A stretch of 62,583 nucleotides of DNA, filler included. It is 4 parts of 4 records of this genome, joined end to end, with 100 filler letters (N's around TTAATTAATTAA, not from the genome) between each part and the next. Parts side by side here need not be neighbours in the genome. Positions count along the whole stretch, not along the records: positions 51,383 to 62,583 come from SRR20825019_3066; 3 more parts are not named here. One strand, written 5' to 3'. Below the pieces are notes generated by a model, which saw nothing but the letters and a program-made list of their open reading frames with translations, did not search any database and had not been told where the DNA came from. Below, in pieces: positions 1 to 62,583 of the stretch. Each line of letters starts with the position of its first letter. Position 1 is the first letter of the stretch. The translations under genes were made by a program, and so were the position numbers.

Positions 1-30
1 CCCCCCCCCCCCCCGCCCCCGCCCCCGCCG
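1..30. repeat. Poly-C / (GCCCCC)n low-complexity contig end
   Basis: The sequence begins with 14 C followed by GCCCCC units, typical of an assembly break point. Confidence 0.85.
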
Positions 31-97
31 GGCGGACTGATAAATAAGACCAGAGCCAAAGGATGGTGAGGCGACAAGCTAGCCTGACCTATTCAAC

Positions 98-1733
98 ATG
101 ACTTCTAGTAGTTATAGTACTTCAGAAGAAGTTGACGCGGTCGCCGCTCTGAAGGTCGGGGCGCTCATATTGACCTGCTGCTCCTGCGTGATATCTGTGC
201 TGGTGCTGGCCCTGCGATACATGGTCGCAATGAACAGGGTGGGTTGACACGACAGGAGTGCTCTTGTGACGGCCTCACCATTTACTAACAGGCCGAACGG
301 GTGACATCAATGCGCGAACCCCTCCTTCCTGGCCCCGGTCAGTGGACGGCACCTGCTTGCCAACTCAACATGGCGCCAGCACCGGCCAACCAGGTCAACT
401 CCATGGCGCCAGCACCGAGCCAGCCATGCTCAGGAACGGACCCTTCCTGCCTGGAGAAAGGCGGTGCCCCGCCTTCCGAACCGAGTCAGCTCTCAACGTC
501 GCAGGTCTGGCCAGGCTGCGCCCCGGCCGGTTCCTCCACCAACCCCCAGGGGGAGGTTGAGTTGCCGTTCATCGTGTTGTACGGGTATGCCCTGTCGCAT
601 TGTGCCCGTGTCATGGGGCTCACCCGCCCGCCTTCAGAGAGCAGATCCGCGCTGGGGTACTCGTGATTTTTCTCATGGGAATAATTACCGCCGCACTTGT
701 GGCGATGGCCCTATTCTTCGGTGCGGGTATGTCGAATCGATGTGTGCGAGGAAGGCAGGCACCCGGTCTGACAGTGTCGTCTCGCAGCGGACCACGGCCC
801 CAACAGCATGAGTGACCCCGACTGGATTACTTACAGAGTGCTCAAATATGTGTCCCTGGTGTGCCCTGTCTTCTCTGTGTGCTTCTTCTGCGCGGTGGTG
901 CCACTCACGGTAAGTGCACTGCAGGGCCGCACGGCGTGATGATGGTGGACTGACGGCGCCCCGTTCAGCACTGCTTCTTGGTGCCCAGGACCCGCCGCAT
1001 GCAGCATCTATTCCGCGGGGGCGCAGCCTTCCGGTTTGACCACGACCCATCTACCTACGACAAGTTCCGGGAGGCCACGGACGACCGGGTGGCGACGTGG
1101 AGGCTGGTTGTTGTCCAGGCGTTGGTGTGCGTCCTGTGTGTGTTCGTAGTGGCCCCGGCAGTGGTGCTCTTCCTCGCACTGGCAGGGGTCACGGAGGGGG
1201 ACGAGTATGTCTACGCCCGTCTCTTCGTGGTCTGGGTGGCCCCTACCATGATCGCGGCGGCGGCGTTGGCCTCGTTTTCACTAATGATTCTGTGCGTTGC
1301 CGGCCGGGGCCACGACCTGCTGACGCCCCGGAGGGCACGGCTGGTGACACTGTTCGGCGAGGACTGTGTGTACGCAAACGGAGAATATGTCCAGTTCAAC
1401 GAGTTCAACACCAGGACCGGTCCTGTCGAGTGGATGTCCCTCCACCGCGTGCCCGTCTGCAATGTGGACCACCGGAACCCCGCAGTGGAGTGCGGCCGGG
1501 ACCCACGTTGCTCTCAGCCGGGCGCGCGCGGGGAGCTGTGCTACATCATGTTGCGGTACACGGCGGGGCCTAGGCAGAGGTACATCCGCGCCCTCATCCC
1601 GGACGCCTCCGTGTATGAAGCAGTCAAGGCCCGCCTTCTGTTCACCGGAGAGACCGAGTTCGACCGGTCGATGGACCGGCTGGAAGGCTTCGCCGGTGCC
1701 TTGGAACACACCGGTTCTGCCATGGGCCGCTAG
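98..1733 (+). CDS. Spliced eukaryotic multi-pass membrane protein of unknown function (5 exons)
   Basis: ATG at 98. Four GT-AG introns (239-291, 585-637, 721-787, 910-968) each have a branch-like motif (e.g. ACTAAC, GCTCAC, ACTGAC) and join ORFs 301-666, 600-815 and 978-1733 in frame. Several hydrophobic segments are present (GALILTCCSCVISVLVLAL; GVLVIFLMGIITAALVAMALFF; LVVVQALVCVLCVFVVAPAVVLFLALAG). Confidence 0.65.
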
Positions 1734-2430
1734 GGCTTGAGCAAGCTAGCCCGGCCATATATACGCCGGGTCCGACTCGACTTCAACCTACCCCGATACC
1801 AGGCACACGTTCGTTCCTTCGTGTGGCCAGAACTCACCCCAGGTACCCACTGGGGGCGACCCGGATGAGTGGCCGAGCCGCTGACGGAGTGACACCCGGG
1901 CAAGTAAATCTTCTCTAAATCTTGAGTGCCACAAACGCCCTATGCGATGGGACGTATCAACTCTGTGAAACTGTTCGGCTCATTGTGTCCCAGTATTCCC
2001 TATCCGGCCACAAGCCACGCCACGCGGCACTGTCGGGCCACCGTGAGAGTCCGACGGCCTCCCCGGCCTCAGGCTCACTCCAGCCGGACTCCCGGGGCCG
2101 GGACGAACCGTACTGAAAGTAACGGAGCCCGCCGTGCGCACATCTGGTCCGGATCGGCCCGGTCACCATGACTGACCATGCGGTAACTTGATGGAGTCCA
2201 CTGGTACACTGACCCGGGTAGGTGAAAACGGCAAAACTCGAGGCGTGGGGCACAACTAGTCGGATTAGGAAGGCAGTTTATTCGAGCAGGGTCTGCGGTG
2301 TTCAACTCCGCCATCTCACCGCCGCAGTCCACTCTAGCGAGGTCAGCACTCTCTGGTTGAGCCAACATCCACACGTTGATGCGGTGACTGATGGTCACAA
2401 ATAACATGGGCTCGGTCAGGACATCATGGC

Positions 2431-3195
2431 TCACGGCTCAGACTTCCTCTCGCCCTCAGCCTTGACAACATCGTCCGGAGAGTCCTCCTTCTTGGCGGCC
2501 GGGGCCTCGGGCTTGTCCGCCGCGGCGCGCTCCTGAGCCTTCTTCTCACGCGCAAGAGACTTGACATAGCAGAGGCCGCACGCGTTGCACATGTACTCGT
2601 TGGAGGTCGGGGTGGTGCGGCGCCACTTGGGCGTGTCGTTGGTGTGGCACTTGATACAGGTCCGCGCGGGTTTGTCGGGCCTCGGCTTCTTCACAATGGC
2701 CTTCTTGACGGGAAACTTGGCGTCCCCAGCGGCCGGCTTGAAGGGTGCGGCGGGCCTTGCCACAGCGCCATGGAAGGGCATGGGCTGGGCGGGGGCCCTC
2801 CCGTTCGCGGGGGTCATCGGCATCGAGGTAGAAGAAGGCCACTCGCCATGGGGCCCTATGAACACTGGTGGCATGTGGCGCATGGGCTGCATGGGGTGGT
2901 GCATAGGTGGGTGCATGGGGTGCGGCATTTGCTGTTGCATTTGTTGTTGCATTTGTTGTTGCACTGCATAATAGGTAGGGTAGCCGCGCGGATATTGGGG
3001 CATCTCTTGATACTGCTGACCGGGCACGGGGGCGGGCCAGTACATAACGGGGGCTTGCATGGGCGCGGTAGTGGCTACGGCTGTCGCAGCCTTGGGCTGG
3101 CTCTGTTGGGTCTCTTCTGCGGCTCCTCTGGAAGTTGCGACACTTGCAAGCAGATTAATAGCGTCGTCATCGGATCGGTTTCCTCCTCGTCCCAT
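2431..3195 (-). CDS. GATA-type zinc-finger transcription factor
   Basis: CIKC...TPKWRR...MCNACGL finger followed by a basic tail. The N-terminal region is Q/M/P/H-rich and low complexity. Intronless 254-aa ORF. Confidence 0.88.
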   Translation of the reverse strand: MGRGGNRSDDDAINLLASVATSRGAAEETQQSQPKAATAVATTAPMQAPVMYWPAPVPGQQYQEMPQYPRGYPTYYAVQQQMQQQMQQQMPHPMHPPMHHPMQPMRHMPPVFIGPHGEWPSSTSMPMTPANGRAPAQPMPFHGAVARPAAPFKPAAGDAKFPVKKAIVKKPRPDKPARTCIKCHTNDTPKWRRTTPTSNEYMCNACGLCYVKSLAREKKAQERAAADKPEAPAAKKEDSPDDVVKAEGERKSEP

Positions 3196-4584
3196 AGCTG
3201 TGGTGTTGTCCTTCGAATTCTTGTAAGAACTTGATATTTGTGTAACGATGAAGAAGGGAGATGTCTTTCAAAATACAGCCTCACCTAGCAAGCTGGGAGA
3301 TCCACGCCTTCCGTTGAGGCCTTTCGTTGCTTCTGGGGCCAGCCATGGGTGGACTCGCAAACGGTTGGGGAGCCGCATGAACTGAGACCGGACGGTGGCC
3401 CGACTGGTGCCGGCCTCAGCAGTCTAGCCAGCTGACCGCGGCGGCCCGGATCCGCGATCCGCGCCCCGTCGATTCAGGCCGTGATCCGGTTCGTCCGTCA
3501 CCCACATCGCCTGGCGCGGGCGGGTTTACGGGGTTGTCGGATTGATAGCTGTGGTTGTTTTTGAGGCATCTCAACGGTGTGCCCAGGGGCTCGTGGACCA
3601 GGAGCATTCTTGCTGGGATAGTGTGTGTCTTGTCAGGCCCGGTAGCCGGGGTTGGCCAACCCGAGGGGGCACATCCCGCCGTAATCCCGAACACAACATC
3701 GGATCATCGACGTCCATCCGAATTCAATCCGCACTCTGTTGCACTAAGATCGGGATCCAGAGTGCTTATCGGTTTGCTCTTATCTCCGAGGCCAACGGGT
3801 GTGTAAGCGCAAACGGGTATTTATTGGGAGTGCTGAGATCTTAAAAGTCTTCCTATTACAGTAATATCCTTTCATAACGAAGACTTTCATGACGATTCGC
3901 CACGGGAGAAGGTTCGGAGAAGCCACGGAGATAAACGCCCACTCTCACTGACACTCTCAATTGGGCTCCTTACATTAACGGAATATCTCAATATAGCGTA
4001 AACGCAACCGGCTCAACTACGCCCAGTGCCACTGGCACTTACGCCAGGCCGCCGCGCCCGGCGCCGAGCGGGCCGGCGCCGGGCCGCCGGGCCCCGCCGC
4101 CCCCGCCGCCGGGCACCGACCGACGGCGCCGCCCGGCCCGCGCGGGTCCGGGCCCCGGCCGCGGGGCCCGGCCGGCCGGCCGGCGAGTCCGGCGGCGCGC
4201 GCCCCCGGGCCCCACGCCGGTGCCCCGCAGAGTTGGCTTACCACGTTGCGACGGCCGGGCACCAGCTCCCCGCCCCGGCGTGGGCCGGCGCGCCCCGTTC
4301 GTCGCTCCCCTCCGACTTCGGCTGACTGGGCGGAGCTCGTGGCTCTCGGGCAGAACCGGCTGCCGGATTGGCCGGAGGGCAGGCAACTGGTGAGACGGGG
4401 AAGCATCCCCGTATCAATGCTGGTCACTGACTTGGCAGCCGGGCAGCGTCAGTTGCGAGCCACTTCCACGCGGGGCCACAGTGGCCGCTTGGGTGCTGTC
4501 AAAACGATAAGATATACCTCGCCCTTCGCCACTGAAAGCTTTCTAAGGCTCTCGGTCGGCCAGACGCCTACCCGCGGCGTGAAC

Positions 4585-7500
4585 ATGGGGGCGTTGTCTA
4601 GGGCGGCTTTGGTGCTGTGTGTGGTGACGGGCCTTGTGTGCTGCGCGGCGGGGCATGACCACGACGACCACTCGCTACGCCGCATGAACGCGGATGCGGA
4701 TCTACCTGAAGACGAATGGTCCCCGAAGGACGAGCAGTGGTTTCAGGACATGGAGAGGGAGCTGGCTGACATAGTCTCAGCTACGAATGGGCACGGTGTC
4801 TTTGAGCCAATAGATCCTCATGGCACCATCGAAGACACGTACCTCTTCGGCGAGGGTCACCGCCAGTGCGCTGAACTGGCGAGCTGTCAGTCGCACTTGT
4901 TTCCGGCGGCGCGGCAGCTGGCGCAGGAGCGAGTCTCGTCAGAGTCACACGAGGACGCGGCCAAGGCAGTGTGCTCCGGCTGTCTCAAGTTCTTGTGTTG
5001 CACGCCCGAGACGTCCTACACCTTCACCAACTCGTTCATCTTCACCTCCTATGCATCGGATGCGGACAAGGCGTGCCCCGGGCACTGCCGAGAGGTACTC
5101 CGGGACATCCACCTCCTGGACTCGGAGTCGGAGAAGGAGGGACAGCCCAGCACCGTGGCCTATGCCTACCAGTATCTCCGTTGGGTATCGTCGCCGATCC
5201 TTCGTAACCTGAAGCAAGAGGGCCGCTTCGCGAAGCTGCGTGAACTGCCGGCGGCACTGAGGGTTGGGCAGAATGTGCGGATGGCCGAGGAGATCCGCGG
5301 CATTCCGAGCGCCGAGTTCAAGTTGATGTACAGCGGCAACTCGGTGGTGCGGTCAGTGGAGGTGAACGGGCAAATGTACGTCGTCAAGACCCTGTCCGTG
5401 ACGGACAGCGGTGAGGTGGCGGCGATATCGCGGGAGGTGGGCGCCAATGAGCTCCTGAGGGTGACGGAGAACCCCCATATCACGAGGTGAGTGCGGCGTT
5501 GCTGGTGGGCCGTGGGGAGGGGCTGGCGTGTTGGATAGGTGGAGGCGCGTCTGTGTTGCCGCTGGGTCTGTGCTGCGGCTGACGTGGTTGCGACGCCCAG
5601 GTACTATGGGTTCTACTACACGTTTGATGAGGAGGACTATGGCTGCTCCTATGTGAACCTCGTCTTTGAGATGTGCCCGTACACCCTCGAGAAGCTCTAT
5701 GACGAAAGGAAACAGGAGCTGCAGGACAACCCCGAGCTCATCCGGGATATCATGGCGCAAATAGTGGTTGGCCTTAGGGTTTTGGCCTTTAACCGGGTCG
5801 CGCACCGGGATCTAAAGCTCGAGAACATCTTCCTTGGCGCCGCGCCGCCTGCGGACCGCGCCCTGGAAGTCGGCGACATCATTGTGAAAATAGCCGACTT
5901 TGACCGGGCAACCTATTACGAGAAGACCGACGGGGATGACCAGTCCCCGCTGGACAGGTACCGGGCGCGGTACGGGCGAAGCCTGATGGACCCCCTCCAG
6001 GCGGCCCGGGAGTACCCACGCGAGCTCACCACCCTGCCGTACATGCCGCCCGAGGCGATTGCCGCGTATGAGGCCTCGGTGCAGGACCCCGCGGAGTTTG
6101 GCGAGTGGTTCTCGCAATGGCGCGAGGGCGCCATAGACGCGAACCGCATGGAGGCTGTGGTGCGGACAAGCCGGTGGGAGCCGCCGATGGGGATCATTAA
6201 CCCGAGCAAGGCGCACCTCGACCTCGCCGCCAAGGCCCTGGACCTGCCGCCTTACGAGCTCGCCAAGTTTGACGTGTGGATGCTCGGGGTGCTGATGGTG
6301 GAGCTGATGACCGGAAACAGGGGCTGGATGGTGGATACTTTCATAGCGATGGAGAAGGAGAAGGTTGTCAAGGCCGCGATGGGCCGTCGGAGCGGCGGTA
6401 CCATTTGCAGGCCCTCGAGCGCGGACGTGGATGACATGGCCGTGTGCCTCCTCGCCAGCCACGTCGCACTAATGTGGGGGACTTTCCCTTACGACGAGGT
6501 GTTTGCTCAACAGGGGCCCGCCTCGCCCCCGGCCGGCCTCCTCGATCTGTTCTCTAAGGTGTTCAAGCTCGATCCTGGGTCACGCGGTGATATCAAGAAG
6601 ATCTCCAAGACGTCGTACCTCGCCGATGCCGTCCGCGCCGTGGAGGCCGCCGCCGCCTCATTCCCGCGCACGCCGGCGGAGTTTGGCATGGATGTTGACG
6701 AGATGGACGGTCCGACCGGAAGCCCCGACGTTGGACCCACCAGCGTTGCTGCCTCCGGGGGCGGGTCGTGGCGGGAGTGTTCGTTGTTGTCGTACCGGGC
6801 GTCCCCGTCATCGTCCTCGGGCGGGTCCCCCTCCTCGCCCGTCCGGACCTCATCCCCCTCCCGGGGCAGCATCCTATCCGAGGGCGCCCGCTCGGTGTAT
6901 TCGGCCGGGTACTACTATGCCGGATCTGATGAATCTGCGGAAACCCTGTTTCCGGCCTTGAACAGCGAGACCCCGCGGCCACTCCCGCCCGGAGAGATTT
7001 CCAACATCCGCAATCGCGCGGCGGGAAGGCCTGAGGTGCCCGAGGGGGTGGTTGAGTCGATACCACTGACCATTGAGGAGGCCTCCCTAGGGGACGTAAG
7101 GGTGCGGGAGGTGCGTCATCTCACGAGCGACGAGGCCAGAAACCACTTCAAGCAAGCTGCCAGCCCCATGCGGGACACCAAGGAATTTGGCTACCTGGTA
7201 GTGGACATAGCGGTGCAGGTGCGGGGGTCGGCGCGGTTGGGGGTGAGAATCGAAGCGTATGACTCTAGCAGGCAAGTCGCGGCCACCCCCGAGGGTTACT
7301 GGGTAAACACATGTACGCTAGGGGAGGAGGCCGAGTCAGGATCGTGGCTCACGGCGTTTGCATTCGATGGGAAGGGCGGCCACCCGCCCGCCCAGTGTGG
7401 GTCGGAGGACGCGCGTGGCGCGGATGGATGGGTTGTGGTGCCGGTCGTGGTGACACCGGGCGCGGAAACCGTGGGGCGTTGGTCCATACACGTCCGCGTG

Positions 7501-8572
7501 AGGTCCGCCGGCAGTCCGGGCGAGGACTGCTTCGAGGTCAGTGATTCTGTGCATTGGTGGTTCTAACAAAGATAGCTGATCGTATTCTGCGAATCCACAG
7601 ACGATGGTGCCTCCGCCTCTCAACATCCTGGACCTGCGCTGGTCCACACCGCGGGCGGTCGACATCCTTCATGGTGACGACAGCTTCAATGCCTGCGCCT
7701 CCTGCATGCGGACGTGGGCTGAGGCCCTCCACCGGGAGGTGTTCGACCTGCCCGATACCAGTGCCTTCGCCCAGACGCCGGACAACATATGCCGCTTCGT
7801 GGTGGAAAGGCGTTCGTGCAAAACTGCCCAAAACGAGATATCCGATATCCTGACGAGCGTGCCGCGGGAGGAGCGGGCGCAGCTGCTGAGCCTGGGGCCG
7901 AACGCGGGCTGCTCGATGCTCACGGGGGGGCTGTGTGAGAGATTCGGCAGGCTGCAGACCCGTGCCGCGCAGAAGCCCGCGAGGTCAAGGAGGAGCAGCG
8001 CCCGGCAGCCCCCATCTATGTGCCTGGCATCATCTGCACGGGAGACGGGGCGGCTGGAGGCAGAGGAGCCGCTGCCCATGTGCCCGGCCAAGTCCTCGGT
8101 CAAGGGCGTGGAGAAGTTTGCCAATGTCTCCCCGGCCGTGTACCCCGCGTCCATGTACAACCCCTGGCACAAGGACATGAGCTGCCGTCTATGCACCATG
8201 ATAGCACAGCGCAGCAAGGAGGACCGCCCGCTTTGCCAACAGCTGCTGAACAGCCTGGTTGCGATGGGCGAGGATACGCTTAGCAGGTTCACGTCGATAT
8301 GGCCTCCCCACGCCCCGCTGTATGATCCCTCTTTGGTGGAGCAGATGGCTCTGCCCAACGAGTCTGAGGACCCTGATGGGGCCAGGGTTGTGGGAATGGC
8401 GGGGAAGGAGGCGTGGATGGCGGGTGCGAACACGTGCGCCATGCCGTGGAAGGAACGGGAGTACCAGATGTGTCTCAGCCTCCAGGAGAGCTACAACCAC
8501 GCCTTTTCGAAAGCCGACGAGATGACACCCGCTCAGCAGTGCCAACACTTGGAGTGCTGCACCGAGGAATAA
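4585..8572 (+). CDS. Ser/Thr protein kinase with N-terminal signal peptide and Cys-rich N- and C-terminal regions (3 exons, about 1269 aa)
   Basis: ATG 4585 gives MGALSRAALVLCVVTGLVCCAAG. Introns 5487-5600 (GTGAGT..CAG) and 7537-7600 (GTCAGT..CAG) join ORFs 4246-5490, 5539-7566 and 7604-8572 in frame. Kinase motifs: YVVK, alphaC E (REV), HRDLKLEN, IADFD, TLPYMPPE, DVWMLG. Confidence 0.82.
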
Positions 8573-9422
8573 ATTGGATATTTTACACATTTTGTGCTCC
8601 ACAGCGAGGCGCAGTCGAGCCTGGCGGGCCACACTGAAGGCCACTATATGTGGTGGCTGGCGACGATACTGCACAGCATGTGCCAACCGTCAAATGTGTG
8701 GCCTGAGTTCCCAGGCCGATCGGCCGGCTCCACCAGCCGCACTCACGATGTTGCCACGGTCACTTCATCAAAATTATCCGCTGCGACCCGAGTCGGCGCC
8801 GCCGCGACAGGGCTGACCGCCCCATGCGTGGGGGGGGGGGGGGCGGTGCACCTCAGGAGGGCGCGGTCGGCCGGGGGCGTTTCAATGACAAGCGGACTGT
8901 TGTGATCAGACCGGACTTGTGCCTAGCTCGAATAGCTTTTCGCTTCAGTCCCCGGACCCCCTCTAACTAGGGATCCCTGGTGTGGAGCGCTATGCATCCA
9001 TCCCTCTGACCAGGGATACGCATGGTGGGGTCGGGGGCGATCGCTAAATAGATAGAGGATCAATCAGATTCGGGTCCTCCATGAAGCGGAAGCCACGCGG
9101 CCAACACCTGAGTGGCCGCCTGACCCGAGGCGTCACTGATGAATTAAGCGCCGCAGCGGCGGCCCGAGGACCACCGCGAAACATGCCGTGCGAACGGCCA
9201 CTCCTCGCGAGGGAGCGACGGACAAGTCACAGCGATGGCTACGTACGTAACCCTAACCCTGGACCCTTGTTCTGATGGGGCACTCCCCGCCCAGTATTGA
9301 AGCCCCCCGCCACCGCGCGCCGGCGCGCCCTGGACATGCTCGCACTGCCCTCTTCCTAAACAAATTAACGAAAGTAGCTAAGTATAACGTCATCGGTCAC
9401 TAGGGGATGTGTCAACTGCTCC

Positions 9423-10879
9423 ATGGAAAGCAACACGCCAAGAGGCGCGCATGGCGTTGGGTATTCAGCAATGGACACGCGGTCACTACTGGAGCACGAG
9501 CCACTTGACTGGAGCCTTCCAAGTACCACCATCGCAACCACCCAGCCGGAGGGGCTGCCCCCGCGCCCCGCCCTTCCCAGGGGAGAACTTATCGATGACC
9601 AACAGTCTGAGTCTTCCCTGACCGTCACCACACTTAGCCGGGACCCTTACTCTGTGGAGTTCTCAGTGGAGTTCGAAATGATTGAGTTTGCCGACAGCGC
9701 TGGCCGCATGACAGACTATGGATCAATCAGTGAGGGTGGGATGAAAAAGCACCGGCATTCCAAGCCGTTGCGAAAGAGCATTTCCGAAATGTCTGTTCGC
9801 CTCCAGGATAGCTGCACAGACAAGATGGTGGGCTACGCATGCCTCGTGCTGGCGGTAACCCTTACAGCGGCACAGTGAGTATGGTCAAATCGCAGCATCA
9901 ATAGTATAACTGAAACGTTTCCAGGCCAGTTGTGTACAAATATATCCCTGTCAAGAACCCATACCTGCGGATGACGTGGTGGTACTGTATCCTTCTGTTG
10001 ACATCCGTGCCCCAGTACGTCAAGCACATTTGGAACATTACAGAAAAGGAGAAGGCTGCATACCGGAAATGGCAGAACATCCTCGCTATAGCACTCACTT
10101 CCACATGTTGCACTACGTGGACAGTGACTTGGGTAGCGGCCTTGAAGTTTACCACCCTGACTCATGTTACTCTCTTCAGCCAAATGCACCCTCTACTATT
10201 CGTCTTTGTTAAGTTTTTGAAGTACAGGAGACTAGCATGGACCGAGGTAGCCGGCGTTCTGGCAGGTTATAGCGGGGTAATGATGTGTCTTTTGGGCCAC
10301 TCCGCGCAACAAACGGGGCCAGGGGTTCATCTGGGTGGAGATATGCTGGCGATGATGTCCACGTTAGGGGCAACGGGTTACATCCTCGGCGGTCAGTACA
10401 TACGCCGCGACTTGCCGGCCATTTCCTTCACATTCCCTTACAGCGTACAAGTGCTGTCTACAGCTGTGGCAATGACATTTCTCACTTCATCGCCTACCTT
10501 CGATCGAAATCAACAGACCGGTCTCTTCGGCCTCTTCAACAATGCTCATTTGTTTGGCTTGGTGTGCCTTCTAGGCATGCTGTCATTCGTGGGTATCATC
10601 ACGTACACCACTTCGTTCAAGTATTTGCCCAACGTAGTCTTATCTTGTGCCATGCTGATGGAGCCAGTGATCGCTACTATGGGCGGTCTGCTGATGGGTG
10701 TTGCGGCAATGCCGAGTGTTTATACTCAACTTGGCGGCTTCTTGGTTTTGACAGGAGTTGCTGCTGTAATCGTTGTCAGTCAACAGGAGGATAAGAAGCG
10801 AGCCAAGGCGTTGGAGGAACACATAAGATCAGAAAAGATGGCCGAAGGATCGCAAACCCAACTGCAGGGAGCCGTATGA
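9423..10879 (+). CDS. Drug/metabolite transporter (DMT/EamA-like) membrane protein
   Basis: Intron 9875-9924 (GTGAGT..CCAG) joins ORFs 9423-9878 and 9932-10879. About 10 hydrophobic helices with EamA-like motifs (LKFTTLTHVTLFSQMHPL, GDMLAM, LMEPVIAT, QLGGFLVLTGV). Confidence 0.85.
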
Positions 10880-11438
10880 TACAAAGAAGCGTCATTGGTT
10901 TCTTTGTTTGTACGCAATGAACGAAAGTTCAAAAGTTTGGCTCGCCAACAAATCATGCCCAATGAATCGACAAGCTCTTCAGCTGAGTCTTTTCCAATAG
11001 AGCATGATCACTTCCCTTTAATGAAACTTACTAATCCTCAATTAATCTTACTTGAATATGCATTGCCCATTTATTGTCAATTGAACATCTACTTATCGGT
11101 CAGGTACTTTCTGTTAAGTGAACTTGATCTCAATTGAACATTTATTGTCAATTGAACAATTTCCTATCTTTCAGATACTCTTTGCCAAGTCTTTCCTATA
11201 ATAGCATAACTAATTAGTTGCTCTCTTATGAACATCAATGTGGTCCCTGCTATTTATATCTCGGTTAAGCAGCTAGTAACCAACATAACCACATATATTT
11301 CAGTCACTCATTGCCAAACCATACAGAACGATACTGACTATTCACGACACTCCATAATCAAAATTTCAACTTTCATAAACTATTATCATTCATTGCAAAA
11401 AGTTCAAAATTGATAAGTAAACCATGTTAGTTCCATAC

Positions 11439-11476
11439 TTTCATTCATTCAGTCATTCATTCGTTCATTCATTCAG
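11439..11476. repeat. (TTCA)n imperfect microsatellite
   Basis: ttcattcattcagtcattcattcgttcattcattcag in an AT-rich intergenic tract. Confidence 0.8.
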
Positions 11477-12905
11477 ATTCTAATCATGCGGCGCCGCTAG
11501 CTTGTTCTCCCTCAGCCCCTCTCCTGCCCTCTGACCAAATTTCCCTCTCTTCGTTCCCAATGCAAAGGGGAGAAGTAGAAAGAAAGAATATAGCAATAAT
11601 GAAACAAGAACACTGAATTGTCCGAATCATAGATCTCCCATATCAAGAACAAAAACATCCAAGAATGTGCACCCAAGAGTGTGCCAGTATCATGTTAGCA
11701 TTTGTTCAATAAAGTCAAATCATGAAGGCTAGATTATCTGAACTGATCATGAAGATAATGCGTGCTCTGCCCAGACCAATTCTCGAAGCTGTAATGATTA
11801 GGAACGCGAAATACCCGTGTGAAACTTATTGAACAGCACGTACACTGCGTATTCGGAATGCTGAAATACAGTCAGGCTAGTCTCAAAGGATCACCACGAG
11901 TCCGCTCAGGATGTATTCGACTGTGCACAACGTAGATAGATGGTGATGGACCACCACACCGGCACCAGCAAGCGCCAGCCAGCGGGTACTGTGCCCACCT
12001 TGTGTACTAAGGCGCCAAGTCGTTGGCGATAAGGTACATGTATCTAAAATGCACAGTATAGTAGGAACAGCAGTGTCATAGCGAACATTGCGAGCCACAT
12101 CGTCCAAGACCCAGCCTGGCCTTATTGTTTGGTATTTCTCGATATAAGGTCACAAGAAGTAATCAGTAAACACCATCAATGAAAGCAGTTCAAGAGCGGG
12201 TCAGCTTTGCCCTCAATCAACTCGCGTAACTTACGTCGTTGTTGCGAATACCGCTGCTATGAGTCCCACGATAAATACCTACATAGCTTTGTAGAATGCT
12301 GGTACGTGCCCACAAGGGCCAGTCAGTCAACCTGTCCACACGTCTTGGGTACGGGGGGCCACCGTCCAAAGCCTACGTCTACCTGACATCAGAGACCGCG
12401 AAAGCTATCCTATGAACAAAGGGGCGATGGGAGTTGGTCCCATACAGTCGAATGCTCGTCGAATGGTGCCGGCGGCCGCGGGCCCGGCGCCGCGGGAGAG
12501 CCCTTCTTCGTGAATGAAGCACTTATTTTGTCGGTTCCTAAATATAGAAGCATTTACCAGGCGATCCTGTCCCGGTCTGGGTCTCCGTCTGGGTAGTGCC
12601 TCACTGACGGCCGCCGGCCCTTCCGGCGGCCGGGGGGCGCCCCGGGCCGGTTCAGGGCCCGGTCTGGCGGCCCGGTCAGGAGCTGCTCCCCGGGGGCGGC
12701 CTGGTACTCCCGCCGCCCCTCCAGTGGTTGAGGGCACGGCTCACCCCACCGCGCGCAATGACAATCACAGGCCGGTCGGGCGCCCACCAACCACCCCTTC
12801 CACCGGCTGGCCCGCCGTCGCTGAGCCCGCGCCCCAGTACTGGCTTTGGGCCGGTACGGGGCTATATATGATCGCGTGGAAGGGGGCAGAAGGGTGGGGA
12901 TCCAC

Positions 12906-14177
12906 ATGCTCGCCAGCATTCGCTCTCTGTTCACAAGAAGCGCACCGTTGACAGAGGCCATGACTGCAGACGCGATGACCTGGGAGGAGCTAGCGGCCCA
13001 CGGGAGTCAGAAGGGCGAGGATCTATCGCGGGGTGCGACCAACATGCGCGCGTCCGTCCGCCTCTTCGGCAAGGCGACGGAGAAGGACGTGAAGGTGACG
13101 CTCTACCGTGACAACCACGGGTGGTGCCCCTATTGTCAAAAGGTGCTGTTGTGGCTCGAGGAACGCGAGGTACCGTACTATGTGGAGAAGGTGACCATGT
13201 TCTGCTACGGCGACAAGGAGCCCTGGTACAAGCGCATCGTTCCCTCTGGAATGCTGCCCGCCGCACGCATAGACGGCCAGTTGTACACAGAGAGCGATGT
13301 GATACTTGGTGCGCTGGAGGCCAGATTCGGGGCTGTGGGCCGCGGGATGAGTGACCCGGCCGTTGTACCCCTGCGAAAGCTGGAGCGGACGCTGTTCCGG
13401 GCGTGGTGCCAGTGGCTGTGCTACCCCGCACGGTCAGCTGGGGAAGAGCGGGCGGCGGAGGGCCAGTTTGTGGAGGTACTGACCGCGGTGGACCGCGCGC
13501 TGGGGTCCACCTCCGGGCCTTACTTTCTGGCCGAGTTCAGCACCGCAGATGTGGTGTTCACGCCGTATATAGAGCGCATGGCGGCGTCGCTGTTCTACTA
13601 CAAGGGGTTCAACGTGAAGGACGAGGACAGATTCCCACGGGTGGCCGGATGGTTCCGGGCGATGGAAGGGCGGTCCACCTACCGCGGCACCCAGTCAGAT
13701 TATCACACGCACGCCCACGACCTGCCGCCACAGATGGGGGGCTGCTACTCAAGCGGGACGGCGGGGGCCCGCAAGTGCAGTGCGCTGGTGGACCATGGCC
13801 CCTATGAGCAGGTGCCTGATGCGTCGTATGGCCAGAGCCGCGAGGAGGCGGTCGCGGAGGCCGTGCACCGCGTGGTCAAACACCACCACGTCCTCGCCAA
13901 GATCAACCCAGGGCCCCATGCGGACGCTGCTCTTAGATGTGCACTCACAGGGCTGGTCCGCGGGCGGGTGGTGACGCCGCCGCCCGGCACTGACGTCACC
14001 CTGCGCTACCTCCAGCAGCGCATCAATGTGCCCAGAGATATGGGCCTGCACGCGGCCCGGGTCCTGAGGGCAGCCCTGGGTGAGCATGCGGCGGCGGTGG
14101 GTGAAGGGGAGGGGCCCGTCATCCCTCTCCAGCACCGCCTCGACCAGGATCCCAGCCCCTTCCGCACCAAGGCCTGA
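12906..14177 (+). CDS. Glutathione S-transferase family protein (Cys-GST, CPYC active site)
   Basis: LYRDNHGWCPYCQKVLLWLEE, GMLP...DGQLYTESD, and GPYFLAEFSTADVVFTPYIER. The first ATG is at 12906. Intronless. Confidence 0.88.
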   Translation: MLASIRSLFTRSAPLTEAMTADAMTWEELAAHGSQKGEDLSRGATNMRASVRLFGKATEKDVKVTLYRDNHGWCPYCQKVLLWLEEREVPYYVEKVTMFCYGDKEPWYKRIVPSGMLPAARIDGQLYTESDVILGALEARFGAVGRGMSDPAVVPLRKLERTLFRAWCQWLCYPARSAGEERAAEGQFVEVLTAVDRALGSTSGPYFLAEFSTADVVFTPYIERMAASLFYYKGFNVKDEDRFPRVAGWFRAMEGRSTYRGTQSDYHTHAHDLPPQMGGCYSSGTAGARKCSALVDHGPYEQVPDASYGQSREEAVAEAVHRVVKHHHVLAKINPGPHADAALRCALTGLVRGRVVTPPPGTDVTLRYLQQRINVPRDMGLHAARVLRAALGEHAAAVGEGEGPVIPLQHRLDQDPSPFRTKA

Positions 14178-14700
14178 TGCGCGGATGCGCTGGTTGCCTG
14201 CCGGCGACTCGTTGCTTGGCTCAGCAACGTCATGGAAAACTGGTATCCGACCATCCCGGACATAAACGCTTTGATCGAACAAATCTTATTGTTGACAAGT
14301 ATCAACCATTGTCTCATCCTCAAGGTGCGTAGGTCACCGCACCGGCGTCCCGGCCGGGCGCCGGCGGCAGTGACTCGGCCGCTTGCCGCAGGGCCCAGTG
14401 CTTGCCCCAGGCCACCGCCGCATGGGACCGTGATGACGATAATGCCTGCCCAACACCACTCCATGGCACGCTCAGCCGAAGTCACCCACCCGAGGACGGG
14501 CCATGACTACTCGGAGCGTTGGCGGGGAGTCCACGAACGGGTCTATGGACGGCCGCCGGCAATAGACCTCGTGAAACGCACCGGCCACCGTGGGGTGCGG
14601 CAAGCCCGCGCCGCACTGGCCGCCGGGTGGTGCCGGCCCACAGTTATATAATACCGTGGTCATAGACACCTACCCTCATGTACCACCCTATTGCCTCACC

Positions 14701-17498
14701 ATGCGGCAGTTGCTGATGCTTCACGTGGTGCTCGCACTGATACTGGCAGTGGAGTGCGGAATGAAGAAAACGGGCGTCATGGACGACCAACTCAATGGCC
14801 CTTCCGTGCCGGCAAAGACTCTCATCGCTGAGCGCACACGCGATGCGAAGTCATTCCCTAGTAACAAGGGCAGGAACTTTCCTGAAAGATATACGGCTAC
14901 AGAGGGCGAAGAAAAGTGGTTTCTCACTGATGAGGAGATCTCGCGCACCCGCGCGGGGGTCAGCCGGTCGCCCATCCAGGGTGTGACGGGTGGCAATATA
15001 GTGCGGCCCCTGATTGATGGGGAGCGGTTCATGCACGAGTTGTATGTTGATATTGAGAGTGCGAGGGAGGGCGACTATGTTCACGGGACCGGGTTCGAAC
15101 TCGGAGGTGACATCATGCTGTGGCCGCGTGAGGCGGAAGACGACATGCCGGCCAACGTCAAGGTGCTGGTTAAGGAAAGGAGCGAGCAGACGACCTTGCA
15201 TCGCACGCTGGTAAGGGCCATCCAGCGAGGAGTCCACGTGCGAGTGCTGGTGAACAAGAACTTGATGCTGCGGAAGGGTGGTGCCTTCTGCGCGCCGCTC
15301 AACGACGCATGCGCCCAGGTTAGCGGTAAGGTGTGCTGCATAGCGGACGACCGCCACAACGGAAAGGGAGGCTCGATGCACGGCAAGATGTGGGTGTTCG
15401 GATTCAGGGGAGGGCGCCGCGTGAAGGCTTACGTGGGCGGCATGGACGTGGGCAGCATGCGTTATGACACCAGGTAGGCAGTCCCGGATGGAGGCGTGTG
15501 CTTAGCCATTCTGACCCACTTCAACCCGCAGCCTTCACAACAACGGGGCGCTGAGGAGGATGCAGCCTGCCGGGCTCCAGCCGTATTACGGATGGCATGA
15601 CACCATGTTCCAAACCGAGGGCCCGGCCGCCGCCGACCTTGCCCGGCACTTCTATCAGCGCTGGAACGATGAGGTAAAGCCGTCGCACTGGATAGTACCC
15701 GGGTGGGAGACCGCCTACGAGGGGGTCGACTGGGTGGAGCCGGACACCTCGGGTGTCAAGGGGACTCTCGCTGTTCAGTTCCTCCGCACTCTGGCTTGCA
15801 AGGCCAGTGCCAGGTTCGGCTACTACCGCAACTTCGCGCCTTACGGCGAGGTGAGTGCGGGGAGCGGCCACGGGTCATTTGCGCGTGCTGACGCTACCAC
15901 CGTTGGTGACCGCTGCAGTTCACATTCAGGGCGGCGTTCAAGAAGCTGGTTGAGAACGCCAAGGAGTTCCTGCACCTGGAGGACCAGTTCATGTTCTATC
16001 CGTGGGCGCTGTACCTTGTGCGGAAGGTAGGTCACCCGTCACCCCGCTGCTTTCACGTTGCTCACCCGTGGCCCGTCTGCTCCAGGCCCTGCCGCGAATT
16101 AAGAGCCTCGTCATTGTCACCGACACCTGGCGCAGCATGATTCTCAGCCCCAACGCGGGCGTGGAGATGCATCAAGCCGCCGAGATGAAGCGGTACTACC
16201 AGGCCAAGGTATATATACGGTTCTACTATATGTGCAGTGTACTAGTGTCAGATCAGTATATAGTCCACCGAAGCGTGTGATGTGACTTGGCTTAGCTAGT
16301 GCTGTCTGGACCCGGCGTGTGAACATTACCGATTCATGATGAACTGGTCACTGTATGCTAACTGGGTGTGCGCAGGCGTTCGATGAGCTGCTCAAACCGG
16401 ACGAGGACGGGACCACCTATCGCGACAAAGTGCATTCGTACCAGCTCATCAGGCCCGAGGGTAACCCGAAGAACAATGAGAACCTCATTTACCTCCACTC
16501 GAAGAACTACATCGCCGATGACGAGTTCATGATTGTGGGCTCTGCGGGCATCGAGGAAGCAGGCTTCACGAACGAGGAGGAGGTGGCGATCGGCATCTAC
16601 GACAGAGAGAAGGTCAAGGGCCCCACGTCATTCGTCGGGCGCTTCAGGCGGCGGCTGTGGGCAGAGTATATTGCGACCAGGTTTAAGGATTCATCCACAT
16701 GGACAGATGACCTCCTTCGCCTCGAGAAGTCCGCCAAGGAAACGCACACCCCCCTGAGACCGTACTGGCCCTACTCCCATGTTTATGAGATGCAGAAGAA
16801 CGGAGAACAGGGTATATCGTCATTGATGAACCCAATGGAGCACATGATCAGCGGCGTCTACAAATTTTATGAGGTAAGTCGCCGCCGTCTCCGGCCTGTC
16901 ACATGGACGTCTGTATATCGATCTGTGCCTGTGTGTTGCTTTCCGTACCTTATAATTACACTACCTGTGCACGCTGGCCGGCTCGATCATGGGGCGCCGC
17001 GCCTCTGTGATCGACGGTGATATGAATCTGTGATGAGGATTGTGTGCTGACATATGCCTTGTGCAGAACAATGGAGAGTGTGATGAGACCGAGGTGGAGA
17101 GCATACACCAGATGTTGGTGAAAGGCAACATTGAACGTAGAGCAAGCTTATACGGCGGGATGGACCTTGGAATAGATCTTTACCCTGGACCGGAGGACGA
17201 GCCAATTCGATCGCAAGACACTGTCGCACCTGACGGCGCCGTGACAGAAGACAATGTCCAATCCGAACCCTTGGTGGCGGACGGTCACAGTCTGCGGGGC
17301 CCGCCGCTGGAGCTTCCTAAGTTTCCTCCAATTGTCGGGATCGATCGGCCTGAGCCGGACACGCAGTCCTTATCTCCCAATGGAGCCCCGACAGCGGAGG
17401 AGAGCATGCTCGGCCACACAATATACCCGTCAGGATTTTTTGATATGAACACGGATCCCGGTACCCCCGACCACGCGAGGATGCGCCCATCCCGTTGA
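14701..17498 (+). CDS. Secreted phospholipase D-like protein (multi-exon)
   Basis: Signal peptide MRQLLMLHVVLALILAVECG. GNIVRPLIDG, first motif SMHGKMWV...AYVGGMD, GWHD, and second motif YLHSKNYIADDEFMIVGSA. GT-AG introns at 15474-15531 and 15851-15918, plus further introns near 16027, 16209 and 16874. The last exon (about 17067-17498) is less certain. Confidence 0.85.
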
Positions 17499-18791
17499 GG
17501 GCAGCTGCAGGGAAACATATTGGGTGCTATGTGGCCCGGGTACGGGCGAGTGTCCAGTTTTGTAATTGTTCCAATACAACGGATTTGTTGATGTTGTGAG
17601 TTCGGAAGCTGGTTCTGAATTTTGACTAATAAAGTCACTAACCATCGGGGCCCATGGTTCGAATAATTCTTTTGTATATATACATGTCCCATTTACGGAG
17701 GTGTCCCACTGTTTGCGGGCGCGGCACAAATACTGGCGGAGTATTGCGCGCCTGACACCGTCTGAATTTTCTCCGAAGTGCTCCGCTGAAACTTTTGGCC
17801 GAGCCGGGTCGGACGACCTCATCGGCCTGTCACGGCCCCACCACAATCGTGTGTGTCGCTAGCTGCCATTAACATTTAGGCACTGCGCACTAGAAGTACG
17901 TACAGTCTCGTCAGCTTAACACCGGAGTGATTTGAACTCATCGATGCATAGCCGAGTATCGGTACGTGTAGTCAAGTGGCCATCATTATGGCCCATCAAT
18001 TCAGTGCATATGGTCCCCATAGTCGCCCGGTGATTCACCGGCTGGTGGATCTTACTCACATACGGCCATAGTTAATCACCGCCACAAAACGAATTCAGTC
18101 GCTCTGCAGAGCTAGACACATGAGCGGATGGCAGATGCTGTGTATGGTCGTGATGGGGCAACCAATATAAAATAAATCTACAATGTAAAAGAATCCATAT
18201 AGTGGAGTTATATTGTAGAGCAGTGTCTTCAAGCCATGGGGCAATGCCTGCATGCACCCCACCCATCGACATGGTGTTTTCGGCCGGCAACGAGGTCCGG
18301 TTTGTGGCGTATTGCCTGAAACAATCCAAATGTGTACTCACCCCGGGACCGTGGAGTGTGGCCTGACGCGGCGGACCGTGTCCTCAAGGTGGGCGACCGT
18401 CGCCCCAAGGGTGTGCAGGTGGCCTCGCGTAAAATATTCATATATATATTGTAATTCTAATTCCCAAGCTTGACTATCTGCCGTGACAACTATAAGCTTT
18501 CATTTATTAGATATTAAGTTGAAGTTTCACATACGAGGGGGCTTGACAAAAAACCGAGGTCTTCTTCAAGGATATCGTCGCCGTGGCCCCACCCGGCGTT
18601 GATCCATCTCACCAGGGGCACTGATGGAGCTAGACATAGCTATAGGATGGCTGGTAAAGATCTGAGATTCTCTCCCGTCATATCCATATCGTGAGTTCCT
18701 GCCCTCCATCATACAATCATCATTCAAGCACGCAACATCGTCTATCACTATACTGAAATGAGGCAACAGTGACATGCCCATGCAAGTCAGT

Positions 18792-18875
18792 ATACATCAC
18801 TTGTTACGTCAGAGAGTAATATACATCACTTGTTAGGTCGGAGAGTAATACATCACTTGTTAGGTCAGAGAGTAA
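18792..18875. repeat. Three-copy tandem repeat (27-29 bp unit ATACATCACTTGTTASGTCRGAGAGTAA)
   Basis: Units start at 18792, 18821 and 18848. The third copy overlaps the stop codon of the minus-strand gene ending at 18860. Confidence 0.9.
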
Positions 18876-21379
18876 AAGGTTCTGGCGAGCTCTGCAAGCT
18901 CCCGGGCAGCCTCGGCTACCATCCCAGTCCTAATCGTGATAGCAGCATCCCAGCACCACATGACCTTTGCTGCCTCGACCTTGTCCACATTCACCTCCAT
19001 CTTTCGCTTTAGGGAACTTTGATCTTCATTGCCCCGCCCGGCAAGCCGCGAGTAGAGCTCGGACTCGGATGGCGGAAGCAGAAACACACAGCACACATCC
19101 CACTCCGCGGTATCACCCCCGTGAATCGCTGCTGCCTGTGACTGGTGGGCAGCGGTCTGGGGGCCAGTGGAATGAAGTTTCTCAAGCAACCCTTGCGCCC
19201 CTGAAGGGTTGGTGTTCTTGATTGGTACACGGCCGCCCCCGTGCGCATCCATCAGGGCAGCATATGTCACGCCGTACATATTCCCAAAGTTACACGCGCT
19301 CTCGATGAACATCCCCGCATCCTCGAGCTGAGAGAATGTCTCTATATCTACAAAGTGATAGCTCACCCCATCCTCCTCACCGGGTCGCGGGGCTCGAGTG
19401 GTATGGGCAATCACCCGGTGGAATCGCTCGCTGCAATTCTCGTAAAGCCAATCTTCCACCGATGTCTTTCCAACACCACTGGGGCCGCTTATTAGGATCA
19501 GCGGCTGCCTTGCTCTAGTCACGTTTGCTGATGCAACTGCGCCTGCCGTTGGAATACTCCGAAGGTCAGCACCAATGTTCACACCCTTGAACGGACTAGT
19601 CGGGAAAGTGCCGTCAGCAATGGCCACCCTTAACTCGTTCATAGATTGACGAAGCTCGCTGCCTTTATCCGCCGCCGGCTGAGCCCCGCCCTGGCGGTGA
19701 CCTTTTGTGCAGATACATCGCAGCAAGTGACGGCTTTCGTGACCATGGGGGGTTCGTCCGTTCTCGATCTCACAGGTGGAGCACCCGGCCACAAGGGAAG
19801 GGTACTGGCTACAGAACAAATTCCACAATGCCGCTGAAGACCTTTTCGATACCAGTGTCATTCCGGTGGAGGTCACATCCGTGTCATGTTGCAATGGCTC
19901 CACGCAGGTGGCTCGGCAGGCAGCCATTCGGAACGCCCATTCCAGGGCGTGGTACCCGTCCCCGAGCTGATCTGACTCCCGGGAGAGACGCAACAGCAAA
20001 TCACCCATGCACTGAGTGAAGGCATCGGCATCAGTCTTGCACGAGACAAGGCGGGAGCAGGCATCCGCAAGGGCGACGGCCGCACCTGGGTGCCTCGCCT
20101 CGCATCGATATGGGTCAACTAGGTGGGCGGGTACGGTGTCAAACAAATCGGTCAAGCGACTCTTGAGCGATGCAAAAACTCGCATCCGCCATCCCGCTTG
20201 GGTGCTCTCCCCAGCGTGGACGGCGGCCCCATTCCACGACACGATGATATGGCCTGCAAGAACCGCCCCACTGACCTCGCCCGGGCGCGCCCTCGGCCAG
20301 ACTCTACTGGAGTCCAGCAGCGAGGCCAGGAAGTCGACCACTCGGGGAGTCTGTGGGCCACCTAGAAGGAGGCCCAAACTCTGGCAGGCCGCACGGCGAA
20401 GGTACCATGGACTGCCCTCATCTTCACAAACCGGCATTAGGGCATCTGCATTCTTCTCCCTGACCGCCTTGGCCAGCCAGCGGGCCGCCCCCAGATGCGC
20501 ACCATCTGATCCTCCATCAACGGAAACGTCGCCCGCGTGATGGGGCTCTTGACTGCACAAGCCCCTGTATATCATGGACGCGACCCGCGCCATGTCACTT
20601 TGGGTTGATAGGCCCATGGAAAGGCATACGTCCTCAGCGGCCACGTAGCGGGGCTGTGCCAGCGGAGCTGGAGACAGCCGGACATACTGAAACTTAACCA
20701 GGTAGCGTACTCTGATCTCCTCGCCAGCGTCGGAATCCGGCCGGCTGACTACGGCGCGAGCCGGGGGATCCGACGTCACCACACCGCGTTGGTGCCACAG
20801 GCTCGGATGCAACAAACACAGCGTGCCGGCTCGGCACTCCAGCGGCACCATCATCCCCTGGACGTCAGGCTCGCTGAGGCCGAACTCACAGTCATCTATA
20901 TGCCGCGACAGTGATGGCGGTGTGTACATCGATCCCGGGACCACCTGCAGGGCTCCATGCCTCGCCCGTTGGTCGTGTACTGCAAGGAACCCCAGTATCA
21001 TTGACGGCCGTAACTCACGCACCGGCTCCGTGGCAAACAGTGAGTCCACGTGGGTGCCGCCTGGGGCCAGGGCCTGATGGTTGGTATGAATCGTGAAGCC
21101 AGGCATCACCGCGCACGGCCCGCCGAGCAGAGAGGACACTGCGCCCAGCACATTACTGGTGGTGGCAACCTCGTAAAGGCTCTGCAACAGGCGACTGTCC
21201 CTCGAGAAGGCCGTGCGGTGGGCATTAGGGTGGAGCTTGCTGCTTGTCTCTCCAGAGCGGTTCAGCCGCGCCGCTATGTCGCGGGTCTGGTCTGACGACA
21301 CCGCTGGCCGAACGGCGCAGTACCCGTCCGTGTAAAAGGACCGTTCCCCTAAAGAGCTGAGGTCATGCTCGACTAGCAT
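18860..21379 (-). CDS. Fusion protein: N-terminal PhyH-type 2OG-Fe(II) dioxygenase, helical middle region, C-terminal guanylate kinase-like domain
   Basis: Single intronless ORF with first ATG at 21379 (839 aa). PhyH motifs: FYTDGY, THVD, GALQVVPGS, AGTLCLLHPSLWHQRG. GK motifs: ISGPSGVGKT, HTTRAPRPGEEDGVSYHFV, FIE...GNMYGV, VFLLPPS. Confidence 0.82.
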   Translation of the reverse strand: MLVEHDLSSLGERSFYTDGYCAVRPAVSSDQTRDIAARLNRSGETSSKLHPNAHRTAFSRDSRLLQSLYEVATTSNVLGAVSSLLGGPCAVMPGFTIHTNHQALAPGGTHVDSLFATEPVRELRPSMILGFLAVHDQRARHGALQVVPGSMYTPPSLSRHIDDCEFGLSEPDVQGMMVPLECRAGTLCLLHPSLWHQRGVVTSDPPARAVVSRPDSDAGEEIRVRYLVKFQYVRLSPAPLAQPRYVAAEDVCLSMGLSTQSDMARVASMIYRGLCSQEPHHAGDVSVDGGSDGAHLGAARWLAKAVREKNADALMPVCEDEGSPWYLRRAACQSLGLLLGGPQTPRVVDFLASLLDSSRVWPRARPGEVSGAVLAGHIIVSWNGAAVHAGESTQAGWRMRVFASLKSRLTDLFDTVPAHLVDPYRCEARHPGAAVALADACSRLVSCKTDADAFTQCMGDLLLRLSRESDQLGDGYHALEWAFRMAACRATCVEPLQHDTDVTSTGMTLVSKRSSAALWNLFCSQYPSLVAGCSTCEIENGRTPHGHESRHLLRCICTKGHRQGGAQPAADKGSELRQSMNELRVAIADGTFPTSPFKGVNIGADLRSIPTAGAVASANVTRARQPLILISGPSGVGKTSVEDWLYENCSERFHRVIAHTTRAPRPGEEDGVSYHFVDIETFSQLEDAGMFIESACNFGNMYGVTYAALMDAHGGGRVPIKNTNPSGAQGLLEKLHSTGPQTAAHQSQAAAIHGGDTAEWDVCCVFLLPPSESELYSRLAGRGNEDQSSLKRKMEVNVDKVEAAKVMWCWDAAITIRTGMVAEAARELAELARTFYSLT

Positions 21380-22409
21380 GGGTGGGACGCAGGGCTCGCG
21401 AACAGTCTCGGGACCTAACCACTGCAGCCTCAGCCTGGAACACACCGCCACTCACCAGCTTGCCCCAACGTGACTTGACTGAGCCGTGACAAATAGTTAA
21501 CCTCTCAACAAGAGGCGAACCGCACGAGTGCCGCGGATGCCTGGCTAGCGCCACCTATGTGACCTTAGGGGCAGGGCTGACTCCAGGCGGATAGGCTAGA
21601 GCCCCGGTGAGGCTGTCATGCTGCTGGGTAGGGAAGGGCCGGGGGCCGGGCGGCACTTCAGCGGCTCAGCGGCCGGCGCGCCGGCGCACGCGCCGTGGAC
21701 CCGGGGGTGGGGTGACCAGCGGGCAGCCACTCCCGGCGCAGTCACGGCCACTGGCCGGACCGTGCGGCACGCCGCGGGGACCACCGGCCGGCTCCCCACC
21801 GGGGAGCCTTCCGGCGAGCTGAGGACTTCAACTTTCGGAGCAACTGAAGTCTGCCGGACTGAGAGGTCTTCCGATCAGTTGGTGTGATACTTGAGTGGAC
21901 CCAGACGAAAAGGGTATGGGTCAGCCCTCGGGTTCAGGTTCGGCCGGCTGACACGGGCCGCCCGAGTGACGTTGGCCGGCCGCTCCGCCGCCGGGATCCG
22001 CCACAGGACGGGCCGCCGGATGCGTGGGGCGCCGCGCCCGCGGCTGCCGTCCTCCGGCTCGGCTTCGGTGGGTGAATGGTCGGCGTCGGTGAGCATGTCA
22101 TAGTGAGGCCCCGCTCTAGCGAGTTTGAGTGAGGTACCACTGAGTGGCCGCCGAAACGCCGATCACCCTGGTCAGTTCACGAGGACCGCTCCGACTCCAG
22201 GCACACCCGGCCGCCAACCAGCCGATTCCCCAGCGCTCATCCGGACGGACCCGCACCAAGTGGGCCGGGCCTTGCCGGCAACACCATCCTGACTTCGACT
22301 GAAGCGAGCGGTGGGTGTGCCGCGGTTGAACCACCCAGCGCGGCGTTTGAAATAAACAGCCTTCGCGTCCTTAATTAAACCTCAAGCACCGACCGCATTG
22401 ATTCTCACC

Positions 22410-23783
22410 ATGCATATTAGTCTTGAGTTTCTATGTCTTATTGCCGCTGCTGTGGCCTACTATCTGTGGAAGCGCCGGGACGTGCAGGGAGGGTGGCTGC
22501 CCTTCGTCGGAATCGCGCTCGAGTTTGCCAAGGACCCCGGGGCCTGCATATCGCGTCTGTACGAGAAGGGCGACGACACGAGCGTGACGGTGCAGCTGGC
22601 CAACTCAGACATTGTCTTTCTGAAGCAGGAGAAGGACATGAAGGTGTTTTACAACTCACCGGCTGATGACATTTCGTTCTTCGAGGTGCTATCGATGTTC
22701 GGGTTCGACGACACGTCCCTGCCCATCGGCATCACCGGGCCGGAGAACGACAATGCAGGCATCCAGTCACTCATGGCCAACGTGATACCCAAGTTCAGCG
22801 GGGCGGCGCCGATCGTTGACGAGGAGTCGAAGCACGCCATGGAGTCGTTTGCCGGGCAGACGGAGCTGGACTTCGCCCACCTCGCCCGCAACGTGTTCAT
22901 TCAGACGACCGCCCGCATGCTGTTCCACGAGAACGAAGACTTGGGCATGCGGATAGGGCGCAACCGCGAGGTGCTGGAGCTCGTAAGCGACTTTGAGACC
23001 ACGATGGTCAAGTACGTCCGCACAGTGGTGTTCAAGGGAGACGTGCGAAACAGGATGGGGGCCGCGCGGACCCGGGTGATCGAGATTATCGAGGGTGAAA
23101 TCCGGGCGGAGCAGGAGAAGGGGGGAGAGGTGACCTCGTTTGTGCAGCACATCCTGGACCGGGGATACTCCGTATCCGAGGCGAGCGGGGAGGTGTTCAA
23201 CTACCTTTTTGCCACCATTGCCAACACGCACAACGCCTGCGCCCTCCTGCTGGCCTTCCTCCAGTCTAATGAGGAGCTGCTGGGCAGCCTTGCCAAGGAA
23301 TGTCGCGAGAATGTGCCGGGAGACGGGCTGATCTCCCCGGAGCTGTACGAGTCCATGCCTGTTCTGGCCAACAGCGTGAGGGAATGCCAGCGCCTCGGCG
23401 CCCCGGCGCTTCACTTTAGGATCGCGAAGAAGGATATCTCACTGCCGAGCGGGCTGGTCATCAAGAAGGGCGGGGTGATGGGGGTCTCTCCATACACCAT
23501 CCACCGCAACCCCGCCAAGTACACTGACCCGCTCCGGTTCAACCCCTCGCGGCACGCCAAGGGAACCAAGCCGTTCGATTTCTTGACGTTTGGCCGGGGC
23601 TTGCACAAGTGTCCCGGCATGAAGCTGGCGGACATTGAGATGGGAGTCCTGGTGGCCAGGCTGCTCAAGACTTACCAGATCAAGCCCACCAACAAGATGC
23701 CGGACCTGTGCTGGGAGACCAACGGCGTGGCGTCGCCAGTTCCCCCGGCGATGGTGGATCTGACCAGCCCCGTCGTAGCGTGA
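22410..23783 (+). CDS. Cytochrome P450 (membrane-anchored; CYP7/8/39/51-like features)
   Basis: N-terminal anchor, GWLPFVG, K-helix ECQR, PLRFNPSR, and heme motif FGRGLHKCPG. Intronless. Confidence 0.93.
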   Translation: MHISLEFLCLIAAAVAYYLWKRRDVQGGWLPFVGIALEFAKDPGACISRLYEKGDDTSVTVQLANSDIVFLKQEKDMKVFYNSPADDISFFEVLSMFGFDDTSLPIGITGPENDNAGIQSLMANVIPKFSGAAPIVDEESKHAMESFAGQTELDFAHLARNVFIQTTARMLFHENEDLGMRIGRNREVLELVSDFETTMVKYVRTVVFKGDVRNRMGAARTRVIEIIEGEIRAEQEKGGEVTSFVQHILDRGYSVSEASGEVFNYLFATIANTHNACALLLAFLQSNEELLGSLAKECRENVPGDGLISPELYESMPVLANSVRECQRLGAPALHFRIAKKDISLPSGLVIKKGGVMGVSPYTIHRNPAKYTDPLRFNPSRHAKGTKPFDFLTFGRGLHKCPGMKLADIEMGVLVARLLKTYQIKPTNKMPDLCWETNGVASPVPPAMVDLTSPVVA

Positions 23784-24061
23784 TGATGTGGGGCAACTGC
23801 TAGGAGTGAAGGCGCGATTAGGTTGCTATGATGGCGCGCGCGACCATAGCACGCTGCTGCAATGGTCAGTGTGTGGCACCGCTCTATAAACTTCGCGGAT
23901 GAAGACACTGTCGGAGCCGTGAGTGCCGTCCGCACGGCAGAACTGAGAAGATGGTTGGGTCAGGGGGGAGGCTGAGGCCCGGGCGCTGTTTGCAATTAGC
24001 CAGGGATCGCCTGGGAAACACCGAACCACTCGTGCACAACGCATGATGGTCCGCCGGTGGT

Positions 24062-26781
24062 TTATTCCTCCTTTGGAGTCACGCGTTTGTAGTCGAGCTT
24101 GCAGTGCCCGGTCACATGCGCCACGACCTCCTCGCCTCTGGTGATCTTGATCTCTCCGCGAAGGGCATGGCATACCTGCACCAGCATCCCTCCGCTCAAC
24201 AACCATTTTCCGAGAACAGTACAACCCCTCTTACCTTCTTCTCGACGTCCACCAAGGCATGGAGAGTGCAATATGGGTTCGACATTAGATCCAGGGGCAC
24301 CTCAGTCTGCAATGGCTCCGCGTCAAACCAAGGGCCCCGCCAGGCAGGGGAGAATCGATATACCTTTCCTTCCTTGGCAGCTTTATAGGCTAACCGCGCA
24401 AAGTAGTCCGGGCCAACATAGCTGTGGCCTCCACCGAGGTCGCGGCGGTCGTGTGTCATGCGGATATACCACTCATGCGCATCCTTCTTGGCGCTGGTGA
24501 CGCAGATGGTCGCCTATTTATCGTCAAGGTTAGCAGTCATTACAAAGGGCCAACCGCCCGGGGCCATGCCTTGCACAGGGTAATCGGGTTTTCCGCCGTG
24601 AGCCACAGGTCGCAGGAGTAGTCATCGCCAAGCCCGTCTCCCTTCTGGGTCTTCACCGCCTGTTCCCAATATTAGACACAACCGTCATATCCCGGACAGG
24701 ACCGTCCTTACCTCGTCGTATGTGTTCCACAGGCAGTCCAGCGCCTCATCCGCGTACTCAAACTCTATGCTCTGCACAAATTGACATCAGACATCTCAAC
24801 AGCTGCCAGGCCACGGCCGCACCTTGGTCTTGTCGCCGGGCCCCAAGAACACGGCGCGGTACGTTAGCGGGGATGGGTAGGTGTGATGGATGCGGTGGCG
24901 GTTGTTGCCCTCGTAAGCCTTCTCACCGCCGATCGGCGCCCCGAAGCTGCCGCGGAATGTCATCAATACCGTCTCATACTGCGGGAAAAATACGGTTAGC
25001 ACCGCACGTGCCGGCAGTGAAGACAACACGGGGCACTCACCTCCTCCAGCTTCATATTGGTTGGAGTTCCGTCTGGCCATGGGATCACAACAATGTCAGA
25101 AGTGCGGCCCGGCCACGCGATGAAATCCCATCTTGTCACCCACCGTTCCAGGAATATCCGCCTGAGAAGCCGTCTTCCTGTCCAGACACGGTCGTCTCTG
25201 CCTGCTTCCATTCGCCATTCAACAAGTACTCGACGTTGACCTGTGTAAACGATTCGTCAGCCGGGGATCGGTCTTGGCGTGGGCCTGGATGGCCGGGCCG
25301 GCGCACCTCGCGAATCGGGAGGGTCTTCTCGGCGGGGTTGTATATTGTGATGACGGGGGTGGACATGTGCATGTAGAGCATCGACTTGTTGTATTCGTTG
25401 TGGAGCATCGCATGATGGAACGACTGCAGGGAGGTCGGGGGCCCAGGCTTGACCTTCAACTCGAGCTCAAGTTCTCCCTAGAGAGTCAATTGATACATTA
25501 GAAATCAAACTGAAGTGTGGCCTCCCCGTGAACACAAACCTCGATTTTGGGTTCCGTGCGGATGGCGGGCTTCTCCTTGAGATGCTGCAGAACCAGTACT
25601 TAGCAGCAGTTCCGTGTTCCCGGTACTGCGCCGACCCACCTGTGCCAGTTCCGGCAGCTTAGAGACCGTTTCGGTGGGCACCGCACAGGCGGATTCGAAG
25701 CTGCGCTTGGGCTGGGAGAGCAGCTCGGTGTTGACGATCTTGAAGCGTTGCGCGTTCATTTTGAAGCGGACGACCCGGACGTGGGGTTCAGAGTCCTGTG
25801 GGGGTTAGGTCAGGCCATGGCCGTGCCGTGGTGTGATGCGGGGGGCCAACCTGAGTGACTTTGACCACAATCTTGACCCCGGTCGTCTTGCCATCCTCAA
25901 CGAGGTAGTGGCACTCCGAGTACCACGGGGCCTGGGACGGGTCCTCCTCTGCCATAGTGCATTGTCAACTGTCAGTCACTACAACCACCAGCGACCAGCC
26001 GCCTGCGTACCAGCGCATTCACGGTGGATAAGGGTCTCATTGGCTCCCCGCGCCTCATCGGCCATCATGGCAAACTCACGCGGCTTCCACGCCACGCCCC
26101 ATACTGGCATCATCTTCTCGCCCCAATCGTCCTTGAAAAGCCGCTCTGTCTCGTAGTGCTTGATGACCAGAACATCAAAGACACCCCCATCCGTGTGGTT
26201 TGCCTCTGTCGTCTTTTAGTTTATATGGTCAGCGGGCATCGCTCCTACCATAATAGAAACTCCCACCTGTCCCACCACAACCGATGAGAGGGCATCGGAC
26301 ACCAGTCCGGGCGGGCTCCTCTCCCAGTCATAGAGGTCAATGCGGCCGTACACCTGGGGTTTAGGCTAGGATCAGAACCGAACCCGCAGACGAGTCCGTG
26401 TGACCAAGCGATCTTACATTTTCAAGCGGCTTGTGCTGGACAGAGTAGAACAGCTGCACCTGGTCCTCGATCGTGCTGGCTGTGCCCTGCAGGGACGAAG
26501 CCCGACGTGTCAGCGGGCAGCTCCATGCCACACCCCCCGCGGCTGATGCCACCTACCCCGAACGCGGAGGCTCCGTCAAAGTCCCCCGGGGCCCCAAAGT
26601 CCATGTCGTCACTCTCACCCTCGTCCTTTAAGTAGTCATCGCCAACGAACCCGCTAAAGCCCCGCGAGATCAGCTCCTTGATGAGCTCCTGTGGGTTCAC
26701 GTCAGTGTGGCCAGCCACACTCGCAGCCAGTGCTGCCCTCACCTCCACGGAGGCGTCCTCCAGCAGCTTCCCTCCTCCCAT
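24062..26781 (-). CDS. Intron-rich hypothetical protein (about 12 or more short introns)
   Basis: ATG 26781 (MGGGKLLEDASVEVRAAL). Successive short exons are bounded by GT..AG, e.g. ...KTK|SIEFEYADEALDCLWNTYDE|AVKTQKGDG... and ...VEKK|VCHALRGEIKITRG...TPKEE-TAA at 24062. No family recognised, and not every junction was resolved. Confidence 0.6.
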
Positions 26782-28590
26782 TTAGACTCACTCCTTCTGT
26801 GTCTTGGCGTTGGAAGAGACGAGCACTCGTATATACACCAAGTTGGTGGCTCGCTCAAGCGAACACAGCCACAACCACCAGCAGCCGGGTGGAGGGACAA
26901 GGCTCCTCCGAAATGCGACGACGTGTGATGGCTGGGTCCTCGTGGCACTGCTATCGGCCTCGGTCGGCCTGAGTCGGCCCCACGTGTCAATCTGCCCTAT
27001 CCCGGCCGGTGCCTGTCTGTTGGGCTGGCCGGGTCATTGGTGCTGACCAGGCTCCATGCTGAGACTAGCGCGGCGGCTGGAGGCCATGCAGAGGTCCACC
27101 GAGCTGCACGGACTCAGTCGTCGCCGTTGGTCACGAGGCGTCACTGAGCCTCTAGCGCCGGGAGGGTGGTGGCGGTCGGCCAACGGTGGTGAATGGCACC
27201 GATCCCTCTCCGGCAGTCAGTGGACGGGCGCCGGGATCGCGGCCCGGTACTAGAGCCGAACCGTGTGGCGGGGTGTCCCCCTCCTTCGTCGCCACACGCG
27301 AGCCCGACGGCCGGAGTGCCGGGCGCCGTGCGGCCGGTCGCCGGGTCGGACCGTGCCGCTGCTGGGTCAGGAGTAACGGTTGGTGGTAGGACGATCTCGC
27401 GAACCGGGAGATCGGTTTTGAGCTCGTCAGGATTTGATCGCCAGACTTCGCTACTATAAATAGTAAACCTCCATAGCTGGAGTCGTTGTTCCAACTCGGA
27501 ACGATCAGCCTGAGCCGGGACCTGACTGTCGCCGGCCCCAGTCGCACCAAGCCGGCGAACCCGGCCGTCGTGCGGAGTCGGCAGCGGCCTCCGGGCCTCC
27601 GTCCGGGCGGGTGGCCTCGCCTGCATGGAGTGGGGCCGGTGCGCGGCCGGCCGCGGGCCCGACGTGACGGCTCAAAGGGCGCACGTGGGTGGGCCAGCTA
27701 GACCGAGACAGTCACGTGACCGGGCTGGCGGCTGTCTTGTCAGTGTCTGCCGGCCAGGCGCCGGCCAGGTTCCGTTCGGCCTTCTCAACGCGAAGTCGGG
27801 CAGCTCCGGACCGGCCGGTGACACTAGAAGCCCAGGGCCACTCTCACTAGACGTATGCCTAGTGACCAGTCACTCAGGTGATAGTTGTGTGAGCCTGCAC
27901 CCACGCTGGCGGCCCCCCCAGTGATTCACCGTGCTGGCCAGGCGGGTGGTGGTGTGGTTAGGTTAGGGCCTACTTGAAGCAGTCCCTGCCCGGCAGGCAG
28001 GGACCGAGACTCCATAATCGGCATTCCCTTGAGCTCACCCGCAGCGCTTCGCTTGGAGTTTTCCAGCTTTATTAAGTGCCTATTTTGGAGGCAGCGGAGC
28101 GCAGCTCGCACCGTGCGCCGTCCCGGCAGCACCGTCCCGGCAGCACCGTCCCACAGCCCTCGGGCCGGTGAAGGTTCCGACGAGATGATTTAAATCTCAT
28201 CAATACAAGGGAGGTCCCCCTCCCCCCCCAAAGGCGCTGGGCTCGCCGGCACATCAAAGTCTGCCCGCCTCCTTTCCTTTCTATAAATATGCCTTGCCGG
28301 TTCTCTGCGACTGAAATTATTACTGAATACCAGTTATAATTATTCCGGAGTACCTCCGCCTTTGATCGCAAGAGACTGACTTAATTTTGAAAATCATATA
28401 TATACCTCGATACCAGCAGCAAGGATACCTGAACGTATAGAAAGCCAAATAACACATCTGGGAAGAGGGTGCGACTTTGACTTAGAACCGACCGAACCTC
28501 GAAATCAAAAAGCAGATCTACCGAGCAACTCCTGGAAGTAACCCCGAAGTAACTGAAGTTCCTGGGCTATATCGCATATTCTAAACGGTG

Positions 28591-29313
28591 ATGAGAAATC
28601 GGCGTCCCGCCCTGCTGCTCAGCCTGGCGCTGGCATGTTGTGCCCTGGCCGCACCCAACGACGACAACCTGCGTGGCCGCGCGCCGGGAGGCCCCAACGC
28701 CTGCCCACTGGGGAATATGCACTCCAGTGGCCCTGACGATACCAAGTTTTTGATCCGCCTTAACCAAGTAAGCCGCCGGGAGGCGCGGGCCATCTGTGAC
28801 GAGTTTACGGATGAGGATGAAGACGAGCAAGTCCGGATTGCCGGGCCCCGCCGCCCCCGCGGCCACTGCGGGCGCCAGAAACGAGGCGACCGCTCCCAGA
28901 TGACCGCAGAACAGGAGTCTGTCGCAGCCAATTTAGGAGTCCTGGCCCTGACGCTCGACAGGCTGGAGGACGTTGAGGCCGTCCAGGAAGTCCTCTCACG
29001 GCACGGTGGGTGCCAGTACATGGAGCGAGACCAGGAGGTCCACGCCGTGGAGGCCTCCACCCCCCGCTCGTGGGGCATTGACAGAATTGACCAGGCGGAC
29101 CTGCCGTTGGACAGCCAGTACACCCTCCCCGGGGCCGACGGCTCAGGCACGCACGTCTACATTATCGACACCGGCGTTCAGTCCCACTCGGAGTACGCGG
29201 GCCGGCTTGGAGATGGATACGATTTCGTTGACGACGACAATGATGCCACGGACTGCCATGGGCACGGCACTCATTGCGCGGGTGAGTGTGTATAAGTGTG
29301 CCTCCATCAATGC
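28591..29313 (+). CDS. Secreted subtilisin-like (S8A, proteinase K-type) serine protease, 3' truncated by contig end
   Basis: Signal peptide, I9-like prodomain ending YMERDQEV, SWGIDRIDQ, catalytic Asp in VYIIDTG, and His in DCHGHGTHCAG. Intron donor GTGAGT at 29282. Confidence 0.92.
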
Positions 29314-29413
29314 NNNNNNNNNNNNNNNNNNNNNNNNNNNNNNNNNNNNNNNNNNNNTTAATTAATTAANNNNNNNNNNNNNNNNNNNNNNNNNNNNNNN
29401 NNNNNNNNNNNNN
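29314..29413. other. Artificial contig linker N44-TTAATTAATTAA-N44
   Basis: 100 bp with a six-frame stop spacer; identical at three positions. Confidence 0.98.
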
Positions 29414-29460
29414 GGTCCCGGCTCTCCGGCCGGAATGACGGCTTTAAATAGGTGTTCGGC

Positions 29461-30426
29461 TCAGTCAGCCAGAATGCCTTCGACCAGCTTCTGCACCGAG
29501 AGTGCATCGGCGGCGGAGGGCATGGTGTGTTTGCCGCCATCCATCCAGCGCGCGACATTGTCGATCTGCCGGGGCACGGAGACCGAACGCGGATCGGCCG
29601 GCAGTTCCATACCCAGCTCCCACGGGCCGCCACTGGTCTGTTCCAGAATGTAGAACCCGCTGAGGCGCATGCTCTTCTTCGTGCCGTAGAAGGTGCCCTC
29701 GATCCGGTCGGGACCGACACCGCCGACAGCGGCGCTGTAGCTTACCGGAACGCCGCTGCAGTCCAGCATGGCATGGACATGGGTCTCGCAGAGCTTCGGG
29801 TCGGCCTGATAGGTCGGCTTGCTCCAGAGCAGCTTGGCCCGGCCGAGGAAGCGTTCTGTCACGTATAGATAGTGCGAGGTGACTTCGCGGGTGTAGCCGC
29901 CCTGGTCGCGGAAACGCAGCCACTCGGCGTCGGCCTGCCAGTCGCGCGGCCATTGGGAGAAATGCATCACCAGCTCGGCGCTGACGATGTCGCCCATTGA
30001 GCCGTCTTTGATCGCGGCTTCGATGATTTCCACACCCTCGAGGGAAGCCTGGGAGAAGTTGACGATGTTCGGTGTCTTGGTCTCTTCCAGGCGGCGGACC
30101 ATCTCCTCGCTCTCCGGCACGGAGATGCCGAGCGGCTTCTCGCAATAGACCGGCTTGCCGGCATCCATGGCGAGATCGGCATAATGCTTATGGAAGGCAG
30201 GCGGACTGGCGATATAGACGAGATCGGCTTCCGGTGCGGCGATCATGGCTTCGGCGCTGTCCCAGATTTTCACGTCCGGGAATTCGGCTCTGGCGGTGGC
30301 GACGGACTCGGCGCTCGGATCCCAGGCCCCCATAACCGTGAAACGGTCATGCGGGATCATGTACTGGATCATGCGGCGGCCCATGATTCCGAGGCCGATG
30401 ACGACGATGTTGTAGCTCTTGCTCAT
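29461..30426 (-). CDS. Gfo/Idh/MocA family oxidoreductase
   Basis: VIGLGIMG Rossmann motif, DLVYIASPP..H, GKPVYCEKP. Confidence 0.92.
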   Translation of the reverse strand: MSKSYNIVVIGLGIMGRRMIQYMIPHDRFTVMGAWDPSAESVATARAEFPDVKIWDSAEAMIAAPEADLVYIASPPAFHKHYADLAMDAGKPVYCEKPLGISVPESEEMVRRLEETKTPNIVNFSQASLEGVEIIEAAIKDGSMGDIVSAELVMHFSQWPRDWQADAEWLRFRDQGGYTREVTSHYLYVTERFLGRAKLLWSKPTYQADPKLCETHVHAMLDCSGVPVSYSAAVGGVGPDRIEGTFYGTKKSMRLSGFYILEQTSGGPWELGMELPADPRSVSVPRQIDNVARWMDGGKHTMPSAADALSVQKLVEGILAD

Positions 30427-30462
30427 TAGTCTTCTGGGCTTTCTGTTCTTCTGTAAGCGCTC

Positions 30463-32046
30463 TTAGTAGCCGATGGCCATGCCATCCTTGCGCGGATCGG
30501 AGCCGGCCTGAAGCACGCCGGTTTCCGGATCGCGCCAGACGCACTGGCTGCCGCCGGTCGCCTTGTCCTGCCGCTCGAGCTTGTGGCCCTTGGCTTCCAG
30601 CGCTGTATAGGTCTCCGGCGCGAATTCGCTCTCGACCTGCAGGACGCCTTCGGTGGCGAAGCTGCGCGGGGCATCCATGGCTTCCTGGATGTCGTGGCCG
30701 AGATCGACCACGTTGGAGATGAAGTTGGCTTGACCGGTGGACTGGTACTGGCCGCCCATGACGCCGAATGGGGCCACGGCGGTACCGTTCTTGTAGACGA
30801 AACCCGGGATGATGGTGTGCATCGGGCGCTTGCGCGGCTCGATGCAGTTCGGGTGGCCTTCCTTCAGGTGGAAGCTGTTGCCGCGGCTGTGCAGCATGAC
30901 GCCGGATTTCGGTGCCATGATGGTGCTGCCGAAGCCGGAGAACAGCGAATTGATGAAGGAAATCGCGTTGCCCTGCTCGTCGATGCAGGAGAGATAAATA
31001 GTGTCACGATGCAACGGGAAGTCGCTGTCTTCGAAATTACCAGCCTTGTCCATGTCGACCATGGCCCGCATCTGGGCGGTATGCTCCTCGCCGAGCATCC
31101 ATTCGACCGGCACGTCGGAAAATTTCTGGTCGGCGACATAGCGGTCGCGCTGGTGATAGCCGATCTTGGTGGCTTCCGCGATCACATGCACCCGGTCCGC
31201 CTCGCTGAGAGACTTCATGTCGAACCCGGCGAGGATGTTCAGGATCATCAGAGCGCAGATGCCCTGCCCATTCGGCGGGATCTCATAGATATCGTAGCCT
31301 TTGTAGTCGGTCCGGATCGGCTCGACATATTCGACATCGGCCGCGGCGAAATCTTCCATCGTGTGCAGACCGCCGAGGGAGTTCAGCTTGGCCACCATGT
31401 CTTCGGCGACTTCGCCCGTGTAGAAAGCGTCGCGGCCACCGGCGGCGATTTTCTTCAGGGTCTCGGCCAGAAGCGGCTGGCTATGGATCGTGCCGGCCTT
31501 CGGCGCCTTGCCGTCCATCAGCATGTTCTTGGCGCTTGCCGGATCGGCGGCGAGCGCTTCCACTTCATTCACCCAGTCATGGGCAACGCGCGGATGCACG
31601 ACATAGCCTTGTTCGGCGAACTCGATGGCGGGCTGCAGGATCTCGGCGAAGTTTTTAGAGCCGTGGTCCTCGATCAGCTTGGCCCATGCGGCGATCGCAC
31701 CGGGCACCGTCACCGCGTGCGGGCTGTGCAGCGGGATTTCATCCTTCAAACCAAGCTCGTTCAGCTTGGCAAGAGTGGCGGCGGCAGGGGCCTTGCCGGA
31801 GCCGTTCAGGGCAATCGGCTTGCTGGCGCCTTTCGGGGCGTAGAGGGCGAAACAGTCGCCACCGATGCCGGTCATGGCGGGCTCGACCACGCACATCACG
31901 GCGCAGGCTGTGATGGCCGCATCCACGGCGTTACCGCCGGATTTCAGGATCGAGAGACCTGCCTGGGTGGCCAGCGGGTGGCTGGTGGCAATCGCCGCTC
32001 TGCGGGCAAAAACGGGGGAACGTCCGGGGAGTTGGAAATTTCTCAT
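30463..32046 (-). CDS. ggt: Gamma-glutamyltransferase family protein (no signal peptide)
   Basis: GGNAVDAA, GIGGDCF, PPNGQG, nucleophile Thr in HRDTIYL, KRPMHTIIPG, GVMGG, and SDPRKDG. Likely start MRNFQLPGRS at 32046. Confidence 0.92.
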   Translation of the reverse strand: MRNFQLPGRSPVFARRAAIATSHPLATQAGLSILKSGGNAVDAAITACAVMCVVEPAMTGIGGDCFALYAPKGASKPIALNGSGKAPAAATLAKLNELGLKDEIPLHSPHAVTVPGAIAAWAKLIEDHGSKNFAEILQPAIEFAEQGYVVHPRVAHDWVNEVEALAADPASAKNMLMDGKAPKAGTIHSQPLLAETLKKIAAGGRDAFYTGEVAEDMVAKLNSLGGLHTMEDFAAADVEYVEPIRTDYKGYDIYEIPPNGQGICALMILNILAGFDMKSLSEADRVHVIAEATKIGYHQRDRYVADQKFSDVPVEWMLGEEHTAQMRAMVDMDKAGNFEDSDFPLHRDTIYLSCIDEQGNAISFINSLFSGFGSTIMAPKSGVMLHSRGNSFHLKEGHPNCIEPRKRPMHTIIPGFVYKNGTAVAPFGVMGGQYQSTGQANFISNVVDLGHDIQEAMDAPRSFATEGVLQVESEFAPETYTALEAKGHKLERQDKATGGSQCVWRDPETGVLQAGSDPRKDGMAIGY

Positions 32047-32233
32047 TGCTTTGGCTCTATCAGGTCTGAAAGGCGCATTCATGCGCGGGCAGGCGGCAAT
32101 CTGTGCAGGAACCGGCGTGGACACCGGAAACAGGGCTTCCCTAAGATGCGGCGCGAGTTGAGACAAGCGCCGTGGAACATCTTTCCACAATTCGGAACGA
32201 GTAACCAGACGGCGCAGGATACTGGGGAGTGAA

Positions 32234-33121
32234 ATGAATCAGAAGACCGTAATTACCTGTGCCGTGACCGGAAGCGCCGATACCAGCGGCAAGAGCCCGG
32301 CCGTGCCCGTGACACCAAAACAGATCGCCCAGTCCGCGCTTGATGCGGGCAAGGCGGGTGCTGCCGTGGTTCATATCCATGTGCGCGATCCGGAGACCGG
32401 AAAAGCGAGCATGGATCTGGAGCTGTACCGGGAGACTGTGGGCCGTATTCGCGAGACCGGCTCCGATATCGTCATCAATCTGACGACCGGCCCTGGCGGC
32501 CGCTTCATTCCGGGCGATGTCGAGCCGATCGATTTCGCCGCGGGCACCAGCCTGAAGGCGCCGGAAACCCGGATGCAGCACATTGCCGACCTGCTGCCGG
32601 ATATCTGCACGCTGGATGTGGCGACGCTGAATTTCGGCGAGCATGCGATGGTCAACGTGCCGAAGCATCTACGCGCCATGGCCGACCGGGCGAAAGAGCT
32701 GGGCGTCACGCCGGAGCTGGAAGTGTTCGACAGCGGCCACGTGTTGCTGGCGAAGCAGCTGATCAAGGAAGGCCATCTGAAATCGCCCGCCCTGTTCCAG
32801 CTTTGCCTCGGTATTCCGTGGGGCGCACCGGCAACGCCGGAAGGCATGGCCTTTATGAAGAGCCTGCTGCCGGAAGATGCGATGTGGTCCGCCTTCGGCA
32901 TTTCCCGTGGCGAGTTCCCGATGGTGGCCCAGGCGACCATGCTTGGCGGGCACACCCGTGTCGGGCTGGAAGACAATCTCTATATGGCCCGGGGCGAGTT
33001 GGCGAAAAGCAATGCGCAGCTTGTCGAACGCGCGGTGCAGATCATCGAGAGCATCGGTGGCGAGGTCGCGGATCCGAGCGAGGCCCGCACGGCCTTTGGT
33101 CTTGTCCGGCGCAACGACTGA
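32234..33121 (+). CDS. 3-keto-5-aminohexanoate cleavage enzyme family (BKACE/DUF849)
   Basis: ITCAVTG, AGAAVVHIHVRDP, PELEVFD, GGHTRVGLEDN. RBS GGGAG upstream. Confidence 0.93.
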   Translation: MNQKTVITCAVTGSADTSGKSPAVPVTPKQIAQSALDAGKAGAAVVHIHVRDPETGKASMDLELYRETVGRIRETGSDIVINLTTGPGGRFIPGDVEPIDFAAGTSLKAPETRMQHIADLLPDICTLDVATLNFGEHAMVNVPKHLRAMADRAKELGVTPELEVFDSGHVLLAKQLIKEGHLKSPALFQLCLGIPWGAPATPEGMAFMKSLLPEDAMWSAFGISRGEFPMVAQATMLGGHTRVGLEDNLYMARGELAKSNAQLVERAVQIIESIGGEVADPSEARTAFGLVRRND

Positions 33122-33135
33122 GAATTGGAATAGAC

Positions 33136-33897
33136 ATGTTGAAAGCTGATCTCAGCGGCAAGAAGGCGCTGGTTACCGGCGGTGCGTCCGGCATCGGGCG
33201 GGCGACGGCCCGCCTGCTGGCGGAATGCGGCGCGGAAGTCGCGGTGAACCACCTGCCCGACGATCCGCGCGGCAAAGAGACCGTCGCCGCGTTTCACCAG
33301 GCAGGCAACAAGGCGCATGCCATTCCCGGCAACGTGGCGGATCCGAAAGACGCGGACCGCATGGTGGCGGATGCCATCGAGACGCTCGGCGGGCTCGATA
33401 TCCTGATCAACAATGCCGGCACGCCGGTGTCGCTCGATCCGATCCCGTTCGAGGACATGGATGCGATGACGGAGGAGTTCTGGTCCACCATCATCAACAC
33501 CAACCTGATCGGCCCGTTCCGGTGTGCCCGCGCCGCCCGCGCGGCTTTGACCGACAGCCGGGGCTGTATCGTCAACACGGCCTCCATCGCGGCCTTCGGC
33601 GGCATCGGCAGCTCGATTGCCTATGCGGCATCGAAGGCGGGGTTGATGAACCTGACGAAGAACCTTGCGAAGGCGATGTCTCCCGAAGTACGGGTGAACG
33701 CGGTCGCGCCCGGCCTGGTGCGGACGCCCTGGACGGATGGCTGGCCCGAAGAGCGCAAGAACACTTCGGTCGCCAATTCCCTGCTGGGCCGGATGGTTGA
33801 GCCGGAGGATATTGCCGAGACCATGCTGTTCTTCTGCGCCAACGGCGCCGTGACCGGCCAGACTCTGCTGGTCGATTGCGGCCGGTTTGGCGCCTGA
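33136..33897 (+). CDS. SDR family oxidoreductase
   Basis: TGGASGIG, INNAG, catalytic YAASK, VRVNAVAPG. ATG at 33136. Confidence 0.93.
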   Translation: MLKADLSGKKALVTGGASGIGRATARLLAECGAEVAVNHLPDDPRGKETVAAFHQAGNKAHAIPGNVADPKDADRMVADAIETLGGLDILINNAGTPVSLDPIPFEDMDAMTEEFWSTIINTNLIGPFRCARAARAALTDSRGCIVNTASIAAFGGIGSSIAYAASKAGLMNLTKNLAKAMSPEVRVNAVAPGLVRTPWTDGWPEERKNTSVANSLLGRMVEPEDIAETMLFFCANGAVTGQTLLVDCGRFGA

Positions 33898-33924
33898 TCC
33901 TGATACCAAGCGGAGGTTGCTGCC

Positions 33925-34929
33925 ATGAAAGCCTATGAAATCGTCTCTGATGGCGGCGTTGACGCTCTTGCCCTGAACGAACGCCCGGACCCGAAGCCGG
34001 GGCCGGGCGAAGTTCTGGTCCGGGTGCGGGCCTCCTCCATCAATTATCGGGATCTCTCGACGGTTGAGGCGCCGGTGCCCCGGGGCATTCCCTATCCGCG
34101 CATTCCGAATTCGGACGGGGCAGGCGATGTGGTCGAAGTTGGCCCGGGCGTGACCCGTTGGAAGGCCGGCGACAAGGTCTGCGGCTGTTTCTTTCAGGGC
34201 TGGCTCGACGGCCACACGACGCCTGAATGGGCGGCGCAGGCGCTTGGCGGCACTATTGACGGGATGCTCGCCGAGTATCGCGTGCTGCGGCAGGACGGTC
34301 TGGTCCCCATGCCGGATCACCTCAGCTACGAGGAAGCCTCGACGCTGCCCTGTGCCGCGCTGACTGCCTGGCACAGTCTCGTGGAAGTGGGGCAGGTCAA
34401 GGCGGGCTCCACCGTGCTGTTGCTCGGCACGGGCGGTGTCTCGGTCTTTGCACTCCAGTTCTGCAAGATGATGGGCATCCGGGCCATCTGCACCTCCTCC
34501 AGCGACGAGAAGATCGCCCGCCTGAAGGAAATGGGCGCGGATGAGACGGTGAATTACCGCAGCCATCCGGAATGGCAGGAAAAGGTTCTTGAGCTGACGG
34601 ACGGCAATGGCGTGGATCACACGGTCGAGGTCGGCGGTGCGGGCACGCTGGAGCGGTCGATCGCCTCAACCCGGATAGCCGGGAGCATCGGCCTGATCGG
34701 GGTTCTGACCGGCGGCAAGATCGATCCGGTCATGATCATGCGCAAATCGATCCGGCTGCAGGGCATCTATGTCGGCTCGCGCCGGATGTTCGAGGAAATG
34801 AATACTGCCATCTCGCAGCACGCTCTGAAACCGGTGATCAGCGATACGTTCGTGTTCGGGGATGCGCGGGATGCCTTCCACGCCATGCGGGCCGCCGGGC
34901 ATTTCGGAAAGCTGGTCGTAAAAATTTAG
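33925..34929 (+). CDS. NAD(P)-dependent alcohol dehydrogenase-like / MDR family oxidoreductase
   Basis: ASSINYRDL, SDGAG, TLPCAALTAW, GTGGVS, HFGKLV. RBS GGAGG upstream. Confidence 0.92.
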   Translation: MKAYEIVSDGGVDALALNERPDPKPGPGEVLVRVRASSINYRDLSTVEAPVPRGIPYPRIPNSDGAGDVVEVGPGVTRWKAGDKVCGCFFQGWLDGHTTPEWAAQALGGTIDGMLAEYRVLRQDGLVPMPDHLSYEEASTLPCAALTAWHSLVEVGQVKAGSTVLLLGTGGVSVFALQFCKMMGIRAICTSSSDEKIARLKEMGADETVNYRSHPEWQEKVLELTDGNGVDHTVEVGGAGTLERSIASTRIAGSIGLIGVLTGGKIDPVMIMRKSIRLQGIYVGSRRMFEEMNTAISQHALKPVISDTFVFGDARDAFHAMRAAGHFGKLVVKI

Positions 34930-35019
34930 AATGATGTAGGTGTCTTTAACTTTTAATCCCGTATAAGTTGCGTAAACCTTTATTCTCCTCCATCATGAAG
35001 ATGCTTGATGGAGGGCGCC

Positions 35020-37482
35020 ATGACGTCGGAAAAGAGCTTCGATCCAATCCTGTCGCGCACAAAGGACGAGATGCGTGGCGAGAACTTCCGCAACAACGCG
35101 ATCTACGCTCAGGAGAGCGCCCTCCTGGACGCACGGCGCAAGGATGTCGGCGATGTGTCCGGGGCGGAGAAATTTTCCAGACAGGATTTCTGGAGCGAGG
35201 AGCAGCCGGATTACCCGGGTGAGGCGGCGCCCCCGCACTATGATGCCGCGACCTCAATTCAGGATCTGGAGGGGAGCCGGACGGGGCTGGCTATTTCCGG
35301 TGGCGGCGTGCGCTCTGCTACTTTTGCGCTCGGCCTGTTGCAGTCTTTGGCGCGCGAAAACCTTCTCAAACATTTCGACTATCTCTCGACCGTATCCGGT
35401 GGCGGCTATATTGGCGCCTCCCTGACCTGGTTGCTGAGCGAAAAGTTCAGGGAAAAGGGTGGGGGGCAGTACGGGCTGGACCGCCACAACTTTCCCTACG
35501 GCACGGCGGAGCCGAAGGATCGCTCCGACCCAAGGCACTGGAAAGGCATGCTCCGCTATCTCAGGGAGCATGCGGAATATCTGGCACCGAACAAGGATAT
35601 CTCAATTCTCTCCGGCCTTGCGGTGGTGGTTCGGGGCATCTTCCTCAACCTGCTGGTCTGGGTTCCTCTCTTCACGCTTCTGTTCGTGATCCTGCAGCTT
35701 GGCTGGCGGGTGGAGGGGTGGACGGATCTCCTTTCGCTGGTCATGAACCTGAGCACGCATGAAAGCGGGCCTCCGCGTATCCGGGAGCTGCTTGAACCGG
35801 GCTATCTCAACCTGCATGAAATTCTGGTTATGGCCGGGGCCTTTCTGCTGCTCGTATTCTCCCTGCTTTCGATTGCCTTTTCGCTTGCGTCGGCTGTTGG
35901 CGGAGAAGGCGCCTTCGTGCGGTTTTCCTACCGGAGCCGGCGCTGGTTCGAGGTCACGGGGAAGTATTTTCTCCCATGCGGCCTGTTTTTCATCGGTGTT
36001 GGCGTGCTGCCTTATGCAGCCGCGTTCTTTTTCGGCTCAATCGGGAGTTTTGGCAGTGCGGGGGCCGGGACGATGCTGACCGGCATTGGAACCGGTCTTG
36101 CCGCGGCCCGGAAGTCCGAGAATCCGATTGTTCAGGGCATCCTCCTGCCAGCCATTGCCGTCCTGCTTCTTGTTGGCAGTCTGATCCTGACCTGCGGCAT
36201 CGCTATCGTTATTCGCGAGGGAGGGAATCTGGAGCAGCCGGGCGATATTGTCTTTGCCTGTTTTGTCCTTCTGGCGCTGCTGACGGGATATGTGGTCAAC
36301 ACCAACTACATATCCATTCACCGCTTCTACCGGGACCGCCTGATGGAGGCTTTCATGCCGATGCAGTCGGCAATCGACGGCAATCAGGTCAGGCCCGCTC
36401 CCGGGGCGAATGAGGCGCAACTGCGTGATCTCTGCGATCCGGGCAGTCTTCCGAATTACCATCTCGTGAACACAAACCTGATCCTGGTGGACTCGGATGA
36501 CGTGCTGTTCCGCCGCCGCGGCGGTGACAATTTCGTCATGTCGCGGATTTACTGCGGCGGGGATGCGGGCGGGTTTCATCCGACCGGGGATTTCTCTGGC
36601 GGGGACATGACGCTTGCGACCGCGATGACGATCTCCGGGGCCGCCGCGCATCCGAATTCCGGGTGGGCGGGAACGGGCCAGACGCGGAAGCGCGCGGTTT
36701 CCTGGCTGATGAACCTGCTGAACATCCGGCTGGGCTATACGGTGCGGAATGCGGCCTGTAACACGTTGGCGCCGCTTGCCGGAAAGCCGAACCATTTCGA
36801 CAATATGATGGTGGAACTCAGTCCCTCGGCGTTTGACAGCCAGGGAAAATGGTTCCAGCTCAGCGATGGCGGGCATTTCGAGAATCTGGCGATCTATGAG
36901 CTCGTGCGCCGGCGCTGCAAGCTGATCCTGATCTCCGACGCCGGTGCCGACCCGGCCTTCGGCTTTGGCGATGTGCAGAACACGGTCCGGAAAATCAGTC
37001 AGGATTTCGGCGTGGAAGTGGATTTCGGCCGTCCGTTCTGGAGCCGCGAGGCCTATGACGCGCAGACGGGCAAGGCAGCACCGTCTGAGCAGGATGACGG
37101 TTACGATCATTGGCGCAACCGTCTTTCCAGCCTTGTCGCGCAGCGCCCCACGGGCTTCCCGGTCGAAGCATGGCGTGCCGATCATGGCTACATCATCGGC
37201 ACGGTGACGTACCCGGAAGCCGAAGCCGGGGCGGGCAAGGAGACCGGAATCATCATCTATGTGAAAGCCACCATGATCGACGGCCTCAGCCTGGAGACCC
37301 GGGGATACAAGGCGGATCACCCCACTTTCCCGCATGAGCCGACATCCGACCAGTTCTTCGATCCGGCCCAATTCGAAGCTTACCGCGAGTTGGGAAATGC
37401 CATCGGAAAGGATATGATCAAGGGTACACGCCTCAGGGATCTCCTTGGCGTGGCGTGGGGATCGGCGGATGGTGGCACTTAA
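35020..37482 (+). CDS. Patatin/cPLA2-like phospholipase with multiple transmembrane helices
   Basis: Oxyanion motif GLAISGGGVRSA, nucleophile YLSTVSGGG, catalytic LSDGGHFENL, and C-terminal FPHEPTSDQFF. Hydrophobic block between the Ser and Asp motifs. RBS GGAGG before ATG 35020. Confidence 0.85.
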   Translation: MTSEKSFDPILSRTKDEMRGENFRNNAIYAQESALLDARRKDVGDVSGAEKFSRQDFWSEEQPDYPGEAAPPHYDAATSIQDLEGSRTGLAISGGGVRSATFALGLLQSLARENLLKHFDYLSTVSGGGYIGASLTWLLSEKFREKGGGQYGLDRHNFPYGTAEPKDRSDPRHWKGMLRYLREHAEYLAPNKDISILSGLAVVVRGIFLNLLVWVPLFTLLFVILQLGWRVEGWTDLLSLVMNLSTHESGPPRIRELLEPGYLNLHEILVMAGAFLLLVFSLLSIAFSLASAVGGEGAFVRFSYRSRRWFEVTGKYFLPCGLFFIGVGVLPYAAAFFFGSIGSFGSAGAGTMLTGIGTGLAAARKSENPIVQGILLPAIAVLLLVGSLILTCGIAIVIREGGNLEQPGDIVFACFVLLALLTGYVVNTNYISIHRFYRDRLMEAFMPMQSAIDGNQVRPAPGANEAQLRDLCDPGSLPNYHLVNTNLILVDSDDVLFRRRGGDNFVMSRIYCGGDAGGFHPTGDFSGGDMTLATAMTISGAAAHPNSGWAGTGQTRKRAVSWLMNLLNIRLGYTVRNAACNTLAPLAGKPNHFDNMMVELSPSAFDSQGKWFQLSDGGHFENLAIYELVRRRCKLILISDAGADPAFGFGDVQNTVRKISQDFGVEVDFGRPFWSREAYDAQTGKAAPSEQDDGYDHWRNRLSSLVAQRPTGFPVEAWRADHGYIIGTVTYPEAEAGAGKETGIIIYVKATMIDGLSLETRGYKADHPTFPHEPTSDQFFDPAQFEAYRELGNAIGKDMIKGTRLRDLLGVAWGSADGGT

Positions 37483-37519
37483 CCTCCCGGTGCCGCCGCC
37501 CGCCGCTCCTCAATGAGTG

Positions 37520-38305
37520 TTATTCGCCCTTGAAGGTGGGGCGCCGTTTTTCGACGAAGGCATGCATGCCCTCGCTCTGGTCGGCGGTGGCGAACAGGCC
37601 CTGGAACATGGCCCGCTCCAGCGCCATACCGGTTTCCAGCGACGCGTCCTGGCCGCGGATGATGGCGGACTTGATCTGCTGTACCGCAATTGGCGGCATC
37701 CGGCTGATATCCTTCGCCATCTTGTAGGCGGTCTCGAACACTTCGGCGTCCGGCACCACCTGGCTGGCAATGCCGATAGCGAAGGCTTCCTTGCCGTCGA
37801 TCGGGCGGCCGGTGAGGCAGAGTCGCATGGCCTGGAACTTGCCGACGGCGCGGGTCAGGCGCTGGGTGCCGCCAGCACCCGGCATGATGCCGACGCGGAC
37901 TTCCGGCTGGCCGACCTGGGCATTCTCGCCAATCACGATGATGTCCGAATGCATGGCCAGCTCCAGCCCGCCACCGAGCGCGTAGCCGTTGATCGCGGCG
38001 ATCACCGGTTTCGGATAATCGGCGATGTTCTGCCAGAGCCGTTCCGTCTTGCGGTGGAACATCTCGACGGTGGTCCGGTCCGCCATGTCCTTCAGATCCG
38101 CACCGGCCGCGAAGGCCTTCTCGTCGCCGGTCAGCACCACGGCCAGCACGTCATCGTCCTCGGTCAGCTCCCGGAAGATCCGGGCCAGCTCCTGACGGAC
38201 TTCCAGATTGAGTGCGTTCAGCGCATCGGGACGGTTGATACGGACAACGGCAATGTGATCGTTTTCCTCGCGGTCGCGCGGATGATCGAGAATGACGACG
38301 GACAC
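37520..38305 (-). CDS. Enoyl-CoA hydratase/isomerase
   Basis: INRPDALNAL, FAAGADL, GYALGGGLE, GQPE..GIMPGAGGTQRL, KRRPTFKG. Confidence 0.94.
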   Translation of the reverse strand: MSVVILDHPRDREENDHIAVVRINRPDALNALNLEVRQELARIFRELTEDDDVLAVVLTGDEKAFAAGADLKDMADRTTVEMFHRKTERLWQNIADYPKPVIAAINGYALGGGLELAMHSDIIVIGENAQVGQPEVRVGIMPGAGGTQRLTRAVGKFQAMRLCLTGRPIDGKEAFAIGIASQVVPDAEVFETAYKMAKDISRMPPIAVQQIKSAIIRGQDASLETGMALERAMFQGLFATADQSEGMHAFVEKRRPTFKGE

Positions 38306-38464
38306 GGATAATTCCCCCTTGATTGAGTTGCCGCGCTGAGCCGCGCGGTCGGCATGATTATGCTTCCCGACTGGAAATTGACCGGGATATTAGGCTGTGC
38401 ATACTGCACCGACAATAAGCTGCGAAATTGAGTTTCGCAAAAAAGAGATTTGGGAGCCGCCTCC

Positions 38465-39526
38465 ATGACCGAAGCCTTCATCTGTGACGCAATCCGTACC
38501 CCCATTGGCCGCTATGGCGGCAGCCTGTCTTCCGTGCGCGCGGACGATCTCGCAGCGCATCCGATCCAGCAGCTGATGGCGCGGAACGGCTCTGTCGACT
38601 GGAACCAATTGGACGATGTCTATTACGGCTGCGTCAACCAGGCCGGCGAAGATAACCGCAACGTGGCCCGCATGGCCCTGCTGCTGGCGGGGATCTCCCC
38701 CGAGGTTCCGGGCGCGACGGTGAACCGGCTGTGCGCTTCCGGCATGGAAGCGGTAAACGCGGCGGCCCGCGCGATCCGCTCCGGCGAGGGTGATTTCTTC
38801 ATTGCCGGTGGCGTCGAGAGCATGTCCCGCGCACCGTTCGTCATGGGCAAGGCGACAAGCGCTTTCGACCGCAATGCAGAGATGTATGACACCACCATCG
38901 GCTGGCGCTTCGTCAACCCGCAGATGGAAAAGAAATACGGTACCGATTCCATGCCGGAGACGGCGGAGAATGTGGCCGAGCAGTTCCAGATCAGCCGCGA
39001 GGATCAGGATGCTTTCGCGCTGCGCTCCCAGCAGCGTGCCGGGGCCGCGATGGAAAACGGCCGCCTTGCCCGCGAGATCGCCTCTGTCGAGATCAAGGGC
39101 CGCAAGGGCGCTGTGACCATCGTGGATACGGACGAGCATCCGCGCCCCTCCACCACACCGGAAGCGCTGGCCAAGCTCGGCACCCCGTTCCGCAAGGAAG
39201 GCGGGTCCGTCACGGCCGGTAACGCCAGCGGTGTGAATGACGGCGCCGCCGCCATGATCGTCTGCTCCGAGGAAGCCGCCAAGCGGCACGGCCTGACCCC
39301 GCGTGCCCGCATCGTTACCGGTGCCGCCGCTGGCGTCGAGCCGCGCATCATGGGCGTCGGCCCGATTCCGGCCAGCCGCAAGGTGCTGGAGCGTGCGGGC
39401 CTGAAGGTCGACGATCTGTCCGTCCTCGAGCTGAACGAAGCATTCGCCGCCCAGGTGCTGGCCTCTCTGCGTGAGCTCGGCATTGCCGATGACGATCCGC
39501 GCGTGAACCCGAATGGCGGCGCCATC
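38465..39526 (+). CDS. pcaF: 3-oxoadipyl-CoA thiolase (beta-ketoadipyl-CoA thiolase), 3' truncated
   Basis: MTEAFICDAIRTPIGRYGG, NQAGEDNRNVARM, NRLCASG, DTTIGWRFVN, ELNEAFA, VNPNGGAI at the contig end. Confidence 0.9.
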
Positions 39527-39626
39527 NNNNNNNNNNNNNNNNNNNNNNNNNNNNNNNNNNNNNNNNNNNNTTAATTAATTAANNNNNNNNNNNNNNNNNN
39601 NNNNNNNNNNNNNNNNNNNNNNNNNN
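39527..39626. other. Artificial contig linker N44-TTAATTAATTAA-N44
   Basis: Same 100-bp spacer. Confidence 0.98.
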
Positions 39627-40941
39627 AACCTATGGCTGTCAGATGAATGTCTATGATTCCGAGCGCATGGGCGAAGCTCTGGCTGCTGATGGCTATCAGC
39701 AGACCGAGGTAATCGAAGACGCTGATCTTATTTTGCTCAACACATGCCATATTCGGGAAAAGGCAGCGGAGAAGGTCTACTCCGCGCTCGGACGTTATCG
39801 TGAACTGAAGGCAAAGCGCCTGAAACAGGGACGCGAAACGCTGATCGGCGTTGCTGGTTGTGTGGCACAGGCCGAAGGTGAGGAAATCCTGCGTCGCGCG
39901 CCTGATGTCAGTGTTGTAATCGGCCCGCAGACCTATCACCGTCTTCCGCAGGCCCTGCACAGGGCCAAAGCCGGTGAGCGGATTGTCGATACTGAATACG
40001 CTGTTGAGGACAAATTCGACTACCTTCCCAAAAAGGAACGTTCCGCACAGCCGAAGAATGTCACGGCGTTTTTGACTGTGCAGGAGGGCTGCGACAAATT
40101 CTGCACCTTCTGCGTTGTGCCTTACACGCGTGGCTCCGAGGTTTCGCGCTCACGCCAGCAGATTGTTGATGAGGCAAAACGGCTCGCCGAAAACGGCGTA
40201 CGCGAGATCACGCTTTTGGGGCAGAACGTCAACGCCTGGCATGGTAGCGGCCCTGATGGCGCTGACTGGGGTCTTGGAGAGCTTCTGTTTGGCCTGGCAG
40301 AAATTCAAGGCATCGAACGGTTGCGTTACACCACCAGCCATCCGCGCGATATGGACGCGAGGTTGATGGAGGCCCATCGCGATCTGCCGAAATTGATGCC
40401 TTATCTGCACCTCCCGGTGCAGGCCGGTTCAGACCGCATCCTGAAAGCCATGAACCGTCGTCATACGGCAGACGAATATCTGGCCCTGATTGATCGCATT
40501 CGCGCGACCCGGCCTGATATCGCCTTGTCCGGTGATTTTATTGTCGGCTTTCCCGGCGAGACGGAAGAGGACTTTCAGGCCACGCTCGATCTGGTGGAAA
40601 AGGTCCGTTACGCGCAGGCCTTTTCGTTTAAGTACTCACCGCGTCCGGGAACCCCCGGGGCGGACATGAAAAATCATGTTCCGGAAGAGGCGAAGGCTGA
40701 ACGTCTGCAGCGGCTTCAAACGGTGCTGACTAGGCACCAACTCGAATTTGCCCAGTCTCGCATCGGTATGGAAATGGATGTTCTGCTGGAAAAACCGGGT
40801 CGCCAGGAAGGGCAGCTTATCGGGCGCTCGCCGTGGCTTCAGGCCGTGGTGCTGGATGCCGCCGGCGAAAGGATTGGCGATATGGTGAGAGTCAGGATTG
40901 TTGACGCGAGCGCCAACAGCCTGGCCGCCGTGCGGATCTGA
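39627..40941 (+). CDS. miaB: tRNA-2-methylthio-N6-dimethylallyladenosine synthase, 5' truncated
   Basis: [17 protein letters not shown], radical-SAM [25 protein letters not shown], and a C-terminal TRAM domain. Confidence 0.96.
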
Positions 40942-41182
40942 TCATCTGTAACGGCTCTGTGAAATTGCTTTGTGAAAAAGACAATTTGCTTCACAAAGAC
41001 AAAATTCACGTTTAGCTTTCTGATTATGAAGTGCACCTTGCAAAACAAGACTCAGATTATCGACTTCAGCTTTCTGTCTTTGACAGGGCGATATTTCGTG
41101 TCTCTTTCTCAATTACAGTGCGGCGATGACCGGCCAGATCCCGGCTTCCCGCGCTTTCTCGCTGATCAGGGAGCTTGACCGC

Positions 41183-42244
41183 TTGAACGCTACAGAACTG
41201 GTTGCAGAGCACGCTACGCAAGAAGGTTCCTCGGTTGAGGCCAGCCATTTCGTGCTCACCTTCGAGAACAATCGTTATGCCAGCGAATTGTTCGGTCAGT
41301 TTGATGAGCATCTGAAATTGCTGGAAATGCAGCTTGGTATCAACGCCGTTGCGCGAGGTAATTCGGTTACCCTGAGCGGACCGTCCGTTGCCACTGGTCA
41401 GGCGCGTCGCGCGCTTGATTACCTGTATGCGCAGCTTCAAAAAGGCGCAAGTGTGGAAAAATCCGATGTTGAAGGGGCTGTTCGTATGGCGCAGGCCGCC
41501 GACGATCAACTCACCCTGCCGACGATGGAGCGCAAGGCGCGTTTGTCGATGTCCCAGATTTCAACGCGGAAAAAATCGATTGCCGCACGTACGCCCATGC
41601 AGGACGCCTATATTCGCGCCATGGAGCGGAGTGAACTGGTGTTTGGTGTTGGCCCTGCCGGTACGGGCAAAACCTATCTTGCCGTTGCCTATGCCGCACA
41701 GCTGCTTGAACGCGGTGCGATTGAGAAAATCATTCTTTCGCGCCCGGCTGTTGAAGCCGGGGAACGGCTTGGCTTCCTGCCCGGTGACATGAAGGAGAAG
41801 GTCGATCCTTATCTGCGACCGCTTTATGACGCGCTTTATGACATGATTCCCGGTGAGCGGGTCGAGCGCGCTATGACCGCCGGTGTCATTGAAATAGCGC
41901 CGCTGGCCTTCATGCGTGGTCGCACTCTGACGAATGCAGCTGTTATTCTGGATGAAGCCCAAAATACCACCTCCATGCAGATGAAGATGTTTCTGACCCG
42001 TCTTGGTGAAAATTCGCGTATGATCGTAACGGGTGATCCCAGCCAGGTTGACCTGCCGCGTGGTGTGCGATCCGGTTTGATCGAGGCTCTGGATGTTCTC
42101 AACGGCGTTGAAGGTGTATCGACGACCCGCTTTTCCGACAAGGACGTTGTCCGTCATCCGCTCGTCGCCCGCATTGTCGCGGCGTATGAGGGAGGGGGAA
42201 AGGCGTCTGCAGCCGTGCCCGGTGATGAAAGCAACGGCACCTGA
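41183..42244 (+). CDS. phoH: PhoH family ATPase
   Basis: GPAGTGKT, RPAVEAGERLGFLPG, AFMRGRTL, DEAQN, DVVRH. Likely TTG start at 41183 after GGGAG. Confidence 0.94.
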   Translation: MNATELVAEHATQEGSSVEASHFVLTFENNRYASELFGQFDEHLKLLEMQLGINAVARGNSVTLSGPSVATGQARRALDYLYAQLQKGASVEKSDVEGAVRMAQAADDQLTLPTMERKARLSMSQISTRKKSIAARTPMQDAYIRAMERSELVFGVGPAGTGKTYLAVAYAAQLLERGAIEKIILSRPAVEAGERLGFLPGDMKEKVDPYLRPLYDALYDMIPGERVERAMTAGVIEIAPLAFMRGRTLTNAAVILDEAQNTTSMQMKMFLTRLGENSRMIVTGDPSQVDLPRGVRSGLIEALDVLNGVEGVSTTRFSDKDVVRHPLVARIVAAYEGGGKASAAVPGDESNGT

Positions 42245-42247
42245 AAA

Positions 42248-42754
42248 ATGGCTTTGTTTGATTTCCAACTGATGCGCGAAAGCCAGGACTGGCCTTCGGA
42301 GGATGTTCTCGAAGAACTGGTAGAACGTGTTATTCCGACCGCGACGAGGCTTCTTCAGACCGAAGAAAATCAGCCTTTTCCCGATGCAGCGGTTGAACTG
42401 TCGCTCGTCTTCACTGATGATGAAGATGTTCGCGGGATCAATGCAGAATGGCGTGGGCAGGACAAGCCTACGAATGTTTTGTCTTTTCCAGCCTTTCCGG
42501 TTGCCCCTGGCCAGATGCCAGGTCCAATGCTCGGCGACATTGTGATTGCATATGAGACGGTGGCGCGTGAGGCGGTTGAGCTGGGAAAAAGCTTCGACGA
42601 GCATCTGATGCATCTCCTGACCCATGGTTTTTTGCATCTTTTGGGTTATGATCATGTAGAAAAACAGGATGCGGAGCTTATGGAGGGTCTTGAGACTCGC
42701 ATTTTGGCCGCACTTAACCTATCTGATCCGTATCAGGGTACGGACCCGGTTTAA
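42248..42754 (+). CDS. ybeY: rRNA maturation RNase YbeY
   Basis: DKPTNVLSFP, LGDIVI, HGFLHLLGYDH. Confidence 0.96.
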   Translation: MALFDFQLMRESQDWPSEDVLEELVERVIPTATRLLQTEENQPFPDAAVELSLVFTDDEDVRGINAEWRGQDKPTNVLSFPAFPVAPGQMPGPMLGDIVIAYETVAREAVELGKSFDEHLMHLLTHGFLHLLGYDHVEKQDAELMEGLETRILAALNLSDPYQGTDPV

Positions 42755-42767
42755 CGCTTAAGGAACG

Positions 42768-44003
42768 ATGAACCATCAACAGATCGCACCGCTGCAAGAA
42801 AGCGGGCAAGATTCGTCAAACGAATCTGAACTTGAGGAACCTAACAGTCCGGCTTCGGACAGGAACTCGAGAAAATCATCAGGATCACCTCTCAAAGGTC
42901 TTTTCATGCGTTTTCGGCGCAATGGTCATGGTGCGTCGCGTTTGCGCGAAAATTTGGCCGATGCACTTTCGGAAACGGGTGGCGATAGCGACTTTTCGCC
43001 GGACGAGAGGGCCATGCTCAACAATATTCTGCGCTTCCGTGAAGTGCGGGTTGAAGATGTCATGGTCCCGCGCGCTGACATTGATGCGGTGGAGCAGAGC
43101 ATTTCCGTTGGCGAGTTATTGCTGATTTTCGAAAATTGCGGTCACTCGCGAATGCCGGTTTTTTGCGAAACGCTTGATGATCCGCGTGGTATGGTTCACA
43201 TCCGTGATCTGCTTGCTTACATCTCCAAGCAGGCGCGTGGACGCAGGCATCGCCGTACTGCCACAAGCCGTAACGGTCACACTGCTTCGGTGAAGCCACA
43301 GAGCCACAAGGATACGGCGTCTCAAAGCGCTCTCGACATGGCGCGTGTCAGTCTTGATAAATCCATCGTTGATGCCGGCATCATCCGTCCGGTCCTGTTT
43401 GTGCCTCCTTCCATGCTGGCATCCGATCTGTTGCAGCGCATGCAGGCAGGCCGCACGCAGATGGCGCTTGTTATCGATGAATACGGCGGTACGGATGGTC
43501 TCGTCTCGCACGAAGATATCGTGGAAATGGTTATCGGCGAAATCGATGATGAACACGATTCGGAAGAGGCAATGTTCACGCAGGTTTCGGAAGACGTTTT
43601 TCTGGCCGATGCGCGTGTCGAGCTTGAAGATATTGCCGAAGCCATCGGTCCTGATTTCGATGTCGGGGAACATGCCGAGGATGTTGATACGCTCGGCGGG
43701 CTGATCTTCTCGGCGATCGGACGCATTCCGGCGCGTGGCGAGGTGATACAGTCTCTTCCGGGATTTGAGGTTCATATCCTCGACGCCGACCCGCGTCGGA
43801 TCCGGCGTGTGCGTGTTCTTCGCAAACGCAGCCCGGCCCGCAGACGCCATGCTGCCAGAATCGGAGCGTCGGATACTGTTGCACCGGAGGATGTGCTGGA
43901 CCCGTCCCATGCACCGGAGGTGCTGGAAGACATCACACATGCCGATGATGATACGGTCGAAGACGGCGAAACGCCTTTCAAAGCCGTAAAACACGGCCGG
44001 TGA
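42768..44003 (+). CDS. corC: HlyC/CorC family CBS-domain transporter-associated protein
   Basis: VEDVMVPRADI, GHSRMPV, IDEYGGTDGLV, C-terminal CorC domain, and conserved ybeY-corC-lnt order. Confidence 0.88.
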   Translation: MNHQQIAPLQESGQDSSNESELEEPNSPASDRNSRKSSGSPLKGLFMRFRRNGHGASRLRENLADALSETGGDSDFSPDERAMLNNILRFREVRVEDVMVPRADIDAVEQSISVGELLLIFENCGHSRMPVFCETLDDPRGMVHIRDLLAYISKQARGRRHRRTATSRNGHTASVKPQSHKDTASQSALDMARVSLDKSIVDAGIIRPVLFVPPSMLASDLLQRMQAGRTQMALVIDEYGGTDGLVSHEDIVEMVIGEIDDEHDSEEAMFTQVSEDVFLADARVELEDIAEAIGPDFDVGEHAEDVDTLGGLIFSAIGRIPARGEVIQSLPGFEVHILDADPRRIRRVRVLRKRSPARRRHAARIGASDTVAPEDVLDPSHAPEVLEDITHADDDTVEDGETPFKAVKHGR

Positions 44004-45508
44004 GGAGCATTTCGGCAAAATCCGGGGCTGCGCTGGCTCTGCTGAAAACTGGCCTTCAGCGGCTTGATGGCTGGCGTCTCTTCGCAGCCTTGTTTGCCTG
44101 CGGTGCGCTCGCCACATTTGCCCTTGCACCCTTTGGCTTTATTCCTGTGATGTTCATTTCAGTGCCCTGTTTCGTGTGGCTTCTGGATGGGGCTCTGACC
44201 GGTCTGTCGCTCAAGCTGCGGTTTCGTCGTGGTTTTGTCGCCGGCTGGTGGTTCGGGTTCGGCTATTTTGTCTTCGGGCTCTGGTGGCTCGGCGTCGCGG
44301 TCCTGAAAGATGCCGCGCACTTCGCCTGGGCGCTACCGCTTGCTGTGTTTGGCCTGCAATCTGTTCTTGCCCTGTTTTATGGCTTTGCTGCTGCACTGGC
44401 GGCACTGGTTCCGCGCCCGGGCCTGCTGCGGATCGTTGCTCTGGCGCTTTCATTTATCGCTGTAGAATGGTTGCGCGGGCATGTCGCCAGCGGGTTTCCA
44501 TGGAATGCACTGGCTTATACCGCTGTACCTACACCGCTTTTCATGCAAATCGTCCGGTTGACAGGAATCTATGTTCTCAGTGGATTGGCCTTCTTCGTTT
44601 TTGCTGCACCGGCTTTATTCTCTTTTGGCAGCCGCCAACGAAATGCCGGTTTAGTTCTGGTTGCAGTGATCATTTTCTTCGACATTGGGTACGGCGTGCA
44701 TTCACTTTCGCGTGAAGTGACGCCAGATGGCAAGTCGATTACATTTCGCCTGGTTCAACCAACCTTTAAAGATGAGCTATGGCGCAATCATGAAGGGCGT
44801 CAGAATATATTTGCAACCATGATTGCGATGTCATCGGCGGTGGAGCCGGGCGCGGGAGACCGTCCTGACGTTATCGTATGGCCGGAGAGTATTTTGCCGT
44901 TTCTGCTTGAGGAGCGGCCTGATGCACGCACGGTGATTGCAGAAACACTTCAGCCGGGACAGGTACTGATTTTTGGCGCCGCAAACTTTGCTGCCAGAAC
45001 GCCGGATGGGTGGCCGAAGTTTTACAACGCGATTTACGCCGTGAATGATGAAGGGGAGACCGTTTCCATCGCAGGAAAAACGCATCTCGTACCATTTGGC
45101 GAGTACCTTCCATTTGAAAGTTTCTTGCGTTCACTTGGTTTTGATACGCTCTCCAATATCGGTGGCAGTTATATCCCGGTTCCAAACCGGAAGGTGCTTG
45201 TGCTGCCTAATGGCCTGAAGCTCTATCCGCTGGTTTGTTATGAAGCAATTTTTCCACGTCTGACTGGTCAGGCAGCTGACGGTTCTGACCTGCTGCTCAA
45301 TATTACCTATGATTCATGGTTTGGGCGAACCCCCGGGCCTTTCCAGCATTTTGCACAGGCGCGACTTCGTGCTGTCGAGGCTGGAAAACCTATGATTCGT
45401 GTCGGTGAAAACGGCGTTAGCGCGATCATTACAGCCTCCGGTCGGATCATTCAGCGGTTGCCGTTTGATCAGGCAGGTTATGGAGATATAAAAATGACAC
45501 TCCAATAA
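44000..45508 (+). CDS. lnt: Apolipoprotein N-acyltransferase
   Basis: Multi-TM N-terminus, EWLRG..GFPW, and the catalytic triad in WPES / KTHLVPFGE / CYE; QHFAQARLRAVE. Confidence 0.95.
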   Translation: MRSISAKSGAALALLKTGLQRLDGWRLFAALFACGALATFALAPFGFIPVMFISVPCFVWLLDGALTGLSLKLRFRRGFVAGWWFGFGYFVFGLWWLGVAVLKDAAHFAWALPLAVFGLQSVLALFYGFAAALAALVPRPGLLRIVALALSFIAVEWLRGHVASGFPWNALAYTAVPTPLFMQIVRLTGIYVLSGLAFFVFAAPALFSFGSRQRNAGLVLVAVIIFFDIGYGVHSLSREVTPDGKSITFRLVQPTFKDELWRNHEGRQNIFATMIAMSSAVEPGAGDRPDVIVWPESILPFLLEERPDARTVIAETLQPGQVLIFGAANFAARTPDGWPKFYNAIYAVNDEGETVSIAGKTHLVPFGEYLPFESFLRSLGFDTLSNIGGSYIPVPNRKVLVLPNGLKLYPLVCYEAIFPRLTGQAADGSDLLLNITYDSWFGRTPGPFQHFAQARLRAVEAGKPMIRVGENGVSAIITASGRIIQRLPFDQAGYGDIKMTLQ

Positions 45509-45753
45509 AGTGTGGCTTGATTATAATGTGCGAAAATACTACCAATGGTAGTTAAATGTATCTCTTTATTAGTTCTTTTATACTCACGCTTAGGTTTCGC
45601 AATTCACACTGAATTGACCGAAAAACCCTAAAATTGCATAGTGAAGTGCTTCCGCACGCAACTAGGGCTTTTTATTGCCTAAATCTTGTGGTTGTATTGA
45701 CAATGGCGGGCTTTGGCTCGGGTCACTCGCCAAATTGGAACTAAGGAAGAACA

Positions 45754-46167
45754 ATGACAGAAAATAAAAAGAAGCCGAACCCGATCGACGTTCACGTCGG
45801 GAGTCGGATCAGATTGCGCCGTACGATGTTGGGCATGAGCCAGGAAAAGCTTGGTGAAAGCCTTGGAATCACATTTCAACAGATTCAGAAATACGAGAAG
45901 GGTACCAACCGTGTCGGCGCCAGCCGACTTCAGAATATTTCAACTATTCTGAATGTTCCGGTCTCGTTTTTCTTCGAAGATGCGCCGGGTGATCATGGCA
46001 CCAGTGCGTCTGGCATGGCGGAAGCTTCCAGCTCCAGCTATGTCGTCGATTTTCTTTCGTCTTCGGAAGGTCTTCAGCTGAACAGGGCGTTTGTGAAGAT
46101 CGGAGATCCGAAGGTGCGACGGAAGCTCGTTGACCTAGTAAAGACACTGGCAGCAGAGGCCGAGTAG
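45754..46167 (+). CDS. XRE-family HTH transcriptional regulator
   Basis: PNPIDVHVGSRIRLRR...SQEKLGESLGITFQQIQKYEKGTNRV, the typical alphaproteobacterial lnt-metK neighbour. Confidence 0.93.
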   Translation: MTENKKKPNPIDVHVGSRIRLRRTMLGMSQEKLGESLGITFQQIQKYEKGTNRVGASRLQNISTILNVPVSFFFEDAPGDHGTSASGMAEASSSSYVVDFLSSSEGLQLNRAFVKIGDPKVRRKLVDLVKTLAAEAE

Positions 46168-46193
46168 GGCGCAAGGTACTTCTATGCCAACAG

Positions 46194-46228
46194 AGCGGAA
46201 GGCGGCTTTCTGCCTTCTGCCGATTTCC
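46194..46228 (+). terminator. Possible intrinsic terminator hairpin after the XRE gene
   Basis: GCGGAAGGCGG-CTTT-CTGCCTTCTGC stem (with G-U pairs); weak U tract. Confidence 0.4.
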
Positions 46229-46268
46229 TGCGTTTTCACTCAGAGCCGCGTTCAGCCAGTCGGTGCTG

Positions 46269-46288
46269 ATATAAACGTATATTTATAT
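46269..46288. promoter_or_regulatory. 20-bp palindromic operator upstream of metK (SahR-like site)
   Basis: ATATAAA-CGTATA-TTTATAT with perfect 7-bp arms, about 70 bp upstream of the metK ATG. Confidence 0.6.
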
Positions 46289-46358
46289 TGTTGTGCGCTT
46301 GTCATTTGCAGATGAAATGTCTAACAAAATCGGGCAAGTTTCTATGTGGGGAATCCCG

Positions 46359-47597
46359 ATGCGCACCAATTATCTCTTTACAAGTGAATCTGTTTCTGAA
46401 GGTCACCCGGACAAGGTTTGTGACCGGATTTCTGATGAGATCGTTGATCTGGTATATCGTGAAGCGGTTAAAACCAATGTCGATCCGTGGAAGGTCAGAG
46501 TTGCATGTGAGGCACTGGCTACGACCAACCGGGTTGTTATCGCTGGTGAGGTGCGGTTGCCGCCGAGCCTGATGAAGCTCGACAAAAACGGCAACGAGAT
46601 CGTCAATCCATCCCGTTTCAAGTCGGCTGCACGTCGGGCAATCCGACATATCGGTTATGAGCAGGACGGGTTCCACTGGAAGAATGTGCGTATCGATGTT
46701 TTGCTTCATGCGCAGTCCGCGCACATTGCACAAGGCGTTGATAACGCTTCTGATCGGCAGGGTGACGAGGGCGCGGGCGACCAGGGCATTATGTTCGGTT
46801 TTGCCTGCCGCGAAACACCGGACCTGATGCCTGCGCCGATCTATTATGCACATCGTATTCTGCAGACACTGGCTGATGCCCGCAAGGCAGGCGAGGGGGA
46901 TGTGGCGCTTCTGGGACCGGATGCGAAAAGCCAGGTTACGGTTCGCTATGAAGATGGAAAGCCTGCAGAAGCCGTTTCAATTGTTTTGTCGACACAGCAT
47001 TTTGATGAAAGCTGGGATTCTGCAAAGGTGCGCAGCGTTGTCGAGCCGTACATTCGCGAGGCAATGGGCGAGCTTCCGATTTCGGATAATTGCAATTGGT
47101 ACATCAATCCGACCGGTAAGTTTGTTATTGGCGGTCCTGATGGCGATGCCGGGCTGACTGGCCGCAAGATTATCGTCGACACGTATGGTGGCGCTGCACC
47201 TCACGGCGGTGGCGCATTTTCCGGCAAGGATACGACGAAGGTGGATCGCTCCGCAGCCTATGCGGCCCGTTACCTCGCCAAGAACGTGGTTGCGGCCAAT
47301 CTTGCAGAAAAATGCACGATTCAGCTTTCCTATGCGATCGGCATCGCGCAACCCCTGTCGGTTTATGTCGACTTCCACGGAACAGGGAAATACCGGGAAG
47401 ACGATGTTGAATTGGCGATCCGGGAGGTCATGGACCTTTCGCCGTCCGGCATCCGTCGGCACCTGGATTTGAACAAGCCCATTTACGCCAGGACTGCTGC
47501 CTATGGTCATTTCGGACGCAAGGCCGGTCGCGACGGTTCATTTTCCTGGGAACGGCTCGATCTGGTGCGGCCGCTCAAGCAGGCCCTCAAAGGGTGA
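46359..47597 (+). CDS. metK: S-adenosylmethionine synthetase
   Basis: [49 protein letters not shown]. Confidence 0.98.
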
Positions 47598-47626
47598 AAA
47601 CGGACGTCTGTATCTCGGAGTTTTTG

Positions 47627-48331
47627 ATGAGCAGTAGCGGCGATGACAGCAGACAGGCTGGCAAAGCGTTCTTTGGTCGCCGTAAGGGGAAACCCCTGCG
47701 TGCGCGACAGGCGCGTAATCTGGAAGAGCTCCTGCCGCAGCTGACGCTTGACCCGAACGCGCCACCGCCGGTGCATATATCCGAACTCTTTGCCGCCGAT
47801 CTTGCGAAATATCGAATGGAAATCGGCTTTGGTGGCGGTGAGCATCTTATCCATCGGGTTCTTGAAAGCCCCGATACCGGTTTTATCGGCGTAGAACCGT
47901 TCATCAATTCCATGGCCAAGCTGCTCGGTCAGGTCGAAGGAAAGAGCGTCGGCAATATTCGTCTTTACGATGATGATGCGGTTGATATCCTCGACTGGCT
48001 GCCTGACGCTTGTCTTGATCACATTGATTTGCTTTATCCAGACCCTTGGCCGAAGCGGAAGCACTGGAAACGCAGGTTTGTCTCTCAGGACAATCTTGGC
48101 CGGTTTTATCGGGTGCTGAAACCCGGTGGCCTGTTCTGTTTTGCATCCGATATCGATACATATGTAAACTGGACATTGCTTCACTGCCGCAACCACGGCG
48201 GTTTTCGCTGGGCAGCACACTCGGCGGAAGACTGGCATGTGCCTTATGCCAACTGGCCCGGAACACGCTATGAAGCGAAGGCCAAACGCGAAGGCCGGCA
48301 AACGGCCTATCTGACTTTCAAACGCATCTGA
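47627..48331 (+). CDS. trmB: tRNA (guanine-N7)-methyltransferase
   Basis: [34 protein letters not shown]. Confidence 0.96.
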
Positions 48332-48389
48332 TTTGCCAAAGCCCGCAAATTTTGGGCTTTATGGGGGCATTTTCCGGAAGATCGGATGC

Positions 48390-48671
48390 TCAGTGCAGCG
48401 TGGCCGTTTTGATATCGTCTTCCATGGCTTTGAAGAAGATGCTGGTGCGGTTTTCCGTGAGCAGGATCAGTGAGCCATCGGCATCGAACAGGGCCCACAG
48501 ACTGTCGGCCTTTGAATGCAGGTTGGCCGCATCGGGAAACTGGCGAACGGCATCTTCCAGAGCAAGCTTGCGGAAATAGCCGATATGACCGGCGCCAAGG
48601 CTTTCAAGGTGAATGATTTCGTTGCTAAGTTCTGCGCGCAGCGGTTCCATAGGGCTTGGAAGACCTTTCAA
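48390..48671 (-). CDS. DUF1150-like small protein
   Basis: LGAGHIGY...LWALFDADGS.ILL...TATLH, located directly downstream of Hsp20 as is usual for this family. Confidence 0.7.
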   Translation of the reverse strand: MKGLPSPMEPLRAELSNEIIHLESLGAGHIGYFRKLALEDAVRQFPDAANLHSKADSLWALFDADGSLILLTENRTSIFFKAMEDDIKTATLH

Positions 48672-48734
48672 TCCGTCGTGTTTTGAAGTCTGACCTTGCG
48701 CTTTGTGTAAATCGGCAGGGCCAAGCTGACCTGC

Positions 48735-49136
48735 CTATTCTGGAACCGAAATGTTAATTTTTCGTACCTCTTTGGGCGTTCGGCTAATATCAATATTCAA
48801 AAGTCCACGTTCGAGATATGCGCGCTTCACATCCATCCCGTCCGCCAACTGGAACTGGCGCTTGAACTGTCTTCCGGCGATTCCACGATAAAGAAATTCA
48901 CCATCTTGCCGATCTTCCTGAAGGCCTGTCACCAGCAGCAGATTGCTTTCGCAATAAAGCTCAAGCTCACTTTCACCAAAACCGGCAACCGCCAGTGTAA
49001 TTCTCAGAAACACGCCATCCGGCTCGTCGGGAAACCAGGCAATATCGAAAGGCGGGTAGCCGGCACCACCTTTGACGACCGTATCGGCGGCGGTTTGCAG
49101 GATCAGTGGGTCGAAGCGCAGATCTATTCGCGGCAT
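48735..49136 (-). CDS. Small heat-shock protein (Hsp20/IbpA family)
   Basis: GYPPFDI, LRITLAVAGF, FLYRGIAGRQFKRQFQLADG, GLLNIDI. ATG 49136 after AAGGA. Confidence 0.9.
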   Translation of the reverse strand: MPRIDLRFDPLILQTAADTVVKGGAGYPPFDIAWFPDEPDGVFLRITLAVAGFGESELELYCESNLLLVTGLQEDRQDGEFLYRGIAGRQFKRQFQLADGMDVKRAYLERGLLNIDISRTPKEVRKINISVPE

Positions 49137-49163
49137 GTATCCAGTCCTTTTCGTCTCTGTGCG

Positions 49164-49192
49164 ATATGGAAGTGTTTCCGTCTGATGGCAAG
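49164..49192 (-). promoter_or_regulatory. Putative RpoH (sigma32)-type promoter for hsp20
   Basis: The minus strand reads CTTGCC-N17-CCATAT, about 28 bp upstream of the hsp20 start. Confidence 0.4.
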
Positions 49193-49308
49193 GGTTTGAA
49201 AAGTACTTACCTTCTTGACAAGCAACTACGAACTGCGCACTGCTCTCGGTTGTGCCGGGTTTGAATACCGAGTTCGATTTAGCGCATTTAAGGAAAAAAA
49301 GGGAAGCC

Positions 49309-50253
49309 ATGGCTGTTGCACGAAAAATCATCATCGATACGGATCCCGGACAGGACGACGCCGCCGCAATTTTGCTGGCGCTGGCGAGTCCGAAGCAAAT
49401 TGAGATTTTGGGCATCACTGCAGTCGCCGGTAATGTTCCACTTGAAATGACAACGCGGAATGCGCGAATTGTCTGTGAGCTTGCTGGGCGCACGGACATT
49501 AAGGTGTTTGCCGGCTGTGACCAGCCGATGAAGCGCCCGCTGGTTACGGCTGAACACGTTCATGGGAAAACCGGGCTGGACGGGCCAGAACTGCCTGAAC
49601 CAACGATGAAGTTGCAGGAACAACATGCCGTAGATTTCATCATTGAAACCTTTCGCGAATACCCTGAAAACGCCATTACGTTATGCGCTCTTGGTCCGCT
49701 CACGAATATCGCGACAGCTTTTGAAAAAGCCCCGGATATTATTGGCCGGGTTCAGGAAATCGTGTTGATGGGCGGCGGTTACTTCGAAGGCGGCAATATC
49801 ACCCCGTCTGCCGAGTTTAATATTTACGTCGATCCCGAGGCGGCAAAGGATGTTTTTGCGGCCGGTGTTCCGATCGTGATGATGCCGCTTGATGTTACGC
49901 ATCAGCTCTTGTGTCTGAAGAGCCGCGTGGACCGTATCGAGGCCGTTGGTAATAACGCCTCCAGGGCAATGGCCGAGATGCTTCGGTTTTACGAGCGTTT
50001 CGATGTTGAGAAATATGGCTCGGATGGCGGCCCGCTTCACGACCCGGCTGTCACAGCCTATCTCCTCAAGCCGGAGCTTTTCTCCGGCCGCCAGTGCAAT
50101 GTCGAAATTGAGGTTCAGTCTGAACTGACCCTTGGAGAAACCGTAATCGACTGGTGGGGTGTGACTGACCGGAAACCCAATGCACTGGTGATTGGAAAGG
50201 CAGATGCTGACGGCTTTTTCGACCTTCTTACGGAGCGTCTGGGACAGCTTTAA
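49309..50253 (+). CDS. Inosine-uridine preferring nucleoside hydrolase
   Basis: IDTDPGQDD, VAGNV, HVHGKTGL, LGPLTN, AEFNIYVDPEAA, PLHDP. Confidence 0.95.
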   Translation: MAVARKIIIDTDPGQDDAAAILLALASPKQIEILGITAVAGNVPLEMTTRNARIVCELAGRTDIKVFAGCDQPMKRPLVTAEHVHGKTGLDGPELPEPTMKLQEQHAVDFIIETFREYPENAITLCALGPLTNIATAFEKAPDIIGRVQEIVLMGGGYFEGGNITPSAEFNIYVDPEAAKDVFAAGVPIVMMPLDVTHQLLCLKSRVDRIEAVGNNASRAMAEMLRFYERFDVEKYGSDGGPLHDPAVTAYLLKPELFSGRQCNVEIEVQSELTLGETVIDWWGVTDRKPNALVIGKADADGFFDLLTERLGQL

Positions 50254-50331
50254 AGCGCTTGACCTTCGTCAGTCCTGCAGAATGTCGCGCATTTCAATCT
50301 GATGAAATGCTCTGAAGGTGGCCGCTTAAAC

Positions 50332-50360
50332 AAATGTCCGGATATGTGATCCGGACATTT
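50332..50360. terminator. Bidirectional terminator-like hairpin between convergent genes
   Basis: Perfect 12-bp stem AAATGTCCGGAT-ATGTG-ATCCGGACATTT. Confidence 0.7.
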
Positions 50361-50396
50361 ATCATCAGAAAAGACGGTCGTAAGACCACTGCAATC

Positions 50397-51282
50397 TCAA
50401 AGACGGTCTTCTACTTCTTCTGACAACGGAATGGATGGCTGGGCGCCTGGCTTCAGGCAGGCCAGAGCGCCTGCTGCTGCTGCCCGATGTGCGGCTTTTT
50501 GAAAATCCAGCCCCTGATCAAGACCGGCGGCAAGGTAACCGCAGAATGTGTCGCCTGCGCCAACCGTATCCAACGGCTCGATTGTCAGGCTTTCAATGCG
50601 GTGAAACGTGCCCTCATGCATGGCCACGGCACCTTCACCACCGAGCGTGATCACAACCGTCTGGCCGGTTTCGTCATGATAGGTCTTCAGCATCGCGATC
50701 CGGCCCTCGCTGCCAAGCTCGTCCGCACCGACCAGGCGTTCAAACTCGGTCTCGTTTGCAATTACGATGTCAGCCATCCGGCCAAGTTCAGCGGCTTCGG
50801 CCGTGAGTGGTGCGGTGTTTAAAACCGAAATAACATCCCGTTCACGCGCTGCTTCAAGTGCGGCCCTGATGGCCGGTGCAGGAATTTCAAGTTGCAGCAT
50901 CAGGATATCACCTTTTGCCATGTTTGCGACGGTGGCTCTCGCATCGTCTTTCGAAACTTCGCCATTGGCCGCAGCATTGATCACGATAACATTCTCGCCG
51001 TGACGATCAACAAGGATCATCGCGGTTCCCGTTGGTCCGTCAGTCTTTTTGAGCGTGGAAAGGTCTATGCCGGAGTCGGCCAGCAATGCGGTTGCAGGCA
51101 CGGCAAACTCATCGCTTCCAATCGCGCCTGCCATGCAGACTTCTGCGCCAGCTCTGCGTGCAGCCAGCGCCTGATTGGCGCCCTTTCCGCCAGGTGCTGT
51201 GGAAAAGGAATGCCCTGCAACAGTTTCGCCGGGTTTCGGCAGTCTTTCGGTTGTGGCGATGAGGTCCATATTGATGGAACCA
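50397..51282 (-). CDS. rbsK: Ribokinase, 5' truncated
   Basis: GSINMDL at the contig edge, GGKGANQA, LQLEI, NETE, DTVGAGDTF. Confidence 0.92.
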
Positions 51283-51382
51283 NNNNNNNNNNNNNNNNNN
51301 NNNNNNNNNNNNNNNNNNNNNNNNNNTTAATTAATTAANNNNNNNNNNNNNNNNNNNNNNNNNNNNNNNNNNNNNNNNNNNN
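51283..51382. other. Artificial contig linker N44-TTAATTAATTAA-N44
   Basis: Same 100-bp spacer. Confidence 0.98.
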
Positions 51383-51413
<31 letters not shown>

Positions 51414-51678
51414 CCCTACGAAGAAAATCAGGATGTTCAGTGAAAGGATTTCTGCAAGTGAAAGTATCACTGCGACGTTGGGCTTCCCCGGGTTATGAGT
51501 GTGGTGGATCCTGGCCCTTCCCACCGTCACGAGACTGAGTGTCAAGAGAAGACAGCAATAAGGAAACCCCGAGACGGATTTGCCAGAAGCGAAGTCAATC
51601 ATCGCAAAGGGCGACGAAAGATGGAAGGTGAAACCCGCAGTGACGGAGTGAACGTCTCCTTCACTTCTTTTACTGAGC

Positions 51679-52622
51679 ATGACCCCGACGGTAGGAAATA
51701 TATTCTTTGTTTCACAGGAACAAGTTAACGCGCGCGCAGCTGCTGAAATTTTTGCGGAGGAGGAGATCCCCTCGGAAGCAAAGTTGTGTGGTGTCACTAT
51801 TGAGACCATCGTTATGGTTGTATCATGCCTCGATCTCTTCTTAATAGGTTGCCAAGCTCTGCTGTTGTACCACGTATTTACACAAGGTTGGAATGCAACT
51901 GGTCACTTTCTAACCACACAAACCTCACCAATATGTGACTAGGAGAGTTAGTGTTTCGACTATTAGTTTGCATTGTGAATTTGCCGTTTGCCTTTTGTGG
52001 TTTACTGTCAACGATGAGGCACTCCATTTGGATGCTTGCGTGTTACTCTCTATGGAGGCTTTTATGGTTTATCATTTGGGTTTTCGCTGTCCTTTTCATA
52101 GGAGGTCAAGTCGCTCTTCGAGTTCTCCAGGCAGGAGGCGAGAAGATCGCGCTGGGGTCAGTGGTGCTCTTGGTAGTTCTCTTCCTAAGTGTAGGAGTAA
52201 TTGCCTTCCAAGTATGACTGAACGGTCACACCAATTTTGATACTGAGACTTATTAGAATTTTAGGTTTTCTATTTCAGAATATTGGCCAACTATTACAAA
52301 CACATGGATGTCTTCTCTAGGAGAAGGCAGACCGCAGGCTTCTTGCGCTTGAGACAGGAATCTGAACCAGGCGGCACACCACTCCGACGAACCTCTCATG
52401 CAGAAGCCATGGAACGATTACAACAGATTCGATCAGAAGCTGGTACGTTCGAGTGCTTTCTAGCACAACCCATCTTATCAACCATGGAATCTGACGATAA
52501 TTTCAGCTGCGAGGCGCGGAATTAATCTTGAATACGAGGAGCATGATGATGAACATGTCGTTCGCCCCCCTCTCCCACCTGACAGTGACTCGGATGAAGA
52601 AAGTCGCTCTGATGGGCCGTAA
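51679..52622 (+). CDS. Spliced eukaryotic membrane protein (about 4 TM helices); 5' end uncertain
   Basis: Hydrophobic exons (IVMVVSCLDLFLIGCQALLLY; LLVCIVNLPFAFCGLL; LLWFIIWVFAVLFIGG; VVLLVVLFLSVGVIAF) are separated by short GT-AG introns. The acidic last exon ends ...DSDEESRSDGP-TAA at 52622. Confidence 0.55.
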
Positions 52623-52669
52623 GGGCCTGGGCAGGCCGGGCGCGAACCCGAGTTAAGTCATATGTTGCG

Positions 52670-53311
52670 CTATGTTTCTCCTATGGATATCGTGGCTCTT
52701 TCGTCAGTGTTTGTGCTGCTCATCTTCATCGATTTCATCTTATTTTCGGTAGACGCTCGAACACGAGAAACCTCTTGTTCCATGTAGTCAAGTTGGCCCT
52801 GTGTTTTGTCGAGAGCATTGTCGAGCACCTGCAGCATAAATCCCAGAGACTCAAGCTTTCGGTGAAGCAAGCGCATGCGATATTGGTCTACAGTCTCGCC
52901 ATTTTGCTCAGTGGAGCTTGGTGAAAGAATAGGTTTTCCGTCGTCACCTACAGCGTCACTATTCAGAATCTTGCAGGCCCGCACAAGAGATGCAGTAAAG
53001 CTTGTCATGTTATGCTTACCTAATGTCCTAAGTCTACGAGTGGTGCCTGGCCCGTTTCTGCTCTTGCTATCTTCCTCCTTGAATGTGTTATGTTCAGATC
53101 GAGTATGCCTGACAGGCTTTCGGCCCGTTTCGTTGTCATGATGAATTTTCGTAACATGACTTCGTCTCAGCACCTGTTTCTCTTGCCCACTAGACTTGTG
53201 TAGACTGTGCCCCTCTACGATAGCAAAAACGGTAGCCACAATCAAAACCGCTCTCAGGCCCGGTGCTACCGCCCGAGTGTAGCTGTACAGCAGTCTCCAG
53301 TTTGCACCCAT
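52670..53311 (-). CDS. Putative secreted protein with C-terminal coiled coil (213 aa)
   Basis: ATG 53311. Hydrophobic stretch AVLIVATVFAIVEG, then a basic/His-rich region and a heptad-like C-terminus. Intronless. Confidence 0.7.
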   Translation of the reverse strand: MGANWRLLYSYTRAVAPGLRAVLIVATVFAIVEGHSLHKSSGQEKQVLRRSHVTKIHHDNETGRKPVRHTRSEHNTFKEEDSKSRNGPGTTRRLRTLGKHNMTSFTASLVRACKILNSDAVGDDGKPILSPSSTEQNGETVDQYRMRLLHRKLESLGFMLQVLDNALDKTQGQLDYMEQEVSRVRASTENKMKSMKMSSTNTDERATISIGET

Positions 53312-54468
53312 AGTAACTTGGGGTGACACGAGAAACAGGAAAACAAAGCGAGCGATGTGTTGTGAGTTTAAGGTGACGCGGCGGCGTGGTTTGAAAAACT
53401 TTACCGTGGTCACGAGTGTTGAGTGGTTGTTCCAGCAGTTAATACTTCAGATATAAATGACCACACACACTCCCGGCCAGAATTGGCAGGCCGCCTGTGC
53501 CAGCACAGAAAGAACTCAGCGTTCGCGTGTTCGCATTGTACACGCGGCTGGGTGAAAAATGTTTTGTGCGTTGTTGCAAGTTAGCGGACTGAGATACTAC
53601 ACGCCGCACCAGACCGGCATGCGGAAACGAGTTGGCCGCGGCCGGTGAGTCCGGGCGGCCGGGTGGCCGTCGCCGTTCTAAGTACGTCCTCGCACTCAGC
53701 TGGCTGAACCCACGGCTGGGTCTGGTTCCAATTGGTGGCGCGGTCTCTGCTAGCTTTACCATACACTTACCGTACGTGGGCGCACACGGTTCCTCCTCTC
53801 AGAGAGCAGGCTGAACACCGGGACGCGGGCCACCGTCCTCTGATGGCGCCGGCGAAATGGATTGTCAAGATGAGCTGCTCTTTCTCATCTGGTTCAATAT
53901 TATTTTCAGTTAAATATTAGAAAGAACTATTCATATTAAAATCGTCGAGTAGGTGGTTGAATTTGGATCAATCAGGATCAGTGCGGTGGCCGGCGGCCGG
54001 AGCCGGACCGGCCACGCGGCCGGACGGCGGAGGCGGCCGGCACGGCGCCGCCGGCCCGCCGGAACCTGACTCCCGTCCCCGCACCCGACCGCGCCCGGGC
54101 TGGGCGGCGTGGCCGAGCGGTAACGGCGAGGCGGCGGGCATGCAGGCTGACCGGACGGCTGGGTATTGGCGTGTCCTCGCGCGCCGCGTCAGTGGCTTTG
54201 GAGGCGGACAGGACAGGTGCCCCTCGCCGTTGACGTGTCTCCGGTGCCGGTCAGTCTGCTCGCCCGGCCGGGCAGTTTTCGCTTGGGTCTTGTGGGCGAG
54301 TTCTCGGGGGTTTACGCGGGCATCGTCACATGCTAGCCGTTTGACCTGAACTTAAGTCACTGTACAATCCTGAAGTGTCTTAGGAGCTATCACTTAGGTG
54401 TATCGAACGAACTCAACCCTACAGTTTGATTGACGTTGAAGGTGAATCTCTGGAAAGAACTGCAGAGA

Positions 54469-55551
54469 ATGCATACGCCTTGGTCCTATCGAGGGCAATA
54501 TCTAGAAGTGTGTTTCTTTTTGGCATTAGTCGCTGCGTGGATGCTTCCAACGCAAGTACTGGCGGAGAAAACGAGCAATATTCTAAGCCCTTCAACTCAT
54601 AAAAGGTTTGATAGTTCCGTGGATTTTGGGGAGACCCCCATCTCTGCAGGTGCAGAGGTGGCTCCAGATGTACTCCTTGATCTTACCCAATACCACATGT
54701 TGGCAAGGAGTGCAACAGCAGTGAAGATTGGCCACACATCGAAGCACCTCGCTAAAAGAAAAGGGCGCGGAAGGAAAAAGAGTAGGAAGCGACGACGGAG
54801 TGACATTTATAGTGCAGAAGAAAAGCACGGAAAGGAACGACATGAGAGACTTGCTCATGGCAGTGCTTACAAGGCATCCCAAGGACAAGACCATGGTTGT
54901 GACTCAGAGCTACATTCTCTAACATACCGTGGGCGGGCGTACTGTGGGAAGACTCGACGTGAGGTTGAAAACGTTGCTTCAGACGTCACTAATGGCCCTA
55001 AACGGGGAAAGTCGAGGGGTAGGTCTGGCGCACGGAAGTCAAGGTCTTCTAGTCGGTCGACTTCAAGGAGCTCCGGCAAGAAAACCCAATCTTCCCGAAG
55101 AAGTAAATCTTCTTCCGCGGCTGGAGGCGCTGCAGCTGGTATTGCGGAGGGAGTTGCAGGAGAGGCCCTTGAGGGGGCTATGGGTGGGGGAGGAGGCGAG
55201 CCCGGACCAGCAGACGAGGGGAAGGACAAGGTGTCCGCGGGCGGTGATTCCAAGTCTTCTGGTACGAGCACCCCGAAAACGTCTGACTCCAAAGGATCAA
55301 GCTCTAGTTCCTCAAGCTCTCCTCAAGCAATTGGTGGCGCACTGTCCGTTGAGCAGACTGCTATCGAACAGCTCAGTTTTGCGTTAGACATGCAGGATGG
55401 ACTATTGGATGCCAGTCAACAACAACTTGACTCCATGTCACAAGAATTGGAGCGGCTCAAGGCGATGCAAAATAATAGGCTTGAAGGAGCCAAAGCGTCA
55501 ATGGGTCTTGTGGATCAAGTCGCTGGGGGTATGACAGGAAAGAAAGATTAG
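54469..55551 (+). CDS. Putative secreted K/R/S-rich protein with C-terminal coiled coil (360 aa)
   Basis: ATG 54469. Signal-like VCFFLALVAAWMLPTQVLA, polybasic and Ser/Gly-rich low-complexity middle, and heptad-like C-terminus. Intronless. Confidence 0.75.
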   Translation: MHTPWSYRGQYLEVCFFLALVAAWMLPTQVLAEKTSNILSPSTHKRFDSSVDFGETPISAGAEVAPDVLLDLTQYHMLARSATAVKIGHTSKHLAKRKGRGRKKSRKRRRSDIYSAEEKHGKERHERLAHGSAYKASQGQDHGCDSELHSLTYRGRAYCGKTRREVENVASDVTNGPKRGKSRGRSGARKSRSSSRSTSRSSGKKTQSSRRSKSSSAAGGAAAGIAEGVAGEALEGAMGGGGGEPGPADEGKDKVSAGGDSKSSGTSTPKTSDSKGSSSSSSSSPQAIGGALSVEQTAIEQLSFALDMQDGLLDASQQQLDSMSQELERLKAMQNNRLEGAKASMGLVDQVAGGMTGKKD

Positions 55552-55842
55552 TATGTCATTCAACACGAACTGAAGAATTGGATATTCGTGGATCCTGTGT
55601 TGATACCATGAGGGTTGCATCCCGAGAAATGCCAGCAACAGCAGCAGCAGGATTGGCGCGAGGAAGGGGTGCACACCTGTTGCACCTACTCGGTAAATGT
55701 GTGATAGCCCCTCCATGTACACGAGAACATTTCGATGTGGGGTCGTTCCTCAACATATTTGCATATGAAGGCGAAGTCTGGTTTAGAAATAAACATTGGG
55801 GTTCAGTTTAGTAAAAGTTAGTGAAAGTGAGGTAAGGTCTTT

Positions 55843-58053
55843 CTACAGTGTTGTTTGGAGATATTCAGGCCTCGATATTGCCCTCCGCATCTTTTCATCG
55901 CGCATCTGCGTCAGGCGGTCCAGTTCTACAGTGTACGTATGGCGAATAAAGTTCATCTCGTCCTTGATTCGACGAGACTGGTGCTTGTTACTCAAAGCCT
56001 TCAGCCTGGTAGGTCTCTCTTGATATGCCGATGCCTTGTGAGTAGTAAGATTCATTACAGTGTTTGAAACTACAACGCGCTCCTTCTCTCTCTCACTGGG
56101 CATTCCCTTGCTTGGAGAACTCGGTAATTTTTTTGTAGGAGATCTATCATCAATTCGACCAGCAGGTCTATTCCACAAAACCACCGGCTCATCCTGAATC
56201 TCTGTTTTCTTGATTCTCTGTTCTTTGGTTTTCTTCGGTTTGGACTTGGATCTTCCCTTGCGCTTAGCATCAGGAGAAGGAGTCCGCCACCTTCCGCCTT
56301 TTTCATACTGCATCGGCAGTTTAAGGCACAAATTCGATAGAACCAGAAAAAACTTACGTCGCTCTCATCAGAATCCTCGCCCGGGCTCGGACTTCGTCGG
56401 CGACCCTTTGGCTCCGGTGTGTCGGTCTAGCGTTACATCAATGTTAGCTTATTGCCATAGTTTCAACTTAAAGCACAAACCTTGCGGGTGGAGTATGGAG
56501 ACACATAATTGGTAGCAAAGCCCAAAGTGGTTTTTGGACGAGGAGGAGGCTCGTCCATGTTGGCCTTAGCAAGCTCCTTGTTCCGCAAATGATCAGATAT
56601 GGCCTTCGGGTCATGAATTGCGAGAGGAACTTCTTTTCCACCGTTGGCTTGGACAATGGAAGATTTGAGCATGGCTTCTTCTCTGTACAAACTTTAGCTC
56701 CATTTGAATTAATTTTCGACTGAAATACATACTTGAACTTATTGAGCCTCAAGAAGCAGAGATCACAAACTTTGACTCGTTGCCACCGGAAGGTCAAGTT
56801 TGTCTTCAAATTATTGTATTTCTTCTCATTGATAGTGGAGTGTGCTGCTTGAATGCTGGGTGGTACCACTTGTTCACGCTCGCTCTTGAGGTTAGATGTT
56901 CGTCGCATTTCGTCGAATCCAGTGATGATGGCGGAGTATTGGATGGGATGCACTCGATCCGGCTCTACATCTCTCATGTTAGAGATCACCACCACTTGGA
57001 CCATAATATGTGATGTACTTACGAACTAGTTTTTTGCAATTGGGACACTCGAAAGAGCGCACCAAACAAATTGGAGAGCCTTGTGTGCCCGTAGACGCTT
57101 CGAGCATGACCTTCTCAGGTACGAAAAGGTCCCTGGATATATTCAACGGAACCGTCGGTACTTCACGCCGTGTCAGAATGGTGCTAGGCTGTACTCGAAG
57201 CGAACTACACCAAAGGAGCCAAAGCTTGTCATCCGGACTAACTTTGAAGTGCAAAACCATGCGAATGATCTTTGTTTTGTTATGGGTACTGTGGGCAACG
57301 TGCCTGACAATATTGTGGCAAATAGTCTGAATGCGAGAAGCGATGAAGTCACCCCTCATGGGTACGGTATAGCATTGGTGCTCCAGCCCATCATATGTTA
57401 CAGCACGCTCATATAGATCATATCGCGACGCTCTCAAAGGTAACTTATTGATTCTTTTCTCTATCAAGCACACTCTTGGAGACCAGATTGCTCGGATAAT
57501 AACTATGCAAAATGTAAGCTGGAAGCTTCACAACAACAGACACGACCTACAGTTATGTTTGCCTTTAGGAGGTACAAACTTTTGCAGCATTCCGTCATTG
57601 ATTTTCTTTCGATGGAAGAGGAAATCGTCTAGTCCGGTTACATAAGCAAGAAATCGCGAGGGAAACCAAACGAAACTTACTTAGCGAATCCTGGTCTAAA
57701 TATTCTATTGTAGCACTTTCTGGGTCATCTTCGTTCACCTGTGGCTTTCTCGCAATATGAAAAGCAACTAATTCACATGTGTCATTCTTGTCACTCTTTC
57801 GCACAAACCCATCATATATGCCCTGATTGTTGAGTTTGTTTTTGCTGCGCTTTCGTATTTGCCCATCAACCATAGAAGAGTAAAACCAATAAGCCGGCTG
57901 TCGATACTTGTACAGTAGTGTGTCCGGAATCAGGACGTTAGGGCATGTGTGGGCAACATCATTCCCATCTGCATCTTGACTCATCACCTTGGTCCATAGG
58001 AGATGGTTCAAGTTTTCGACCACACCGTCACCTTCCAGGGGAAAGCTCGTCAT
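55843..58053 (-). CDS. Multi-exon hypothetical protein
   Basis: ATG 58053. ORF pieces 57595-58053, 56979-57473, 56468-57004, 56463-56690 and 55843-56331 lie in tandem with short GT-AG gaps. Ordered N-terminal part (IPDTLLY, TIEYLD, LQKFVPPKG, IRAIWSP, YERAVTYDG), two CxxC motifs (CPNC, CDLC) and a basic tail. Confidence 0.7.
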
Positions 58054-58990
58054 AGTGCAGATCCCTTGGTGGCCCCCTTCTTTTGCACTCCTTCAGGTGG
58101 CAAACTTTACATATTTAACTTTTGTCTATGGACGCTATGCGCCGGTCTCTCAGTGTGCCGGAGCTTGTTAGGGCCTGTCACTAATGGTCGGCCTCCACGG
58201 ATGATAGTCTCATGGACGCGCCGGGGGCTCGGCGGGCTAGCTGGTTGAATCTCACATCGGTCCGTTGCAACGAGCCCTAAACATGAACCTGAGGCCACCC
58301 TGCCCTAGCAGTACTGCCCTAGCTGCTGTGAGTAACTCCAAGTGTACTCGATTGGTGTCATCCGGTAACGACTATTTAATATGTGATTATGTTCAAGATT
58401 AGTACGTTGTTGCATTATTATGGGTACACTCAGCCCGGGCCTCCTAATCAGTCCCGTGCCCGACCCCGGGGCCGGCCGCCGGCGGCGCGGCCAGTCCGGT
58501 CACCGGGCAGCCGCGGCAGCCTGGCCGGCCGAGGCCCTCCCGGCTCCGCGCGGCAGCCTGTGAGCCGGTGGGAACGTCACGTGCGGGGTTGGGGCACGGC
58601 CGGGCCATTCTGGTTGCCCGGGCCGAGCCGCGGCCCGCCGGACGTCGCGTCAGGCGTGAGTGTCGGACACCGCCGGCAAGGGACCGGCCGCTCACGCGCC
58701 GATTCCGGCTGCGTGTCGCCTGGCCGCGCTTCGACGCCGACAGTGAGGCTTGTGGTCATTCACGCGGCCGTTCAGTTGAGAAGGCCGGCGACCAAACTAT
58801 GGGGCAATTGGGAGGCTCTATCTGCGACGGGCGACCCGGACAGGCCACTGGCAGGCGCTCACTGACTCCACGCCGCTGACTCCGCCTGTTAGTTTGATAT
58901 TGTACTTGAGCTCACAATAATGTTGGCCTTAAGTAGTTGGCAACTCCATCGATACAACGTTCGCCAGGTGGCAAATCAAAAAAGTCATCT

Positions 58991-61203
58991 ATGGGTAAAA
59001 AGAACAAGAAGCATAAGTCAGGTGGGTCAGACGCTTTGTCAGCACCTAGTAGTGAGAAGCCCCAGCCAAAACGAAAGTATGATGAGAGTAGCGATGATGC
59101 TCCCAAAAAGAAAAGAATAACCACGAAAACTGATGACGTCGGGGAGCTTTCATTTGAGTGGGCCATCGATCCGGTACCACTTTCTACTTTCGAGGATGAA
59201 TACTTTGAGAAAGAGTCTCTCACCGTAAATAGAGAAAACCCATACTTCAACTTTCCAGAGCTGGGGAGTATTGATGACTTCTTCTCCTTGATAAATGGAA
59301 GCGGTGTCATATTCGGGACGGATTGCGATATCCTGAAATATACACACTCAAGTGAAGATCTTTCTCGGAAAAATCTGGTCGGTATTGGAAACAAGGCAGC
59401 GGCACTGAAAGAATACAAGAATGGTTACTCTGTGAGAATCAAGAATTTACATCTCTTTTCCAATAGCGTCCGGCAAATGCTGGACAAGATAGGTGCGTTG
59501 TGCTATCTCCGCAGACAACACAGTCTGGCTTACTCATGTTTAGATGCCTTCTGGGGTGCAAAGGGAGCAAAAGCGGTCGCGTACGCGATGCCCGCCCATG
59601 GTGAGGCAGTCCCCCCTAGTTATGATGTGCAGGATTGCTTGTTGCTGCAAATATCTGGAGCTCAGAAGATCCGCTTCTATGAGCCCGCTGAAGGAGATAC
59701 ACAGTTATCCCTTGCCCCTTGCCCAGACTTAAGCAAGGATGAAATTGGCAGCCCTAGGAAACTAGTTCGGTTGAGCGCTGGTGGGACCTGCTACATTCCG
59801 CGTGGAAGCATTTATCGTTGCGCTGCTGTGGCAGACTCTCCAGCTCTATTTATTGTTGTATACATTGGCAACCGGTATTTTGGCTGATAATGTTGAAGGT
59901 GTGGAGGTCACTGAACTTTGGCGCAGGCCAACATGGTATGATATGCTACAGGAAATGATTGTCCAAACCATGAAAGAGGACACATGTCAGTAATACCACG
60001 GGTCAATAGTGTTCTGTACGTTTGCTGACATAATTTCTAGTGCAAAACAGGAGAGCTCTCCCGCGTGGATTCTTTGAGTATATGGGAGTAACAAAAACAG
60101 ATGACGAAACAAACCTCGACAGGATCGGCTTTGTGCAGACTGCTGGGTCGCTTGCATTGAAGGCACTGGACAAGTCAGAGCAATATATTGATGTTGCTGG
60201 TACGTCCATGCTATCGTATGCATGATATTGCTATGCTGATGTCTTCTTTGACCAGCTGAAGTTGTTGGATTGAGAACTGGGTACGGTGTTTCGGACTTTC
60301 AGCTTGGAATGGACGAGCTTCCCTCAGGCAAGAAGCTGCGAGAGGAGCTGCGCCGTTCAGGTGAGCATGGTTTCTCCTACCCTACCATGTTGATCATTAC
60401 TGAGAGAGCATGTTCCAGGAGGGCTGGTGAAGGTTAAGAACTTTTTGCCCGTTGAAACGGCCGAAAGGATATTGGCCACTCTTGAGAATATTAATTCTGA
60501 GGGATGGGCATCAACGGAAGCATATGAAGACCATAAGGAGAACAACATTAATCATGCATTTTTGTCGACAAAACGGTTTCCTAACGCAGATGTGATCTTT
60601 CGCACCTTCAAGCAAATGTTTCCAGACCTTCCAAGTGTATTCTCCGCGGCTAAGGTATCAAAGACTATGGTGTAAAGCTGCCTTGTCGTGTTGACGAGCA
60701 AGCAATATTTGCAGTATCAACAGAGCCACAACATAGAACCACATGACGATCGTGCTTACAAAGACTTCTACGGAGAAACGTACTCAAGGTACGACAGTGA
60801 GAGAGCCGTGACCTCATGTCTTCTTAGCCCGAATCCCTGTGCAGAGATATTGCTCTGATATACTATCTGACGAAAGACTGGAGTGAAGCTGATGGAGGTA
60901 CTGACTTCAAGTGCTGGCCGAGACACTGATATCTAATGCCCTTCCAGGCTGCCTTAAGGACTTGAAAACAGGCAAAACGTATGTACCGGAGTTCAACTCC
61001 ATCGTTGCATTTGAGGTTCCCCGTTACCATGAAGTGACCCCTGTCGCCTCCTACAAGAAAGCACGTTTTTCACTATTTGGGTGGTTTCACACCAAAGGTA
61101 GCGTGACTAAAAATGCAGTTGTACATTCGTAGCTAGCTTAACATGTCTCCAATATACAGGTGAAAAATATGATCTGTACAAGGGTGACGATGAGGAAGAA
61201 TAA
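58991..61203 (+). CDS. NO66/RIOX1-like JmjC domain (degenerate iron ligands) fused to a C-terminal 2OG-Fe(II) oxygenase (OGFOD1/PHD-like); 10 exons
   Basis: ATG 58991. Nine GT-AG introns of 50-62 bp (59493-59543, 59875-59926, 59986-60040, 60200-60255, 60361-60418, 60655-60714, 60789-60844, 60898-60947, 61098-61159) give one open frame to TAA 61203. NO66-like motifs: FEWAIDP..F..EYFEK, GYSVRI, LLQISG, YIPRG, TWYDML, RRALPRGFFEYMG. C-terminal motifs: IEPHDD, IYYLTKDW..DGG, P.FNSIVAF, YHEV, RFSLFGWF. Confidence 0.8.
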
Positions 61204-62525
61204 ATCTTCGACAACCGAGCGTTCTTCGGGGTTATGATTATTCACTGAAGCTTTCTTTTCAGAGTCAGACCACTAGCTTTGCAAGTTCTGACGAGACAAT
61301 TGGTTGTATACTGAGGAGCTTTCAACCTCCAAAAACCAAAAGTGTGAAGCCCATCACCATGCAGCAAGCACCAACGTAAGGGCTTAAGCGTTCTCCTGCA
61401 ACTTCTTTAGACCATAAAACGCGAGTAACAACCTCAAGCTCGTACCAATTCTTGCACTCTTCCAAAACAACCCCCGAAACCTGTGGCAAATGTCACTATT
61501 TCCATATCAGGTCTATAAATCTACAACACGCATACCCTTTCTTATGACTATCGAGAATTGCAGGGTACTTCTCGTGGATGTATGCACAGGTGCATATCAA
61601 AAGCAGGATAACCTGCAGCATACTGAAAAAATTGAAGAACGCAGACTACAGGTACATGATTAGTGAAGGTCTAGTGAATTATACAACACTTCATGGTTTA
61701 CCATATTGGACTAGCGTTATCGCTTTCATCCGGCTCGTCCTTCCAGTTATATTAGGGTAGTTGCGCATCGTAGCGGGGACTGGACACGGCGCTCGTTGAA
61801 GGCACACCGTCCCCGGCAGGCGGGCCCCGGCGTGGGGCGCCATGACATGCGTGGCTGCGTCCGGTGAGCTCGTGAGGCACCCGGCGGGCCGGCGGCCAGA
61901 CGACCCTGACCGTATGCACCGGGCCGCGCCGGGGCCGCCGGGGGGGGCCACCTGACCGCGCCCCGGCGGGCGGCGGCCCGGGCCGCCGGGCCGGCCCACC
62001 AAACCTGGCTGACCCGCCGGAGGACCCGCCGGCCGCCGCCCGGCCTCGCGGCGCGGCCGGTGGCCGCCGTCCGGCGCCCCCCGTCCGGGCCGGCAGCGGA
62101 GCCTGACTCGCAGCTGGCCGGGCCGGCCCGGCAGTGGACTCAGCTCGGCGCGGCGGGTCAGGTGCCCGGCGCGGCCCCGGGACTGAGCCGCGAGCCCGCG
62201 TGAGTGCCGACCGGGTAGGCGGAGCCACCAGGGCATGGCAGTGAGTGGCTGCGGACAGGACGGAACTTATTAAGGAGCGGCGGCCCGGCCCCCGGCCCGC
62301 CGGCACGCGGCCCGGCCGGCCACCCGTGGCGTCAAGGGGGGGCCGCTGGGCGGTGCCGGCCGGCCGGGCGCTGTCCCGGTGCGCGAGCTCACCCACCCCG
62401 ACCACCCAAGTGAGGGTGTACCTCTGGTACGGCCCGGTGCCCCGCCGGGTGGTCGCGGCCCCGCATACACTCGGGACTGCGTTCAAGCACAGAGCGTGAA
62501 GGCATTTTCAGTAAACTGCTTGCGT

Positions 62526-62583
62526 GGTGTGTGTGTGTGTGTGGTTAGGGAGAAGCAGGGGGGGGGGGGGGGGGGGGGGGGGG
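62526..62583. repeat. (GT)n microsatellite and poly-G contig end
   Basis: gtgtgtgtgtgtgtgt followed by a terminal G run. Confidence 0.85.

Follow-up and report, generated by a model that had tools for sequence, protein, structure and literature searches.

A single spliced gene on the plus strand of the analysed window (62,583 nt of contigs joined end to end, along which all positions are counted) encodes a 570-residue protein, in which an apparently dead copy of the ribosomal oxygenase RIOX1/NO66 is followed by a live oxygenase resembling the prolyl hydroxylases OGFOD1 and PHD. This architecture and the assignment of one dead and one live module are close to certain. The explanation as a whole, which adds a mechanism to these two modules, is favoured on balance, with the mechanism itself held only tentatively.

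The coding region (58991-61203, plus strand, as for all features below) comprises 10 exons with 1713 nt, running from the ATG at 58991 through 570 codons to the TAA stop at 61201-61203. All nine introns are of the GT-AG type and 50-62 nt long, and the reading frame is open across all nine joints. They are intron 1 (59493-59543, 51 nt, itself in frame and without a stop), intron 2 (59875-59926, 52 nt), intron 3 (59986-60040, 55 nt), intron 4 (60200-60255, 56 nt), intron 5 (60361-60418, 58 nt), intron 6 (60655-60714, 60 nt), intron 7 (60789-60844, 56 nt), intron 8 (60898-60947, 50 nt) and intron 9 (61098-61159, 62 nt). The public run X1, the one run found to contain the gene and not on record as RNA, contains one intron-less contig of 1763 nt that aligns to 58963-61184 with no mismatches and in this single record skips 51, 52, 55, 56, 58, 60, 56, 50 and 62 nt, exactly the predicted introns. 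The locus is therefore a single gene, its spliced form is found as one message, and the proposal of the initial annotation that nine phase-compatible introns yield one protein is borne out, including the two junctions it had singled out for checking (60200-60255 and 60361-60418). The start of the contig defines a 5' untranslated leader (58963-58990); 22 loose letters stand ahead of it, which we take to be the tail of a template-switch oligo.

It is very improbable that the fusion is an artefact in which two adjacent genes were merged by a wrong model or a chimeric contig. A contig spanning two genes is no proof of one transcript, a caveat that applies to the run X1 record, and the window is itself a concatenation; against this stand the open frame across the nine joints, the position of all joins inside one contig (51383-62583), and relatives from other sources that are collinear in single ORFs. 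For a bacterial operon that is also in the window, a chimeric origin and a transfer into the eukaryote were considered and rejected, because the N44-TTAATTAATTAA-N44 spacers mark separate contigs that were chained. No second copy of either module was found within the window, and nothing in the surroundings of the gene pointed to a mobile element, the repeats on the contig being GC-rich low-complexity matches only.

The protein begins with a basic tail (residues 1-49, 58991-59137) containing 14 Lys/Arg residues, with the clusters KKNKKHK, PKRK and PKKKR, in agreement with the Lys-rich N-terminus described initially. A basic N-terminus recurs among relatives. RIOX1 carries an N-terminal nuclear localization signal according to PMC6006756, and the tail of the fusion protein appears similar to such a signal.

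Residues 15-352 (59033-60260) form a RIOX1/NO66-like JmjC and dimerisation module, identified with a family HMM, Pfam and phmmer, and by these comparisons the N-terminal half is a descendant of RIOX1/NO66. Its best match in the PDB was NO66 (phmmer, E 9.4e-17), with MINA53 at 2.3e-10, and a read-through of exons 1 and 2 matched Pfam JmjC_2 (PF08007) with E 2e-7. Against an HMM of 150 representatives the module scored 222 bits over positions 48-386 of 555. Even across 1.84 billion representatives, its identity to any one is only about 30%, and a word-index search of longer proteins with the first 294 residues of the protein as query returned no match.

In PMC6006756, the ribosomal-oxygenase motif is given as an Fe(II) triad, HxD/E...H, with a Lys for the 2-oxoglutarate (2OG) C5-carboxylate 15 residues past the first His; the residue roles used here are drawn from this source and from PMC8667043 and PMC4396695. 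In the window protein, S193-Y194-D195 (59618-59626) replaces the NO66 metal motif H340-x-D342, and Y258 (59813-59815) replaces the distal His (H405). The phmmer alignment to the PDB pairs PPSYDVQD with APHYDDIE of NO66 and YIPRGSIY with YFPRGFIH. Among the best 150 relatives drawn from the 1.84 billion representatives, the three metal columns hold His in 148, Asp in 148 and His in 145, against Ser, Asp and Tyr in the window, so that the loss of both NO66 iron-ligand histidines noted at the outset is confirmed by the PDB and the relatives alignments. A fourth changed column, absent from the initial annotation, is that of the 2OG Lys (NO66 K355), which is Lys in 146 of the same 150 relatives and Gln in the window (Q208, 59663-59665).

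The winged-helix domain of NO66 is missing as well: PF21233 had no match on any exon piece and HMM positions 387-555 were unmatched, while a scan of 13 relatives showed the domain in 10 (one below the curated cut-off). The module thus retains two hallmarks of ribosomal oxygenases, the JmjC_2-type double-stranded beta-helix (DSBH) and the central helical dimerisation domain (the HMM alignment continues to position 386 and a proxy model shows the helices), and lacks the Fe(II) triad and the 2OG Lys. Because both metal His residues, the 2OG Lys and the C-terminal winged helix are lost, we conclude that it cannot be an oxygenase. Equivalents of NO66 S295, R297, Y328 and D342 are retained. Further changes relative to NO66 are T330M, H417F and S421Y; as the NO66 residues concerned belong to the pocket lining or are in contact with the Rpl8 peptide, unchanged binding of uL2 is disfavoured.

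The C-terminal third of the protein (approximately residues 356-560, exons 5-10, 60270-61170) is, by Pfam, PDB and family alignments and by fold comparison, a complete member of the prolyl-hydroxylase clade of 2OG/Fe(II) oxygenases, a clade that includes OGFOD1, Tpa1, PHD2 and the bacterial and Dictyostelium PHDs. It is the only catalytic centre of the fusion protein. It contains an HxD metal motif, H474-D475-D476 (60742-60750; H155/D157 in OGFOD1), a 2OG-contacting Tyr, Y496 (60864-60866; Y169), a distal metal His, H534 (61028-61030; H218), and an RxS 2OG motif, R546-F547-S548 (61064-61072; R230/S232), with the roles of the metal motif, Tyr and RxS residues taken from PMC4396695. Equivalents of H155, D157, Y169, H218 and R230-x-S232 are all present, as the earlier description of an intact OGFOD1/PHD-like site had anticipated. 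Exon 9 alone matched Pfam 2OG-FeII_Oxy_4 (E 2.2e-7) and Oxy_3 (E 1.3e-6), which score alike, and OGFOD1 (4nhx, E 4.9e-5) in an alignment that includes the distal His and the R-x-S motif, while exon 6 gave chance-level matches only in the PDB. The identity of the domain to OGFOD1 is 21-22%. The fusion protein ends about 10 residues past the catalytic domain, and a second, metal-free C-terminal DSBH of the Ofd1 type was not found by Pfam, in the window pieces or in the relatives.

A model of the C-terminal domain, made for a relative and not for the window protein, had a pLDDT of 87 and showed OGFOD1 as the top fold match (9e-10), a Dictyostelium PHD at 1.5e-9, and Pseudomonas P4H, PHD2 and Tpa1 among the further best folds. 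PHD-type enzymes were within one order of magnitude of the top-ranked OGFOD1, and the small-molecule enzyme PolD was at rank 41. Since the matches to OGFOD1, the PHDs and PolD are of comparable strength (TM 0.43-0.50), prolyl specificity is a guess from the clade.

Fold, family and complex predictions were run on exon pieces or on relatives 35-50% identical, rather than on the spliced 570-residue protein. The full-length model of the relative P0163 (pLDDT 86.8, pTM 0.84) matched best the folds of NO66 (7.8e-15), MINA53 and OGFOD1. Residues 35-534 of P0163 were predicted to form a homodimer with a score of 0.38, compared to 0.02 for the best of three controls; this mark was reached by 21 of 30 proteins whose solved structure is a pair of one chain and by none of 23 solved as single chains (17 of 29 and none of 30, respectively, in eukaryotes). 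The dimer runs share at least 41% of contacts, with a partner pLDDT of at least 72. The predicted interface (P0163 residues 276-332) consists of the NO66-type helices and maps to a dimerisation-domain remnant in the window protein at approximately residues 277-358 (59870-60278, from the end of exon 2 to exon 5 with introns 2-4 included). The retained dimerisation-like region reported initially is thus predicted to pair in this proxy, a result that may reflect likeness to the NO66-type dimers already solved.

The fusion is not a one-off: collinear relatives occur in Balamuthia, Acanthamoeba, Creolimax, Amoebidium and further contigs, and the sequences together delineate a small, conserved and unstudied eukaryotic family in amoebae and relatives of animals. 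Two-module relatives include the Balamuthia mandrillaris "uS12 prolyl 3-hydroxylase" (P0171), Creolimax CFRG0986T1 (P0172) and an Amoebidium parasiticum protein (P0173; 31% identity, residues 19-562). P0163 (35% identity), P0158 and P0157 align to window residues 143-567, 20-565 and 1-566, respectively, and the metagenome locus L002, a single uninterrupted ORF of 705 residues, does so in two collinear segments (E 1.4e-9 and 1.2e-55). Overall, the relatives are at most 35% identical to the window protein. In the Acanthamoeba castellanii protein XP_004337527.1 (P0192, 1219 residues), the dead module and the oxygenase are followed, within one chain, by a complete NO66 with the H-D-K-H set and the winged helix; P0190 has the same order, an oxygenase followed by a NO66-like part.

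An upstream NO66-like module is present in 18 of 39 family hits. The column of NO66 Lys355 is Gln in all 16 alignable rows, a distal-column His occurs in one of 15, and the complete H-D-K-H set is absent from every row. The site of the C-terminal domain is conserved over 41 rows (His 37, Asp 39, His 38, Arg 38), with the signatures I.PHDDRAYK, FNSxVAFxVPRxHxV and PR[YF]SxFGWF. The window protein shares with the family the collinearity over both modules, the Gln with an incomplete triad and the intact C-terminal signatures, and its dead module is the closest to NO66 (222 bits versus 24-106 bits in the other two-module members). Identities within one subgroup are 46-62% for the N-terminal half versus 69-84% for the C-terminal domain, and those between the window and other members 24-30% versus 48-56%. 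Because the N-terminal half is conserved, though less than the C-terminal domain, it is under constraint and not decaying. The midpoint-rooted tree of the N-terminal module was uninformative; re-rooted on a canonical sequence, it placed the 16 dead modules in one clade with a support of only 0.27.

In Chlamydomonas, Volvox, Micractinium, Chromera and locus L001 the oxygenase is found unfused, so the dead module is not required for the enzyme as such. Other members carry unrelated extra domains, including SET (PF00856, P0186), TPR (PF13428, P0180) and collagen repeats (P0189). As to whether the family had already been characterised, its members are in the databases under automatic names ("uS12 prolyl 3-hydroxylase", "Tpa1-like proline 4-hydroxylase" and "Rps23 Pro-64 3,4-dihydroxylase Tpa1-like"), but no paper on the fusion was found in the literature searched, which mostly excludes subscription journals; the family is thus recorded rather than characterised. 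Term look-ups in the accessible part of PMC6006756 did not return the fusion, NCBIfam assigned no family to four family proteins, and look-alikes of P0163 in the ESM Atlas were generic JmjC_2 clusters only, at 0.85.

The fusion protein is best read as a hydroxylase with a single catalytic centre, probably acting on proline. The basic tail would direct it to the nucleus or nucleolus, the retained NO66-type helices would allow it to pair, and the dead JmjC module would provide a rigid, non-catalytic docking surface for a substrate or partner, while the C-terminal domain would act on a residue of a protein and in all likelihood hydroxylate a proline. OGFOD1/Tpa1 appears to use its metal-free C-terminal domain in a comparable manner, as a docking surface. 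A ribosomal or pre-ribosomal target is the leading and a plausible candidate, to which the retained R297 and Y328 equivalents, the basic N-terminus and the Acanthamoeba fusion to a live NO66 lend indirect support.

Several other assignments of function were weighed. The fusion protein may be the uS12 (Rps23) prolyl 3-hydroxylase of its lineage, with the C-terminal domain of OGFOD1/Tpa1 replaced by the upstream dead JmjC module. OGFOD1 is indeed the best solved match both by sequence (exon 9, E 4.9e-5; L002, E 0.0038) and by fold, automatic pipelines name relatives as uS12 prolyl 3-hydroxylase or Tpa1-like, and OGFOD1 similarly has one live domain and one dead DSBH domain (PMC4396695). However, the identity to OGFOD1 is only 21-22%, PHD-type enzymes match nearly as well, Pfam found no Ofd1-type C-terminal domain and the database names are automatic, and we regard this assignment as unlikely. 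We give similarly low credence to a target unrelated to ribosomes, be it a small molecule, a nucleic acid or some other nuclear protein, in which case the dead JmjC module would be no more than a structural or regulatory add-on. The common unfused forms, the members with unrelated extra domains (SET, TPR, collagen repeats) and the small-molecule oxygenase among the fold matches are compatible with such a target, but the top fold matches are all protein prolyl hydroxylases, Acanthamoeba links the module to a live NO66, and the R297 and Y328 equivalents are kept.

The dead module might instead pair with a live NO66 through the shared helices and thereby bring the oxygenase to uL2 or the pre-60S particle, or modulate NO66. 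The Acanthamoeba chain, in which an intact NO66 accompanies the dead module and the oxygenase, the same order in P0190, and the kept dimerisation helices (predicted to pair in a proxy, perhaps through likeness to solved NO66 dimers) argue for this; the triple form is, however, known from only one named species and two fragments, and the idea is rather improbable. Equally speculative is a third, so far unrecognised class of eukaryotic ribosome-linked hydroxylase, in which a dead NO66 paralogue carries a prolyl hydroxylase to the uL2/pre-60S site of NO66. The three-module Acanthamoeba protein suggests that the paralogue pairs through NO66 helices, possibly with a live NO66; a single docking platform would then serve to install two different hydroxylations, and the invariant Gln would mark a former 2OG pocket re-used for peptide reading and not for catalysis. 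We retain the single-centre hydroxylase with a dead docking module as the preferred reading.

To our knowledge, very few ribosomal protein hydroxylases have been described (NO66, MINA53, YcfD and OGFOD1/Tpa1), and the fusion family bears on why such enzymes keep dead beta-helix partners. It represents a natural experiment, in which a NO66 copy appears to have lost catalysis early, the Lys-to-Gln change being found in all alignable members, and has nevertheless long been under constraint beside a live oxygenase that is itself strongly conserved and, in one amoeba, beside a live NO66. Work on the family might bring a new protein hydroxylation into ribosome or nucleolar biology and reveal how pseudo-enzymes come to serve as targeting modules; should uS12 prove to be the target, the family would exemplify the non-orthologous replacement of a domain in a known enzyme.

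Among known systems, RIOX1/NO66 (the uL2 His216 hydroxylase; 4ccj, 4ccm, 4diq) shares with the window protein the basic N-terminal extension, the JmjC_2 fold followed by a helical dimerisation domain, and the residues S295, R297, Y328 and D342. In contrast to NO66, the window protein carries the replacements H340S, K355Q, H405Y, T330M, H417F and S421Y and is without the winged-helix domain. The uS12 prolyl 3-hydroxylases OGFOD1/Tpa1/Ofd1 (target residue Pro62; 4nhx, 3kt7) likewise contain a catalytic DSBH bearing HxD...H, Tyr and RxS and also combine one live and one metal-free beta-helix domain per chain, whereas the dead partner in the window protein is of JmjC/NO66 descent and is located upstream, not downstream. 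The PHD-type enzymes, including human PHD2, Dictyostelium PhyA (6t8m) and Pseudomonas PPHD (4j25), match the C-terminal domain by fold (E 1.5e-9 to 1e-8), but they are about 20% identical to it, lack a JmjC partner and act on known substrates. The Balamuthia, Creolimax, Amoebidium and Acanthamoeba relatives share the module order, the Lys-to-Gln change and the C-terminal signatures with the window protein, from which the Acanthamoeba relative differs in its extra live NO66.

The fusion gene (58991..61203, plus strand) lies entirely within the last of the four contigs chained in the window (1-29313, 29414-39526, 39627-51282 and 51383-62583). These contigs are joined by N44-TTAATTAATTAA-N44 spacers at 29314-29413, 39527-39626 and 51283-51382, and neighbourhood across the joins is therefore meaningless. 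The gene model, made manually from three reading frames and GT-AG sites, begins with the ATG at 58991, contains nine introns of 50-62 nt and ends with the TAA at 61201-61203, giving a CDS of 1713 nt and a protein of 570 residues. Only one public sequencing run (X1, kind unrecorded) carries the stretch, with 60% of the sampled words present. A single 1763-nt X1 contig spans 58963-61184 with zero differing letters and skips 51, 52, 55, 56, 58, 60, 56, 50 and 62 nt in one record, exactly at the predicted GT..AG sites. Its loose ends resemble a template-switch oligo (5′) and a transposase adapter (3′), so the contig is best read as cDNA. All nine phase-compatible introns of the initial annotation are spliced in it, including the two doubtful junctions at 60200-60255 and 60361-60418. 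One contig by itself is no proof of a single transcript, and the fusion might have been an artefact; this is very unlikely, because every exon joint leaves the reading frame open and relatives from independent sources have the two halves together in single ORFs.

The exons of the fusion gene have 36-54% G+C, and the flanking spacers (58100-58900 and 61750-62500), which are CCGG-rich and of low complexity between genes of 43-50% G+C, reach 65-78%. A convergent neighbour gene (61228-61760, minus strand) has its 3′ end about 25 nt from the oxygenase-gene stop, and a second X1 contig over it skips 50 and 55 nt (~61395-61444 and ~61479-61533) with CT..AC ends. Upstream, 55846-58092 (minus strand) holds four consecutive exon-like open frames, apparently of one gene and each free of Pfam matches, and the contig ends at 62526-62583 in a (TG)n run and ~26 G resembling a sequencing artefact. 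The contig at 39627-51282 is of bacterial type: genes for miaB, phoH, ybeY, corC, lnt, metK, a TrmB-like methyltransferase, a nucleoside hydrolase and pfkB follow one another closely, and the MiaB has up to 75% identity to Hyphomicrobiales (Chelativorans, Rhizobium, Mesorhizobium). The assembly is therefore a mix of a bacterium and the intron-bearing eukaryote. One open frame of 863 aa in the first contig (18863-21451, minus strand) unusually combines PhyH and HEAT repeats with a guanylate kinase domain; PhyH is another 2OG oxygenase family.

Translated straight through intron 1, which is in frame, exons 1-2 (294 aa) matched the Pfam family JmjC_2 (E 2e-7), human NO66 (E 9.4e-17) and MINA53 (E ~1e-10). 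An exhaustive HMMER search of 1.84 billion representatives with the NO66-like N-module produced 508 matches, the best sharing 31% identity (E 7.5e-18), so this library contains no close orthologue. PMC6006756 describes for NO66 an HxD...H triad, a Lys 15 residues past the first His that binds the 2OG C5-carboxylate, and Rpl8 contacts through R297, Y328 and S421; according to PMC8667043, K355 and H417 lie at the carboxylate group of ligands bound in the active site. When the best 150 of the 508 matches were aligned with the spliced window protein, the columns of NO66 H340, D342, K355 and H405 contained His in 148, Asp in 148, Lys in 146 and His in 145 of the 150 sequences. The window protein has S193, D195, Q208 and Y258 at these positions, and the proposed loss of the iron ligands is borne out, with S193 and Y258 replacing the His ligands and Q208 the 2OG Lys. 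Equivalents of S295, R297 and Y328 are retained, and T330, H417 and S421 are changed to Met, Phe and Tyr, respectively. Six of the 150 relatives depart from H-D-K-H: P0127 in the Lys only, P0142 and P0143 because they end before the distal His, and P0060, P0133 and P0144 by lacking at least two of the four residues, which implies that dead NO66 paralogues arose more than once. The latter three have QSFA, HEFQ and RDFQ at the four columns, and the second oxygenase is absent from all of them; P0060 and P0133 retain the winged helix, for which P0144 gave no Pfam match. Against an HMM of the 150 matches, the window protein aligned with positions 48-386 of 555 (222 bits), a span comprising the JmjC fold and dimerisation helices, with the winged helix outside. 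A scan of 13 relatives showed the winged helix (PF21233) in 10 of them, and no exon piece contained it.

Exon 9 alone matched the Pfam families 2OG-FeII_Oxy_4 (E 2.2e-7) and Oxy_3 (E 1.3e-6) and the OGFOD1 chain 4nhx (E 4.9e-5), with a weaker match to Tpa1. Using the 20-residue offset of this chain and PMC4396695, window residues H474, D476, Y496, H534, R546 and S548 map to OGFOD1 H155, D157, Y169, H218, R230 and S232. The C-domain was annotated as an intact oxygenase, and it indeed retains equivalents of the HxD, the distal His and the R-x-S. Among the 150 NO66 relatives, phmmer found no C-domain-like part (0 matches at E up to 10), and alignments never extended past residue 392.

Exon 9 matched the fragment P0151 (74% identity), and an alignment of the two retrieved four metagenome loci. 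One of them, L002, encodes an uninterrupted 705-aa ORF collinear with the window protein in two segments (residues 11-297, 22% identity, E 1.4e-9; residues 313-563, 42%, E 1.2e-55), its N-half scoring 31 bits against the NO66 HMM; another, L001, is an apparently unfused copy with 50% identity over residues 382-570. A C-domain profile collected 39 longer proteins, 18 of which have an upstream NO66-like module detected by HMM and one more, P0190, a downstream one; this domain-architecture search establishes the fusion as a family beyond one gene. Named members come from Balamuthia mandrillaris (P0171), Creolimax (P0172), Amoebidium parasiticum (P0173) and Acanthamoeba castellanii (P0192, clustered with P0176). 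Several fused members can be aligned with the window protein from end to end, P0163 being the best (35%). Chlamydomonas, Volvox, Pleodorina, Micractinium and Chromera have unfused versions of 380-480 aa, and a 471-aa Guillardia relative aligns only partially. More distant C-domain proteins carry a SET domain (P0186), TPR repeats (P0180) or collagen repeats (P0189), and the NO66-like module is absent from them. Our literature searches found no paper on a dead-NO66/oxygenase fusion, database names being automatic, and as far as they show, the fused family has not been described previously.

Across the fused members, the Lys355 column contains Gln in 16 of 16 alignable hmmalign rows. The first His of HxD is kept in 10 of 15 rows and the distal His in one of 15, the Acanthamoeba N-module, whose HxD region is absent; the full H-D-K-H set occurs in none. 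The C-domain site columns show His in 37, Asp in 39, His in 38 and Arg in 38 of 41 rows, and this domain has long motifs that are invariant. Identity within the L002 subgroup is 46-62% for the N-half and 69-84% for the C-domain, and between the window protein and other members 24-30% and 48-56%. The N-half thus diverges at about twice the C-domain rate, yet is clearly constrained. In a FastTree of C-domains (two partial rows left out, support values unread), the unfused forms from algae and Chromera are nested within a basal grade of fused ones. With a canonical sequence as root, and after removal of three sparsely aligned rows, all 16 dead modules group in a single clade whose support is only 0.27. 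The common Lys-to-Gln change and common architecture favour a single early origin.

Structural models were made for intact relatives of the window protein. The predicted L001 C-domain (pLDDT 87, pTM 0.80) resembles OGFOD1 (9e-10), a Dictyostelium PHD (1.5e-9), a Pseudomonas P4H, PHD2 and Tpa1, with TM values of 0.43-0.50. The full-length P0163 model (pLDDT 86.8, pTM 0.84) places long helices (280-295 and 303-331) between two beta-helix domains and matches NO66 (7.8e-15), MINA53, OGFOD1 and YcfD. In a homodimer prediction, P0163 residues 35-534 scored 0.38 (best control 0.02), a mark attained by 21 of 30 homodimers of solved structure and by 0 of 23 proteins with single-chain structures (17 of 29 versus 0 of 30 for eukaryotes). 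Contact agreement in these runs was at least 41% and partner pLDDT at least 72. The predicted symmetric interface (276-332) consists of the NO66-type helices and maps to window residues 277-358; NO66-type dimers have already been solved, so this result may only reflect likeness.

In Acanthamoeba, P0176 (1209 aa) and P0192 (1219 aa, XP_004337527.1 from A. castellanii) each place a degenerate NO66-like module and then the oxygenase ahead of a complete NO66, which has H-D-K-H and the winged helix, within a single ORF. A genomic locus (L003:189-614) seems to be a copy of a near relative of these proteins, interrupted by two in-frame inserts, perhaps introns. Among the present data, the Rosetta-stone type of fusion in P0176 and P0192 hints most strongly at the family acting together with NO66. 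Competing readings are a replacement uS12 hydroxylase, a partner of a live NO66 and an enzyme whose target is unrelated. Our proposed reading is a putatively prolyl-specific C-domain that would act on a ribosomal target, in a protein that would pair through the NO66-type helices. By analogy with RIOX1, as described in PMC6006756, the basic tail may direct the protein to the nucleus or nucleolus, and the dead module may have a docking role resembling that of the metal-free domain of OGFOD1, as presented in PMC4396695.
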